Assembly (NCBI GenBank): GCA_907165135.1
Contig: OU015568.1
Location: 4,898,001-4,962,000, forward strand
Length of the DNA stretch: 64,000 nt
Direction of reading: 5' to 3'
Origin: Oikopleura dioica
Lineage: Eukaryota > Animalia > Chordata
Made by a program: the position numbers and the translations under genes. This document shows positions 1-64,000 of the stretch, piece after piece (the stretch's first letter is position 1; each line of letters opens with the position of its first letter). The notes under the pieces were generated by a model. The model saw only the letters and a list, made by a program, of their open reading frames with translations, was not told the DNA's origin and made no database searches.

Positions 1-1530
1 TAGCTTAGAGCCTTAGCTCTCTCCTGAAAAAAATTAAGGGTTTCCCTCAGCTTAAATCCCTGAAAAAGCTTGATCCTATCAACCTGATCTTTAACGGCCT
101 GTATATCATTGAGGAGGTAGAACTAGATTTTTTGAACAACCGTGATTTTCGGGATCATCATAAGGGAAGCGTTTGTAGTCGAGTGTTAAATTCGAGTTCC
201 AATTAAATTAAGGGTGTAAATAAGATAGCTTCGGAGAAATACTAGCTCCAAGGAGGCCCATTTTCGCAATTCTTGATGGGGGGTCCTTAAAAATGAAATC
301 GAGAGAAAATCGAGCCAAATTTTCCAACTCGGAGAATTACGAGTATTTCACGAAATTCCCGACAAAAAAAGGCTCGTAATTGCCAGAGTCGACTCGTTTG
401 CCCTTGTCTTGAGCTCCTCGTCGAGTTAGGGGATCAATATTCGGGACTAAACTCATCAATTGGCGCAGATGCCAACTTGATGGATGGAGGCGCGAAGCGA
501 GAAGAAGAAGAACTGGCGGTTTTTTCTCCTGGGCGCGGCCGATTCGACCGCAGCGTCGCGACCTCCGAGCTTCTAAAATTTCCACCATTTTTTTGCGAAA
601 TGGTCAATTTTTGCTGAATTCGATTTGATGATTGATCGAATGCTTGTTATTCTTTGAAGAAGGGGAGAAATGAAAATACTAGAACGAAAAGATACGAGGA
701 TCGAAAATGAGACACCAAAGGAGTGAGCAAAAAAGGAAGCGACAACAAAGAAGCGAATAAGAAAGTATTGTCCACCAGAGGAGTGATTCTGATGGATTGG
801 TTTTGAAACAGCAATCTTATTGGCTCCAAAAATCATTTTTGCTCCTTTGGTGTCTCGTCGTATCTTAATTGTTCCTATTCTTGGTTTGTCCCGAATCGGG
901 ACACCCGACAATGTTTTTTTGACAGTTAATAGTGAAATATGGCTTTCAAATTATTTTATCTTGTATATTAATTTTAAGCGTTTTTATCTTATATACCAGG
1001 TAATGCTCATATTAGAAGCTAATCAACGAAACGAAGTATCAAAAATAGATGATCAATTATAATCTTGATATCTTATGGTTTTTTTTCAAAATTTTTTGTT
1101 ACTAGAAAATCTCCTTGGTTTTTTCTTGGTAGAAATACTGACTTGATTTGTCATTTTTCTCAACAATACTGATGCAGCAACAGTGATGCAAATTTCAATT
1201 CAGAGAAGGTTAATTGGTTTTTCCAAGATTTTGTCATTATATGTCGAAATAACAGTTTCAGCTCACATTTTTCAATCTGCGGTTCAGAATTTCAGAGCTA
1301 ATGGCAAAGATAACAACCCTCAACTCAAAGATAATTACGCTAACCAAAGAGGAAGGAATTCCATCCGCGGTCGATTCTTCAGAATTTTACAGGCAAAATG
1401 TTCCTCATTTTACAATTGGAATTTCATTTCCCGAGTCATCATAGTGAACCAAATTCTTGACTTTTTCATTTTCGGAAACGTGTGATTCTAGAGTTTTCTT
1501 CTAGAGGTTTCTTGAAGGTTTCGGCTCGTC

Positions 1531-1748
1531 AAACCCTGAGTCAGAGGCTCTGACTCAGAGCCTGGAAAACCTTGAATGGAAAGCCGCGTAGCGGCTTTTT
1601 TTTTTAAACAAAGCCGCGAAGCGGCTTCGCCAAAATAACCAAAAAAAAAGGAATGTTGATTTTGGCGAAGCCGCTTCGCGGCTTTATTTTCGAAAAAGCC
1701 GCTACGCGGCTTTTCATTCAGAATCTTCAAGGCCCTGAGTCAGGTTTT
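1531..1748. mobile_element. Foldback/MITE family A (CCTGAGTCAGG ends, internal GNA-loop hairpins)
   Basis: CCTGAGTCAG motifs at both ends. Four internal hairpins (AAAGCCGC-GTA-GCGGCTTT, AAAGCCGC-GAA-GCGGCTT and their reverse complements) are arranged as an inverted pair. No TSD recognised. Confidence 0.75.
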
Positions 1749-2188
1749 AAGCCAAAGTCATGTTTCTTGATCAGAAGGAGGAGCATCAGAGGGCTCTTGA
1801 GCTTCAGAGGATGATCAATTAGGATAGGATGTCAGCAGGAGATAAGAAAACGTCGTCTCCCGCGGAGAAGAAGTGCAATAAATCGCCGCCGCGGTCGGCA
1901 TAAAATCGGCCTCGACATAAAGTGGATAAATTGTGCTGCAATTGCAGCAGCTTCTGGGACGCATTGATTTACAATCACACGCAGAATAGAAAAAGAATAG
2001 ATGACTGAAAGCAGGGTTGAGTATACAAGAAAACAATTGGGAATTGGAGAATTGTAGAATAAAGATGTTGTAAAAAACCTTTGTATTCAAGATTTATGAT
2101 CTTTCATTCGGTTAGCAAAAGACTGAAATTAAAGGTTTTCTTGATTGATTTTTGAGTTTGTCATTTTGAGTGTAATTATTAATAATTA

Positions 2189-2874
2189 GGGAGGGGACAC
2201 AAAAAAATGAACTTTCTCAGCAAACGTCGTAGAGGCTTTATTTTTGGTGACAAGATGGAATCAGCCCTAGAAAAATTTTTGACACAAAATTTTTTTTTGA
2301 AATTTTTTCAGGTCACGTGGGAAAGCACTAAGTGTATGCTAAAATCGCCGAATGAAGATCGATTTTTTTTATTCCTGCATATGTGATAGAGAATTCAATT
2401 CTGAATCTGATGGTACCAAAATCTTTTTGGAATGGACCTCCTAAAGATCCATAATGACCATTTATATGCCAAATTACGTAATAATTTTGAAAAATGAGTC
2501 ATCAACAATGACGTCATGCTTATTTTAAAAGTAAGTTTTTACACCTAAAACCAGCAAAATGTAGTCTAAGGAGTCAAAAACAGTACTTATATGTCTTTCA
2601 ATACTTATGTCTTACAGCATAATCCTATATTTTACAGTAATTTACAGATCCAGAATCAAATTCTCTATCACATATCCGAGAATAAAAAAAATCCGTCTTC
2701 ATTCGACGATTTTGGCATTTTTGGCACTTACAATGGCGATTTTCATCACGTGACAATTAAAATTGAAATTTTTTTTTTCAAGAATTTTTTTTGGTTGACC
2801 ATAAAAAATCTTTTACCAAAAATTTTTTATCATTGCTCCTACGAGTAAAAAGTCCATTTTTTGTATCCCCACCC
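2189..2874. mobile_element. TA-flanked MITE, superfamily unassigned
   Basis: Imperfect TIR GGGAGGGGACACAAAAAAATG versus CATTTTTTGTATCCCCACCC, with TA on both sides (2187-2188, 2875-2876). No transposase ORF. Confidence 0.6.
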
Positions 2875-4467
2875 TATTAATAATTGTTATGATAGTAATA
2901 ACGATAATTAACGTCGTCGACCGAATTCTGAATAGCAATAATACTCGTTAGTAATCGACTTTAGTAATAAACCAAAATTATATAAATTTAAAATAGCAAT
3001 CAGTTTTATGGTTCCTTCTATGATAAAAATAGAAGTCCTTCTAAGGAAGAAGATTGATTGTATCATCATTTGCTCCAAAGCTCAAATTCATTGATTCCTT
3101 GATTTATTGCTCAGAACCCCTTGGAAAAAATCGGGACCCGGGGGCGCCCTTGAGCCGAAAAAGTAATCAACCCCGGGGCGAGAGAGAGCGTGGCGGTTTT
3201 TCCTAAGCTTATCTTGTTGTGTTTTTTTTTGGTTTCTTTTTTAATTTTTCCAAATAACGAACTTGATTTTCGAAAGAAAATGAGATTTTTTCTAAACTTC
3301 TTTTTGCTTGGATTTCCAACCGCGGAAGGAAAGAATGATAAGAGATCGAAAAAGGAAGAAAAAGTGATGAGCCCGAAGATTCTTCAAAATCCAATTGATC
3401 ACATCGGCAACAGAGGCGATACAAGTAAGAAGCTCATTTGAATTTATGCATGGGGAAGTGGAGAAGTAATCGTTTACCCGGGGTTAAATTCCAGGTTCAA
3501 TTCTAGGCAACCCCAGCTCACGACGGCTAGCGCAATTACGAGGAAAATGACCGCACAAGTCACCTTTCTCACAATTAGTCTTTTTTACCTCCAAGCTCAA
3601 TTCGTATTTTTTGCAAGAACTTGACGTTTTTACCAGAGGCGTTAGATAAGGGAAGACAAAGAAAGCTATTTTCGAAAGAATTTTCTCCTAGAAAACCCTG
3701 TTTAGACCCTGACTCAGGTTTTCTACACAGGAACAAGAGCCTAGTAAGGACCCTGTCGTCTTTTTGAAAAAATAAAATAAGGGTGTCACTGTGCTAAGAA
3801 ATCCTGATTTTCTTTGCCTAGTCATTTCTAACCAGCTCAATAAATTCAAGCGCTAGCCCAGTAGAGCCCCCAAAACTGGACTTGGAGAGTCGGTGTCAAA
3901 AAGCTCACGGATAAATTGACACGTGGCTCGCTCTCCTCAAGTACTTCTGTCACGAAAACAGCTATGAAAATTTTCTCAGAAAACTTTTTTTTTTCTTTTC
4001 GGCTCTCCTCAGCTTGATTCGCTTGAATGCAGCGAGTGGTGGTTCATTGAAATGCCGAAAAAACGTGCGAAGCATCATTTTTTCCACTGATAAGAAAATT
4101 TAAACAAATCCGTCCTGATTGGGATTGGGCGTTGCCACTTTTTTGGTACTCGAAAGTTCCCGGCTCTGATGGATAACTCCAAGTTATCAAGATCAACTTC
4201 TCTCAACTCGGAAAAGTACTGTAACTCGACAAATTCCAAAATTCCAGAGGGGGAAGAGCACCGCCCTAGAAAACGCGGAGGAGCTTGGTCGCTCTTTTCA
4301 AGATATGATTTGTTTCTTGTTCGTTGTCAACAGCGCATGCTAATTTGAGCGACGATTCTAGCGCACGGGGGAGCTTTTCTACGAGCAAATATTACTACTC
4401 ATCAGGGCGGAAGGAGAAATTCTTGGAGAAAGGGGATATGGGCAAAGTTAAAAAAAATTGCCTTATT

Positions 4468-4709
4468 TTTGCTGAGCTGAGCTAAATGAAACTTTATCTG
4501 AGCTGAGCTGATCTGGGCTATTTTGGAGGTCATTGAGTGGAGCTGAGCTGAGCTAAGTGATGATTGTCTGAGCTAGGTGAGCAGAACAGACCTTGTTCGA
4601 AAATATTTGAGCTGAGCTGAGCTGAGTGAAAATTGAAAGTGAGTGAAAGTCGCCCAGCTTAGCTCAGCTCAGCTCAGCTCAATCAGCTCAGCTCACTCAG
4701 CTCAGCAAA
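4468..4709. repeat. Foldback made of (GAGCT)n / (AGCTC)n pentamer arms
   Basis: Left part is rich in GCTGAGCTGAGCT and the right end in AGCTCAGCTCAGC. Ends TTTGCTGAGCTGAG / CTCAGCTCAGCAAA are inverted. Confidence 0.7.
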
Positions 4710-5790
4710 TCTGTTGCAAATCTGGATATGATAAGAAATTCTCTGAAAAAAATCTCTCTGAAAATCGCTTTTTAAGAATGTCACCCTACTTTGACATTGA
4801 TCAAATGGTAATCTCAATGCAAAAATTTATGTTTTAGCGAAAAATATTTAACGATTTTGGTCTCAAGAACTTTATCTTCTTTTTTTTGTACTAAACACAC
4901 GTTGAAATTTCTCGAAGTCAGCAAATGCGGGTCCAAGTGCGCTTCGTAGCGCCTGAGTACTATTATTAAAGCTGGCCATAATCGTTTGACTTTCTTCCGA
5001 TAAAGGTACGTACTGCTCCGGCCGCCAAGTTGCATTTCAAATTGGATTTTGATCGCTGGCTGGAACTGGTGGATCGTCAGTTCCGACCCTAATCGCTCTT
5101 TAATTCCCCTTCGCTCTGCAAAAAAGTACTTCAGTAAAACCGGAATTCTATTCGAAAAAGAAAGGCTGAAAAAGCTTCGATCAGGGCTCGAAAACCTGTG
5201 TGAAAACCTGTCTCAGGAAGGGTAGGTCAATCAAAGTTGCCCAAAAATCGTTTTTTCGAGTAGAAAACAAGTTTTACTGAGTCAGAGAGCCTGAGTCAGG
5301 GTGCTTAGAAGGCATTTGATACCTTTCTGACCCTAAGTCAGGCAACGTGAGTCAGTTTAACATGTTTTTTACACGAAAAAAAAAATACTTTTTTGGCAAA
5401 TTTGATTGAATTTCCCCCGACAGTGTTTTTTTCGCCCTGCAGACCGACTATTGATTTCTGTATTTTTTTTTCTATTTTTGCTTAAAGGGCCCCCATATGG
5501 TCCCCATTTAGACCCCCGGCTCGAACAAAGAGACTGCTCAAGATTAATTTCAGTTAAATGAGCGATTAATTGCCGCGTCTGTAATGGCCCGAGACTTGTG
5601 ATTTTGAATTTCGCGGTGGATCAAATCAACACCCTTGACCCAAAATCGGGTAAATCACGGTTCACACGCACAGACCAGCAAATTTTTAGCAGCAAGCGAA
5701 AAAGTTAATACAATTTGACAAGGAGGAAGTTCGAAACGTGGATTACACCAGTTTCTTTTCAAAACGAAAAATTCTCAAAATAAACTTGGC

Positions 5791-6007
5791 AACCTGCGTA
5801 GAAGACCTGACTCAGGGTCCTGGAAGAGCTCAGGCAAAAAGCCGCGTAGCGGCTTTTTCAAAAATGAAGCCGCGTAGCGGCTTCACCAAAATAACCATCA
5901 AAAGTTTGATGGTTATTTTTAGTTCAAAGGTTTGATTCAAAACCTTGTTAACCTGAGTCAGGTTAGCTGACCTTTTCAGAACCCTGACTCAGGTTTTTAC
6001 GCAGGTT
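5791..6007. mobile_element. Foldback/MITE family A copy (only the left hairpin pair retained)
   Basis: TIR AACCTGCGTAGAAGACCTGACTCAGGGT / ACCCTGACTCAGGTTTTTACGCAGGTT and two AAGCCGC-GTA-GCGGCTT hairpins. Confidence 0.7.
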
Positions 6008-6164
6008 TTTGTCGCCAGGGCAGAACGAGTTTTTCGGTGAACTCAGGATCAAGTACAGTAAAGATCAATCATGTCCTCCTTCTTTTTATGAAAATAAATA
6101 ATTACCATAATTGAATAATAAATAAAGCAAACGAATCTCAGACGGCTGTTTAATTATCTTTCTT

Positions 6165-9100
6165 ATGAAAAAGAAAGAAGCATATTGTGGCTGCTCAATA
6201 TTGAATGGACCGGGACTCCGGCTTCAATTTGCCCTCTGTCTTATTTCGCTTTATACAGTCGTTACCGAGGTGAATTCGGTTGATAAAGAATATTCACGTT
6301 TATCGAATTTTCTCCAAAAAAAGCTGGTCATAGATCTTATCATTCAAGTTTTTTTATTATTCCGACAACAGAGCGGCTTTGGAGCTCCCGCTGCGTATTC
6401 TTATCATTCTTTCGTACTAAATCTTATTCAGCGCTGATAAAATAATTTGAACGGTTTGCTTCCTGATTCAATCCACGTTTTCGTAATTATGATTTTCTGA
6501 CGCAAAGCTACTTCATAGTAATTATATCGCGGCAAATTATCTGGCCAGAACGAAAGGTGTCTGAGGTTAACAGCTCGTGGAAATTGTTAGGGGTGCTCCC
6601 TAAAGTTCGCACTTGTTAACTTATCAATATCAATAGTATAAAAGCTTTCTATTAGCTGCTGAAAAGCAGCCTCCCTTGTTGGGATGGTATCAGGAATCGA
6701 CGAAGAAATCTCGATAAATTTTGCTCGGGCGGCTACTCGTCTTCTGATAGGCTGATAAGCCCAGTCCAGGCTTTTTATTGGCTGAAAAATGCCAGGCAAA
6801 ATTTGTCAGGAATTTTTTTGGTTCCTGACACCTCGACCCCTTGTTCATCGTTAAAATTCCTGCATGTGTCCCCTTGTTCATCCTTGGGCCACGTAGCCTT
6901 AGCTGTAAAATCAATTTCGGTCCTTTTTTACAATTTTCTAATTTGCTTCTTTAGTCCGATTGAACTGCATTGCAAGTGGCTATCCTCCGCCTGAATACCG
7001 CTGGTTAAAGTCTGGTTTTCCAAAAAGCAACCCAAAGCTCAGAGCTCGCCATCATCCTTTCTGGAATTCGCGTCATATTTGGCCAAGAACTCTTGAGGGG
7101 ACTCAGAGGAGCTGGATTCCCCCGGCAGCTGGTTGCTCTTCACTGAGTACGACCAAAAGCCTGTGATCAAAATATCGCTCGAAAGTGTCAATCATCTAGC
7201 CACGTAGCCGTCTTTTACGTAGGAACACGAAGGGGTCTCTTCTTGAAAACCGAAAAAAGGACGGAGTGGAAGTCAAGCCAGACTTAGAAAACAGCATCAT
7301 CATGTTCGACGGATCGCTGATCATCCAGAAAGCAGAATGGCCGGATAGGAAAGAGGGATGAACTTGTTCGCCAAAGAAATGAAGAAAGTAATGGGCAGGT
7401 TAATTATCTCGTGGAAAATGTGCCAAATCAAAGGGCCTAGAGCAGATTTTACACGCCATGAGTTGTGTCCAAGCAATTAAGCTAAACTCTCCCAGGGGGC
7501 TAGAGTTCTTATTAAAGAAAAAATGTTGATGGAGTAAGATTCGTCAGTTTTTTAACCCCTCACTTTCGCTGATAGTGGCACTGATGGACGAAAGTATTTC
7601 CTAGAGACTGGTCTTTACAGGACCGCAAACACCACTGATACTTGGGCGGGCGAGTGAGTTAATCTCGTAAGGCCTTAACTCAATGAACGGTCGGTTTTTA
7701 TGTCGACCGGAGTGTGGTTCGCCACTCGGCCACAGTGACAGGATTCCAGCTCATTCCGACTGGACGTGTCTTGTGTAGACGACGCCTGCCCGCGCAGTAA
7801 ACAGTTTTGATTATTACAACTCCCCGCTCGAGTTCAAAATGAAAGTTTCGTAAACATTCTCTTCATTCTTTGGGTGTCAATTGCGGTCAGATGTCACAAA
7901 AAAAATCGTGGAAAATCTTGTGAAAATGAATAACGGTGTCAAATTGTTTTGAAAATTCTGGTCAGCAAGAAATTTTATCCAGACCTTTTTTCCAGACTTA
8001 ACATAGTGACACCCTTATTTTTAAAATTTTTATTTAACAGTAGCTTGTTTTTCACGGCTTTCTTTTTTGGACATCTTGAGGTAAGGGGATACCCATATGA
8101 TAGAAAAACAAAGTTTCTTGAAATAAAATAAGGGTGTCACTTTGTTAACCTCAAAAAAGCCTGAAGAATAGTCACAAAAGCCACAAAAATGCCCTTTTTC
8201 TGGATTCAACAAAAAACTTCTATAACATGAGAGTCTGATGAGAGTCTGTTATTTCTTGACTTTGAAGACTTGGCGCGTGTGTGGGGCCAATATTATGCAC
8301 GTCACATAGTTTGGGTTAAGCTTATCTGTACTGTAGAAGCACTTGGCTTTAGCTGCTTACGGCATAGCTCCTTTTGCACAGCTGCGAGGATCTGTCGAGG
8401 CTTTTCATCCCTCGCCGAAAGAATGAAGCAGGCAGCTTGGGCCGGCACGTACCAGTGTATCGCCGAGAATGTTTCGGGACGCGCCCTTTCCCGGAACATA
8501 ACCGTCCAATCGGGATATATTAAGAAGCGATTCGAGAAGCAGCCAAAAGATGTCGAGGTCAGAATCGGCCAAGGAACGGATCAAAGTCAAGTTCAAGTTC
8601 AAATTTTTTTTTTGCATTTCTTACCACAAAAATGTCTCCAGATGTCAACAAATATCCTCTCATGTCCAGAAATATGAGTTTAATGTCCAAAGATGAACTC
8701 AAATGTCGCTTAATGTCTCTATTTTATGACAAAATGTCTTCAGATGTATCCAAATGTCCTTTGATATCACCATTTTTCTTCATCAACGGACATTATACCG
8801 ACATTGCGAGACATTTGAGGACATCTTCTGACATTCAGAAGGAATTTTTTTATTTAACAACATTTGTCGACATCTGGGACATAAAAATTTTCATTTTTTT
8901 GTCTATAGACTAAAGACTATAGTAGAAGAGCTACACTTTTTTGACTAAAATATTCTAGAGCTTGATACGTCTGTATGCCCTTAATTTTCCGCCTCCCGTC
9001 ATTGACCTTTTTTCCATGTTCAAAAGTGCAAAATTGCGATTCCACTATCAACTGATGAACATCTCAAGCCACTTTTTGGATCTTGACCGAACAAGATCTC

Positions 9101-12100
9101 AAATCTTTTTGAGCTGTAATTGAAGCAAATTGAAATTGAACGAAGTAGTACTTCGCGCGCTTGTGTGAATTGACTTTGATCCGATGATAACAGCCGTCCA
9201 CTTCGACTGTCAAGCGCCGAAAGGCTTTCCGGATTCGGTCCAGATCCCCTTTTGAATAGTAATTTTGAGACACACTCTGTAATTTTTTGGAACGAGCGTT
9301 TTTCGATTCACTGGAGTTTTCGAACAGTCAAAAGGTCAAATCATGTTGGCTTCATCAAAATTTTTTGAAACGTTGAAATTTGGCGCCGAAAACCTGTGAA
9401 GAAACCTGAGTCAGGGTTGGAGACAGGCAATTTCAATTTTTTATACTAAAACTCTCAATTTGGACTCGAAAACCTGTGTATAAACCTGAGTCAGGGTCCT
9501 GAGAAATGTATTTAAAGCCTTGTTAGGACCCTGAGTAAGGGTTCATACACAGGTTTTCAAGCCCAGATTAAGACTTTCAGTATAGAAAAATAAAAGACCC
9601 AGTATCCAATCCTGACTCAGGTTTCTTCAGAAGAACCTGTTCTTTTTTCGAGAAACTCTTAATTTTCAAGTTGAAAGCTGGCTTTTTTCGTGTTTACGGC
9701 CTCACGTACAAGAACGTTAATCCCATCCAGGTGCGAAATTTCTCTGGAGCACTGTCTGTCAATTTCACCGTTGATTCTTGTTTTGGCAAGACCGCCAAGG
9801 TCAGAATCGTGACTGCTGTCATGAGAGTTTAGAATCGTTTTGTTGATGATTTCCACGGAAGCGCGAATTTTAGAAACAACGAGTGCGCGGGGCAACTGAG
9901 CTGAACGTGTCCACTAAATACCGCGGCCGAGTGGGCAAGAGTGTTAAAAATGGCGGACTTTCAATTGACTCGTTTGAATTCTTCTCACACACAATTTAGA
10001 AACGCGTTCCTTCCACTAAATTTCAGATTCACGCGGTTTTTGACGTACAAATGCTCCGAAAATCGAAAATTTACGCGAAAAAAATATGTTCCTAACAGGA
10101 TTCGAACTCATCACCTTCTGTTTAGCTACTTTCATGATCTTTTAATTGTTTCATTTTTGTGTGACCATAAATTTTAAAACCATTTAAAGTCTTATAATTT
10201 ATAATTTATAAAAAAATACAAGAAAAATATTATGAATAAAAAACTTGAATCAAGACTCTTGATTCAAGAGGTCATAAATTCGAATCCCGCTGGAAACATG
10301 TTTTTTCGTTTTTTACTGAAAATTGTTATCTCCGAGAAAACCCGGTCAAAAAATTGCCGTGTCAACTACGGTACGGATGCAACAATCCATTACCAAGCTG
10401 ATTCCGGCTAGAATGGCGATTTTGGGTTCGCCCCGTTCACAGAGCCCAAAAATGCAAGCCGCCATAAGACCACCACAGCTCGCAAATTGAGCGATCCTCG
10501 GCATCTGCCTGAAAAGAGAGAAATAATAAACGACTAGTTGTCTGAAAATATTTGCGCTTTTGTAAGCCAAAGATAACACGATTTTAGACAACAAGTTGAT
10601 GCCAAAGAGTCCAAATTTCTCCGCCATTTTTGACCGCGATAAAATTCAGTACAAACAGTAGATAGACAGTATAAATTCCTGTTTTAGTGTGTCTCATCAG
10701 TTTTTGAGTTGTTTTCTTTAAAATTCTGGACCGCGCCTCTAAGCCGCCGATTATCAGATGGGAAAAAGAAAACCAACCCATCAAAGCGACCGGCAACATC
10801 CGGGTAAGTCAGATAACCTCCCACCTCACTTCGTAAATACGAAGTTTTGGTTTGTTTTTTTGGCAGTAGAAGGGGTCCATTTGAGTTATGCAGGAGCCCT
10901 TTTAGAAACGAGCTTAGGGATAGGATTCTTTTTCCATCAAAAATCTTTATTTTCTACGTAAAAATAAGGGTATCGCTATAATATTTCCTCCAAAAGATAA
11001 AGTAATATTAATAGCATTTATCAAGCCTTATATGAAAGAATTATGATAGTGATACCCTTATTTTCTTGATTGAAAGAAAAGATAATGAATAAGGGTGTAA
11101 CTCCACTAAACAAGTTTGTAGAAATAGCCTTACTTATTTAGTTAAGATACACCCTTATTCATTTTCTTTCAAAAACCGATGAAAATAAGGGTATCACTGA
11201 AGTAATTATTTCGAAAAATCATATTTTGTTTATATTCTCCTCTAAGTAACCGCATTAATTTCTGCGTGCATCCACATTTTTCCGATCGAAATCGCTCAAT
11301 ATGACATTGACAGAAAGCAGGTCGGTTATTACTGTCAGCCTGGTCTGATGCCCTGTCACTGTGGAAGTTCTAAACATATGTCATTTTACGCTCTTGACAT
11401 TTCACCCACGTTTTTGGTTAAATCGAGCTTACCGTAAAGTCACAAGACTTATCTAAGAAAAGAAAATTGAAAACTAAAAACTATTTTTGTAGAAAAATCT
11501 CGCTCTTCTTTAAATCCCTTTATTCTCCCCGCTCCCTAGTCGGGATGAAAAATTCTAAAGAAAAATCTTATAAATCCCAGCTTCAGTAAAATTCTTCGAA
11601 GAAAAAAAGGAATTTTTGCGGATTTTCTTGACCATCATATATACAAGAGTGACTACTCTTTTTATCTAAGATATAAAATTTTATACAGCAAATGGTTTTT
11701 GATTATTTTGAACGGAATTTTGGAAGGTGCGTTTTTCGCGCTTATCGAAAATCTGACAGCGTCATTGACGCTCGATTTTCGGCTCAAAAGCTCAATTTTT
11801 AAGTAGAAGGGTACTTTTAAAACGAATTTTACGTAAACAAAGCTGATTAAGGGTACCCCTCGCGTCATCAAAACAAGATTCCTTGTCGCTATATTTCAGC
11901 CTTCAACCCTTTTTTAGCCGAGTCAAACTGGCCTGACAATCCTCAATTCAAGCTTGGAAGACGATGGAAAATATACTTGGCAGGGCTCAATCTTTTTTCA
12001 TAACTAAGTCCTTCGGTATCAAGAAAGTTCAAGTTGCTCGATTGCTTCAATTTGTTGAACCTTCGAGTTTGTTTTCAAACACTCTCAAGAGTCTCAAGGG

Positions 12101-15100
12101 CGGTCTAAGAGAATCTTAAAACCGGTCAGAACTGTTGCACAAGCAAAAGTTAATCAAAAAGTGTAAACAGCAATTTTTAAAATATTTGTGGTTCACTAAA
12201 AAATCTGCTAACGGGTTGCTAAGACGAGTTTTAGCGAAGATTTTCGGAAAGAATAAACAAGGGGATACCCTTAATTCAATTGCGCTCCCCTTAAATAAAA
12301 CTCAAGTCTAAAAGAAAGCCGATTCGATGGTAACTCAAAAACATTTTCATAATCCAGCTCAATCGGGGATTAAAGCGATTCTTAACCAAGACTGCGAATT
12401 TTATACGACCTCGTTCTCGGTCATTTTGAAACACACAAATCCCTGGGGTCGCGTAACGGGTAAACCCGCTCGCTGCATTAATACGCGTAATCACATACAA
12501 CCCTTCTTTTTGACAATGCCAAGATCTAGCCGCAGACTTTGGTCAGGGTTACAAACGATAAATTTGTCTCTCAAACTCGAGCCAATAAAAAGCATTGCCG
12601 AAAATGTCGCTGGATCCGTGAATTCTAACTCGGCGAGGTTGGTGGTTCTTCAAACTCCTGAAATAGAAGGTCTTCCAAAAGGTAAAAATAAAAGAAGAAT
12701 AAAAAATTCTAGAACCTCTAGTAGAGGTAGAAGTCCCCTGAGTTGGTGGTAGTTTAGATGGTGACAAAATAAGGGGGTATACAGTCATAAGGCCCTGGGA
12801 GGGTTCAAAAGAGGGGGGAGTCTCGTGGCTTGAGGAACGATGGGGGGTCAAGAGCCTACCTCTTAGCTAAGGTTAAGGGTAAAGCCCCCTCCCCCAAGAC
12901 CAAAACCTAAGGCCAGGAGACCTTTCCCTACCAAGGCCTTATCATTGAGGACCCCCTTATTTTCGTCAACATCTAAGTCCAAGTTGAAAGGCGTTCTTTT
13001 GGTCACTATCCTCTTTTTGGCACGAAAGTTCCATTTTTGAATATTCGTGTATTTCAAGATAGTAGCACTGCATTTGACAACTCATCCGTTTTCTTATCTC
13101 AGTCAGTGCATGCATATTTTTTCCAGCGCGATAATGCCCTGTAAGACACGGATCAACTAAGTCATGGCCGCGCTCCGATTTCAGAAACATGACAGTCTCA
13201 ACTTTCCGGGCAAAAACGAGGTGCCAAGAAGGGACTTTCACTGTAATCAGAGCGACTGACCGGAAAGTTGAGATAAACCAAGCTCACGTGACTTGAACAC
13301 TCGCCCGGAAATCGGGGAAGAAGAACAGCTGAGTCATCGCTTCTCAAAACTTAGACAAAAAGAGTGAATGTGAAAAAAGGGTTGAAAGAAAAGAAAGGAC
13401 AATGATTGATGGTGGAAATGTGGTCTGAAGAAATGATTTCGTAACATCGTTTTCTAGCGTCAAACTCGCTGATCTTGGTCGACCCACGTCGAGTATTGAG
13501 TGTCGCGCTAATGGATCACCGACGCCCGTTGTTTTTTGGGAGCTCGACGGAACCAGGTAGAATTCATATTTTTTTATTTTTCAATTAAGATAGCGTTCGG
13601 ATCCTTCAACATTTCTGATAAAATAAGAATTTATTTTTTGTAAAAAGCTGCTTGAAGAAGAGGATTTTCCTATGACGTGTTTTTCGGCGTCAGGAACCGA
13701 CAAAAAATTTGGACAAATTTACGTGGGGCCCACGTCGTGGGCGGCTACTCGGCTGCTGATTGACAGGTTTACCGAATCCACGCATCTGATTGGTTCAAAA
13801 TTTCCACGAAAAATTTGTCGAAAATTTATGCCTGTTCCGGACACCTCCCTTTTTCTAATGTTATTCAGTCAAATTTAATTTTTTTGAAACTTCATTTAAT
13901 AGTTATGTTTATCAACGCTATCTTTTTTATTGATACTCTTAATATTGGGTCATCAAGCTTGTAAAGAAAAAAAATAAATCATCGATAATAAAAAAATAAG
14001 TTATGATTCTCTAGCTAAAGAATACTATTCAAGAAAATACAATAAAAAGATCGTTTGTTTGTAGAATGACGGAGGCAAGTGGTTACAGGAGCACTCTGCG
14101 GCTTGGCAAAGAAGGGATCTACAAGTGCGTTGCGGAAAGCCGCGCTGGGAGCTCAACGAAATCCGTCCTCGTCTACGACGCGCAAATGAACTCGAATAGA
14201 GTTCCGCCGATTGTCAAAAGAACGGTCGATTATGTCGAAGAAGGATTTACAGGAATGGTTCATCCGGTTTTAATTAGCCATTCAGGCTTTTTTTGGGAAA
14301 GAATTTGGCGCTAGAATTTAAAAAAAAGGAAGATTTTAAAATTCATAAGCCACTCAAAAGTGTTTTTTCGCCCCTGTCAAACACAAAATTACTTTCTTTC
14401 GTTTTTCTACGGAAGATAGGTCATCCTTTGTAATTTTGTTTACGGAAAGAGCGCGGCGCCGCTTCTAACGATGAACCACGTGCCCAAGCCGACTGTGCTC
14501 CGACAAATGCAGATCACCTAACGACTTATAGGTAAGTCACTCCGAGAAAGTATTAATTTTGCTTCATCTTAACAAGTTGGGTAAGAGTCTGGCCGCAAAA
14601 TTGAGGGTTGGGCCCAAAAGGTAAAGGTAACAAAAATGGTAAAGATGAAAGAGCATAGAAGGTATATGATGAAAATTCTAGGCTATAATTATAGCATTTA
14701 TATCATATATAAATTATATTATATAATATAATATATGTTATGACATTTCGCGATCTCTTGAAATTTTTTTTGAGGAGGGATAATGATCGAAATAATTCCA
14801 AATGGAATCTCAATTGAAATTTTCATCATTTATTCATTAAGGCTTGGGCTAGACAGAACCTTTACGGTACGAATAATATTTGCTTGAAGAAATCAAACAA
14901 AGTCTAAATTTTTTCTATATATATTTTCGTTAATAAAGCAAGTTTGTGGTGCTTGTATAGTTCTCACCGACTTCGTTAAAAAATCAAATTTTGCTGCCAA
15001 CGAATAAATATTTTTTAACATAATCAGAGGGCAACTTTTCTAAATTTATGAATCATAAATTATGAAAAGAATCCGGGGGCGGACGGTGCCGGTACCAATC

Positions 15101-18100
15101 CGAAATTGGAACCCAGATCGGGTTACCCGGTACCAAGTTTGTTGTACCCGGTACCAAAAAAATATCAGGTAACCGATAATTGAAGTTTCGTTACCTTTCA
15201 GCCGCGGGCCGGACACTAGTTTAAAAGTCAATGGAAAATTATGGCTGTTGAATCGAGAACCTCATGATGATGATCTTCTTTCTGATTTTTCGCAAGCATA
15301 ATCGTTGAAAATATTTGCTCGGGTACCTTCTTTACTTTCTATCTTGAAAAGAAACCCGCTCCCCTTGAAGCACTAAATAGCTAGCCTCCGAGTACTAAGG
15401 TCGTCACTTTGCGCAGAAACGCACCAAAAGGATAAGTACTTGATAAGGGCGGAGGAATCTCGGAGGAACACGTTTTAAAATTTTAAAATGTTGTCGCGAT
15501 AAAATTGACTTGGACACGCGCAAAATGCCTTTTTTCTATTTTTTAGTTCAAAATAATTTGAATATAAGAACAGCATAATTTCAATTTTAGAAAAAACGGC
15601 TCTTTGACCCGATTTTTTTCGTTGAAAGAGAAATCTAAGCAGTGGGCTCTAATAACTTCCCGCGTAAAATTTCCCTCCCGCAAAAACATTTTCTTATGGC
15701 AATTTTCATCCTTAGTTATGTCAGCCAACTGAAAGAACATAATTCCTACTGTCTTCGGCAAAGCTTTTTGGCTTCGAAAGAGATGTTTTTCTAGCGGCGT
15801 AAAGCGATTTATGAAAAAAGTGGCTAACGAGTAAATAAGTGACGCGCTTTTTAAAACGAATTTTCTAAAAGGGTGTCATTTCAAGTTCAAAAATGACCCG
15901 CTACGAAAACCAGATTTTCGGAGGACAGACTTCAGAATATCATTCCTCCAGGAATAGAAAAGAAGGCTCCCCTTTTAACGGGCGACACTAGTTATGTCGC
16001 CAAATGTCGCCAAATGTCGCTGAATGTCGCTGAATGTCGGCGAATGTCGGCGAATGTCGCTGAATATCGAAAATTGTCGGCTTATGTCGCCCTTTTTTGC
16101 CTTTTTGACGACATCGACGACAATCAACGACATTTAGCGACATTCAGCGACATTCGGCGGGATTCGGCGACATAACCAGTGTCGTTTTAACGGGAAAATG
16201 CCTGTGAAAGATCCTTTTTTTAACAGAATCATTAAAATTGTCCCTTTCAGATGGACAGTTGACAACAACGCTTCAACAGCAACTGGAGCCATCCTGTCCC
16301 TCCCCTTCAGTCAATCTGCTCGCTGCGAAGTGTTCAATTCCCGCGGCTCCGCTCAAGTCACCTTTTACAGGTAAAAAGAGGCTGGAAATTTGAAAATTAT
16401 GCAAAGTTTAAATTCGTCTTGTTTCTAAAAATGTTTATCAGGGGCGCGGCACCGACATCTGGTCTGTCTTCGGAAGGTTTAATCCGACAAATATACGTCA
16501 AGGAGAGCGGCGATGGTGTTCAGGCGCCGCTTTTTAAAAAACAATTTAAATCACCTGAAAACGGGGTAATAGGGTTATTGACGCACGATTTCAGTTTTGA
16601 AGATTATTCAACGAAAAAAGCTCGAAAATAACTTTTCTTTGAAAAAAATATTAAAAAAAAAAAATTTTTGAAAAGCCGTTGAAAAAGGTCGATTGGTACA
16701 AAAACGATGATGATAATGATGGTGAAAAAATTGAAAACAATGAAATGGAGCTGAGCATATTCGCGCTAAACAACCCAGATTCCAGCACCTGGCAGCTGCA
16801 GCGAGCCAACCCGCCGATATTTTTGAGCGACAAACTTAGGTAAGTAAACTCATTTCAAACTTATCCACGTTTCCGCAGCCAATTTTCATTTTTTTTTTGT
16901 ATAAAAACGTTTTTTTATAGAAGAACCATAATTTTATGATGCATTTTTTCAACTGGTCATTTTTCTTGATTTGAAAATTCGAATAATTTGTAAAGATCGT
17001 AGTTTCATAGATCAAGTTTCTGTTGCCTTCGTTATTCATGAAAACTTAATTAAAAAACCCTATTGAAAAAAAATAAACTGTATTTTTGTGGGCTCTCAGA
17101 AAATATAATTGATCGAGGTGTATTCTATTCCACGTATCCGCAGGTGCAAAAAGGGTCGATAAAAATCGCCAAGGCATTTGGAGGTCGCTGAGGATGATGC
17201 TCGCTTCCTATCAAGTGATAGCCCCTACATACCAAAAGTACACGGGAGAGGCTTGAAGTCCAGCTCACCGGCGCTTGTTAATTAACCGCGCAATTACGTT
17301 GCTCGTGTTCAAGAACTTCCGAATTGAAAAAAACTCAAAAACTTCAAGACCAAATTTTCGACCCTTCTTTTCTTTGAAATTTGAAGAAAAACGTTGTCGC
17401 CTTCGAGAAATTTTCAGTTTATTTGAATCAACTAACCTTTCTACCCGCAGGAGGCAATCGCCAGTGATGATATTCGCCCGCGATCGAGATACCACAGCTG
17501 GAGATAGCATCCTTCTTCCGCAAAAAGGTGAGCAAGCGAAACGTCTAAAAGAAGCTGTACTCATCTAAAAGAGCCTTTTTATTATCAAAAAGGAATAATA
17601 AATTATTATTAATAATTGAATAATAATATGAATAATAAAAGAATTATTTCAGAAAAATATGAGATTAATGAATCTTCATCGACGAAAAGCTTCAAACTAA
17701 CTTTTTTAGGCTTTTTCAGGCCTTTTTTCTTATCGTAGTGACGCCCTTATTTGAACTTGATAATACGAGGATATTTTTTAAGCTAAAAAATCAATATTTT
17801 AATGAAAATTTTGATAAAAACTGATCTTTTCCTGGCTTCTTTATAGTTTTTGAAAATAAGGGTGTCACAGCGCTATTTCTTAAAATCCCGATGACTTGTA
17901 TATTTCGCGAAATTTATGATCAATCGAGTTTTTTGATGCTCTCTCCCCTGAAGCTGAATCAAATCTGAGAAGATTATTTTCAGAGGTGATTAAATCCGCT
18001 GCCGGAAAAATCCTGGAAGCCACGCTGAAAAACTCAAGCTTGCATCTCAAATGGGAGAACAAAAAGTGCGATCTTCGGTCAACCATTCTCATCCAAACTC

Positions 18101-21100
18101 CTTTTTCCGGTCCCATCCACACTTCTTGCAACCAGAATTCCTACGTCATCGATCTTTCCTCCGAAGAATCGAGCAGAAAAATGGGCATCGTGAAAATGAA
18201 AATTTCTTCTGGCGAAACGGTGTGAACGTAATCCGACAGAAACATCCATAAATCCCCTTCTTTAAGAGCCAAGCGTTTACTAATGAGGTGATTTTCTCAC
18301 GCCGGAGCAACACGGAGCAGACGGCGCTGGTTCCAGTCCTGGCCGATCTTTTCTTCGGTAAGCAAAACGCAAAAGAAAATAAATCCCAAATAGCAGCGTC
18401 GAGAGTTGATTACGTACAAGCTCAAAAAACTCGGCAAGTCAACATCCGCTTTGACGAGGGTGCCACTTGAACTAGTTTAGCGCAAAATCGTTTGATCATA
18501 GCCCGCGAGCGAAATACTGTTTCAGACTGTTTTTACGTCAGCAGAAATATTTTTACGAAATCAATTGAACCTGAATTTGGCTATTTTAAGTCTTGGCTTA
18601 GAATTTCAAAGTCAGAAATCGGTGTAAAAAACCTGAGTCAGGTTTTGAAAATCTTAAATGAAAAGCCGCGTAGCGGCTTTTCAAAACACAGCCGCAGAGC
18701 GGCTTCGCAGAAGTTCTATTTCCACCTATTTTGACACTCTGCAGAAGCCGCTTCGCGGCTTTGTTTGAAAAGCCGCTACGCGGCTTTTCACATAAGATTT
18801 TCAGAACCTGAGTCAGGTTTTCTATGCAGGTTTTTTCGCCAAGTTTTCAAGTTTGAAACTTCAAAATTGAAAATTTGAGTTTTGTTTTGAAGAACTTTTC
18901 GTTTCTTTTTTCTTGATTTTATATGAGTAGGAGCGAGAGTAGAGTGATAGAAAGTCTAAAACAGGGTCTCGAAAAATTGGCGGCTAGGCGGCGGCCAGGG
19001 TTGATTCATACTCCGCGCGCCGCCCGCGCTAAGCCACCACGCATTTCTGGAATCCACGCGCTGGTGGCAAAGGTGGCCGCCGCCCTTCGGATTCCACTGG
19101 CGGCCAAACTTCAATCTCGGGTCAAGAATCATCTTTTTTCCTTGAAAAAAAAAGAGATGAGGAAGGATAAAAAAAACGCTTTTTCAGCGAATAACGGCGT
19201 TTGAAAGGATTTTCCCCAGTATACCCGAAAGTTATTTTTGTCAAAGTCGCTCAAATGCTAGAAAATGGAGTCAAGTGATCCTGATCAGGAGGAAAATGTG
19301 CTCAGAGATGTTACAAACTTTGTTAATGATGGGCCACTTCTTTCTCCGAGAGTCGGGCCGCTTATTTCTCCGGCAGTCGAGATTCAAGAGAATGTCCAGC
19401 AGACAGAGACTCCAAGAAAACAGAGAGAGAAAACGAGAAATCGTATCTTGGAATTGCTTGAGGACACAACTAATTGCACAACTCCATTAAAAAAGTAAGG
19501 ATCTACTGTTCAAAGCTAGTTTAAGACTTAGAAGGGCTAGTTTTAGACTCAGAAAGGTTAATTTTCGACTCAGAACGGCTAGTTTTAGACTCAGATTGGC
19601 TAGTTTAAGACTTCTTTTGTTCAATTCCCAAGTTCATGAATATTCTCTAGAACAAAAATCAAACATGACAATGAGCGAGAGTACGACCTTCAACGCTTAT
19701 CCTATATCGAAAATGGCGTCGAAATCACCACGAATTTTGTTCTCTGCGATCATCCAAAGTGTCGTCTGAACCCTGAAAAAGCTCTCTACATTGGTATACG
19801 AAGTGATCGAAAGTCAAAGAACCTCGACCGATGCAGATATGAGAAACATGAATCCCGCAATCACTCGGAACCGGACAAGTTGATATACTTGCTTGCGACA
19901 AAAGCAATTGCAAGGGGCGCCTTGCCTCTTAATCACTTCGAGTCTGAAGAAATGATCGAGCTTATTGCCGCATTAAATCAGAAATGGGCTGACGGCATCT
20001 CCAGCTACTTCATCGCAAAAAACCTCGAGTAAGTCTTCGTTGTGGATCATACAGTTCGTTAATCTGAGACTAACCTTATTATTAGTTCAATGTCCGCCGA
20101 AGTCATCGCTGATATCAAAGTTCTAGCTGCTGATCTCCTGAACAATAATGATGCCTCAATCGTCTGCGATGGCTATGATCATAGATCAGAAAAATTCATG
20201 GGCGTTCTATTAGTTTCATACAATGAAACAACCGAAATTCTGGAGAAATGGCTACTTTCGTTCAAGAAAATCCATTCTGGAACAGACGCGGCCACAAGAG
20301 AACACCTTCGAGATGTGCTTGTAGATTTTGGCATCGAACGATTCTACGATGAAGATGTAAGTAAAGATTTTCTCCTTTCTCAGTCTGAGACTAGTCTTTC
20401 TTAGTCTTAGACTAGCCTTTCTTCGTCTAAGACTAGCCTTTCTTAGTCCAAGACTAGCCTCCAAACTAGTCCAAAACAAAGGCGTGATACTTGACTGTTC
20501 ACATCGCTTCTGCAAGAAATGCATCGAAGAAGGAAGATTAGAAAAACAAGTAATTAATTATCAAAGAATGTGAATTTGAAATTTTTAAGTGTTGCCCATA
20601 TTGTCGCGCAAACCTGTTCTAGTTCAAAAAGAAGAAGATGGAATCAAGCAAATATAGTATTCTCTAATTAACGGCTTAAATAAATTTTCATTTTAATCCT
20701 TCAAAGAAGAAATATTTTTCATTCAAAATTTTGAATTATTTTTCTTTTTTAGTGATCTTTTATTTAAAAATCGGTTTCACAAAAAAAAACTTGGTTTGAT
20801 TTGGTCAGGCGCGGGATGAATCATAAAGTGGCCGCCGAGCCCTGGCGGCCAAGGGAGGCGCGCTCCGAAGAGCTGGAAACCGAAAAAGTATGAATAGGCC
20901 GTGGCCGCTGCGCGGCGTCCAATTTTTCGAGACCCTGGTCTAAAACAATATTCACCCGTTTTGTAGACGCCGAAGCAAAGCTGATCAAGTGGGAGCTAAG
21001 CGACGAAACCGCCGTCGTGTCCTCTTCTTCTGGACTCGTCGGCTTCCGGATCGAGCTCCGCCTCGGCAAAACGATCTACTCGGCTGATCTCTCACGTGAT

Positions 21101-24100
21101 CTGAGGCAGATTAGGAAAAGGGTCACGCCGCGGACAAATCACTCTTCAAATATACAGTTAACTAGAAATCCTAAAAAGGTCAAGAAAAGTTCATTATTGA
21201 TTTTTCAAATCCAATTTTTGTTGATAACCTGTGTATTTAACCTGAGTCAGGATTTGAGAGATCTTTTATGAAAAGCCGCGTAGCGGCTTTTTTAATAACG
21301 AAGCGGTAAAGCGGCTTCGCAAAATAAAACTTGAATTAAATTTCCTGCGAAGCTGCGTTTCGGTTTCGTATTCAGAAAAGCCGCTACGCGGCTTTTCCTA
21401 AAAGATCTTCCAGACCCTGACTTGGGGCGTCAGGAATCGACAAAAAAACTTCGACAAATTTTGCGTTGGCGGCTACTCGCCTTCGGATTGGCCGGTTTGC
21501 CAAATCCAGGCTTCTGATTGGTTGAAATTTTCCATGCAAAATTTGTCGAATTTTTTTCGTCGGTTCCTGACATTTTTCCACTGACTTACAGCTTTTGCTT
21601 ATTTGTGACGAGATAGCGGGGCCTTTGATAGCTGCCCTGAGCCAGCATAATCGAAAATTCTTATCATCCGACCCACAGGTTGAATCATTCTGCATGTCTC
21701 TTATTGGAGTTTATTGCGCGCGCTTCAAATGAACAATGCTGGCGGATTAAAGGAATTTCGATAGAGGTTGCCCAGTCATTGTATCAGCGTTTCCTTATCT
21801 CGTCCCAAATAAGCACAGCCTGTAGCTTTTCTACACAGCTTTTCAAGCCTAAGAAAATTTCGAAATAGAAAAGCAGAGATGATGAGATGAGTAGATTTGA
21901 ATCCCTCTCGTGAACCATTGACTAAGCCCCGATCGCGTGCTCAAAGGAAATCTTGCCGAAATCCGGCAGCGTAAAAGTATCGAGGCCACGTTGATGACCT
22001 TATCTCATGTTGGCACTGGCTCGGCGACGAGCATCCAGTTCAACCCTTCCGGAATCGAGCGCGGCTTTTTTCTCGGCTTTTTCGACGTGAATTCGACTCA
22101 GGCGCGGGTCCGAAGTTGCTTGAAACGTGCTCTAGAAAAGAATCGCTCCAAACGATTATGAAAAAAAGGTTCAAAAAGTTGAGCGAGTCCAGGTGTTGTC
22201 ACCTTTGCTCCAAATTATCCGATCCGATTAGAAACGCTTTTGCTGGACGGCTTTATACCGAGCGGATGAAATTATGTGAACGAGAGGTCACCAGGGGATT
22301 AGGCTTCTGGAATACGCAACTGCTTTTTTTTTGCAAACATCTGAAGTATGGTTAATTTTTGATAACTGCATTGATACTCCCAAAATCCTCATTGTAGTAG
22401 GTCCTTTAAATCGACAAATGAGATCTAAATCTCATGATTCTAGATTCTAGACTCTAGAATCTAGAGAGAAGATAAATCTTAATTCTAGAAATTAAATTTC
22501 CCATATAGAAACCAGAATGAAGTTGTATTTTTATCTTTTATGTTTTTTTTTCTTCGGTTAAATTTCGATAATCATCTTTGATATTAGCTTATTCCGCTGT
22601 CTGGTTCAGGTGGAGTTTAAGTTTACCGATAATAGATTGAGAACATCCTTTCTTTTAAAATTTCGGCCTCGAAAGTCGAAAGGATACCTAAATCAACGAT
22701 CAATATTATCAATGTTTCCTGAAACTTTCGCTTTGAAAATTGCTCTAATACAAAATGCGTCTGAAGTTGAAAGAGAATATCTAAGAAATACTTGACGCGG
22801 TTGACGCGACATTGTACAACTGCGAATACCATTTCACCATTTCGACACCTTCTAAAACTGTCCTCTACATTTTTCCCTCAATTTGATTTTTTTCCTCCAA
22901 AAGAGCAAAACTAGACTTTTTTCTAAAAGCTCGCGCATGCAATTTTTGTGTTATCTTCTCGGGGATCAAAGAAGGAATCGCGAAGCTCGTTAAAATAAGT
23001 GAACAAGTCAGAGATTAAGTTTCTCGAGAAATACAAGAACGAATTGGCGGGGCAGCTTTAGTGATAAGAATTTCTTGAGAGCTGATAAGAAGAGAGAATA
23101 AAAAGCATTTCTAAATTTTGAAAATCGGAAAAAAATTTTGCTGCTTTTTTTTGGCTTAATTTGCATGAAAAAATGGTTTTTCAAAAAAGGGACTTTGTCA
23201 GAACTTGAAGTACTTGTTAAATCGAACCCAAAAATCAAGCACGCTGTGGCGGTCGCCGTTCTCGTTGCCGTTCTAGCGATCGTCGCCATTTGCTTAGCCG
23301 CATTCAAGGGCCGACAAATATGCCGAAAAATGTGTCGAAAAGACAGCGACAGCGCGCAGGTTCGAAAAATTGTACGTCAATGTATTCCAACGTGTCTCTC
23401 TTTCCACCCATTTCAAATGACAAATAGAGTTCTTGATTCTCAAGAAAGGACCCTCCTTGATCATAATTCGTAGCTCTCTAAGTGAGACTCGTTCACAATG
23501 ATAATAACCACTCGTACGATTAAGTGCAATGTTAATAATGACGAATAACGTCAACCCTAACTAAACCCCCTTTTCCATCTTGAATAAAGAAGAATTTCTA
23601 GTGGCCAATCACGGAAGAAATCTTCTCAAAAGTCGAGCGAATTACTCACGGACATCAAACTCCATCTGAACCTTCGAATACCAGGTACACCCTTAATCTT
23701 CCAACGTGACTTTTTCGATCTTTTAATGAAAAGGATCGCGTCATTGATAATAATTTCAGTCAGCCAAGTCTGCCTCCATATGCATCAATCGAATGTGTCA
23801 ATCGTAATGACCACCTTGCCGAGCCATTTTTACTTCCGCCCAAGTATTCTGTTTCGGGGTTTCAACGAACACGTGATCTTTCTTTTCCGATCAATAGAAA
23901 CCCCTTGAAAGTCATGAACAACACCATGCACCAATACTCGACCTTCCAACACCATCAAATTCAAAGCCACCAGCGCCACCAAGACCAAATCAATACCTTT
24001 CTCAGAACCGAACCGCTCAGTCCATTGGAAAGCAGCAGCAGTAAATTCAAGAGCTGCCCAATGATCATTGATGTTCAGACAGGAGCGGATGAAAGAAAAA

Positions 24101-24546
24101 GCACCCTTCGTAAAGAGAACTAAGAGAACGCAAGGGTCAGCATGTTTTCGATGAATTTTATCGTCAATTTAAAAGCCCTCGATAAAAACGTAAAAACTCC
24201 TTATCCCGTCATTATAACATAACCCTCGGCCCCGTTTACCCAATCTTATCTGCCCAGAAAATATGTCCCGGCCGCGTAAAAACCCTCTTTTATCACACCA
24301 AATCCCAATGTGCTTGTTTGCTCATCCTTTAGAAAAGGCTACTGCACGCTTCCTCCACCACCGCCGACGCCGCCAATCAGCAAGAGCGAAGAAGAGGACT
24401 TCTCCGAAAACGACTCGTTTTTGCTCAACAGCACGGCGGAAACGAGTCTAACTCCTGCGAGTCAGAAAATGACGCTCCCGCGATCGGGACCGACGATGGG
24501 AGTGGCAGCGACATGCTTAAGAAGACTCCCTCTTGAAGAAGATTAA
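6165..24546 (+). CDS. Roundabout (Robo)-like Ig-domain/FN3 single-pass receptor, many small exons; 5' end uncertain
   Basis: Ordered exons match Robo motifs: RLNCIASGYPPPEYRWLK (~6958), GTYQCIAENVSGRALSRNITVQSGYIKKRFEKQPKDVE (~8445), AVHFDCQAPKGFP (~9193), GLTILNSSLEDDGKYT (~11930), GRPTSSIECRANGSPTPVVFWELDG (~13478), GIYKCVAESRAGSSTK...RVPPIVKR (~14113). TM AVAVAVLVAVLAIVAICLAAF at ~23241; cytoplasmic LPPPPPTPP (CC2-like) at ~24349. The full exon chain was not resolved. Confidence 0.6.
6689..6830. mobile_element. MITE family C (~145 bp, GTCAGGAA...TTCCTGAC)
   Basis: TIR TCAGGAATCGAC / GGTTCCTGAC and internal GGCGGCTACTCG shared with copies at 13689 and 21429. Confidence 0.7.
8005..8141. mobile_element. 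MITE family B (AGTGACACCCTTATTT ends)
   Basis: Perfect 16-bp TIR AGTGACACCCTTATTT / AAATAAGGGTGTCACT. Relatives at 11048 and 17737 and a half-site near 3778. Confidence 0.7.
8632..8883. repeat. Foldback with ATGTC / GACAT subrepeats
   Basis: Left arm has repeated AAATGTC and right arm repeated GACATTT. Ends ATGTCTCCAGATGTCAACAAAT / ATTTGTCGACATCTGGGACAT. Confidence 0.65.
9388..9630. mobile_element. Family A nested palindrome (element within element)
   Basis: Two nested AAACCTGAGTCAGGGT / CCTGACTCAGGTTT pairs make a ~240-bp imperfect palindrome with a ~20-nt centre. Confidence 0.7.
11048..11198. mobile_element. MITE family B, double-armed palindrome
   Basis: AGTGATACCCTTATTTTC...AATAAGGGTGTA / TACACCCTTATT...GAAAATAAGGGTATCACT. 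Confidence 0.65.
12762..12968. mobile_element. MITE-like inverted-repeat element
   Basis: Ends TGACAAAATAAGGGGGT...ATAAGGCCCTGG / CCAAGGCCTTAT...ACCCCCTTATTTTCGTCA, with a GC-richer interior. Confidence 0.5.
13689..13843. mobile_element. MITE family C copy
   Basis: GTCAGGAACCGAC ... GTTCCGGAC; interior alignable by eye with the 6689 and 21429 copies. Confidence 0.7.
15983..16184. mobile_element. Mutator/Foldback-type MITE with 10-bp TSD
   Basis: TIR CGACACTAGTTATGTCGCC / GGCGACATAACCAGTGTCG with 10-bp AATGTCGCYG subrepeats. Exact direct repeat TTTTAACGGG at 15973-15982 and 16185-16194. Confidence 0.85.
17737..17869. mobile_element. MITE family B copy
   Basis: AGTGACGCCCTTATTT / AAATAAGGGTGTCACA. 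Confidence 0.65.
18623..18832. mobile_element. Foldback/MITE family A copy with four hairpins
   Basis: AAAACCTGAGTCAGG ends with the same inverted hairpin pairs as at 1531. Confidence 0.75.
19265..20356 (+). pseudogene. hAT transposase N-terminal fragment (3 in-frame exons)
   Basis: Exons 19265-19494, 19651-~20027 and ~20085-20356 join in frame across GT-AG introns. BED-like CDHPKC...HESRNH, LPLNHFESEEMIELI (hAT LPF..VE-like) and ASIVCDGY (first catalytic Asp region). The rest of the DDE domain is absent. Confidence 0.7.
20482..20622 (+). pseudogene. RING-HC finger C-terminal exons inside the hAT element
   Basis: VILDCSHRFCKKCIEEGRLEKQ | CCPYCRANLF* across an in-frame 40-bp GT-AG intron (20550-20589). 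Gives C-x-H-x2-C-x2-C...C-x2-C; the first CxxC is missing. Confidence 0.7.
21226..21427. mobile_element. Foldback/MITE family A copy
   Basis: AACCTGTGTATTTAACCTGAGTCAGG ... ACCCTGACTTGG with GTA/TAC hairpins; abuts a family C copy. Confidence 0.7.
21429..21572. mobile_element. MITE family C copy
   Basis: GTCAGGAATCGAC / GTCGGTTCCTGAC. Confidence 0.75.
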
Positions 24547-24785
24547 AATGAGTGACATGGCTTTTCTGTCTTCTTAACTTCCGGCAAAGATGAAAGATCG
24601 CTTTCTAGCTCACTGTTTCTTGGACCGGATTTAACATTTTCTACATACGTGGCAGATTTTCTGTATAAATTATTTTCATACGCGAAAGCTAAGATCTGTA
24701 AATAAAATCATTCAAAAAAGAGCGTCAAAGAACTGAAATCAAGGAAGAGTATGTTGAAAAAAAAAGATCAAAAACAACCATTTAA

Positions 24786-25183
24786 GGGGGTGGTGGTCGA
24801 GAATTAGGATTTTTCAACCTAAAAAACGCATTTTTTTCGAAAAATTTTTTTCTTGTTCTCAATCCAAACAAGTTAGAAAGGGTTGAAATTGTGTGGGCGG
24901 CTTAGTTTTAGAAAAAAATTTCAATGGAAAAATGACGAAATCGAGCGTCAAAGTCGAACTGAAATCGTAGTTTTTAGCAATTTTTTAGTTGACATTTTCC
25001 GATTTTTGGTCATTTTTGACCTTTTATTGAAGCCGATTCTCCTGTTACGTGATTTAAACGCTAGAAATAGATTGTTCGAGAAAAAAGTACATGTTACATG
25101 TAACATGTATGTTATTTCATTGAATAACTGTAAGTTAAAGCCGAAAATTAAAAATCATTTTATAATTCTCGACCACCACCCCC
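24786..25183. mobile_element. TTAA-flanked MITE (Kolobok-like RR..YY ends)
   Basis: Perfect 21-bp TIR GGGGGTGGTGGTCGAGAATTA, with TTAA on both sides. Confidence 0.8.
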
Positions 25184-25308
25184 TTAAAAAAAAACCGGAA
25201 ATCAGAGAGATGAAAATCGAACCAAAGGGCAAAGGTAATATTTGACCAATGACTTTTCTTCCGTCCGAGTTGGAAGAATTTCAATAGAGCCCTCGGCAAT
25301 CGAGAAAA

Positions 25309-26425
25309 ATGACGGTTCCTGAGGTCAATATTCGAAAATTGAGGCATGAAGATTTAGGTAAAAGAAAATAGTCATTTTTCGATAAGAATTCGAGCTAGTA
25401 AAATATCACAAATTATCTGATGATGAAGTCTGGAATGTCGGAATGGACGTTTACGAGAAAATGTTTGAAATTTCCCCAGATGGCTTCTACTGCGCGGAAA
25501 ACAAGGAGACAAAAGAAGTGGTCAGTTTCTGCGGAGGAGTTGACATTGGAGACAAACGGGCTGTTATCGTTTCGTTTATTACGGAGCCGAAATTGAGGGG
25601 ACAAGGAATTGGGTCAAAGGTCATCAAGAAGATCTTGGAGCATTACGAAGGATATGAGATTATTGTCAATTCTGCTGTTGGAAGGTGAGTTATTGATGAA
25701 AAAATCCATTCATTCTTCTTCAAGAGAGCCGATGTACGAGCGATTCGGAATGGCAAAGTTTCTTTACCAAACAAACCAGCTCATTTGCCGACCAAAGTCT
25801 CTCGAAAAACAAGCTATCTCTTTCAACATCTTTCCTCTTGAAAACATAGAGGATATTTACCCACTCGATGAAGCAGTCACCGGATCTGATAGAAAGCAAA
25901 TCTTGAAGTGGTTCTTTGAGACTTCTGATAAGAGTTTCTTCTCGAAAAATGAGCAAGGGGAGATTGATGGTTATACAATGGGTAATTCAAGAGTATTGGG
26001 TAGTAGTTACTGAGAATTCTAGTGCGAAAAACGCCCCTGGGAATCTCACTCAGTCCCTGTTATGCTCGATCAGAAAATGCACTGAGAGGATTGATTGAAA
26101 AAGTCATCTCAATCTATCCAAATTCCGATGCTCAGATCTGCCTGCCTATCGACAATAAGGACTCTCTCAAGGTCATAGCTAAAATGACTACCCTCTTTTG
26201 ATAAATATTCAGATTTTAGAGCAATACTTTTTTGTCAAAATTTCATCCTGCTGCTTTCCAAAAGATGCTCCTGAAGATTTGACAGTGAGTTTGCCGAACA
26301 CATGGCTTGGGTAAGCTTAACCATTGTTTTTTGTTTTTTATAAATGTTAAAGCTCGAAGCAAGATTTGAAGTTCGAAAAATCATCGGTCATTTCTATTTT
26401 GGACTTTCATTTTGGCGTCTGCTAA
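25309..26425 (+). CDS. GNAT-family N-acetyltransferase with a probable second degenerate GNAT-like domain; 6 exons
   Basis: Motif A ITEPKLRGQGIGSKVI. Five GT-AG introns keep frame from MTVPEVNIRKL to ...LDFHFGVC*. Confidence 0.8.
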
Positions 26426-26716
26426 ATAAACGTTCTTTCTCGCAGAAAGAATGACTATTGATTCAATAGTATTGAACTAGAAATAAAAAATAAAACTTAT
26501 TTGACTCGAAATGATTTTTTTTTCAAATTGACTTTATTCGTTTTGATAATGTTATAAGTAAGCAGGCGTAAAAACTGAGAAATATTATGAAGAAAACTGT
26601 TCTCTGCTAAAATTAAGCTTTAAGCAAAGCCAGATGAAAAACTTCAAAAGATCAGAAAAGATACAATGTTAATAATGATATATAATGGAGAATATATATA
26701 ATAGTCGTTAATAATA

Positions 26717-29175
26717 TTAATTTACGCAAAAGTCAGAAGAACTTTCAAATATAACAGGCATATAAGTGTAGCCATACGAATTTTCTGTTTGAGCAATGAT
26801 TTCGGTGCTGATGAATTCCTCTCCATCGAGATCGATTCGTTGAATAGTCATTGATTTGTTCTTTGCGTCTTGAGGGTTGAATGCGCCTCCAAAGAGGAAG
26901 ATGGACTCTCCAACTCTTATTGCTGAGGCTCCTCCCACTGCCTAGATGGATGTTTTCAAAACCCATTTTTAGTTAATCTTACATATTCAAGATTTCCAAT
27001 ATTATTCCACGTATCATCTTTCAAAAGCCAAATATCACTGTAGGTAAAGGCAGAACGCCATTGGCCTCCAATTACCAGCATGGATCCACTTGGTAGTCCG
27101 ATCAAAGAACTCCGTCGTATCTCGCTAAATAAATTCAATACGGAATTAAGAAAAAGACGCTTTGAATTACTGTGGAAAATCAGGAAGAGACTTCCACCCC
27201 ATCGAAGAATCGTATGTTTCTACTTTCATTTGTCCGTCAAATTCGCCTCCATAGCTGTCACCTACAGTTGTCGGTTGGCCTTTATAGAAGCCCAGTCCAG
27301 CAGTACCATGTGAATATTGAGTTCGGTAAGTTTGCACTGAAACTTCTGTATCGAAAATCTCGCAGTTTCTCTTCGGTTCCAATTTATTCTGAAAGCAAAT
27401 CAAGGCTTTGTTTCCGTCTTCGATCGCTAAAGCTGCAGAATAAACGCCCATTTCGTTATTCAGACGTGTCGAGAGCTCTGTAAAAACGCATCCATCGAGC
27501 CGCCCAATCTTATAATAAACTCAACCTTGTTTCTTACAAATTTTCGCTTACTTTATAATGATCGGAATTTCCACCGAAAATGTATAAGTTTCCACGGACA
27601 ATAGCAAAAGGAGACCATTTAGTAAATTCGTCGGAAGGGACAACTATATTCGACTCAACTATCGTTGATCCGTCTTCATGAAAGATTAAAGCCTCGTCAG
27701 GCATATAAGTAAGGGCCGATATATGAGTTTTGCTCTGAATAAAAAAAAATTATATTGGAACGCTCCTATTTGACCGTATACGCAAATTTATTATTTGAGC
27801 TTGATCGAAAAGTAATTGATACCATAAAAAATACTGATCATTGCAAAATCGCTCTTTATATAAAAAAGCACCCGCCTAAAACATGCTTTTTCTTAAAAAC
27901 TACATATTCGAAGGTCAAGAATCGTAAAATCGTGCAAATTTGCAGAACTTGCCTTCGGTGGCTCAGGCAACTCAGGGACAGGACAATCTTCCCAGACGTA
28001 GACAGTAGAGTCAATTCGACAGCGGAAGATCTCCGTTGCCCAGGAGCACGGGACATCGTTCCAGACAAAGGGGTTATTGTAATCGACTCCACCGCCGTTG
28101 ATCATTGTCGTCGCGCAGAATTCGTTATCATTATCAAAGTCCGGCTCTCCGGCTGCCCATGCAAAAATAGTAGCCTCTTCACCAGTGACCTTGGCCCATC
28201 CGCTTTTAAACTCGTCGTTTTTGACGATTCCAAGCCATTCTCGCTCGGGGTCTGGTCTATTTTGCCATTCCTCAAGCTCATTCTTATCGTTGAAAAATGG
28301 AAGGTTTCCACCAGCGGCTTCGCAATATTCTTGAGCTTTTGCTTGCTCGTTCGCTCTTATTTTGGCGATTGGCCAGGCGGTGCATGATTTCTCGTAAATT
28401 TGACCGCTCTGGCAAGCTGCATAGTACTTGCTGTTGCAGTCTTTTGGCCCGTCGGAAACTCCATATTTGACTTTTCCTCCAGGGCCGGCGCCGCCAAAAT
28501 ATTCTTGCACCCAACACTCCCCTTCAGCTGCTTGCCAGGAGTCGAACCAGACGTAGTTTCCAACCGTCATGCTTCTTACGATGCCTTTTTGCTGCTCGTA
28601 GTCTTCAGGATCGGCTAGCCACATGTCTTTGCTGAAGCAGTAGAGTAGCGCTTGATCGTATGACATCTCATAGTCAGAGATGTGGAAGGAAACATCCTTA
28701 TCGCTGTTGATCTTTAATTTTGCGACCCTTTTCATAGCGACAAGAGCGACCTGGATCGTCTCAAATATTGCTGGATCTTCGATGCAAGCATATGACTTTT
28801 AAATTTATCAAATATTTCCCCTTATTTTTGGACAGCTTAAGATAATTTGATGAAACTCTCCTGAGTCCAGCGATCAAGAATACTCGCAAGATTTCCGATG
28901 TTAGCGCCAGGGCTCACCTGAGCGTCAAAAACAGCATCGAAACCGACCGGTTCGTAGCTTGGGCTAGAGACATCGGAGTCGCAAACACCCTCGTCCTGGA
29001 ACCATCTCATCGCGTCTCTAACTTGATCATACTTTTTGATGAACCGGTTGGCAATGCCCTTCTTCTGAATCGACTTTTGAACTCGATAGGCAAAAATATC
29101 GCTCTCTGTCCAAAAATCAAGAGGCCCAGCCTCGCCGGAGCCAGCTAAAACTGACAAAAAAGGCAAAATTTTCAT
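26717..29175 (-). CDS. Secreted protein: signal peptide + two-Cys helical module + C-type lectin-like domains + kelch-like beta-propeller
   Basis: Signal MKILPFLSVLAGSGEA. CTL motifs WLGIVK, WAAGEPD, WNDVPC. Kelch-type YIFGG, LVIGG, FLFGG. A GA-AG intron (28860-28796) and a GC-AG intron (27952-27735) join the parts in frame. Confidence 0.75.
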
Positions 29176-29204
29176 TTCTCTAGTGCTCTGGTATGCAGTT
29201 AGCT

Positions 29205-29241
29205 AGAATGAATTCGATTGTTAAGTTTCCTTCTTTTTATA
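29205..29241 (-). promoter_or_regulatory. TATA box + Inr of the minus-strand lectin gene
   Basis: TATAAAA about 32 nt upstream of TCATTCT; the same arrangement is conserved upstream of the paralog at 41223. Confidence 0.6.
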
Positions 29242-30099
29242 GGAAAGTTTACTCCACGCTTTTTCCACCATGCTTTGTACCAACAACATAACAAGCTTTT
29301 ATTTGATAAAGGTTTGTAAAACAAAGCTATGGAAACATGTTTTTTTTTCTACCGGCCGGTTTTCGTAAGAAATTGTGGGGATAAACATTTTTTACAAATG
29401 ATTCGCATGGCAAAAGTTCATATCATAAAATTCTGACAATAGAGGAGTTGAAATCGACGAAGAGAATTGCTTTATACCTTCAATGCAAATATTCTTTGTC
29501 AAAGAAAATATTATCTATTTTTCTTTAAATGCGTAATCTATTCTGGCCGACAATCAGGATCAACAAGATGGTCACAGTCGGGCTCGCCGATTCCTTCTTC
29601 GTGCCGGTCATGATTTCCGAGGACGATTCCCATAGCGACTTAAAATTGTTAACAGCTAGAATCGCTAAAACGATACTTACTCATGGCATAAAGAAAGACA
29701 AGCCAGCAGATCGGGAGGATCAATGTACAAATATTCCTCATTCTTCTCTTTTTTTTCAATAGATTTTTGATTCTGAGAATAAAACAGACCAGAACCTGGG
29801 GTTTTGTGAGAGTAAACTGCGGTATTTCAAATAACGAGTAAATATCAAGCGCATCAAAATTTGGCCGCGCATAATTCTGATTCTTTCTTTTCTGCTTATT
29901 GATCAAAAATTCCTGAGAAAAGATGATCTCGCGGAGATTTTGGCCTGAAAACGGGATGAAGACGTCATGAGCAAGAAAATAATCTATTTTGAAGAAAGTG
30001 AAAACGTGCGTGCCGTGGCTCATTTATCAAAAACGGGACTTCTGAGCATGTCGACAACAGGAGGACTTGGACGATTTATGACCTACTCTTCCTTGTGGA

Positions 30100-31032
30100 T
30101 CACCAGGCTTGTTCAAAGCCTTCTACCGTATCTTCTTCTGTCGTCAAAATGTGTTAAGGACAAAATTTATTGCAAGATTATATAACGAAAAAATACAGAA
30201 AGAATAAAAATCAAAGAATCAAGCCTGCTTCTTTTGCTTTTTCAGCCATTTCGGTTTCTCTTCGATCTCGTTCGGCAACGGAAATTTGTGCTTCAATGGC
30301 GCTGATTTTTGATTTGAGAATGTTACAATTGTGGACTAGGCAGTTTTCGTCAAAGCAGTACTGGGTGTGTTTTCGGACGACCTTCGCAAACTTAAATTTT
30401 TGAAAAGGGGGGTTTCTGGCTATTTTTTCTTACATTTTTGCAGATTATACAGTTATTTGGCTCGTCGACGCTCCAGTGTGCTTTTGCATGGTCGATAATA
30501 ATCCTCATTCTAAAGAAAACAATCAATAAAAAGATCAAATTTGAAACCTAACTTGCAACAGCCAGGAAAGCCGCAGTTTCTGACATCGCAGTTCGATGTA
30601 TGTTCCAAGCTAAAAAGCGCCATTTCCGGCTCCTTGATAATTCTGTCTCCAGCGCTTCCCCCAGCGTTCAAAATTTCCATCTGAAGTTTTGCAAGTTCGA
30701 GTCTTCGTTCTTCTCGGTCGCGCTGGATTTCAAGCTCGACATTTTTGAACGATTCTGAAATGTGAAAAATATGATAAATAGGCACTTACACTGTACTAGG
30801 CTCGGGAATCTGTGTAGAAAACCTGAGTCAAGGTCAGGAAGGAACTAAAATTTTAGTCGCGTCATAATTACAGTCAGCCGAATCTATCCAATTCTTATCT
30901 TTTCTGACCCTGACTCAGGTTATCCACACAGATTGCTAGAAAGAAGAACTTACGCAAAATATCAGAAACTTTTCTTTGAAATTTTTTTGAATCCGGATTC
31001 GTCTCCCATTTCGCTTGCTTTTTCGGCGGCAT
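30100..31032 (-). CDS. Stand-alone TAZ (CBP/p300 TAZ2-like) zinc-finger protein with flanking coiled coils
   Basis: Spliced SLEHTSNCDVRNCGFPGCCKMRIIIDHAKAH...CIICKNFAKVVRKHTQYCFDENCLVHNC follows the TAZ2 His/Cys pattern (SLVHACQCRNANCSLPSCQKMKRVVQHTK...). Three GT-AG introns keep frame. The last intron (GC-AG) is uncertain; without it the ORF ends at 30211. Confidence 0.7.
30807..30934. mobile_element. Family A copy (no hairpins) in the first intron of the TAZ gene
   Basis: TIR AATCTGTGTAGAAAACCTGAGTCAAGGTCAG / CTGACCCTGACTCAGGTTATCCACACAGATT. Confidence 0.7.
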
Positions 31033-31542
31033 TTTGAAGCTCTCCCATTTTCATCCCTTTTCTCAAACACAACAAGATCCCTTCCCAGTGCTCTAGAAAA
31101 AAACTACGTTTGATAAATGAGTGATTGATTGATTTGCTGCTGACGCGACGAATTGCTGTTTTTTCGTTTTCCTTCCCATCTGCTCTTAAATTCTTCCTAA
31201 GGGCGGCTTTAACACCTCGTTCTTCTCCCCCCTAGCGGGTCCCCTTAAGAGTCGTTTCGAGAAAAAAATATTTACTGCGCTAGAATATTATTTCGTGTCT
31301 TTTTTTCTTAGTCGTCAGAGCAGCTGATTGAGAAGAAAAAAAAGCTACTAAGAACTGTCGGAAGTAGCAGAGCAAATTTACGACAAAGTAAAAGAAGGAT
31401 TTATTTTTCAACGAAAAAGCAAGAGCGAAAATGATGAAACAGAAACAAGTTCAAAAAGCAGAGAGGTTTGCTAGAGGAGCAATGAGAGAATTTGGGTTCA
31501 GGAAAAGGATGATGATTTATTACCCCAAGAATTACCCCTTAA

Positions 31543-32223
31543 GGGTACTACCTTCGATTTCCCAAGCTTTAACCTTGAATAACCCTTAACATGGCATGGA
31601 TAGCGGGTATCATATGGCCTCTAAAAGTTAAACTATCTTAGATCTTTAATCTGTCAGAGGCGTTTTTGAATTGCTCAATGAAAAGTCGGCTAATTTCTAG
31701 CTTAAAAATATCATTGTTGCAAAAATAGACTTAATAAACGGCGAAATAGCTCGAAAAGTAGCTAGAAAACTCAGCCTGATTTTATTTTTTATGTGTAAAT
31801 TGAACCTTCATCTTAAAAATGACAGAAGGTTTTCTTGATTGAAAAAGGAAAAATACCAAAATTAATTTTTTTAAAATTGTGTCTCTATGATTTTGCCAAA
31901 ATTGAGCATTTTTCAAAATTTGGCGACGCATTTTTGTCTCTAGAAGCTAAAATATCTTAGTTCAAGAATTTATGAACTCACCATAATCCTCATCTTGTTC
32001 TGAGCTTCAAAACGAGCCTTATTTGAAAGAATCGGACACCAAAAATTTTTTCGGAAAAAAATGCTTTCTAGTACAGAAATCAATTAAAACTCTAATTATT
32101 ATGAAAACGCTTGACGTTATGAATGAAACGTTCGGACCTTTTTTGGTCAAAATTTTATGAGGAATTCATTTCCGATGAAAAATTTAGCATAACCGGTCAT
32201 TGGGAAAATCGACGGTAGTACCC
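31543..32223. mobile_element. TTAA-flanked MITE (Kolobok-like)
   Basis: TIR GGGTACTACCTTCGATTTCCCAA / TTGGGAAAATCGACGGTAGTACCC; TTAA at 31539-31542 and 32224-32227. Confidence 0.75.
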
Positions 32224-32268
32224 TTAAATTACCCCTGATTCGATTGGGGTCCCCTGTGTTCGGCACCA

Positions 32269-32360
32269 TGAGTAGAAAACCTGAGTCAGAATCTGAAAGT
32301 TCTTTAGTGGAAAGTCGCGTCATTTTAGATTTTCAGAACCTGACTCAGGTTTTCTACTCA
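32269..32360. mobile_element. Minimal family A copy (92 bp)
   Basis: Perfect 21-bp TIR TGAGTAGAAAACCTGAGTCAG. Internal AGTCGCGTCAT is shared with the 30807 copy. Confidence 0.75.
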
Positions 32361-33060
32361 GGTTGCCTGTTCTCATGTTCACGGGTTAAGGGTGTCAACA
32401 ACGATTTTGCAAAAGTTTTGACTCTTACTGATTGGCACCTTTAAATTTATTTGAATAATTGCCTTATGTAAATTAATAAAAATTAAACTCTCTGATCGTA
32501 GTATTTTTCTATATTGAAACTTTATCCTTTCAAAAGAGGAATAGATCTCTTTTCACGATTAATGGTAAGTTTAAACCAAGATCAAATTTATCGGTTGTTC
32601 TAAAACGACATGTTTGATTCGGCCAAAAAAGACCATTTGTCGAGTAGTTCACCTGACAGCTCAGATAGAAGCTACGCAAACTGGTATTGAAAGCTTACGT
32701 GAAGTGTTATTCGAGTTGAAATAAGTGATAGTCGCGTTCTGACAGCCAGCAGACGCTAATTCATTATTTTTTTACATCTTCGTTGTACCCCTGACCGAGC
32801 GGAAATAAAACGAGATAGAGCTGAAAAAATGCCGCTAAGGAGAGTTTTATTGAACAAGAATATTCTAATTTGCTTTCTCTTCCAAAATGAAACTCAAAAA
32901 ATAGCGTTGTTCCGGAATGGTCCTGAGTTTCAAAATATAAAAAAAAAAATCCTGTCTTTTGAAACTGATAAAAGCCGCCTAAAAAATTTTACCGGAAACA
33001 AGAGTATGCTAGTCTGAAAAGATCAGTAGGGTTCTTTTCGTTTTTATCAATTTTCTTCTT

Positions 33061-33550
33061 CAGCAACAACGCTATCAAAAGAGGAAGCCACTAGAAGCTC
33101 CGCCCCAGCCACCAAAACAAGCAACTTCTCCAGTCGAATTCAAAGTCGTCCGAACAAAATACAGGTTCTTCCTGTATTTCGATAAAAATTCCCAATAAAA
33201 ATTTTCAGGATCGACAAAGTCGAGTCCGAGCCCCTGGAACAGCCAAAAATCTGCACCCCAGCGGATCAAAAAATTCTTGAAATCAAGGAAGAAAATGAGC
33301 TTGGAGAAGAAAAATTAAAGCAAATGATTGAAGATGTCGAGATTGACGACAAAATTCGCGCGAAATTTTCATCCGTCGAGGTAGGTCAAGGTATAGAAGA
33401 TAAATTTTGACTTTCCAGGACTGGATGGGAAAGAAAACTTCAAAAGTAAAGAAGTGGCTTGGCTCTTCTGAAGCGCGAAAAATCTCCTTCCTCGACCGCC
33501 AAAAAGTCAAAAGTATTCTACGGAGTGTCAATCGTCAAATCGAAGCCTAA
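33061..33550 (+). CDS. Hypothetical charged protein, last three exons (5' end unresolved)
   Basis: QQQRYQKRKP...VVRTKY | RIDKVE...FSSVE | DWMGKK...RQIEA* joins in frame over two GT-AG introns. Confidence 0.45.
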
Positions 33551-34515
33551 TCAAGCGTTATTTATTCTGTGAAAAATACACTGTTTCTTCACTGAAGACC
33601 TAGTTCTGTGCTTTTCTGCGTCAATAATAAGAAGTTTCTTATCTTCACACAAAAGAAAGTTCTATGACAGCCCAATCTGTCGGTTAATTCCACTTGATTG
33701 GCACCTGTCATCTTTTTAAGTCCTCGACCTTCGAATCAAGTCTATTTTTATCGAGTTCGTTCTAGATCCAATCTGCCGTTTTATCCAAGTTAAAGGGCAC
33801 CTGAGAATCATGACATTATTCAATAATGAATAGTGTACTTGATGAGCAGTTCAAGTTGAAAGGAAAATCAGGCTTTTTCTTGTGGACAAAAGTAAAAATT
33901 CATGGAATTGAGAAGAAACTGAACTGATTCGAAAGTGCTCGTGACTAAGTAATCTGAACGGAGACTACCTGCCAAGACAAGTTTCTTCAAAGGGCAACAT
34001 CATCAGCGCAAATTTAAAATTCAAGCGATGAGTTTCATATAAAACTGCGATTTCTTCGAAGTGATGCCAGAAAAATATCCAATTTAAAAACAACAATTAA
34101 AATCTGTGATGAATTTTGTCCAACTCCTGTCAATACTTGCGATTGAAACTGAAGCTTTTCCTTATTTAGGGCTGGTTCAAGAGTTAACTTAGTCGAAAGA
34201 GAAACAAGAAGTATAATGGAGACACCCTCTTTTCGGTTCAATATTTTTTAAACCAAGATAAAGATTACAACCAAGAAACCAAACAAATAGGAAGGACCGA
34301 TGTACCATCTTTAGTTGAAAACGAATGGATCCAACGACTGTCTTCCTCCCTAAATTTTAACAAGCTACGAGCAAGAACAGACCTCTTTTGATCACTTCAA
34401 CTAGAATAAACGAAAGATATTGATAATTGAACATGGATTTTTTATGATTTTTATTGTTATTTTTTCAAAGAAAAAGAAGGTTATTCCCTGATCCTCAACG
34501 CCTGAAAGGATTTTT

Positions 34516-34815
34516 TTAGCGGAGATCGAGGTTTCGTCGAAGCTGTTTTTCGGCGTTTAGCCTTCGAATGAGTCGATTGTATTTGTTAACGTCAAATACA
34601 ATGGGATGATCTGGATGGTATGTTCGAACCACGTGGTTGCTGAGGAAATCAGCAGACTCAGGGAAGTCCGAACGAATGTCGTATTCAGTCCATCGGCCAT
34701 TGTCGAAAAGATCCGGCTCTTCGAACTGAAATCGAAGATCCCGGTTGGATTGAGCGTATCGACTTGGGAAGGCCAAAATTGATCCGAGGAAAAAGATTGT
34801 AAGAAGTATTTTCAT
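34516..34815 (-). CDS. Small secreted protein (99 aa), unknown family
   Basis: Single ORF with a hydrophobic signal peptide MKILLTIFFLGSILA, upstream TATTTAAA, and dibasic RR sites near the C-terminus. Confidence 0.65.
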   Translation of the reverse strand: MKILLTIFFLGSILAFPSRYAQSNRDLRFQFEEPDLFDNGRWTEYDIRSDFPESADFLSNHVVRTYHPDHPIVFDVNKYNRLIRRLNAEKQLRRNLDLR

Positions 34816-35353
34816 CTCTCTTGTTGATTGAGCTGTGTTTTGAGTACTTGGCGGAGAGGTGTTTTTTAAATAGCTTCTTGGATTAAAGTTTTGGCAATTG
34901 ACATTTCCAAAAAGTATTCTAAGTGTTTCCTTTACTCACGATGAGTTTATTGCTCATTTTCCCAGACTACCGCTTTAAAATCCAGTTTTGACAGAAAAAT
35001 TCATGTTTGTAGACGTCATCTAATTATTCATCGCATTTTACCAAATTTTCATATTATCAACTCGGTTTTCTCTTCAAAAACCATTGAAAACACCCGAAAA
35101 GCAAATTTGGCAGAGGAAAAATCAATGTTGAGTAGAAAAATATGCAGTTTTGCATCTATTTTCCTCAAGAAAAAAACCGGAAACGGGAGATATCCTCTTC
35201 TAAGAGTGTTGAAAAGGTCATCCTCGGATCTTTCTGCCTGGCGAACGTGCATCTCGCGAGTCGGGCGTGTAATTGGCCCTTCGCTGCCATTTTGATGTGA
35301 TTTACACTTTTTCTTTAATCAAAGGCTAAGCCTATTCCACCTAACATGAGCAC

Positions 35354-35390
35354 TATAAAACGCCCGGTGCAGCGACTAGACGGCCATTCT
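35354..35390 (+). promoter_or_regulatory. TATA box + Inr of the CUB-EGF gene
   Basis: TATAAAA at 35354 and CCATTCT about 32 nt downstream. Confidence 0.55.
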
Positions 35391-35523
35391 CGGTTCACAA
35401 GACACTCGCTTCTACCCAAGCAGAGTGATTGTTGGCACAAACCGAGGCTTTCTTTGCGCTCTTTTTTTTAATAAAGATTTTGTACCTTTTTGAAGAAAAC
35501 TTTTTGATTTTGGAGAAAAAACG

Positions 35524-38500
35524 ATGAAGCTCGCTACGGGACTTTTAGCCACTTTGGGCGGCGTGGAAGCCCTCCGAGACCAGGAATTCTTCGGCGGATT
35601 TGTCAAAGAGTCCGACCTTCCCACCAACGAGACTGAGCAGGCTCAATTAGCTCTTGATGCAGCAATTGAGGCAGGAGAAGATATAACCGGCCTCCAAGGT
35701 CGAATCGGCGGTGATGGTAGAAATGCCGGACCCGTTGTTTTCAAAAACTGCGGTGTCACTAACCGACCAAGCGGTTTCCTTTCCTCTGACCATCCCTACA
35801 AGCCGGATACTGCCTGTCGATGGCGAATCGTTGGACCCAGAAACGCTCGAATGTTCGTCAAGATCTTAAAGATGGACATTGAGGAGGAGCGACCTTCCGA
35901 TTCCGCAACCTGCGGTCACCCAGGCAACCCCAGCCATCGACCCTGCCGACCAGGAGAAAACGAGCACTGCGAGTGGGATCATCTCCGATTCATCATCGGC
36001 GGCCGACCAACCAGAAAAATGTGCATGTACGTCAACAAGTTCAAGAAGTTCGCCATCCAGGCCAATGTTCCCAACAGCCCAGATTACTCCTACTTCTTCG
36101 ACAAATTCAGCTACGTCAGCAACCCCTGGTTCAACAACCCAATCAAGCAGGGTTGGTTCAAGGGAAAAGTTCTCGACTCTAACAACTTGATTGTCGAATT
36201 CAAGTCTGATGCCGGAGCAAACTTCTACGGATTCGATATGGTTTGGCGAATGATGAAGCCAGCTACGACTACAACCCCTAGGCCTGTTACCACTACCACT
36301 ACCACCGAGGAAGCAAGCACCGCTGCTGCCACTACACAGAAAGAAGCTACTGAAGCTGCTACAGAAGCCGCTAAAGAAGCCGCTACCGAAGCCGCTACCG
36401 AAGCCGCTACCGAAGCCGCTACCGAAGACGCTACCGAAGCCGCTACCGAAGCCGCTACCGAAGCCGCTACAGAACCCCCAACTGAACCACCAACCACTAC
36501 TACCACAACAACCACCACCACCACCACCACCGATGCTGATCAATGCGCTCTTGGCACTCACGATTGCAGCGCCAATGCTGACTGCATCGACTTGGAAGAC
36601 GGTTTCTCATGCGTTTGTCACGCTGGTTTTGGAGGTTCTGGACAGAAATGTTTCGATGTCAACGAATGTCAAAACGGCCAGAACGTTTGCTCGCCAAACG
36701 CTGACTGTAACAATCTTGTCGGTTCCTTCGAATGTGCTTGCAAACCTGGTTTCATGGGCAATGGCGTTGTCTGTAATGAAATTGACGAATGTGCCAACGG
36801 TTTGGACAACTGCTCGCCAAATGCTAGCTGCATGAATACTCGAGGAAGCTTCCAGTGCACTTGCAACGAAGGCTTCAATGGCGACGGTGTCAACTGCTTC
36901 GACAAGAACGAATGTGCTCTTGGCCAGGACAACTGCGACGCTGATGCTCACTGCATCAACACTGTCGGCGGTTTCGAATGCCAGTGCAAGAACGGCTTCT
37001 CTGGTGACGGTTTTACCTGCCAGGACATCAACGAGTGCGTCGTCGACAACCCATGCTCCGAACACGCTAGCTGCACCAATACCGATGGTGGCGTCCAGTG
37101 CGCTTGTCGAAAGGGTTTCTTCGGTAATGGCTTCAACTGCCGAGATATCAACGAGTGTGCAGCTGGAACTGATACTTGCGATCCAAATGCTCAGTGCTTC
37201 AACAAACTCGGTTCATTCGGCTGCGTCTGCAACGCTGGATTCAGAGAAGAAGGCGATGCTTGCGTTGACATCAACGAATGCACCCTTGGACTTGACAACT
37301 GCAGTAACAACGCTCTCTGCACCAACACGGCTGGTGGATTCGAGTGCGAATGCCGCGCCGGCTTCACTGGCGACGGAGAGACTTGTCTCGACATCGACGA
37401 GTGTTTGGATGAGTCCTCATGCGGTGGTACTGACTGCACCAACTTCCCCGGTGGTTTCTCTTGCGGCTGCGAAGAGGGTTTCTCCAAGAACGATGAAGGC
37501 GACTGTGTTGATATTGACGAGTGTGCCGCTGGAACCGATAACTGTGCGAACGAAGCAACTTGCACAAACACGAACGGTGGATTCCGATGCTCTTGCAATG
37601 ATGGATTCTCTGGAAACGGAAAGATCTGTCTCGATGTTGACGAGTGCGCCGCTGGACTTGACTCTTGCAACGCCGCTACTGAGACCTGTGTCAATCTTTC
37701 TGGAGATTTCCGATGCGATTGCGCTGCTGGATTCGTTTCTGTTGGTGGACAATGTGTTGATGACAACGAATGTGATGCTAACCCATGCGATGCTAATGCT
37801 GTCTGCTCTAACACTGAAGGTATTGCATGCCTTAAAATTATATTCTAGTGATATTCTAGGTTCTTTCTCCTGCTCATGTGCTGCTGGCTTCTCTGGTGAT
37901 GGATTCGCCTGCGATGACATTGACGAGTGCGCTGAGGGATCTGACAATTGTGACGCCAACGCTACCTGCAAGAACAACGCTGGATCCTTCACCTGTGAAT
38001 GCAATGCTGGATGGTTCGGAAACGGCCAGAGCTGCGCTGATGTCGATGAGTGTGCTTCCGATGATGCCTGCGATGCCAACGCCAGCTGCACCAACACTGA
38101 CGGTGGATTCGTTTGCGCTTGCAACGATGGCTTCACTGGTAACGGCAAAGAATGCGCTGATGTCGACGAGTGCGTGACAATGCAAGACAACTGCGACGAC
38201 AACGCTCGATGCATCAACACTGACGGTGGCTTCGAATGCGCCTGCAACTCTGGTTTCGTCGGCAACGGCCAATTCTGCCAAGATGTTGATGAATGCACTG
38301 CTGGTTCTCACAACTGCGATGCCAACGCTGAGTGCACGAACACCCGAGGATCGTTCACTTGCCGATGTGGAACTCGACTCAACAACTTCAACGACTTCAA
38401 GGGAAATGGTGTCACCTGCCAGGATGTCAACGAGTGCTTCCGAAAGACCGACAACTGTGATGTCAATGCCAAATGTACCAACACTGTAAGTCTCTTTTCA

Positions 38501-39115
38501 GTGCCTTCTTTTCATGTTCCTTTAGGTTGGTGGATTCGAATGCAACTGCCGACGAGGTTTCTTCGGTGACGGATTCTCTTGCTCTTCCGATGCTTCTACC
38601 GCCCCAACATCTCTCGATGATGGCAAATCTGCCGGCAAGATCAAGACAAAGAAGGCCAACGTTGGTATGCACAAGGCTAACATGGTCGATGTCCAGGGTG
38701 CTATGCTTACCGCCATCTCCCGAGTAAGTTTCTAGAATCGATTCAGAAGTAAAACTGCTTCTCTAGGTCACTGATGGTCGACGAGGAAAGATGACTTTCG
38801 TCAAGCGAGTCCGAGGAATGGCCCAGAAGGCTCTTGCCCGAAGACGAAGAAAGTGCCCACTCCGAGACAACCACGCTGTAAGTAATCTTCTATCAGACAT
38901 TTTCAACTCCAATTTTATGACTCAAACTCATCTTCTAGGCCTCTGCTCTCTCTGCTTTCGAGTCCGCCAGCCAGATCAGCGATGTCAAGGACGCCATCGT
39001 CGCCACCCTTGCCAACCGAACCAACGACACCCCACCCTGCCGCAACATCGAAAAACTCGTTGGCGCCAAGGTCAACAAGGTCTTCAAGCGACTCACCCGA
39101 CACACACGAGCCTAA
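35524..39115 (+). CDS. Secreted CUB + mucin-like + 16 calcium-binding EGF repeats + basic helical tail (fibrillin/fibulin-like repeats; extracellular structural protein)
   Basis: Signal peptide; CUB (CRWRI...FVKILKMDIE...CEWDHL...FKSDAG..GF); Thr/EAAT linker; 16 D-[IV]-[DN]-E-C repeats counted by hand. Four short GT-AG introns keep frame to ...RHTRA*. Confidence 0.9.
36343..36471 (+). repeat. Coding 12-bp repeat (GAAGCCGCTACC, EAAT) within the CUB-EGF gene
   Basis: About ten EAAT-like units, followed by a poly-Thr run. Confidence 0.85.
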
Positions 39116-40159
39116 ATCCTTCCTTCCTCTTTTTCAAAATCAAAATCACTCTCTCCAAAAATGTATAATCTTTAACCACTTCTCTAGCTCCTTAGCCACT
39201 CTCTCTCTTTCTGTATCCATGTCGCTAAGGGTTGCTTCTAGCCCGGTAGTGCCATGTTGCCCCGAAGGCGCTGCTCTTTTAAGGGGCAGCCTCTGCTAAT
39301 CACTCTTATTTTTGGTCCCTTATGATCTGTTTTCACAAGGAGGGGTGCCTAAGTACTTCTTTTGTCCTGTCTCATGACCGTTTTGAAACATCGATAAACG
39401 GGTTAAGCGCAATTTTAACCCGTCGACACGCGATTTGTTTTCACTAAAACACGCGTAAAATGATCGATAAACGCGAGGGCTCGACTTCATTTTCCCCAAT
39501 TCCGGTGCTAGCTTCTCTCTTCTTTATTTCTTCTTTTTGTCGGTGACACAATTCCACAATGCGTTCACCTTCTTGTGGCTTTCGATTTTCAAGAGCCACC
39601 GAATGACCCTTAATCGGCGAAAAAAGGCGAGATCTGAGCGCACGCGAGTGCTCCGCCACGATGAGCTCATCGTTGAGTTTAGAGCATTGTAAATTGTATG
39701 TATATCTTATTCTTCTATGTTTTGCCCTGTGCCAGCAATACACAAAATCAAAGAAATCATGAGTTCGAGGAAAAATTTAACTCAAAAATACTTCCATCGC
39801 ATGGGTTCTCCGGGGTCCTTCAAGAGGTCACATGATTGATTTTTATGATGGATCTGATTCAGATGAGGTCCTCCGGGGTTCCCCGAAGGTTCACGTGATA
39901 AACTTTCTCGGAATAATTACGGTCACATTGCGAAAATAAGAAGAATTCCGCGGAATAGATTTTTCTTCTTTTAGCCTAAAGTATTTCCAGTAAGAGGGTC
40001 CTCCATGCTAGAATTGCACGATTGGTGGTGCTTATTCGGGCTTTTGTTATCGGGGCAGCCATCAAATATCATCGGTATTCACATTATTACATCCCTTATT
40101 CTCTTGATCAAGATAATTTGGGAAATTTATTTAATTTGGATCGAGAGTCTCAACCTTAA

Positions 40160-40892
40160 GGGACCCCTGGAAGCAGCGCCGAGCTCAACTTCACGCGCTC
40201 ACGGTTCTTGTTCGGATAAAGATTTTTACAAGTTTCTTTTTGCAAATCGCATCTGCAATTCATCAGCTTTCTTTTCCAATTTTCAGTTTTCTCTATCATA
40301 AGAAATCAATGAGATAGGGAGAGAAAGAGAAATTAAACTTCAAATGGCATCAAGTCTCGTTATTTATATCTTATTTTCATGAAACCTGCACCATTGAAAA
40401 GCCCATTAAATTCTGCACAGATCTTACTTAATCCGCAAAGCTCAAAGTTTACAAATCGCCCAGGAAGCGCTGATTAAAAGAGGAACTTAGCGCGCTCAGC
40501 TCGGTTGGACGCTCCGATGCAGCTATTTTGGGCTCCCGGGACATGATTCCCGCTGGGCGCGCGCTAAGGTTTCTTGTTTATTTGACCTTTATCGTAATTA
40601 TGAACTGTTTCCCTTTGCGGATTAGGTAAGATCTGTGCAGAATTTAATGGGCTTTTCAATGGTGCAGGTTTCATGAAAATAAAATAAAAATTACGAGACT
40701 TGATGCCATTTGAAGTTTAATTTCTCTTTCTCTCCTATCTCATTGATTTCTTATGATAGAGAAAACTGAAAATTGGAAAAGAAAGCTGATGAATTGCAGA
40801 TACGATTTGCAAAAAGAAACTTGTAAAAATCTTTATCCGAACAAGAACCGTGAGCGCGTGAAGTTGAGCTAGGCGCTGCTTCCAGGGGTCCC
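40160..40892. mobile_element. TTAA-flanked foldback element with ~280-bp arms (Kolobok-like ends)
   Basis: Arms 40160-40440 and 40613-40892 are near-perfect reverse complements starting GGGACCCCTGGAAGC; TTAA on both sides. Confidence 0.85.
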
Positions 40893-41222
40893 TTAAAAAG
40901 TAATGTTGTTTCTAAAACAGGCTCGCATCGCCTAGCTTTGCGTCAATACAATTAATTCACTATCGTGTCACGTGGAAAGCCGCACCTATTTTCAGAATTA
41001 CACAAAAATGCTTCCAATGCCTAGTTTTTGAAAGAAACCTTGCTATGAAGAAATCATTTCGGAGGTGCGCTGAGTCAACCTTTCCGCAAAAAATTGTCTT
41101 GTGGGTAGGCAGTGAAACATGTTTTGATGGCTTGTTTTTACAAACCTTTCTCAAACCGCCTATTTTAAAGCTTGTTTTTAAGAAAAACATGCCGAGTGCG
41201 CGTACCTGGTACTCCACCTGCC

Positions 41223-41256
41223 TATAAAAGGGGGATCTGAACGAGCGAACTCATTC
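41223..41256 (+). promoter_or_regulatory. TATA box + Inr of the plus-strand lectin gene
   Basis: TATAAAA at 41223 and TCATTC with its A at 41253 (30 nt). Confidence 0.6.
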
Positions 41257-41286
41257 TAGCGAACTGAATACCAGGGTACTAGAGAA

Positions 41287-44176
41287 ATGAAAATTTCGCC
41301 TTTTTTGACAATTTTATCGGTCTCCGCCGAGGCTGGGCCCCTTGATTTTTGGACAGAGAGCGATATTTACGCCTACCGAGTTCAAAAGTCGATTCAGAAG
41401 AAGGGTATTGCCAACCGTTTCATCAAGAAATATGATCAAGTTAGAGACGCGATGAGATGGTTCCAGGACGAGGGTGTTTGCGACTCCGTTGTGTCTAGCC
41501 CAAGCTATGAACCGGTCGGTTTCGATGCTGTTTTTGACGCTCGGGCGAGTCCTGGCGCTAACATCGGAAGTCTTGCGGATCTTCTTGATCGCTGGACTCA
41601 GGAGAGTTTGATCAAATTATTGTTTTTCTAGCTTACCAAAAATTGTATAATAATACTTATATTTCTTGAGTATTGCCGAAAACATGAGGCAAAATTTGAT
41701 AAATTTTGAAGTCTTATGCTTGCATCGAAGATCCAGCAATATTTGAGACGATCCAGGACGCTCTTGTCGCTATGAAAAGAGTCGCAAAGTTGAAGATCAA
41801 CAGCGATAAGGATGTTTCCTTCCACATCTCTGACTATCAGATGTCATACGATCAAGCGCTTCTCTACTGCTTCAGCCAAGGCATGTGGCTTGCCGATCCT
41901 GAAGACTACGAGCAGCAAAGAGGCATTGTAAGAAGCATGACGGTCGGAAACTACGTCTGGTTCGACTCTTGGCAAGCGGCTGAAGGGGAGTGCTGGGTGC
42001 AAGAATACTTTGGCGGCGCCGGCCCGGGTGGAAAAGTCAAATATGGAGTGTCCGACGGGCCAAAAGACTGCAACAGCAAGTACTACGCTGCTTGCCAGAG
42101 CGGTCAAACTTACGAAAAATCATGCACCGCCTGGCCAATCGCCAAAATAAGAGTCAACGAGCAAGCAGAAGCTCAAGAATACTGCGAATCCGCTGGTGGA
42201 AACCTTCCATTTTTCAACGATAAAAAGGAGCTTGAGGAATGGCAAAATCGACCAGACCCCCAGCGGGAATGGCTTGGAATCGTCAGAAGCGACGAGTTTA
42301 AAAGCGGATGGGCCAAGGTCACGGGTGAAGAAGCCACTGTTTTTGCATGGGATGGAGGCGAGCCCAATGATGTTGGTGGCGATGAAGACTGCGTTTTCAC
42401 TCGAATTGATGATCCTCTCGTTTGGAACGATGTTCCCTGCACATCGCCGGGTACGGAGATCTTCCGCTGTCGAATCGACTCTACTGTCTACGTCTGGGAA
42501 GATTGTCCTGTTCCTGAGGTGCCTGAGCCACCAACTTGCGTTGATCCATGCGAAGGGAAAGAAATGTGCACTACTTTTGTAGATAGCTGTGAAATCTATC
42601 CAGAAAAGGACAATGTCGTCGGGACAATCTCGCCAACATCGAAGTACTACAAAATCTCATTTGACTTCAAGTGCACGGACCAGGTTGATCCAGAACTGAC
42701 TGTACCATCAGCGAACGTACTTCGATTGGATACCCTGGAACCGGGCGCTGCGTACATACCCAGACAACCTCTCTACTTAGAAGTCGGAACTTATCGAGAT
42801 GACCCGCTTTCATACTGGGTTTACGGCAACGCTGTCTCACAAGAATACTCATCCGATCTGATTGATGTTTTGGTCAGTAAAAATACGCCGTGTACAACAG
42901 AATGGGACTCTTTCACTCTCGAACGAAGTACAGTCGATGGCGTGAATTCAAGATCTACAATGACAAGACACTCTGATGGCGCTCTTCTTTTCGATTACAC
43001 CCAACCAACAGCCGACGTTCAAGAAATGCCACCAGTTCTCTACGCTCGCGTTAGTTCAAACATTTACGAACCTTCACGACTCTACCCAGTCAGAAACTAC
43101 TACTATGAAGAATTACCTGAACCAGTGACCGGTGCTTTTGCAATGTATTCGGCAAGCTATGCAAGTGGAATAAACCACAATGTGCTGTTGTCTCTCGACG
43201 GAGAAAAATTGGTGATCTACCTTCGGCGGGTTTCCGCGCTCACGCAATACCTGCAATTATTCGCGGAACAGTTTACATCTTCGGGGATACGAGAAATATC
43301 CAGATGCTGAATATAATAAGGTCTGTTTATGAATCCGACAGCAAAAAATAACAAAAATAATCAAATATCTTTCGGTGCTTATTATGTTAGTTTTATCACA
43401 AATTGTGGGCTAAGAATATTTTTGAGATTGCAAAGCTTTTGGGCGATGAGTTTGTTGACGTTCCACTTACCTTACCAATGAGAACAAGAACCTGGGGCCA
43501 ATCGATGACAATCAACGACAATACCGAAGGTTTCTATTTTCATTTCATTCATTTTCATATATTCTGATTTAGCTTTAATTTGTTCCCTGGGAACTTGTCA
43601 AATCTTTGACGAGGAGTCTCTTGCTACTACTCCTTCTTACCAATTTGGCCATTACTATGGCTGCATGGCCGAATATCAAGGCAATCCAACACTTGTTGGT
43701 GGTTTCATCAACGGCGGAGAACCCGAGTCATTTATTGACGGAAATTGGGCAGCTCTTCCACGCCCTTCCGATCCATCGTAAGAAAATTGAATGATTTAAA
43801 AAATTAATTAACAATTCCTTTTTAAAGGGTCGAAAAGGTGTATTCAAGCGCTTGTTTTGGCCTCGATGATGGTTCATTTTTGAAGGTCGGTGGCAAACCT
43901 TCGGGTGCAGACTTTGTGAAATCTGTCTGGTTGCTTAGAGAAGGAACATGGTCACAATTGGCCGACTTGCCAGAGGTAACTTTCCAAAATATTTTCTACC
44001 TATGAAGTTAATTTTAGGAATTTGATTCTTATTACAATATGCGAATCGGAAGCTTGTACTTCATGGCTGGTAACGGATACACTGGCGGTAAGATCCGTCG
44101 AATGGAAATCGAAGACAACACCATCGTTTCAACTGAATCAATCTATGATTCATACGGAATGCTTATCCCTAACTAA
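41287..44176 (+). CDS. Paralog of the 26717-29175 gene: signal + helical module + C-type lectin + extra ~200-aa domain + kelch-like propeller
   Basis: N-terminal half is nearly identical to the minus-strand copy. Kelch-like exons at 43.2-44.2 kb (AIIRGTVYIFG, TLVGG, LKVGG). Two single-base losses in homopolymers (~43205, ~43284) are needed to keep frame, so this is either assembly error or a young pseudogene. Confidence 0.7.
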
Positions 44177-44298
44177 AAAGTTCTCACCAAACTATCCTGT
44201 CGAAAATTTGCCGCCATCAAAATTTATTTCAGTACTGATCGTATCTTATTCTTTTGTCTTGCCCTGTGCTAGCAATACACATAATTAAACGGCAACTA

Positions 44299-44713
44299 CT
44301 ATTTTCAGGAGTTTGAAAAATTTGGATTAAAATTTTTGTAGTCAATTTTCATTTTAATTTCCAAAGTGGAGATTTTTTTCTGGAACTGTTTCTCAAAAAA
44401 TTTCATCGATTCCATTTGGACCAAAAATAGCACCTTGTTCAGACCGATTTTTAAGGGTGTTAGAGTAATAATTAAGGGTATCTGACTGGGGCAAAATAAA
44501 GCCCAGGCCCCGAGCCAGGTTTTTACCGGGGTTTAAGGGGCCGGGAGGCCCTTAACACCCTTGAAAATGGGTTTGAACAAGGTGTTATTTTTGGTCCAAA
44601 TGGAATCGATGAAATTTTTGAGAAACAGTTCCAGAAAAATCTCCACTTTTGAAATTAAAATGAAAATTGACTACAAAAATTTTAATCCAAATTTTTCAAA
44701 CTCCTGAAAATAG
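44299..44713. mobile_element. Foldback element, ~155-bp arms
   Basis: CTATTTTCAGGAGTTTG... / ...CAAACTCCTGAAAATAG; GC-rich core shared with the neighbouring element. Confidence 0.75.
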
Positions 44714-44784
44714 GAGCAGCCTAATTAAACAGATTATTGAGTTTTTATTTGCGTTAGAAAAAATGACGATTTTTCGGCTATGGT

Positions 44785-45089
44785 CAATTTCAGGAGTTAA
44801 GAAGATTTGGAGTAAGCTAAAAGGAGCAACTTTATTTTCCGGAAATACTCCAAATCGGAGCAAAATTTCAAAGCCGATTTTAAGGGTGTTGCAGAAATGT
44901 TAAAGGGTATCTGAATAGCTCAAAAGAAAGCCCGGGCCCCGAGGCGCGTTTTCGCCGGGTTTTGAAAGGGCCGGGAGGCCCTTAACACCATTATAATCGA
45001 CTTTGAAATTTTGCTCCAATTTGGAGTATTTCCGGAAAATAAAGTTGCTCCTTTTAGCTTACTCCAAATCTTCTTAACTCCAAAAATTG
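44785..45089. mobile_element. Foldback element, ~100-bp arms, same core as 44299
   Basis: GGAGTTAAGAAGATTTGGAG... / ...CTCCAAATCTTCTTAACTCC; core ends GGGCCGGGAGGCCCTTAACACC. Confidence 0.75.
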
Positions 45090-45123
45090 TGTCGAGCCCG
45101 ATTTTTCGATTCTTTTGTAGAGC

Positions 45124-46580
45124 ATGTTTTATTATTTACTCACAACTACTTTTAGAATCGACAAATCACCAATATTAAAAGAAAAAACGAGGATAATTGA
45201 GTTTTATAATTTTGGTTATGAAAATAACATCACATCCGAAAGAACTGACGAGAGAAAATGTGAGAATCTGGTTGAAAAGCTTTGTAAAGAAATTGAAGAG
45301 AACAACAAGCCGAACTGATTTGGACAGACTCATTTTGTCCGTTGACAGAATAGAATTTGATTATGATCATAGAAGGTTGAAACTTCGAACAGTTCGGGAT
45401 CCCGAATGATTCGGGATTTCCCGAATCATTGGAAGAGAAAATGGGGTTTTAGTCTTCGAACGATTCGGAATTTTTTTCGATGTTTGTTGTCCGTAAAATA
45501 AAATAAAAAGTATAGAACAACTTAGTAGTGATCCGTTTGGAAATCAATCGATGCTCCATAGCCAAGAATATATTTTTTACAAAGAATGGGTAAATCACCC
45601 GTAAAATTTTCTACAAGACAGGCGCGAAGCGCATTCAAGCTCGTTGACTCTATAAATCATAGGAATTTGAACTTCTGACAATTTCTGTTAATTCGAATAA
45701 TTACCTTCCGTTAGATGAAAGTTCCTTACACTCCCTAATCATTCGGAGAATCCGGAATGGTTCGGGCATATCCCGAATAGTTCGGGAAAATCCCGAATGG
45801 TTCAGGAAATCCCCGAATGATTCGGGATCCAGAACTGTTCGAAGAGACAACCATCATAGAAGGTCTTTGTGGTCGGAAGTTATCTTTGAGAATGGAAAAC
45901 TACGCCTTTATTACTTTAATGCTGGTGATGAAGACTGGTCCGAAGAATTGACAGTAACGTTATTGCAAAGAGAAATACTTGAAAGCAATTCAAGTCTGAA
46001 TGGGAGAAAAATCAGACGATCAGAATTAAAAGAAGAAAATGGCGAGTGGACAATCGACCCTTTTTCATTTTACCATTTATTTGAAGAAAATGATATTCAC
46101 ACTGGTGGTGAAGCTATTGTATTAACTGTCAAATTCGGTGAACTAGCCGTAGCAGCTCGCGTTCAGGTTTTGATCCGTATCTTTTCACGGAAAAGATTGA
46201 AGATATTGAGTTTGAGATCAACTTGTCAGAAGGTCATTCTTAATTCTTGCGAAAATATTCATTTTATTTTAGACTACCATATTGCGACCAGGCATGATTA
46301 TGATAATACTATTCCCTATCATCCAAACGTTATTAAAAATTATGCAAACATCGAAATCTTCGCGAGTCACGACGAGATAAAAGAAGATTGCATTGGATGG
46401 ATCACTCTTATGGAGAAATGTGACTCAAATTTGAGAGCTCGATTAAGGGGGTAGAACTAGGTTTTTCGAAAATAGCCGATTCTAGACCGGCGCTCAAAGC
46501 CAGGAGAGCTTAGATTTTCAAATTCTCTCTTCGGCTGAAGATAGAACAAACTTAGATCTAACAACATTTTTTTAATTTTT
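45124..46580 (+). CDS. Protein with a kinase-like N-lobe/hinge fragment; catalytic C-lobe not found (possibly truncated)
   Basis: HPNVIK...WITLMEKCDSNLRARL resembles kinase subdomains IV-VIa. Upstream exons join in frame through a 37-bp GA-AG intron and the 487-bp element-derived intron. No HRD or DFG motif seen. Confidence 0.45.
45375..45852. mobile_element. Mutator-like MITE forming an intron (introner-type)
   Basis: TIR GGTTG-nnn-CTTCGAACAGTTC...; 9-bp TSD ATCATAGAA (45366-45374, 45853-45861); TTCGGG/CCCGAA subrepeats. Confidence 0.85.
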
Positions 46581-47017
46581 TTCGTCAACCCATTTTGGCG
46601 CTAGAGAGCGAAACGTCAACCCACCTCTTCGAAAATCTCAATTTTACAGTAATCCCTTTAAATATAAACCTATCATAAAAATCATAAGTCATATGGTGCC
46701 GAATGGCTGTCATCTCAAGTTCCAGAAATCGAAAATATACAAAAAATATTGAGGGTAATTTCGCTAAAGAACAATATGCAGAATTTCGGTATTGACGATC
46801 CAAATATAACGAAGTCCTTTGCAATGGCAATAATGAAACAATCCTTGACAAGGCAAATTAATTGTGACTTCGAAAGCTTGACCAAAAACAGCCTTGACCA
46901 AAAGACACGAACCTCTGCGTACCAATTTCGATTTCTATTCTTCTGAAATGGGCGATAGAGAATGAAATAAAGGACAAATCCTTGCTAAATCTCGAAGAAA
47001 TCTTGATTATTCTAACA

Positions 47018-47710
47018 ATGGTTATTTATCCTCGGAGCTTGGCCGGGCTGAATCTTAATCCAAATAAAGAAGAACAACAATATCAAGAAAATGAAGTTGA
47101 GATTCTTTTGAAAAGGTTGAAATTGAAAACATATTTGAATAAAAGTGGTTGTGATATCTTATTCGAGCATTATTATGATATTGATGAATATGATGGAACC
47201 GTGGAGTCCGCTCTCTTTAATTATCAAAAGGGTATATTGTCAATATAATGTTCAAATATTTTTCAGTACAATAACTCATGTTAAGTTCTTCTTCACAATA
47301 ACTACAAATTTGACCGTCCACTCACCGTGACCGGTGCCTTTTTCATTTCGGATGGCGACGTAATCTTCCACCAAATGACTCTTGATCGCATCGAAGGCGA
47401 TCAGTACGTTCTTCAAAACACTGTCCATTCTCATTTTCCTCCTCAACTTCGGATCTTTGTTCAAAACCGTTATTACGCTGACTACAAAATGATGAAGGAG
47501 TGTATGCGATCTTTCGGCGACTATGTCTACCACGGTCCGAATGGCGAATTTTTTCATGTAGCAAACGAGCGATGCAATAACATGTATTCTAACGAGTGGT
47601 ATCTTCTTCCTCAAGCCTATTCTATCACTCTTACTCCTAAATATTTTTCTTCTGATTCTGATAGCAAAGAAGACAGTGCCGAACCAAAGGAGAAGAAGCC
47701 CAAAAATTAA
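47018..47710 (+). CDS. Hypothetical protein, 2 exons, start uncertain
   Basis: ORF 46982-47248 joins ORF 47327-47710 in frame (...FNYQK | VLLHNNYKFDRPLTVTGAFF...) via a GT-AG intron. Confidence 0.5.
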
Positions 47711-48605
47711 AAATTATCAAATCTTTCAGCATTCTTTCCATTTTTTCCTTCCAATTTCCAACAATTTTGCTGTGCTGCGTCTTCTGTCAAAAATGAATAA
47801 ATAATCACTTGCTCTGCTGACCACTCGCGATTCGATATTGATCCCTTCCATTTCATTTTCAAATTTCTACAAAATAAAATAGAAGAGAAATAGAAGTATG
47901 AGTTTTACGCTTGGGAAAATCAAAGGTGAATATAAAATTTGCCCCAGCTTACCAGGTAAAAGAGACTTGTCTTCCTTGATTTCAATCTTTCTGGTAAAAG
48001 AGGCGTCTTGCAACGCTTCGGCGGCTGTTTTGAATGAGAAGATTTATTTGATTGGAGGATGCAATAGATAGGGTCCGTACACAAAAATTCTAACTTTTTT
48101 GTTTCAAAAGCAAATCCTTTGAAAGTTTCAGGGGTTATTTATATGCCTTTAAGGATTCTAAAAACATAAATTTATGAAAAATACAAAAAGGGTTGATGAA
48201 ATAATCGCATTAATATGCTGAAAAATACTGTTGCATTAAAATTTCAAAAGAATTAACTATACTAGTACATTTAAACATAGCTATTTTAATTTAAATCTTC
48301 AAGAAAAAGTTTGAACACCGTCTGCAACATGCTCATTTTTAGAAAAGAAGATCAAAATTCTGCCTTCTTGCGCTGCGCAGGGCGCGCGGTGAGTCACTTT
48401 CCATATTTGGAAGTCGTAGGTTGGTCGCAGCGCAACGACGCAACCAGAAAAATTCAATTTTCATTAAATTTATATTCTAATAAAAATTAAGTTTTTTGAG
48501 AAATAAGTAACAATAGATAATTTAATATTTAAAGAAATGAAATTAAATTTTTCTTTAAAAATTCAAAAATTAAAAATTAGCGAATTAAGCTTGATGAAAA
48601 ATAAG

Positions 48606-50856
48606 CTTGATTTTTAAATTTAAGGGCTTGACGGCCCTTCGGGCCGTCTCAGCCCCGTTTCTTGATTTTTAAATTTAAGGGGCTTGACGGCCCTTCGGGC
48701 CGTCTCAGCCCCGTTTCTTGATTTTTAAATTTAAGGGGCTTGACGGCCCTTCGGGCCGTCTCAGCCCCGTTTCTTGATTTTTAAATTTAAGGGGCTTGAA
48801 GGCCCTTCGGGCCGTCTCAGCCCCGTTTCTTGATTTTTAAATTTAAGGGCTTGACGGCCCTTCGGGCCGTCTCAGCCCCGTTTCTTGATTTTTAAATTTA
48901 AGGGCTTGACGGCCCTTCGGGCCGTCTCAGCCCCGTTTCTTGATTTTTAAATTTAAGGGCTTGACGGCCCTTCGGGCCGTCTCAGCCCCGTTTCTTGATT
49001 TTTAAATTTAAGGGCTTGACGGCCCTTCGGGCCGTCTCAGCCCCGTTTCTTGATTTTAAATTTAAGGGCTTGACGGCCCTTCGGGCCGTCTCAGCCCCGT
49101 TTCTTGATTTTTAAATTTAAGGGGCTTGAAGGCCCTTCGGGCCGTCTCAGCCCCGTTTCTTGATTTTTAAATTTAAGGGCTTGACGGCCCTTCGGGCCGT
49201 CTCAGCCCCGTTTCTTGATTTTTAAATTTAAAGGGGCTTGACGGCCCTTCGGGCCGTCTCAGCCCCGTTTCTTGATTTTTAAATTTAAGGGGCTTGACGG
49301 CCCTTCGGGCCGTCTCAGCCCCGTTTCTTGATTTTTAAATTTAAGGGGCTTGCCGGCCCTTCGGGCCGTCTCAGCCCCGTTTCTTGATTTTTAAATTTAA
49401 GGGGCTTGAAGGCCCTTCGGGCCGTCTCAGCCCCGTTTCTTGATTTTTAAATTTAAGGGGCTTGACGGCCCTTCGGGCCGTCTCAGCCCCGTTTCTTGAT
49501 TTTTAAATTTAAGGGGCTTGAAGGCCCTTCGGGCCGTCTCAGCCCCGTTTCTTGATTTTTAAATTTAAGGGCTTGACGGCCCTTCGGGCCGTCTCAGCCC
49601 CGTTTCTTGATTTTTAAATTTAAGGGCTTGACGGCCCTTCGGGCCGTCTCAGCCCCGTTTCTTGATTTTTAAATTTAAGGGCTTGACGGCCCTTCGGGCC
49701 GTCTCAGCCCCGTTTCTTGATTTTTAAATTTAAGGGGCTTGACGGCCCTTCGGGCCGTCTCAGCCCCGTTTCTTGATTTTTAAATTTAAGGGCTTGACGG
49801 CCCTTCGGGCCGTCTCAGCCCCGTTTCTTGATTTTTAAATTTAAGGGGCTTGAAGGCCCTTCGGGCCGTCTCAGCCCCGTTTCTTGATTTTTAAATTTAA
49901 GGGCTTGACGGCCCTTCGGGCCGTCTCAGCCCCGTTTCTTGATTTTTAAATTTAAAGGGGCTTGACGGCCCTTCGGGCCGTCTCAGCCCCGTTTCTTGAT
50001 TTTTAAATTTAAGGGCTTGACGGCCCTTCGGGCCGTCTCAGCCCCGTTTCTTGATTTTTAAATTTAAGGGGCTTGCCGGCCCTTCGGGCCGTCTCAGCCC
50101 CGTTTCTTGATTTTTAAATTTAAGGGGCTTGAAGGCCCTTCGGGCCGTCTCAGCCCCGTTTCTTGATTTTTAAATTTAAGGGGCTTGACGGCCCTTCGGG
50201 CCGTCTCAGCCCCGTTTCTTGATTTTTAAATTTAAGGGGCTTGACGGCCCTTCGGGCCGTCTCAGCCCCGTTTCTTGATTTTTAAATTTAAGGGGCTTGA
50301 CGGCCCTTCGGGCCGTCTCAGCCCCGTTTCTTGATTTTTAAATTTAAGGGGCTTGAAGGCCCTTCGGGCCGTCTCAGCCCCGTTTCTTGATTTTTAAATT
50401 TAAGGGGCTTGACGGCCCTTCGGGCCGTCTCAGCCCCGTTTCTTGATTTTTAAATTTAAGGGGCTTGACGGCCCTTCGGGCCGTCTCAGCCCCGTTTCTT
50501 GATTTTTAAATTTAAGGGGCTTGACGGCCCTTCGGGCCGTCTCAGCCCCGTTTCTTGATTTTTAAATTTAAGGGCTTGACGGCCCTTCGGGCCGTCTCAG
50601 CCCCGTTTCTTGATTTTTAAATTTAAGGGCTTGACGGCCCTTCGGGCCGTCTCAGCCCCGTTTCTTGATTTTTAAATTTAAGGGGCTTGACGGCCCTTCG
50701 GGCCGTCTCAGCCCCGTTTCTTGATTTTTAAATTTAAGGGCTTGACGGCCCTTCGGGCCGTCTCAGCCCCGTTTCTTGATTTTTAAATTTAAGGGCTTGA
50801 CGGCCCTTCGGGCCGTCTCAGCCCCGTTTCTTGATTTTTAAATTTAAGGGGCTTGA
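48606..50856. repeat. Tandem array, ~40 copies of a 55-57-bp hairpin unit
   Basis: Unit TTGACGGCCCTTCGGGCCGTCTCAGCCCCGTTTCTTGATTTTTAAATTTAAGGG(G)C. Contains an 8-bp stem GACGGCCC/GGGCCGTC and the palindrome TTAAATTTAA. No unique spacers. Confidence 0.97.
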
Positions 50857-52109
50857 TAAAGGCGTGGAACTGTGAGTTGATCAATCTCAGTTATGTCCCC
50901 AACCCCACCCACACCCATCTTTCTTAAAATTCCAATTATCCTTGTTTTTATCTTAATTATGGTTTTTATTTTAAATTATGAAAATTATTTTCTTTATTTT
51001 TAATAAATATAATTTATGGCTCGAAAAAATCTTCTTTGAGCATATTATTTAGTCCTCTATGTATGCTTAGGCTAAGTTTTATAAATTTGAAAAAAATTTT
51101 TCCTACACCCTGGGTTTTGCGTGCTCACCCCGTCTCATGCGCTCCCTGCGTGATCGCGCGCCGCGCGAGTAGTTATATATATGGTAGGGTATCTGGTGTT
51201 GCAGGCTGTCGCTGAATGGCTAACTCCGTTTGGCGCGCAGTTTGAAAATTACCTGCTTTCAATTGCCTGCTAAGATCCCTCTGGGCAAAATACAATACAC
51301 GAGTGTGGTAAGTTTCAAAGTGTGGTAAATATATTTGTTAGTGTAGTAAATAAATGTTAGTTGCAGAGTAAATAATTGCACATAATCAGGTGATCATAAT
51401 AACTTGTCGTTCTGGGTAAAGTTCTTGCGCACCAAGCCAGAAGCCTCTCATGTAATCGTACAGTTCTTTTCCTTGAAGTCTTGTTCGATCTTTTACACAT
51501 AATATCCAAATCGGTGGTGTTGGGCTATAAGGCATTTCTTCAAGTTTTGAATAATCTAAATAAAATTTAAACAACAATAATAACATGTTTATAAACCTTT
51601 TCGCAAAAGCTCATCTCTGCTGATTTCTGTAAGTGAAGACATTCTAAAAAAACCAATGACAAAATTTTTCAGAGTGAGCTCCACCCTGCAAAAAGCCGGT
51701 ATAATTACGACTGCCGCAGGCTACAAAAATCAACAAGCGGTTTCGATGTAAGTTTTTATTCTTAATAAACACCAGTTAATTGTTTTTAGTTTCCATTCGA
51801 GTTTCAAGTTCTTTGTTGATTTCAGCTACGAGTTCTTCAATGGTCATTTGATTGCTTGGTTTGGGGAGTGGTGCTTTCTCCAGCCTTATTTTCTTTGCTT
51901 TTGAAGGTTGAATCATTTCTCTTCGTTTTATTCTGAAAAAATATAAAAATCAAAAAGCTGTTGCTTCTATCGCTGCAAAAATGCGAATGAGCTTACATTA
52001 TAAAATTCTCCCGTAGCCAATTCTTCTTTAATCATTTCCACGTAGCACGGCCAGAATTCAATTCGCTGTTTCCTAGAATTAACATGTTGCAAAACACGTG
52101 TGCATGATT

Positions 52110-52652
52110 CTAATTATTACAGTTCTCGTTCAAAGTATTCAATTGATTTTGTAAGCTCATCATAAGGGCAGTCACTGACCTCGACATTCTGTTTACAGAG
52201 TAAATTGTTTTTAAATAAATTTCAAATGGCAAACATAACAACGCATGTCGAAAAAACAATTTCACTCTGGACAGAATGCCGAGCCCAATGCAATCATCGC
52301 AATATCCTTGATCTGCAATTATGGGAATCGCTTTTGTCTTGAATTTGCAAATGGCGCTATCGCATTTGTCATCTTTCAATATTTGAATTGTATGAAAATC
52401 TCTCGGAGTAACTAAATCCTCAGCATAGCAAAGCGCATCTTCAGGATCAATTTCACGAGCTTTTTGTTCCAGTTCTTGGCGTGAGAGCATTTTAAATTCA
52501 TAGTTAAGCTCTCTCTCGCGCTTTTCAATGTCAGATTTCTGAAGTCTCGTTCTTGATCCAAAGCAACTCGTCATTGCGCTATATCGCTGCTTATTGTAGA
52601 AATGATCCATCCATTTGTTGTAATCCATCTTTTTCTCGCCGTCTTCTTGCAT
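52110..52652 (-). CDS. Hypothetical protein with a Cys cluster (CDSAIC...CDDC); may splice to further exons at 52072-51837
   Basis: Stop-free 180-codon ORF from the ATG at 52652 in very AT-rich DNA; phase of the downstream exons not resolved. Confidence 0.5.
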   Translation of the reverse strand: MQEDGEKKMDYNKWMDHFYNKQRYSAMTSCFGSRTRLQKSDIEKRERELNYEFKMLSRQELEQKAREIDPEDALCYAEDLVTPRDFHTIQILKDDKCDSAICKFKTKAIPIIADQGYCDDCIGLGILSRVKLFFRHALLCLPFEIYLKTIYSVNRMSRSVTALMMSLQNQLNTLNENCNN

Positions 52653-54949
52653 TATCAATTTTTTGAATAAAAATATGCGCTTTTGCACAAATTTATTTCC
52701 AGTTTTATTTAACACCACACGGCGGCGTGTTTGCCGCTTGTCATTGGTGGCGCTGTTCTTGGCTCAAATTAGTCGAGTGTTGATGATTATACAATGACCA
52801 TACGATCTATCTACTTTTTCCATTTTAAGCCAATAGATTCGTGTCGTCACGTATATTTACATCTTTGTGCAATTGTCGAATGGAGCTCATGTTCATCATT
52901 CTAGCCGGTTAGGACGCCTTTTTTTATTTTTAAAATAAACGTCCTTTCCAACTTTATGATAAATGACAAGTAATGTTTTGGCGATTGTAAGTGGCAATTT
53001 AAGAACTTTCAAGCCCGACTTTTTGCCAAGAATGCTTTCAAAAAGTAATGCTTGAACAGGTCCTATAATTGCACACTTTTCATCTCTCTGTATGTCTCTC
53101 GCTCTCTCTCTCTCTCTCGTCGGGAGTTTTTACAAGTCGATAATTTTAATCATGTTCAAGTTAGCCTATGCCGATTCTCATTATTATTGTTGTTGTTGTT
53201 GTTGTTGTTTGAGTCTCAGTCTTAGGGCTAACAAAAACAAAATAAAAATGCGCAAATTGTAGAATTTTCCCTACATTAAAGCGTGGCATCTAATCTTCAA
53301 CTTGCATTATCCTTTTTGAAAGCAGAAGTATTACTGCCGCGCCATAATGCGGTGATGTGATACCGGTCGATAGTATTCAAAAGCAGACTGCACGAGAGTT
53401 CTGTAAATAAATTTACATAGAACTATCGAGCAGATTGTTTTTTAAATGTTTTGTTTGTAGCTTGTTGACAATAATAACCAAATAAAACGCTAAAACAACG
53501 AATGTTTATCATTCCTGTGTCTTCGCGCATTATTTAGCTCTATCGTCGAGAGAGGACGACGCAGTCTCTTTTTGTCGATTGTGATAATATGGTGAGTTGT
53601 GCTCTGTCCACTTTATACATAGATTGATAGTATTGTTTAAAGTTTTCTTTACACAAGTCGCGTTATTTTCTGTTTCACTTTGTAGACTGGTCAATGAAAG
53701 TGATCAAAGTATAGCAAGCACAGAGTCTATACCAAATTTTATTAGATAGTAAGAACCTTGCGCATACTATGCCTTGACTTGAACTAAAATATCTAATGGT
53801 GTTTGTGAATGAAATCACATGTCGACGCGCTCTTTTTAAGCACTTTTTCGGGCACTATCAGCGATGGCGCTAGAGGTTTACAAATTTTTGCTGATGTCGC
53901 GCTTGTTTTTCGCTCGTCTTTAAAAGAAAAATTTCTTTCAAGATATGTAAAATAAAATAATGTTAAGAGAGTAAATCCCTTTTAGGGTCGGCAACTCTAA
54001 GTAAATGTAAAACGCTGTTCTTTAATTAAAATAACAGTTTAGAATGAACTTTGTTGTTATGTTTGTAAAAGACTTTTTCTTCTGGCAGTAGTGGGTTTTT
54101 AAAAAGTGACAAGGCGCGTTCTATTTCGCCAATCGGCGTTGTATATATATAACCCAGTATCTCAACAAAATCAAAAATGCATTTCACCTTCAAAAAAGTA
54201 TGTACATTCAACATCTTTGACAGAGCGTATGATGGGTAGTATCTGACGCAGCTGACATTGATGTCCTTTTAAAAAACCTGTTTTATTTTATTTGTGCTAT
54301 TTATTCAATTGTCAGTTAAGGAAGTCATGGAATTAAGCAAAATGAGGATATAGGAACCGTAGGAAATCTTTCTCGACAACAATGTAAAATAATGCGGGCA
54401 CCAGTATTTTATTGCGTTGTCTTTTTTCGCACTGTTATTTGAATTAAACAAGCAGCTATCGGCTGTGATTACTTATAGTTGTCGACCTTAAAAAATTATT
54501 TTGCTGTGCGGCGAATGGTTTGTTTTGAAAGAATTACGTGTAAGTCTTTAAAATGTTTTATGAAAAAGTTTTATGCCAATTTTAAGCTCGACTGACGACG
54601 AAGATGATGAAATGCCACAAAATATAAAAATGCAAAGAAATGAAGGCAAAATTGCAGAAATAAATGAAATGAATGTCAAATATTTCTGAAGTACAAAATG
54701 TTCACAACAATTTCGCGAAGCTCCTTATACTGGGTTACGACGTTGTTTATTATTTTTAATAAAGAAATCAAAATATAACGCGTTTTCAATCATGTTGTTT
54801 ACATCTTTGCAAAATTGACAAAAAATCTCTCGAACGTGTAAAAAATTTTCTAGAACTAGTGTTGTTGTAAGGCAAAAAAGCCATTTTTCGTCAGTTTCTC
54901 AAAGTCTTTTGGAGAAGCAAGACGTCTTTTTGTCAATTTTTTTGAAGCC

Positions 54950-55878
54950 ATGTCCGAGCAACCGGTAAGTTAGCGGGGTTTTGAAAAAAAAAGTTGAAAA
55001 TTTTATTCTAGTCCCCAGCTGGGTCCTTGATCAACATGGTCTCCCCAACTCGTAGCGCTAATCCTCACCCGGAGGAGTTTCTCCACCATAATTGGGAAGA
55101 TGTCGACGTCACCCAATTCACCGAGTACGCCCCTGTTGGCAACCTTGGCGATGCTGAACTTGTTTCAGTTAGTAGCTTTGGTTCCAACTTGGGATCGCGC
55201 GATCTCCTAGAGATCGACGAAGTCGATGATGAGGAGGCGGATCGAATCTCCCGCAACATTGTGGGTGATGACTCCGTCGACCCCACCCAGTTCCCCGCTG
55301 ACCACCCCTTCTTCGGCGATGGACCACCTCGTCACCAAGACCCCGAGGAGCAAGCTGAAATCGAGCGAGTCGAGAGGGAAGCGATCGCTCGACGACGACA
55401 AAAAGCCGCCTCCGCCAAGCTGATCAAGGGTGTCACCTTGTCCAAGCACCCCCACCGATTCCCCGAGCTTCTTCGATACGCTGATGGAGCGTCTTTTTCG
55501 CAGTGGTTGTGGCGACCATACGACTGCAGACTCTCCATGGAGGACCTCTTAAAAGAGGTGCCATTCGACGAAAACGACGAATGTAAGTTTTTTTGTTATC
55601 AAAAATATAAATTAATAATTTTTATTATTTTAGACCGAGGTCTTGAAGGCCGAGACACCGAAACCGCGATCATGCTCCTCAAGGCATTCTTTCGGGGCAT
55701 GGTCCGTGAGACGACCCATCTGGAGAATGAGCTCAACCTGGGCGCTTTTGGTGTCCACTTGGAATCCTCCAAGTGCACCATCCCCTTGATGAATGTCCAG
55801 TTCGGCCACATTCCCGAAGTTGGCAAGAAGGGCTCTATTCGACGAGGCCGAATCTTCAAAAGACAGCGACGAAACTAA
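54950..55878 (+). CDS. Orphan gene 1 of cassette: acidic N-half, basic C-tail; 3 exons
   Basis: GT-AG introns 54965-55011 and 55583-55633 keep frame; AATAAA at ~55957. Confidence 0.75.
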
Positions 55879-56389
55879 TGAAAGAAAATCAAATTTATTT
55901 GATTTTCTTTTCAAAAAAAAGAAACCACTTTTAGTGGTCCATTTATTCTGTTAAAAAATAAAATTTCTTTGAAATTTTCAAAAAATACAAGGATTGGTAA
56001 TGATTCATAATCATATCATCCTTTGACCTCGTGTGCATTTGATAAAGCGGTTTGATTGGTAGTTAATCGGAAAAATGAGTAGTTTGGTTCAAAGTCACTT
56101 TTTTCAAAACAAGTGACTTCTAGAAAAGATTGGTTTTGTCGCAGCGGCGGAGGATTTTCCAGATTTGGGTTTTCGCTCGGGATATTTCGAGAATTGAATA
56201 AAGCGCGGAAAAAACGGTTTATTATACAAAAACTTATCATTTAAAAGAGAATTTACTCAGAAGAAAAAGTAAAGAGAATTTTTCAATCAAGCTGATAAAT
56301 TTTACCTTCGCTGTGAGAAATTGCCACACACTTCCGTTTTTGATACTATGTTTTACAACTTTCTCACCGGGCGTTATCTTTTCAGAGGC

Positions 56390-57635
56390 ATGGTGGTCAT
56401 TTTTAGCAAACTACGAAAGAATCAAACAGCGCCAGAAGTGATTACGCCACCACCGCCGTATCGAATGTGTTGCCCACCAGGAAGCCATCGCCATCGCCGA
56501 GAAGCAGAGCGCTTTTCGTAAGTGAGCTTATTTACGAGCAAGAGAAATTATTTTTTTCTAGCGATTTCTCGATTACCACGAGACGTCCACGACCAACTAT
56601 CTTGATGCGATCCGAAGCTGCGACCGGTGCTGCGACCACTCCCGCCACCTCCACCACCACCACTGCTACACGCATGATGGGTAACAAGGTAATCAAAAGT
56701 TTTTTGTTCAATCTATTGAATTTTAATAGGCGCCAACTACCCACCGATTGGCATCTTGTGAGCAATTCACTACCAAGGTCACTTTCTTCTTGCTGGGCAG
56801 CTTCTTTGCGCTCTCCGTTTACTTGTTGATTGCGAGCTTTCAACATGTTTGCAATTGGCCGACGGTAAAGACTTCTTCGAAAGTAGCAGATCCAAGGATC
56901 GTTCGAGATAGACGCGAAGGTAGGAATTTGAAGCTTTTATTGTTCTATTATTTGTCAATAGGCGCTGAAGAAGAAATTGCCATGGTTGATCTTGGTGGTC
57001 TGGCTGCTGCTGCTGCTGCTGCTTCTGGCGATTACGAAGGCAGCGTTGAGGGAAGTGGCGGCGACGCACCGGCTGCTGCTGCTTCGGCGGCGGTGGTAAC
57101 TGTTGAAGTGGAAGGCTCCTCCGATAGCACTGATCCGTGGCCTTCTGACTGCGAGGACCCATTGTGCTCCTATTGCCGCGGCTATTGCTGTAAGTGCTGT
57201 TTTTTAAAATTTTTTTTAAATAAGCCATAATAGACAAGATCAAACCTGCCGCTGCCAACCGGGATACGCCAACCAACAACGCCCAAGATGACGATTCAAA
57301 GGTAAACCATTCGCCGGATTTGGAATTGAAACTTCCAAAGTTGGAGATCACCGAGAACCAGAGCGATCAATTCCCCACAATCAACCACGATCCTGCGGCT
57401 GCAACCGAAGAGAAGCCTGCCACCATTTTGCCGACGCCAACCACCAACATGGCCAGCGGCTCTTCCACTTCCACTCTCGACTATGAATTCGTCGACAGCA
57501 TCTTCAACGATTTCACCTCAGACGGATCCGCTGTTATTCTCGAGACTCAACTCGGCGACAAAGTCGAATACGGTAAGTTTTGTAAAAAAAATTTTTCAAG
57601 TTGTAAAATAAATAATAGAGACTGACGCTGTCTAA
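56390..57635 (+). CDS. Orphan gene 2: type II membrane glycoprotein-like, furin-type RDRR site, Cys cluster; 7 exons
   Basis: Six GT-AG introns all keep frame. TM VTFFLLGSFFALSVYLLIASF; CEDPLCSYCRGYC; Ser/Thr/Ala-rich segments. Confidence 0.7.
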
Positions 57636-57847
57636 TGAAGACGACAACGAAAAGATGCCGCCACCACCAAGACCTGCTAACTTCCTTCTCCCACCCTTCA
57701 AATTGAAACTGTTGTTATCGCTTTTTGCTCTCCTTGAACTTTTCTTGTACCCTGACCTGACTTTTTATTAAACCATCTTTAGCGCGCGCGCGCGGCGGCG
57801 GCAATTAGCTCCCCTAAAACATAAATTTTATTTGTTTTTTTTTCAGA

Positions 57848-58283
57848 ATGGATAAAGCAATTTTAGACTTTTTCTTCAATTCATTCTACAAAAAACTCAA
57901 GATCACGGTAAGCAATTTAGCGGCAGCAGCAGCAGTAGCAAAATTGACAAAATTTTTAGCTCTCACCAATTGTGGAAAACGATCAATCGATGAAGGACAA
58001 TCAATTACCCTGTTTTACTTTACGGCTGTTTGAAACTCATGCATATGAGGTAAAATTATGATAAAAAACAAGAAAATTTAATAAAAAATAGATTGACAAC
58101 GTCAATACGCGACTCGCTGTCATGTGGATCGAAGATGATGATAGATTTAAATCGTGGCGTGTTGAGAATTGGGTTCAATCTCAGCAAATGATGACTTTGA
58201 GCGCGATCAAAATCACTGGCAGACCCAAGTTTTCACCGCGATATGATTTGGAGTGGGAATTGGAGTTTCTTCGTGATGCTTAA
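57848..58283 (+). CDS. Orphan gene 3: 113-aa protein; 3 exons
   Basis: Two phase-0 GT-AG introns join MDKAILDFFF...KIT | LSPIV...HAYE | IDNVN...FLRDA*. Confidence 0.7.
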
Positions 58284-58405
58284 TCTGTTTGTCAATCGCT
58301 GTTCAAAAATGAGGATGATGTCAACTGCCAATTTTGTTTAAATTTTATTATTTTTAGACTTTTGAAGCATTTACGTGATGGGTCGTGTCGCGACGAACGT
58401 AAAAA

Positions 58406-59437
58406 ATGAGTTTGTCGCTCTCACAAAGTAAGCCAAGCTCACAAAGATATAAACAAACATTTTTGTCTAGCGATTATATCGACAAGAAGATCAACAAGCA
58501 CGCCAAAAAAGTCGCTTCCAAAGCGTACTCGATGGCCAACAACTACCAGAGTGGCAAGCGACGTCGTGGATCGCCTCAATACTTTCGTCGCCGCTCGCCC
58601 AGTATGCGCCAAAGTTTTCGAACTCCTAAAACAACTTTTTGTAGATGGGTATTACTATGATCAGCAGCGTCTTTCACCTTCTTCTCCAGAGGTCAAGAAG
58701 CAAAAACTGGCCAAAAAGTGCAAAAACACGGCGATTCTTTTTGCTGAAAAGACAAAAGAAATCATTCGCGGTGAGTCAAATTTTGTCAAATTTTAGTTAT
58801 TAACAAATAATTTAGAAATTGCTTCTGCGCCGCCGAAAATGGCAACAGCGTTTTCTTTTGGCCCGTATGAGGCCAGATTCGCGCTCTGCCCAAAAAACAC
58901 CAGTGAGGCGGATGCGATTCCATCCCTGCGTGAAATCACTCATGCAATTGAGACTCAGGATGGTGATCGGCCGATGATCATTCCAAACAAGGGGATTTTT
59001 TTCCCGTTTCATCTTTTCACTACGCGAAAAATGAACATGGAGCCCCTCTTGCCAGCAATTGGAGAATCATCCGAGTATCATGCGGCGGCAAATACTCGTC
59101 GATCAATTACCTACCCTCCAGGTAAGCACTTTTACTTGTTACTAAGTTTGTAACTTTATTAGCTAACAACAACTCCGTCGAGGATGATCAAGAGGTGGCT
59201 CACGAGGAGGTGATGATGGTGGAGACGTTGCCGCTGCCGAAAATCAGACACCTCTCGTCTTCGGACAATGACTCGGAAATCGAGTTCAACAATCCATTGC
59301 TCCGCCGCCGCTCGATCGCCGCTCCACCCGCTCGACCACCTCCACCTGCTGCTGCTGCTGCTGCTGCTGGCAAGACACCAATTCAGCGAGAGCAGCGCCG
59401 CCGATCTGCAATGAAAAGCCGCTCTGCAAGAAAGTAA
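58406..59437 (+). CDS. Orphan gene 4: basic, partly disordered protein; 4 exons
   Basis: Three phase-1 GT-AG introns keep frame; ends in Pro/Ala runs and RRRSAMKSRSARK. Confidence 0.7.
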
Positions 59438-59679
59438 GAATCGGCTAGCAACTACAAACTGCCAAACTGGGTCTTTTCTAAATTTTTCAAATTGCTATTA
59501 AACTGCTTGCTGTCCCATCGCCCCAACCAGCCTTGCCCCTAACCAACTCTTACCGCTTTTAACCATCTGCTTATCAATTGACTAACCCAATTAATCATTC
59601 ATTTATGGCAAAACACGCATTTCATCTCAGTGTCTCAATTGTTTTTATCTTTGGTAATTTTTAGACAGTTGAAAATAAA

Positions 59680-62636
59680 ATGGGGCGCCCGATTCGTCGC
59701 GCGCACCTTGAGTCTTCGGAAAGCGATGCTGATTCGACTCCTTCAATCAGCAATCTAATTTCGCCCGGATCTTTTGCACTCGCTTTACCAACATCGTCGA
59801 GTGACTCTGAAGCGGAGAAAACTTCTCCGCGCCGATCAAAAACACCCTCTCCGCGTCGATCAAAAACACCATCTCCGCGTCGAGCAAAAACACCATCTCC
59901 GCGCCGAGCAAAAACAACTTCTCCGCGCCGAGCTTCTACGCCTCGAAAAACGCCTCGAAAAACGCCTCGCCGAAATCCTTCGCCTCCATTTAAAAAAATC
60001 ATTGCTGGCCTCTCTTCCTCGATTGTACGCTCTAGTGGTGGTGGTGGTGGTGGTGGTGGCGGTGGCACCAAGGTTTGAAGTTTGAAAAAAGGTTGAAACT
60101 TATTAGAATTTTAGCAATTGAGCATTTCGGATTATATCCATAAAAAACCAGCGACTACGTCGATTCCAGGTGTGGTCCCACTCTCCTCTTCTTCATCTTG
60201 TGGCGAGGAACAACAAAGCCAAAAACAACAAGGCCTGGTTCAATTTTTCTTTTATTTTTGATAAATATACGCGTTTTGAACTCTTTGAAGATAAGAAAAA
60301 AAAGTCTAAAAAGAAGAAGGGTAAAAAAAGTGCACCACCACCGCCGCCAATGTCGCCGCCGCCACCATTTGAAACTCTGCCAGAAGTGAGCAACAACAAA
60401 AAGAAGAAGAAGAAAAGTCGCAAAAAAACGCCGCTTGTTGTTCCACCGGCAATCCGCGATCTTTCGAAGCAAAAAAAGCCAGCTGCTCGATCATCGCCGC
60501 CAAAGCTCTCACCAATGAAGGATCCTGCCAGAGATATTATTGAGCTCTCATCAGAGACTTCCGACGCCGAAGAAGGCGCCACCACCGCCGCCGCCGCCGC
60601 CGCCAAGCAGAGCGAGATTTTCAAGCGACCGTACGAGAGCGAGAGCGAGGGCGAATTGACGATAATTGATGAGGAAACTCCGCAGCCTGTCAAGTCTCGA
60701 AAAACCAAGGCGAAAAATCCGCCGAAAAAAAGAAAAACTACTCCCGCGGCGGCGGCGGTGGCAAAAGCTGCGAAAAAACAATCTGCGAAAAAAGGCGAAA
60801 AACGAGACGATACTCCTCGCCCTCGCCGATGCAAACCAGTTCCACCGAATTGCATCTCTCAGATGGACTACAATCGCGCGCGATTGTTTCAAAAGGGTGA
60901 TCCAGAATTACCTTCCAATGACGCTGTCGGAAAGCCAACTGAGCCGCGAATCCTCCCCGTTGTCGATAAAAAGTCGTCTGTTCCTCGCGATCAAATGCCC
61001 GATTTGGAGAACACGATGACAATTGATCAGGGCGAATTCCCTCTCACCTTGCCAAAAGATTCCGATGTTGATAAAGAAGTCGGCGAGCTTCTTCGACGAA
61101 CAGATGCGCTGGAAATAACCGACAGCGAAGACGAGTCGACTGGCGAGATAAAGAAAAAAATTGAAGCGTTCAAAAAGGAAGCGCCGGTTTGGCCAATGAA
61201 TCGCTACGCCCTTCGAAAAGCTTTCAAATTGGCATACAATGCTAAATTTGGAGTGCGACCGTCTATGGCCGACTGCCGAATTGGTGCTTGGTTGCAGCGA
61301 ATCGCCCGCAAGTACCATCATGCAAAGCGATACAGCCAGCCTCTGAACGAAGCCGAGTACCGTATTTTCATTGAAAATGTGAGCAAAGGCACTTCTCTGG
61401 AAAGCTTCTACAATGAGCCGGGGCTAGAAGTTGGTCCGCGCCTTGTCTGGGATAGAGTTGGCAGCTTCTTCCCCATTTTCGCCATCGATGGATTCATCCA
61501 TTACTACATCAAAGAACTCAAAATTTGGGTGAGTTTGGTTATCAAAAAACAAATAATAATCGAGTTTACAAGGTTCACTTTGAAAAACGCGGTTGGCGAC
61601 TAATGTCAATCACGGACAAAGATCTTGGTCACCCGGCGATTCTTTTGGCCACTCTCAACGAAATGCCCCCGATGGTCTTCCCTTGGCCCTTTACGTCGGC
61701 TGATGATCCGTACGCCAAGGAAAAGTCGACCATTCTACTTGTACTTGGCTTCATTCCTTTGGGCACTTATCCGGAATACGCGCTCGAAGCTGTCGACATA
61801 AGCAAAGAGGTTTGTGCACAAGTACACACACTCTCTTATCATAATTGTTTTCAAGGTTTTACAGACGCTTTGCATTGAAGAGCAAATCACTCAACCGCCC
61901 TCAGCCGACCAGATGATTGCTCTCAACGAGCGGCTTGAAAACAAGTGCTACAGGATGGTCAATACGGCCTTCAAGATGGATCTCCTGGGCCCCGAAGATG
62001 GACTAACGGACGAGGAAATTCTAGAGGTGCGATACAACGGCCTCATCCTCAAAATGGATGAGATGCTTGGCGGCTCAAAGCCAGCAACAACACTCCCTCT
62101 TAAAAACCGCGACCCATTCGAGGCAATCGTTGCTGCTCTTCCGCGGGTTTTTACCGAGAATAAAGACGTCTGGCCCCAAAAAATCTTCATCAAAACGCTC
62201 ATTTATGCCAACTCTTGCCAAAAATTCACCGAAAATCCTGCGATGATGCAGCTTGTAAGTAAAATAATTATTTTTCATTTTTAAAATAATTGTTTTGTAG
62301 TTTGGCGTTGGCGAAATTTTGCCCGCACCAGTTGTCGCTTGGCAACAGTGGCTCAACTATCCGCTGCTCGACATCAACATGAGCACTGGGGAGGCGAAGC
62401 GAGCTCAAGTCGAATTGGAAAAATTTGTCGCCAATTACAAGCCGATGCCGGCTTCCAACGCCGTTCCCACCACCTCCTCCTCCTCCGCCGCCGCCGGAGA
62501 CGAAGTCTCAAGCAAGAAAAAGAGCCGACGACTCACCCTTGAACAGATGGAAGATGCAGCAACATCGTACGGGCTTCATGATTCTGATGATGAACAAATT
62601 TCTTCTGTTCCTCGTGCAAACATGCCCCAGAATTAG
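59680..62636 (+). CDS. Orphan gene 5: ~880-aa protein, SPRR/Lys/Pro-rich disordered N-half, unknown globular C-half; 6 exons
   Basis: Four GT-AG introns and one GC-AG intron (60233-60290) join ORFs 59680, 60170, 61525, 61814 and 62319 in frame. Confidence 0.75.
59824..59940 (+). repeat. Coding 24-bp repeat (SPRR[SA]KT[PT])
   Basis: Five TCTCCGCGYCGA-initiated units. Confidence 0.85.
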
Positions 62637-62681
62637 AAACGTTATTTTTTGCTTTTATTTAGATAGTTGAAAAGGGGGATC

Positions 62682-64000
62682 ATGAGTCGCCGCCGCCGCC
62701 GCTGCTACCAACCACCAATAAGTCGCTTGTTCATCATTATCATAATGTGCATGTATGCACCAGTGGTGCGCAAAAAATATCTTGCCAATGCATCGATGAT
62801 CTTGATAACATCGTCTGATAATTGGTACCCCTTCCGATCATGCTTTGATTCGCACCCGTACGTTGCCCATGACGATTTTTGCAAGTTTGAACATGATCAT
62901 TGTGCCGCGGTCTTGTCGCCAACTTCGACGACTACTTCGACCACTTCGACTAGTTTGACCACGACGAGTTCGACCACGACTAGTTCGACCACGACTAGGT
63001 CGACGACTAGTTCGACTACGACGACAAGTTCGACTACGACGACAAGTTCAATGGAATCCACCGCCGCCGCTGCTGACGACGATCTCATAACTTGTCGGCA
63101 AGAAAACGCAACAAAATCTGAAAACAACGACGACGGCGCAAAAGTTCTTCGACCACCAACAGCCAGTCAGCCAGTTATGCCACAAGTGACAACAGTAAAG
63201 ACAATGCCCAGGATTCGCAAAAAGAAGAAAGATGAAGAAATAAAATCGAAAAAAAAATTTTCGTCGACCAGGTAACACTCGAAACAAGGGTGCGTTTTGG
63301 AGTTATGTGGTATTTGGATGCATGGTGGCAGTTGGTTTCATGGTATCAAAAACTTACATGTGGTGTTTTTTGTTAAAAAAACGCGAGTTTTGCCACCCCG
63401 CGTTTCATACCACCCCGCATTTCAAAGCACACCTAGTTTCAAAACACACGTTGAATTACAAAATTTTTTTTTTGAATTTTTTTTTTAGCATTTTCTTCAT
63501 CATTCTGGCGTCGCTTATTGGAACAATTTTGGCTTGTTGTGGAATAGCTGCGGCTGTGCTGAAATGCAAACACCGAGACGAATCTTGCTGCTCGATTTGG
63601 CGACACGTGTTCTATACTCTACAACATTGGATCGAGGCATTTTTCAACGCTCTATTTGATCTTGTTCGATGTCGAAATCCGGTGCAAGAATACAGAAGAC
63701 GTCAAGAATATTTTGACAATCTTCTTTATCAAAATAATCGTCGTCGTCGAAGCTCATTTTTTCGTAAGTTTTTTGCAAAAAAAAGGGAATTATATGATTG
63801 TTAGGTCGAAGGCAGCATTATGAGCGTCAACATTTGTTACCGCCTCACTTGGAAGCCGCCTTTCAAGCTCAACATGCGTATCACCAAGAAATGCGAGACT
63901 TGGCTGAAGAAGGCGACGCCGCTCCCGCCGCTGCTCCTCCGAGACGCTCTTTTTTTCGACGCATTTTTAATCGGCTAAGACCAAGACAAAGAGACAACGA
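62682..64000 (+). CDS. Orphan gene 6: membrane glycoprotein-like with a Thr/Ser mucin stalk and Arg-rich tail; runs off window
   Basis: Hydrophobic N-terminal stretch, Cys-containing segment, T/S repeat, TM IFFIILASLIGTILACCGIAAAVL. Internal splice pattern partly uncertain. Confidence 0.6.

Follow-up and report, generated by a model that had tools for sequence, protein, structure and literature searches.

Vertebrate Mavericks, also called Polintons, begin with 5'-(AG)3 or 5'-(AGT)2, carry a protein-primed family B polymerase, and, when intact, have eight intronless ORFs; their opposite-strand modules point to the centre, an accessory region lies beside the end, and many diverged copies occur per genome in aquatic hosts (PMC8097293). 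Mavericks are listed as a repeat class of Oikopleura dioica (PMC5240408). We found no literature describing an O. dioica Maverick copy, its ends or its genes. Adenoviruses join a protein-primed polymerase to a short reiterated end sequence and to nuclear expression with host splicing, and are not integrated elements; many Polinton-like viruses do without a protein-primed polymerase. The Polinton-like viruses of protists measure 14–40 kb, are present as many diverged integrated copies, occur in aquatic metagenomes, and are defined by their capsid genes (PMC12220804, PMC7805220). Teratorn of medaka, an aquatic chordate, is a giant mobile unit of 180 kb, a piggyBac-herpesvirus fusion that joins a mobility system to many virus-type genes (PMC10175614).

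Here we analyze a 64,000-nt stretch of chromosome PAR of O. dioica OKI2018_I69, hereafter the window, whose final part (51168–64000) is probably the left arm of one integrated copy of a virus-like, Maverick/Polinton-related family with a length of more than 30 kb. The element shares with vertebrate Mavericks the (AGT)2 5' end, the protein-primed family B polymerase (here found in a sister copy), opposite-strand modules pointing to the centre with an accessory region beside the end, and many diverged copies in the genome of an aquatic host. Unlike them, it is spliced and exceeds 30 kb, and the module that opposes the polymerase consists of orphan genes over ~17 kb, among which no integrase, capsid or protease can be recognised; the inverted repeats and 6-bp duplication of Mavericks have so far not been seen in the left arms read. 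The size range, the many diverged integrated copies and the occurrence in aquatic metagenomes are in common with the Polinton-like viruses, whereas protist hosts set those viruses apart and the capsid genes that define them were not found in the O. dioica element. With adenoviruses it has in common the protein-primed polymerase, the reiterated ends and host splicing, but virion proteins were not detected here. It resembles Teratorn as a giant unit with many virus-type genes in an aquatic chordate, but no transposase or herpes-type gene was found.

The 51168 boundary is a real element end. The sequence AGTAGTTATATATATGGTAGGG lies at 51168–51189, immediately 3' of cgcgcgccgcgcg, and homology to the nearest copy, on chr1, begins no more than 10 nt from the boundary. 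We compared five copies, located on PAR (L001), chr1 (L002), XSR (L003), chr2 (L004) and a Norwegian O. dioica contig (L005). All five start with AGTAGT(T)ATA, with AGTAGT sitting exactly on the homology boundary, while the upstream flanks are unrelated to each other (the six bases to the left read CGCGCG, CGCAGC, ATCGAC, AGTGTA and CTTATC). The termini lie at PAR 51168, chr1 L002 5979, chr2 L004 2096, XSR L003 988 and Norway L005 660, that of the chr2 copy being 145 nt beyond the host gene LRWD1, and 3.1–4.2 kb separate them from the first plus-strand gene, which is g9792-like, across the five copies. Chance predicts 0.06 occurrences of the terminal 10-mer per 64 kb; four of the five related loci each contain a single exact occurrence, in the corresponding position and strand, and the remaining locus has a form one base shorter. 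The abrupt start after CGCGCG reported in a preliminary description of the window is therefore borne out both by the homology boundary and by the common start of the five copies. With the 170-nt terminal sequence, blastn matched only the chr1 copy, and the more distant copies have about the first 10 bases and one box in common with it, nothing more.

The preliminary description proposed a search for the inverted end downstream. No other occurrence of the 22-mer, with up to 3 mismatches and on both strands, was found in the window and 8.6 kb beyond it, and no inverted copy of the left end was found within 21.5 kb of it in the PAR copy, within 30.7 kb in the chr2 copy or within ~21 kb in the XSR and Norwegian copies, stretches that stop before the right ends. 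The window and all loci were searched with the 22-mer (3 mismatches allowed), with the 10-mer and with a degenerate version; the last gave a single match, at window 4389, no more than chance predicts.

Several other sequence features near the boundary were considered and set aside. The preliminary description had contrasted the region with MITE families crowding the first 48 kb; no MITE-like core motif was found from 51168 on, but the last ones already occur at 32.4 kb, and so their absence does not mark 51168 and was rejected as a boundary marker. A 56-bp satellite was rejected as part of the element, as it is missing from the chr1 locus and the flanks vary from copy to copy. The region contains no long direct or inverted repeats and, by Pfam, no RT, Rep, helicase or transposase domains, and an LTR retrotransposon, a Helitron and a cut-and-paste transposon were rejected for want of these repeats and protein domains. 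Rfam and tRNA scans of the window gave no matches.

The PAR copy is collinear with chr1 L002 5965–20738, at 74–81% nucleotide identity over 14.5 kb. At the protein level, 16 of the 17 anchors shared with the XSR copy are in order and in one orientation (linked E 3e-55), as are 21 of 24 shared with the chr2 copy (linked E 1e-49) and 19 of 21 shared with the Norwegian copy (linked E 8e-83), so that the region is multi-copy rather than single-copy. We examined PAR for 8.6 kb past the window, up to window-equivalent 72636 (locus L001), where the copy is readable up to the first gene of its minus-strand module. The plus-strand genes, at least eight spliced orphans, form a ~17-kb block whose gene order is kept in every copy and holds down to 25–40% protein identity; the O. 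dioica genome is noted for scrambled gene order (PMC11067885). As the gene order is kept in every copy, the block is not variable cargo, and the "cargo" arm of the preliminary description was probably the wrong term; from its conserved layout, the block is probably a core module of the element family. In PAR it ends at window-equivalent 72126, tail to tail with an opposing minus-strand gene whose 3' end is at ~72322, and the same layout of two converging opposite-strand modules is found in the chr2 and Norwegian copies.

Table 1 Features of the PAR copy in window coordinates
Feature	Position	Strand	Remarks
Element part inside the window	51168..64000		Continues to at least window-equivalent 72636 in L001
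Left terminus	51168..51189	+	(AGT)2, then TATA; preceding six bases CGCGCG; same start in five copies
Conserved ATTGG-type box	51213..51221	+	~45 nt inside the terminus; from five-copy alignment
Unannotated gene next to the terminus	51386..52763	-	Several ORF pieces; conserved in other copies; no Pfam match
g9792 (P0002, 276 aa, 2 introns)	54950..55878	+	Acidic orphan; first gene of the plus-strand module
g9793 (444 aa)	56390..58283	+	Orphan; one hydrophobic membrane-type segment; no Pfam match
g9794 (295 aa)	58378..59437	+	Orphan; exon-frame dN/dS 0.12–0.29
Unannotated ORF, 132 aa	59680..60078	+	Basic Ser/Pro/Arg repeat protein (SPRR-type); 24-nt repeat unit
g9795 (P0001, 716 aa, 3 introns of 44–46 nt)	60350..62636	+	dN/dS 0.04–0.31
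Unannotated ORF, 202 aa	62667..63275	+	N-terminal hydrophobic segment; Ser/Thr-rich (32%) repeat; dN/dS 0.32
Unannotated ORF, 165 aa	63307..63804	+	Strong membrane-type segment; cysteine-rich; dN/dS 0.29
g9796 start (455 aa)	63891..64000	+	Gene runs to window-equivalent 66096

The genes inside the window are listed in Table 1. Pfam scans of the ORFs and annotated products of the 51168–64000 region gave no match above threshold, in agreement with the earlier statement that it holds no recognisable host gene. The membrane glycoprotein-like genes reported before fit the hydrophobic segments and Ser/Thr-rich stretches of three ORFs, and the predicted product of the 202-aa ORF is mucin-like. The basic SPRR protein, likewise reported before, corresponds to the 132-aa ORF, for which the match to Cornifin is weak and below threshold and the dN/dS of 0.42 indicates weak constraint. 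The minus-strand gene next to the terminus shows a dN/dS of 0.25–0.39 against the chr1 copy; its Norwegian counterpart, a minus-strand ORF in the equivalent position, shares 30% identity with it (E 7e-10). The product of g9792 is 79–84% identical to its chr1 paralogue P0003 (dN/dS 0.10–0.27), and its AlphaFold model is unusable (pLDDT 36.6); g9794 has homologous stretches in the XSR, chr2 and Norwegian copies.

The genes are spliced, as the preliminary description had claimed. The introns of the annotated models are GT-AG and 44–47 nt long, with two in g9792 and three in g9795, and three intron positions are common to the paralogues P0001, P0004 and P0008, whose proteins are ~36% identical. 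Such tiny GT-AG introns are typical of the O. dioica genome. Comparison of the PAR and chr1 copies gives dN/dS values of 0.04–0.31 at a dS of 0.58–0.89, and the non-coding DNA is more similar between the two than the synonymous sites. No near-identical copies were seen, the nearest pair being at a dS of ~0.7. Conserved introns and purifying selection are likewise found in old host genes.

A polymerase is linked to the element family through one copy, that of chr2. Its minus-strand module holds a protein-primed family B DNA polymerase (Pfam PF03175, E 6.9e-16, 58.6 bits against a cut-off of 25.8 bits), whose reading frame is split over three or four ORF pieces, with the YADTDS motif in the last, and whose N-terminal part shares 47% identity with a metagenome polymerase of 1022 aa. 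Only 44 nt separate this polymerase from a 323-aa gene, which leaves no room for the end of a second element. A homologue of the 323-aa gene (58% identity, E 4e-41) begins in the final bases of the PAR sequence read, and the Norwegian copy has one too. A word search of the Okinawan proteome returned just two annotated polymerases, chr2.g7966 and XSR.g14647; PAR and chr1 gave none between 339 and 1078 aa.

The polymerase was the sole family matched when Pfam was run over the window and the five loci (~55 ORFs and 13 annotated proteins); spliced models were searched exon by exon, the joined products being the annotated P0001–P0004, P0008 and P0009 only. No PF03175 polymerase was found by Pfam in the window or the 8.6 kb beyond it, and no integrase (rve), packaging ATPase, protease or capsid was found by Pfam or PDB sequence searches in the visible ORFs and annotated products of the five loci. 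PDB sequence searches with three large chr2 ORFs and two polymerase sequences gave no matches, and visual inspection of both ORFs of the 323-aa gene beside the chr2 polymerase showed no Walker A motif. The core-gene search suggested in the preliminary description has thus yielded PF03175 in the chr2 copy and, in the visible ORFs of the five loci, none of the other four genes. Its proposal of a Maverick-like element stands as to the defined (AGT)2 end, the multiple copies, the host-type introns and the sister-copy polymerase, while the inverted end, integrase, capsid, ATPase and protease were not found in the stretches read. The refuting condition set there does not hold, as the region occurs in several copies and the family does have a core gene.

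P0001 has 36 relatives, every named one of them from O. dioica. The family occupies at least eight annotated Okinawan loci on PAR, chr1, chr2, XSR and YSR, along with one Norwegian locus, and also includes unnamed marine metagenome fragments that are 46–51% identical to P0001, nearer than most of its genomic paralogues. The N-terminal part of the protein is lysine-rich and disordered, and the conserved domain spans approximately residues 220–670. An AlphaFold model built with 30 relatives (mean pLDDT 58.7) has a confident core and is mostly helical with one small sheet, and as modeled P0001 is not a jelly roll. A Foldseek search of this model against PDB and viral structures gave no significant match, with adenovirus protein IIIa among the non-significant ones (E 0.04, probability 0.07), and a PDB sequence search with the P0001-family profile had no match.

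These data must be weighed against other origins for the locus. A host gene cluster spread by segmental duplication, with the chr2 polymerase an unrelated insertion, would be consistent with a window that contains no recognised mobile-element protein and with gene models that look host-like, since they come from AUGUSTUS with RNA-seq hints (PMC8008620) and their tiny introns are genome-typical. We consider this very improbable: duplication predicts arbitrary breakpoints, and independent segmental duplications would not give five copies one left breakpoint, at the same base and with a conserved motif, between unrelated flanks. The 323-aa gene that lies 44 nt from the polymerase is found also in the PAR and Norwegian copies, and an eight-gene order that persists at 25–40% identity would be odd in a genome with so scrambled a gene order (PMC11067885). 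An unlikely but less remote origin is a separate, non-Maverick lineage, virus-like and polymerase-bearing, in which the 17-kb spliced module replaces the integrase and capsid genes or which has other means of movement or packaging. Up to 30.7 kb of a copy reveals no Maverick protein except the polymerase, the P0001 model matches no known fold, the length exceeds 30 kb, and the element has introns where intact vertebrate Mavericks are reported to have none (PMC8097293). Both the (AGT)2 end and the convergence of the two modules are nevertheless traits of Mavericks, integrase and capsid genes could lie in the right arm, beyond the stretches read, and diverged capsid proteins are often missed by sequence-only searches.

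It is also possible, although we think it doubtful, that the element is old and no longer mobile and that the host has retained or co-opted its copies, in which case the polymerase of the PAR copy may have been lost. The approximately eight loci would then be ancient insertions whose spliced genes are now host genes. All copies are deeply diverged (25–51% protein identity, with the dS given above for the nearest pair), and the conserved intron positions, the purifying selection on both the PAR and chr1 members, and the greater similarity of their non-coding DNA than of their synonymous sites also fit this reading, as do the count of two annotated polymerases against at least eight P0001-family loci and the fragmented polymerase frame of chr2. 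However, the selection seen between copies could equally date from a time when both lineages still multiplied, the breaks in the polymerase frame may represent short introns of the kind found in adjacent genes, and metagenome fragments nearer to P0001 than most paralogues point to more unsampled lineages.

Under the preferred reading of a virus-like, Maverick/Polinton-related family, the element would multiply, or would once have multiplied, in the form of double-stranded DNA that its own polymerase copies from the ends, with the short reiterated end serving protein-primed initiation. Its DNA would integrate into chromosomes, with nuclear transcription of its genes and splicing by the host machinery. 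On this view, the copies on PAR and chr1 may be two old, diverged members of one sub-lineage, whose genes and much of whose non-coding DNA appear to have been kept under purifying selection. In the animals most closely related to vertebrates, an element of Maverick type could thus exceed 30 kb and carry a large, conserved, spliced gene set under purifying selection, unlike the intact vertebrate Mavericks reported, and the conserved intron positions would be a direct means of estimating how long these elements persist as DNA in the nucleus. More speculatively, the family may represent an undescribed larvacean lineage of giant (>30 kb), polymerase-bearing endogenous viruses, selected and maybe circulating, in which the intron-bearing 17-kb module either replaces the capsid-integrase module or is a diverged form of it. 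Such a lineage may still circulate, as related fragments occur in marine metagenomes, and dozens of O. dioica "orphan host genes" would in that case be element genes. In the very compact O. dioica genome, the annotation treats at least eight loci, each with at least eight gene models, as ordinary orphan genes; if these loci are copies of the element, they should be treated separately in gene counts, in orphan-gene statistics and in comparisons of gene order between O. dioica lineages.

The stretch from 51168 onward forms a single arm of a virus-like element that exists in several copies and shows Maverick traits, namely its end motif, a polymerase in a sister copy, and converging modules. The window corresponds to PAR 4,898,001–4,962,000, and our PAR locus (L001) agrees with window 50350–64000 without a single mismatch before continuing to window-equivalent 72636. 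By word search, the longest ORF of the window matches one protein, Oidioi.mRNA.OKI2018_I69.PAR.g9795 (P0001), on OU015568.1, which is chromosome PAR of Oikopleura dioica. An all-protein HMMER search with P0001 returned 36 relatives; those with names are all from O. dioica (XSR.g17016, chr2.g7969, PAR.g12696, chr1.g2766, PAR.g11538, YSR.g17188 and the Norwegian CBY11167), and the remainder are marine metagenome fragments without names. For the g9792 product a single relative was found, chr1.g2856 (79% identity). The four further loci compared here, on chr1 (L002, from OU015566.1), XSR (L003), chr2 (L004) and in the Norwegian genome (L005), were chosen because their proteins are related to those of the window itself, at a stage when no viral hallmark had yet been recognised. 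The chr1 locus is collinear with window 51158–65710 at 74–81% nucleotide identity, through the right end of the compared L002 sequence. Collinearity with the PAR copy, and among themselves, also holds for the XSR, chr2 and Norwegian loci over their whole length and in the same orientation, with 16 of 17 anchors in order between PAR and XSR (linked E-value 3e-55), 21 of 24 for chr2 (1e-49), and 19 of 21 for Norway (8e-83).

The preliminary description had claimed an abrupt start to this region, and the string it quoted is indeed present at 51168, following a CG-rich run. This boundary is a true element end, as the five copies have a common start and unrelated upstream flanks. Each copy begins with AGTAGT(T)ATA, 3.1–4.2 kb upstream of its g9792-like gene, and the 10-mer of the end is found a single time in each of four loci, in every case at the left end (0.06 occurrences expected per 64 kb). 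The six bases directly before it read CGCGCG on PAR and CGCAGC on chr1. The chr2 end is located 145 nt beyond a host LRWD1 gene, and the 50 bases preceding 51168 are 36% identical to those at chr1, which is the random level. Segmental duplications are an improbable source, since five independent ones would not have a breakpoint in common. About 45 nt inside the end, an ATTGG-type box is kept in all five copies while the surrounding DNA has diverged. Vertebrate Mavericks have the end motifs 5'-(AG)3 and 5'-(AGT)2 and make 6-bp target-site duplications (PMC8097293). The XSR copy carries a second AGTAGTATAT at L003 736, 252 nt upstream of the aligned end at 988, which may be left over from another end. 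Upstream of the PAR copy, a 56-bp satellite whose unit contains a G+C-rich palindrome stops about 310 nt short of the left end; we rejected it as a part of the element and assign it to the flank because the chr1 copy lacks it. MITE-like cores are absent from the region, as had been described, but these cores run only as far as 32.4 kb, and their absence is therefore no marker of the boundary at 51168.

Features of the window, its continuation and related loci (window positions unless a locus is named)
Feature	Position	Strand	Description
MITE-like palindromic repeats	1500–32400		two core types
C-type lectin gene (PF00059), inverted duplication	27957–29353 / 41104–42532		arms 90–96% complementary
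EGF-domain gene, PAR	35524–38569		many calcium-binding EGF domains
EGF-domain gene, chr1	L002 858–2896
Long hairpin	40156–40896		arms 123–163 nt, 97–99% complementary
Long hairpin	44291–45089		arms 67–106 nt, 94–95% complementary
56-bp satellite	48606–50856		40.5 copies, 98% matches
ATTGG-type box	51213–51221
End-adjoining gene	51386–52763	-	unannotated
g9792	54950–55878	+	276 aa, annotated model
g9793	56390–58283	+	444 aa, annotated model
g9794	58378–59437	+	295 aa, annotated model
SPRR ORF	59680–60078	+	132 aa, unannotated
g9795	60350–62636	+	716 aa, annotated model
ORF	62667–63275	+
ORF	63307–63804	+
Model next after g9795	63891–66096	+	455 aa, annotated
593-aa ORF	L001 17430–19211 (window-equivalent 67779–69560)		mostly outside annotated models
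Further annotated model	69285–72126	+	873 aa
Family B polymerase, chr2	L004 24049–27893	-	protein-primed

From 51 kb onward the annotated genes are all plus-strand, and their records list no Pfam hits. AUGUSTUS produced the deposited gene models, guided by intron and exon hints from RNA-seq (PMC8008620). In our own scan, in which spliced models were taken one exon at a time, no ORF or protein out of about 36 from this region and the sequence beyond it reached the Pfam threshold. Sequence searches of the PDB, with three large chr2 ORFs, the P0001-family profile and two polymerase sequences, found no relatives. Three ORFs have Ser/Thr-rich stretches as well as membrane-type segments, and one ORF is a basic SPRR-type repeat. 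The predicted model of P0001 is mainly helical, with a mean pLDDT of 58.7 and a confident core at approximately residues 365–610; a fold search with it yielded no match, either in the PDB (lowest E 0.42) or among viral models (lowest E 0.022, probability ≤0.15). The predicted model of the g9792 product (P0002) was unusable. The 593-aa ORF in the continuation of the PAR copy has a Norwegian homologue, a 708-aa ORF in the corresponding position (E 3e-10). The chr2 model g7969 spans 2369 aa and 19 exons with introns of up to ~2 kb, and has the appearance of several element genes that gene prediction has merged into one.

The host-type introns claimed for these genes are supported by the annotated models. 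There are three in g9795 and two in g9792, all 44–47 nt long and GT-AG once ambiguous bases are placed, which is the typical intron size in O. dioica (PMC5240408). P0001 and its XSR (P0004) and chr2 (P0008) relatives have introns at three identical alignment columns, despite only ~36% identity. Between PAR and chr1, dN/dS is 0.04–0.31 per exon at a dS of 0.58–0.89. A frame-by-frame scan of the same pair shows like constraint on the minus-strand gene adjoining the end and on the two unannotated plus-strand ORFs that follow g9795, with weaker constraint on the SPRR ORF. The end-adjoining gene is matched by a homologue in the corresponding position of the Norwegian copy; counted from the alignment, three in-frame stops fall in the chr1 counterpart of its longest piece. 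Non-coding DNA of window 51168–60349 is 72–84% identical to L002, above the level at synonymous sites (pS 0.40–0.52), which suggests that the non-coding DNA is constrained or that it holds more genes missed by the annotation.

The link to a polymerase comes from the chr2 copy, where the plus-strand block ends and is met tail to tail by a minus-strand module. The first gene of this module encodes 323 aa and is 58% identical (E 4e-41) to an ORF beginning at the very end of the PAR locus, and ~60% identical to its counterpart at the end of the Norwegian locus. Beyond this first gene, at a distance of 44 nt, lies a protein-primed family B polymerase that matches PF03175 (E 6.9e-16, 58.6 bits), with a YADTDS motif close to its C-terminus and an N-terminal part 47% identical to a 1022-aa metagenome polymerase. 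Its frame is split into three or four ORF pieces, and the two or three interruptions may be either frameshifts or short introns of the kind present in the adjacent genes. The two large minus-strand ORFs that follow have no recognisable relatives. A word search with the polymerase returned only chr2.g7966, XSR.g14647 and two metagenome proteins. The protein P0049 is carried by a 26.6-kb metagenome contig.

Two opposite-strand modules that face the centre, together with an accessory region at the end, are also the layout of vertebrate Mavericks, and Maverick is listed among the repeat classes of O. dioica (PMC5240408). The element described here differs from known Mavericks in its size of >30 kb, its intron-carrying genes, and its large conserved module of orphan genes. 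An inverted counterpart of the end was absent from the compared sequence of all five copies, and Pfam scans of ORFs and proteins from the region and the other loci detected no integrase, ATPase, protease or capsid families. The preliminary proposal of a giant virus-like element is partly supported, by a defined end, multiple copies and a polymerase in a sister copy; since inverted repeats, a target-site duplication, an integrase and a capsid were not seen, the element is a candidate Maverick in the strict sense. We found no description of such a copy in O. dioica in the literature searchable here.

Several other features of the window were recorded. Both the chr1 and PAR copies have an EGF-domain gene a few kb upstream; as no DNA similarity was found between the two flanks, this shared neighbourhood is probably a coincidence. 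The PAR gene sits within ~12 kb bracketed by the arms of the duplicated C-type lectin gene. The MITE-like repeats have the cores CCTGA[CG]TCAG at 16 sites and AAGCCGCGTAGCGGCTT at 11, with none in the window beyond 32.4 kb or in the 8.6 kb past it. Finally, the two long hairpins are near-perfect and are probably further foldback or MITE-type elements.
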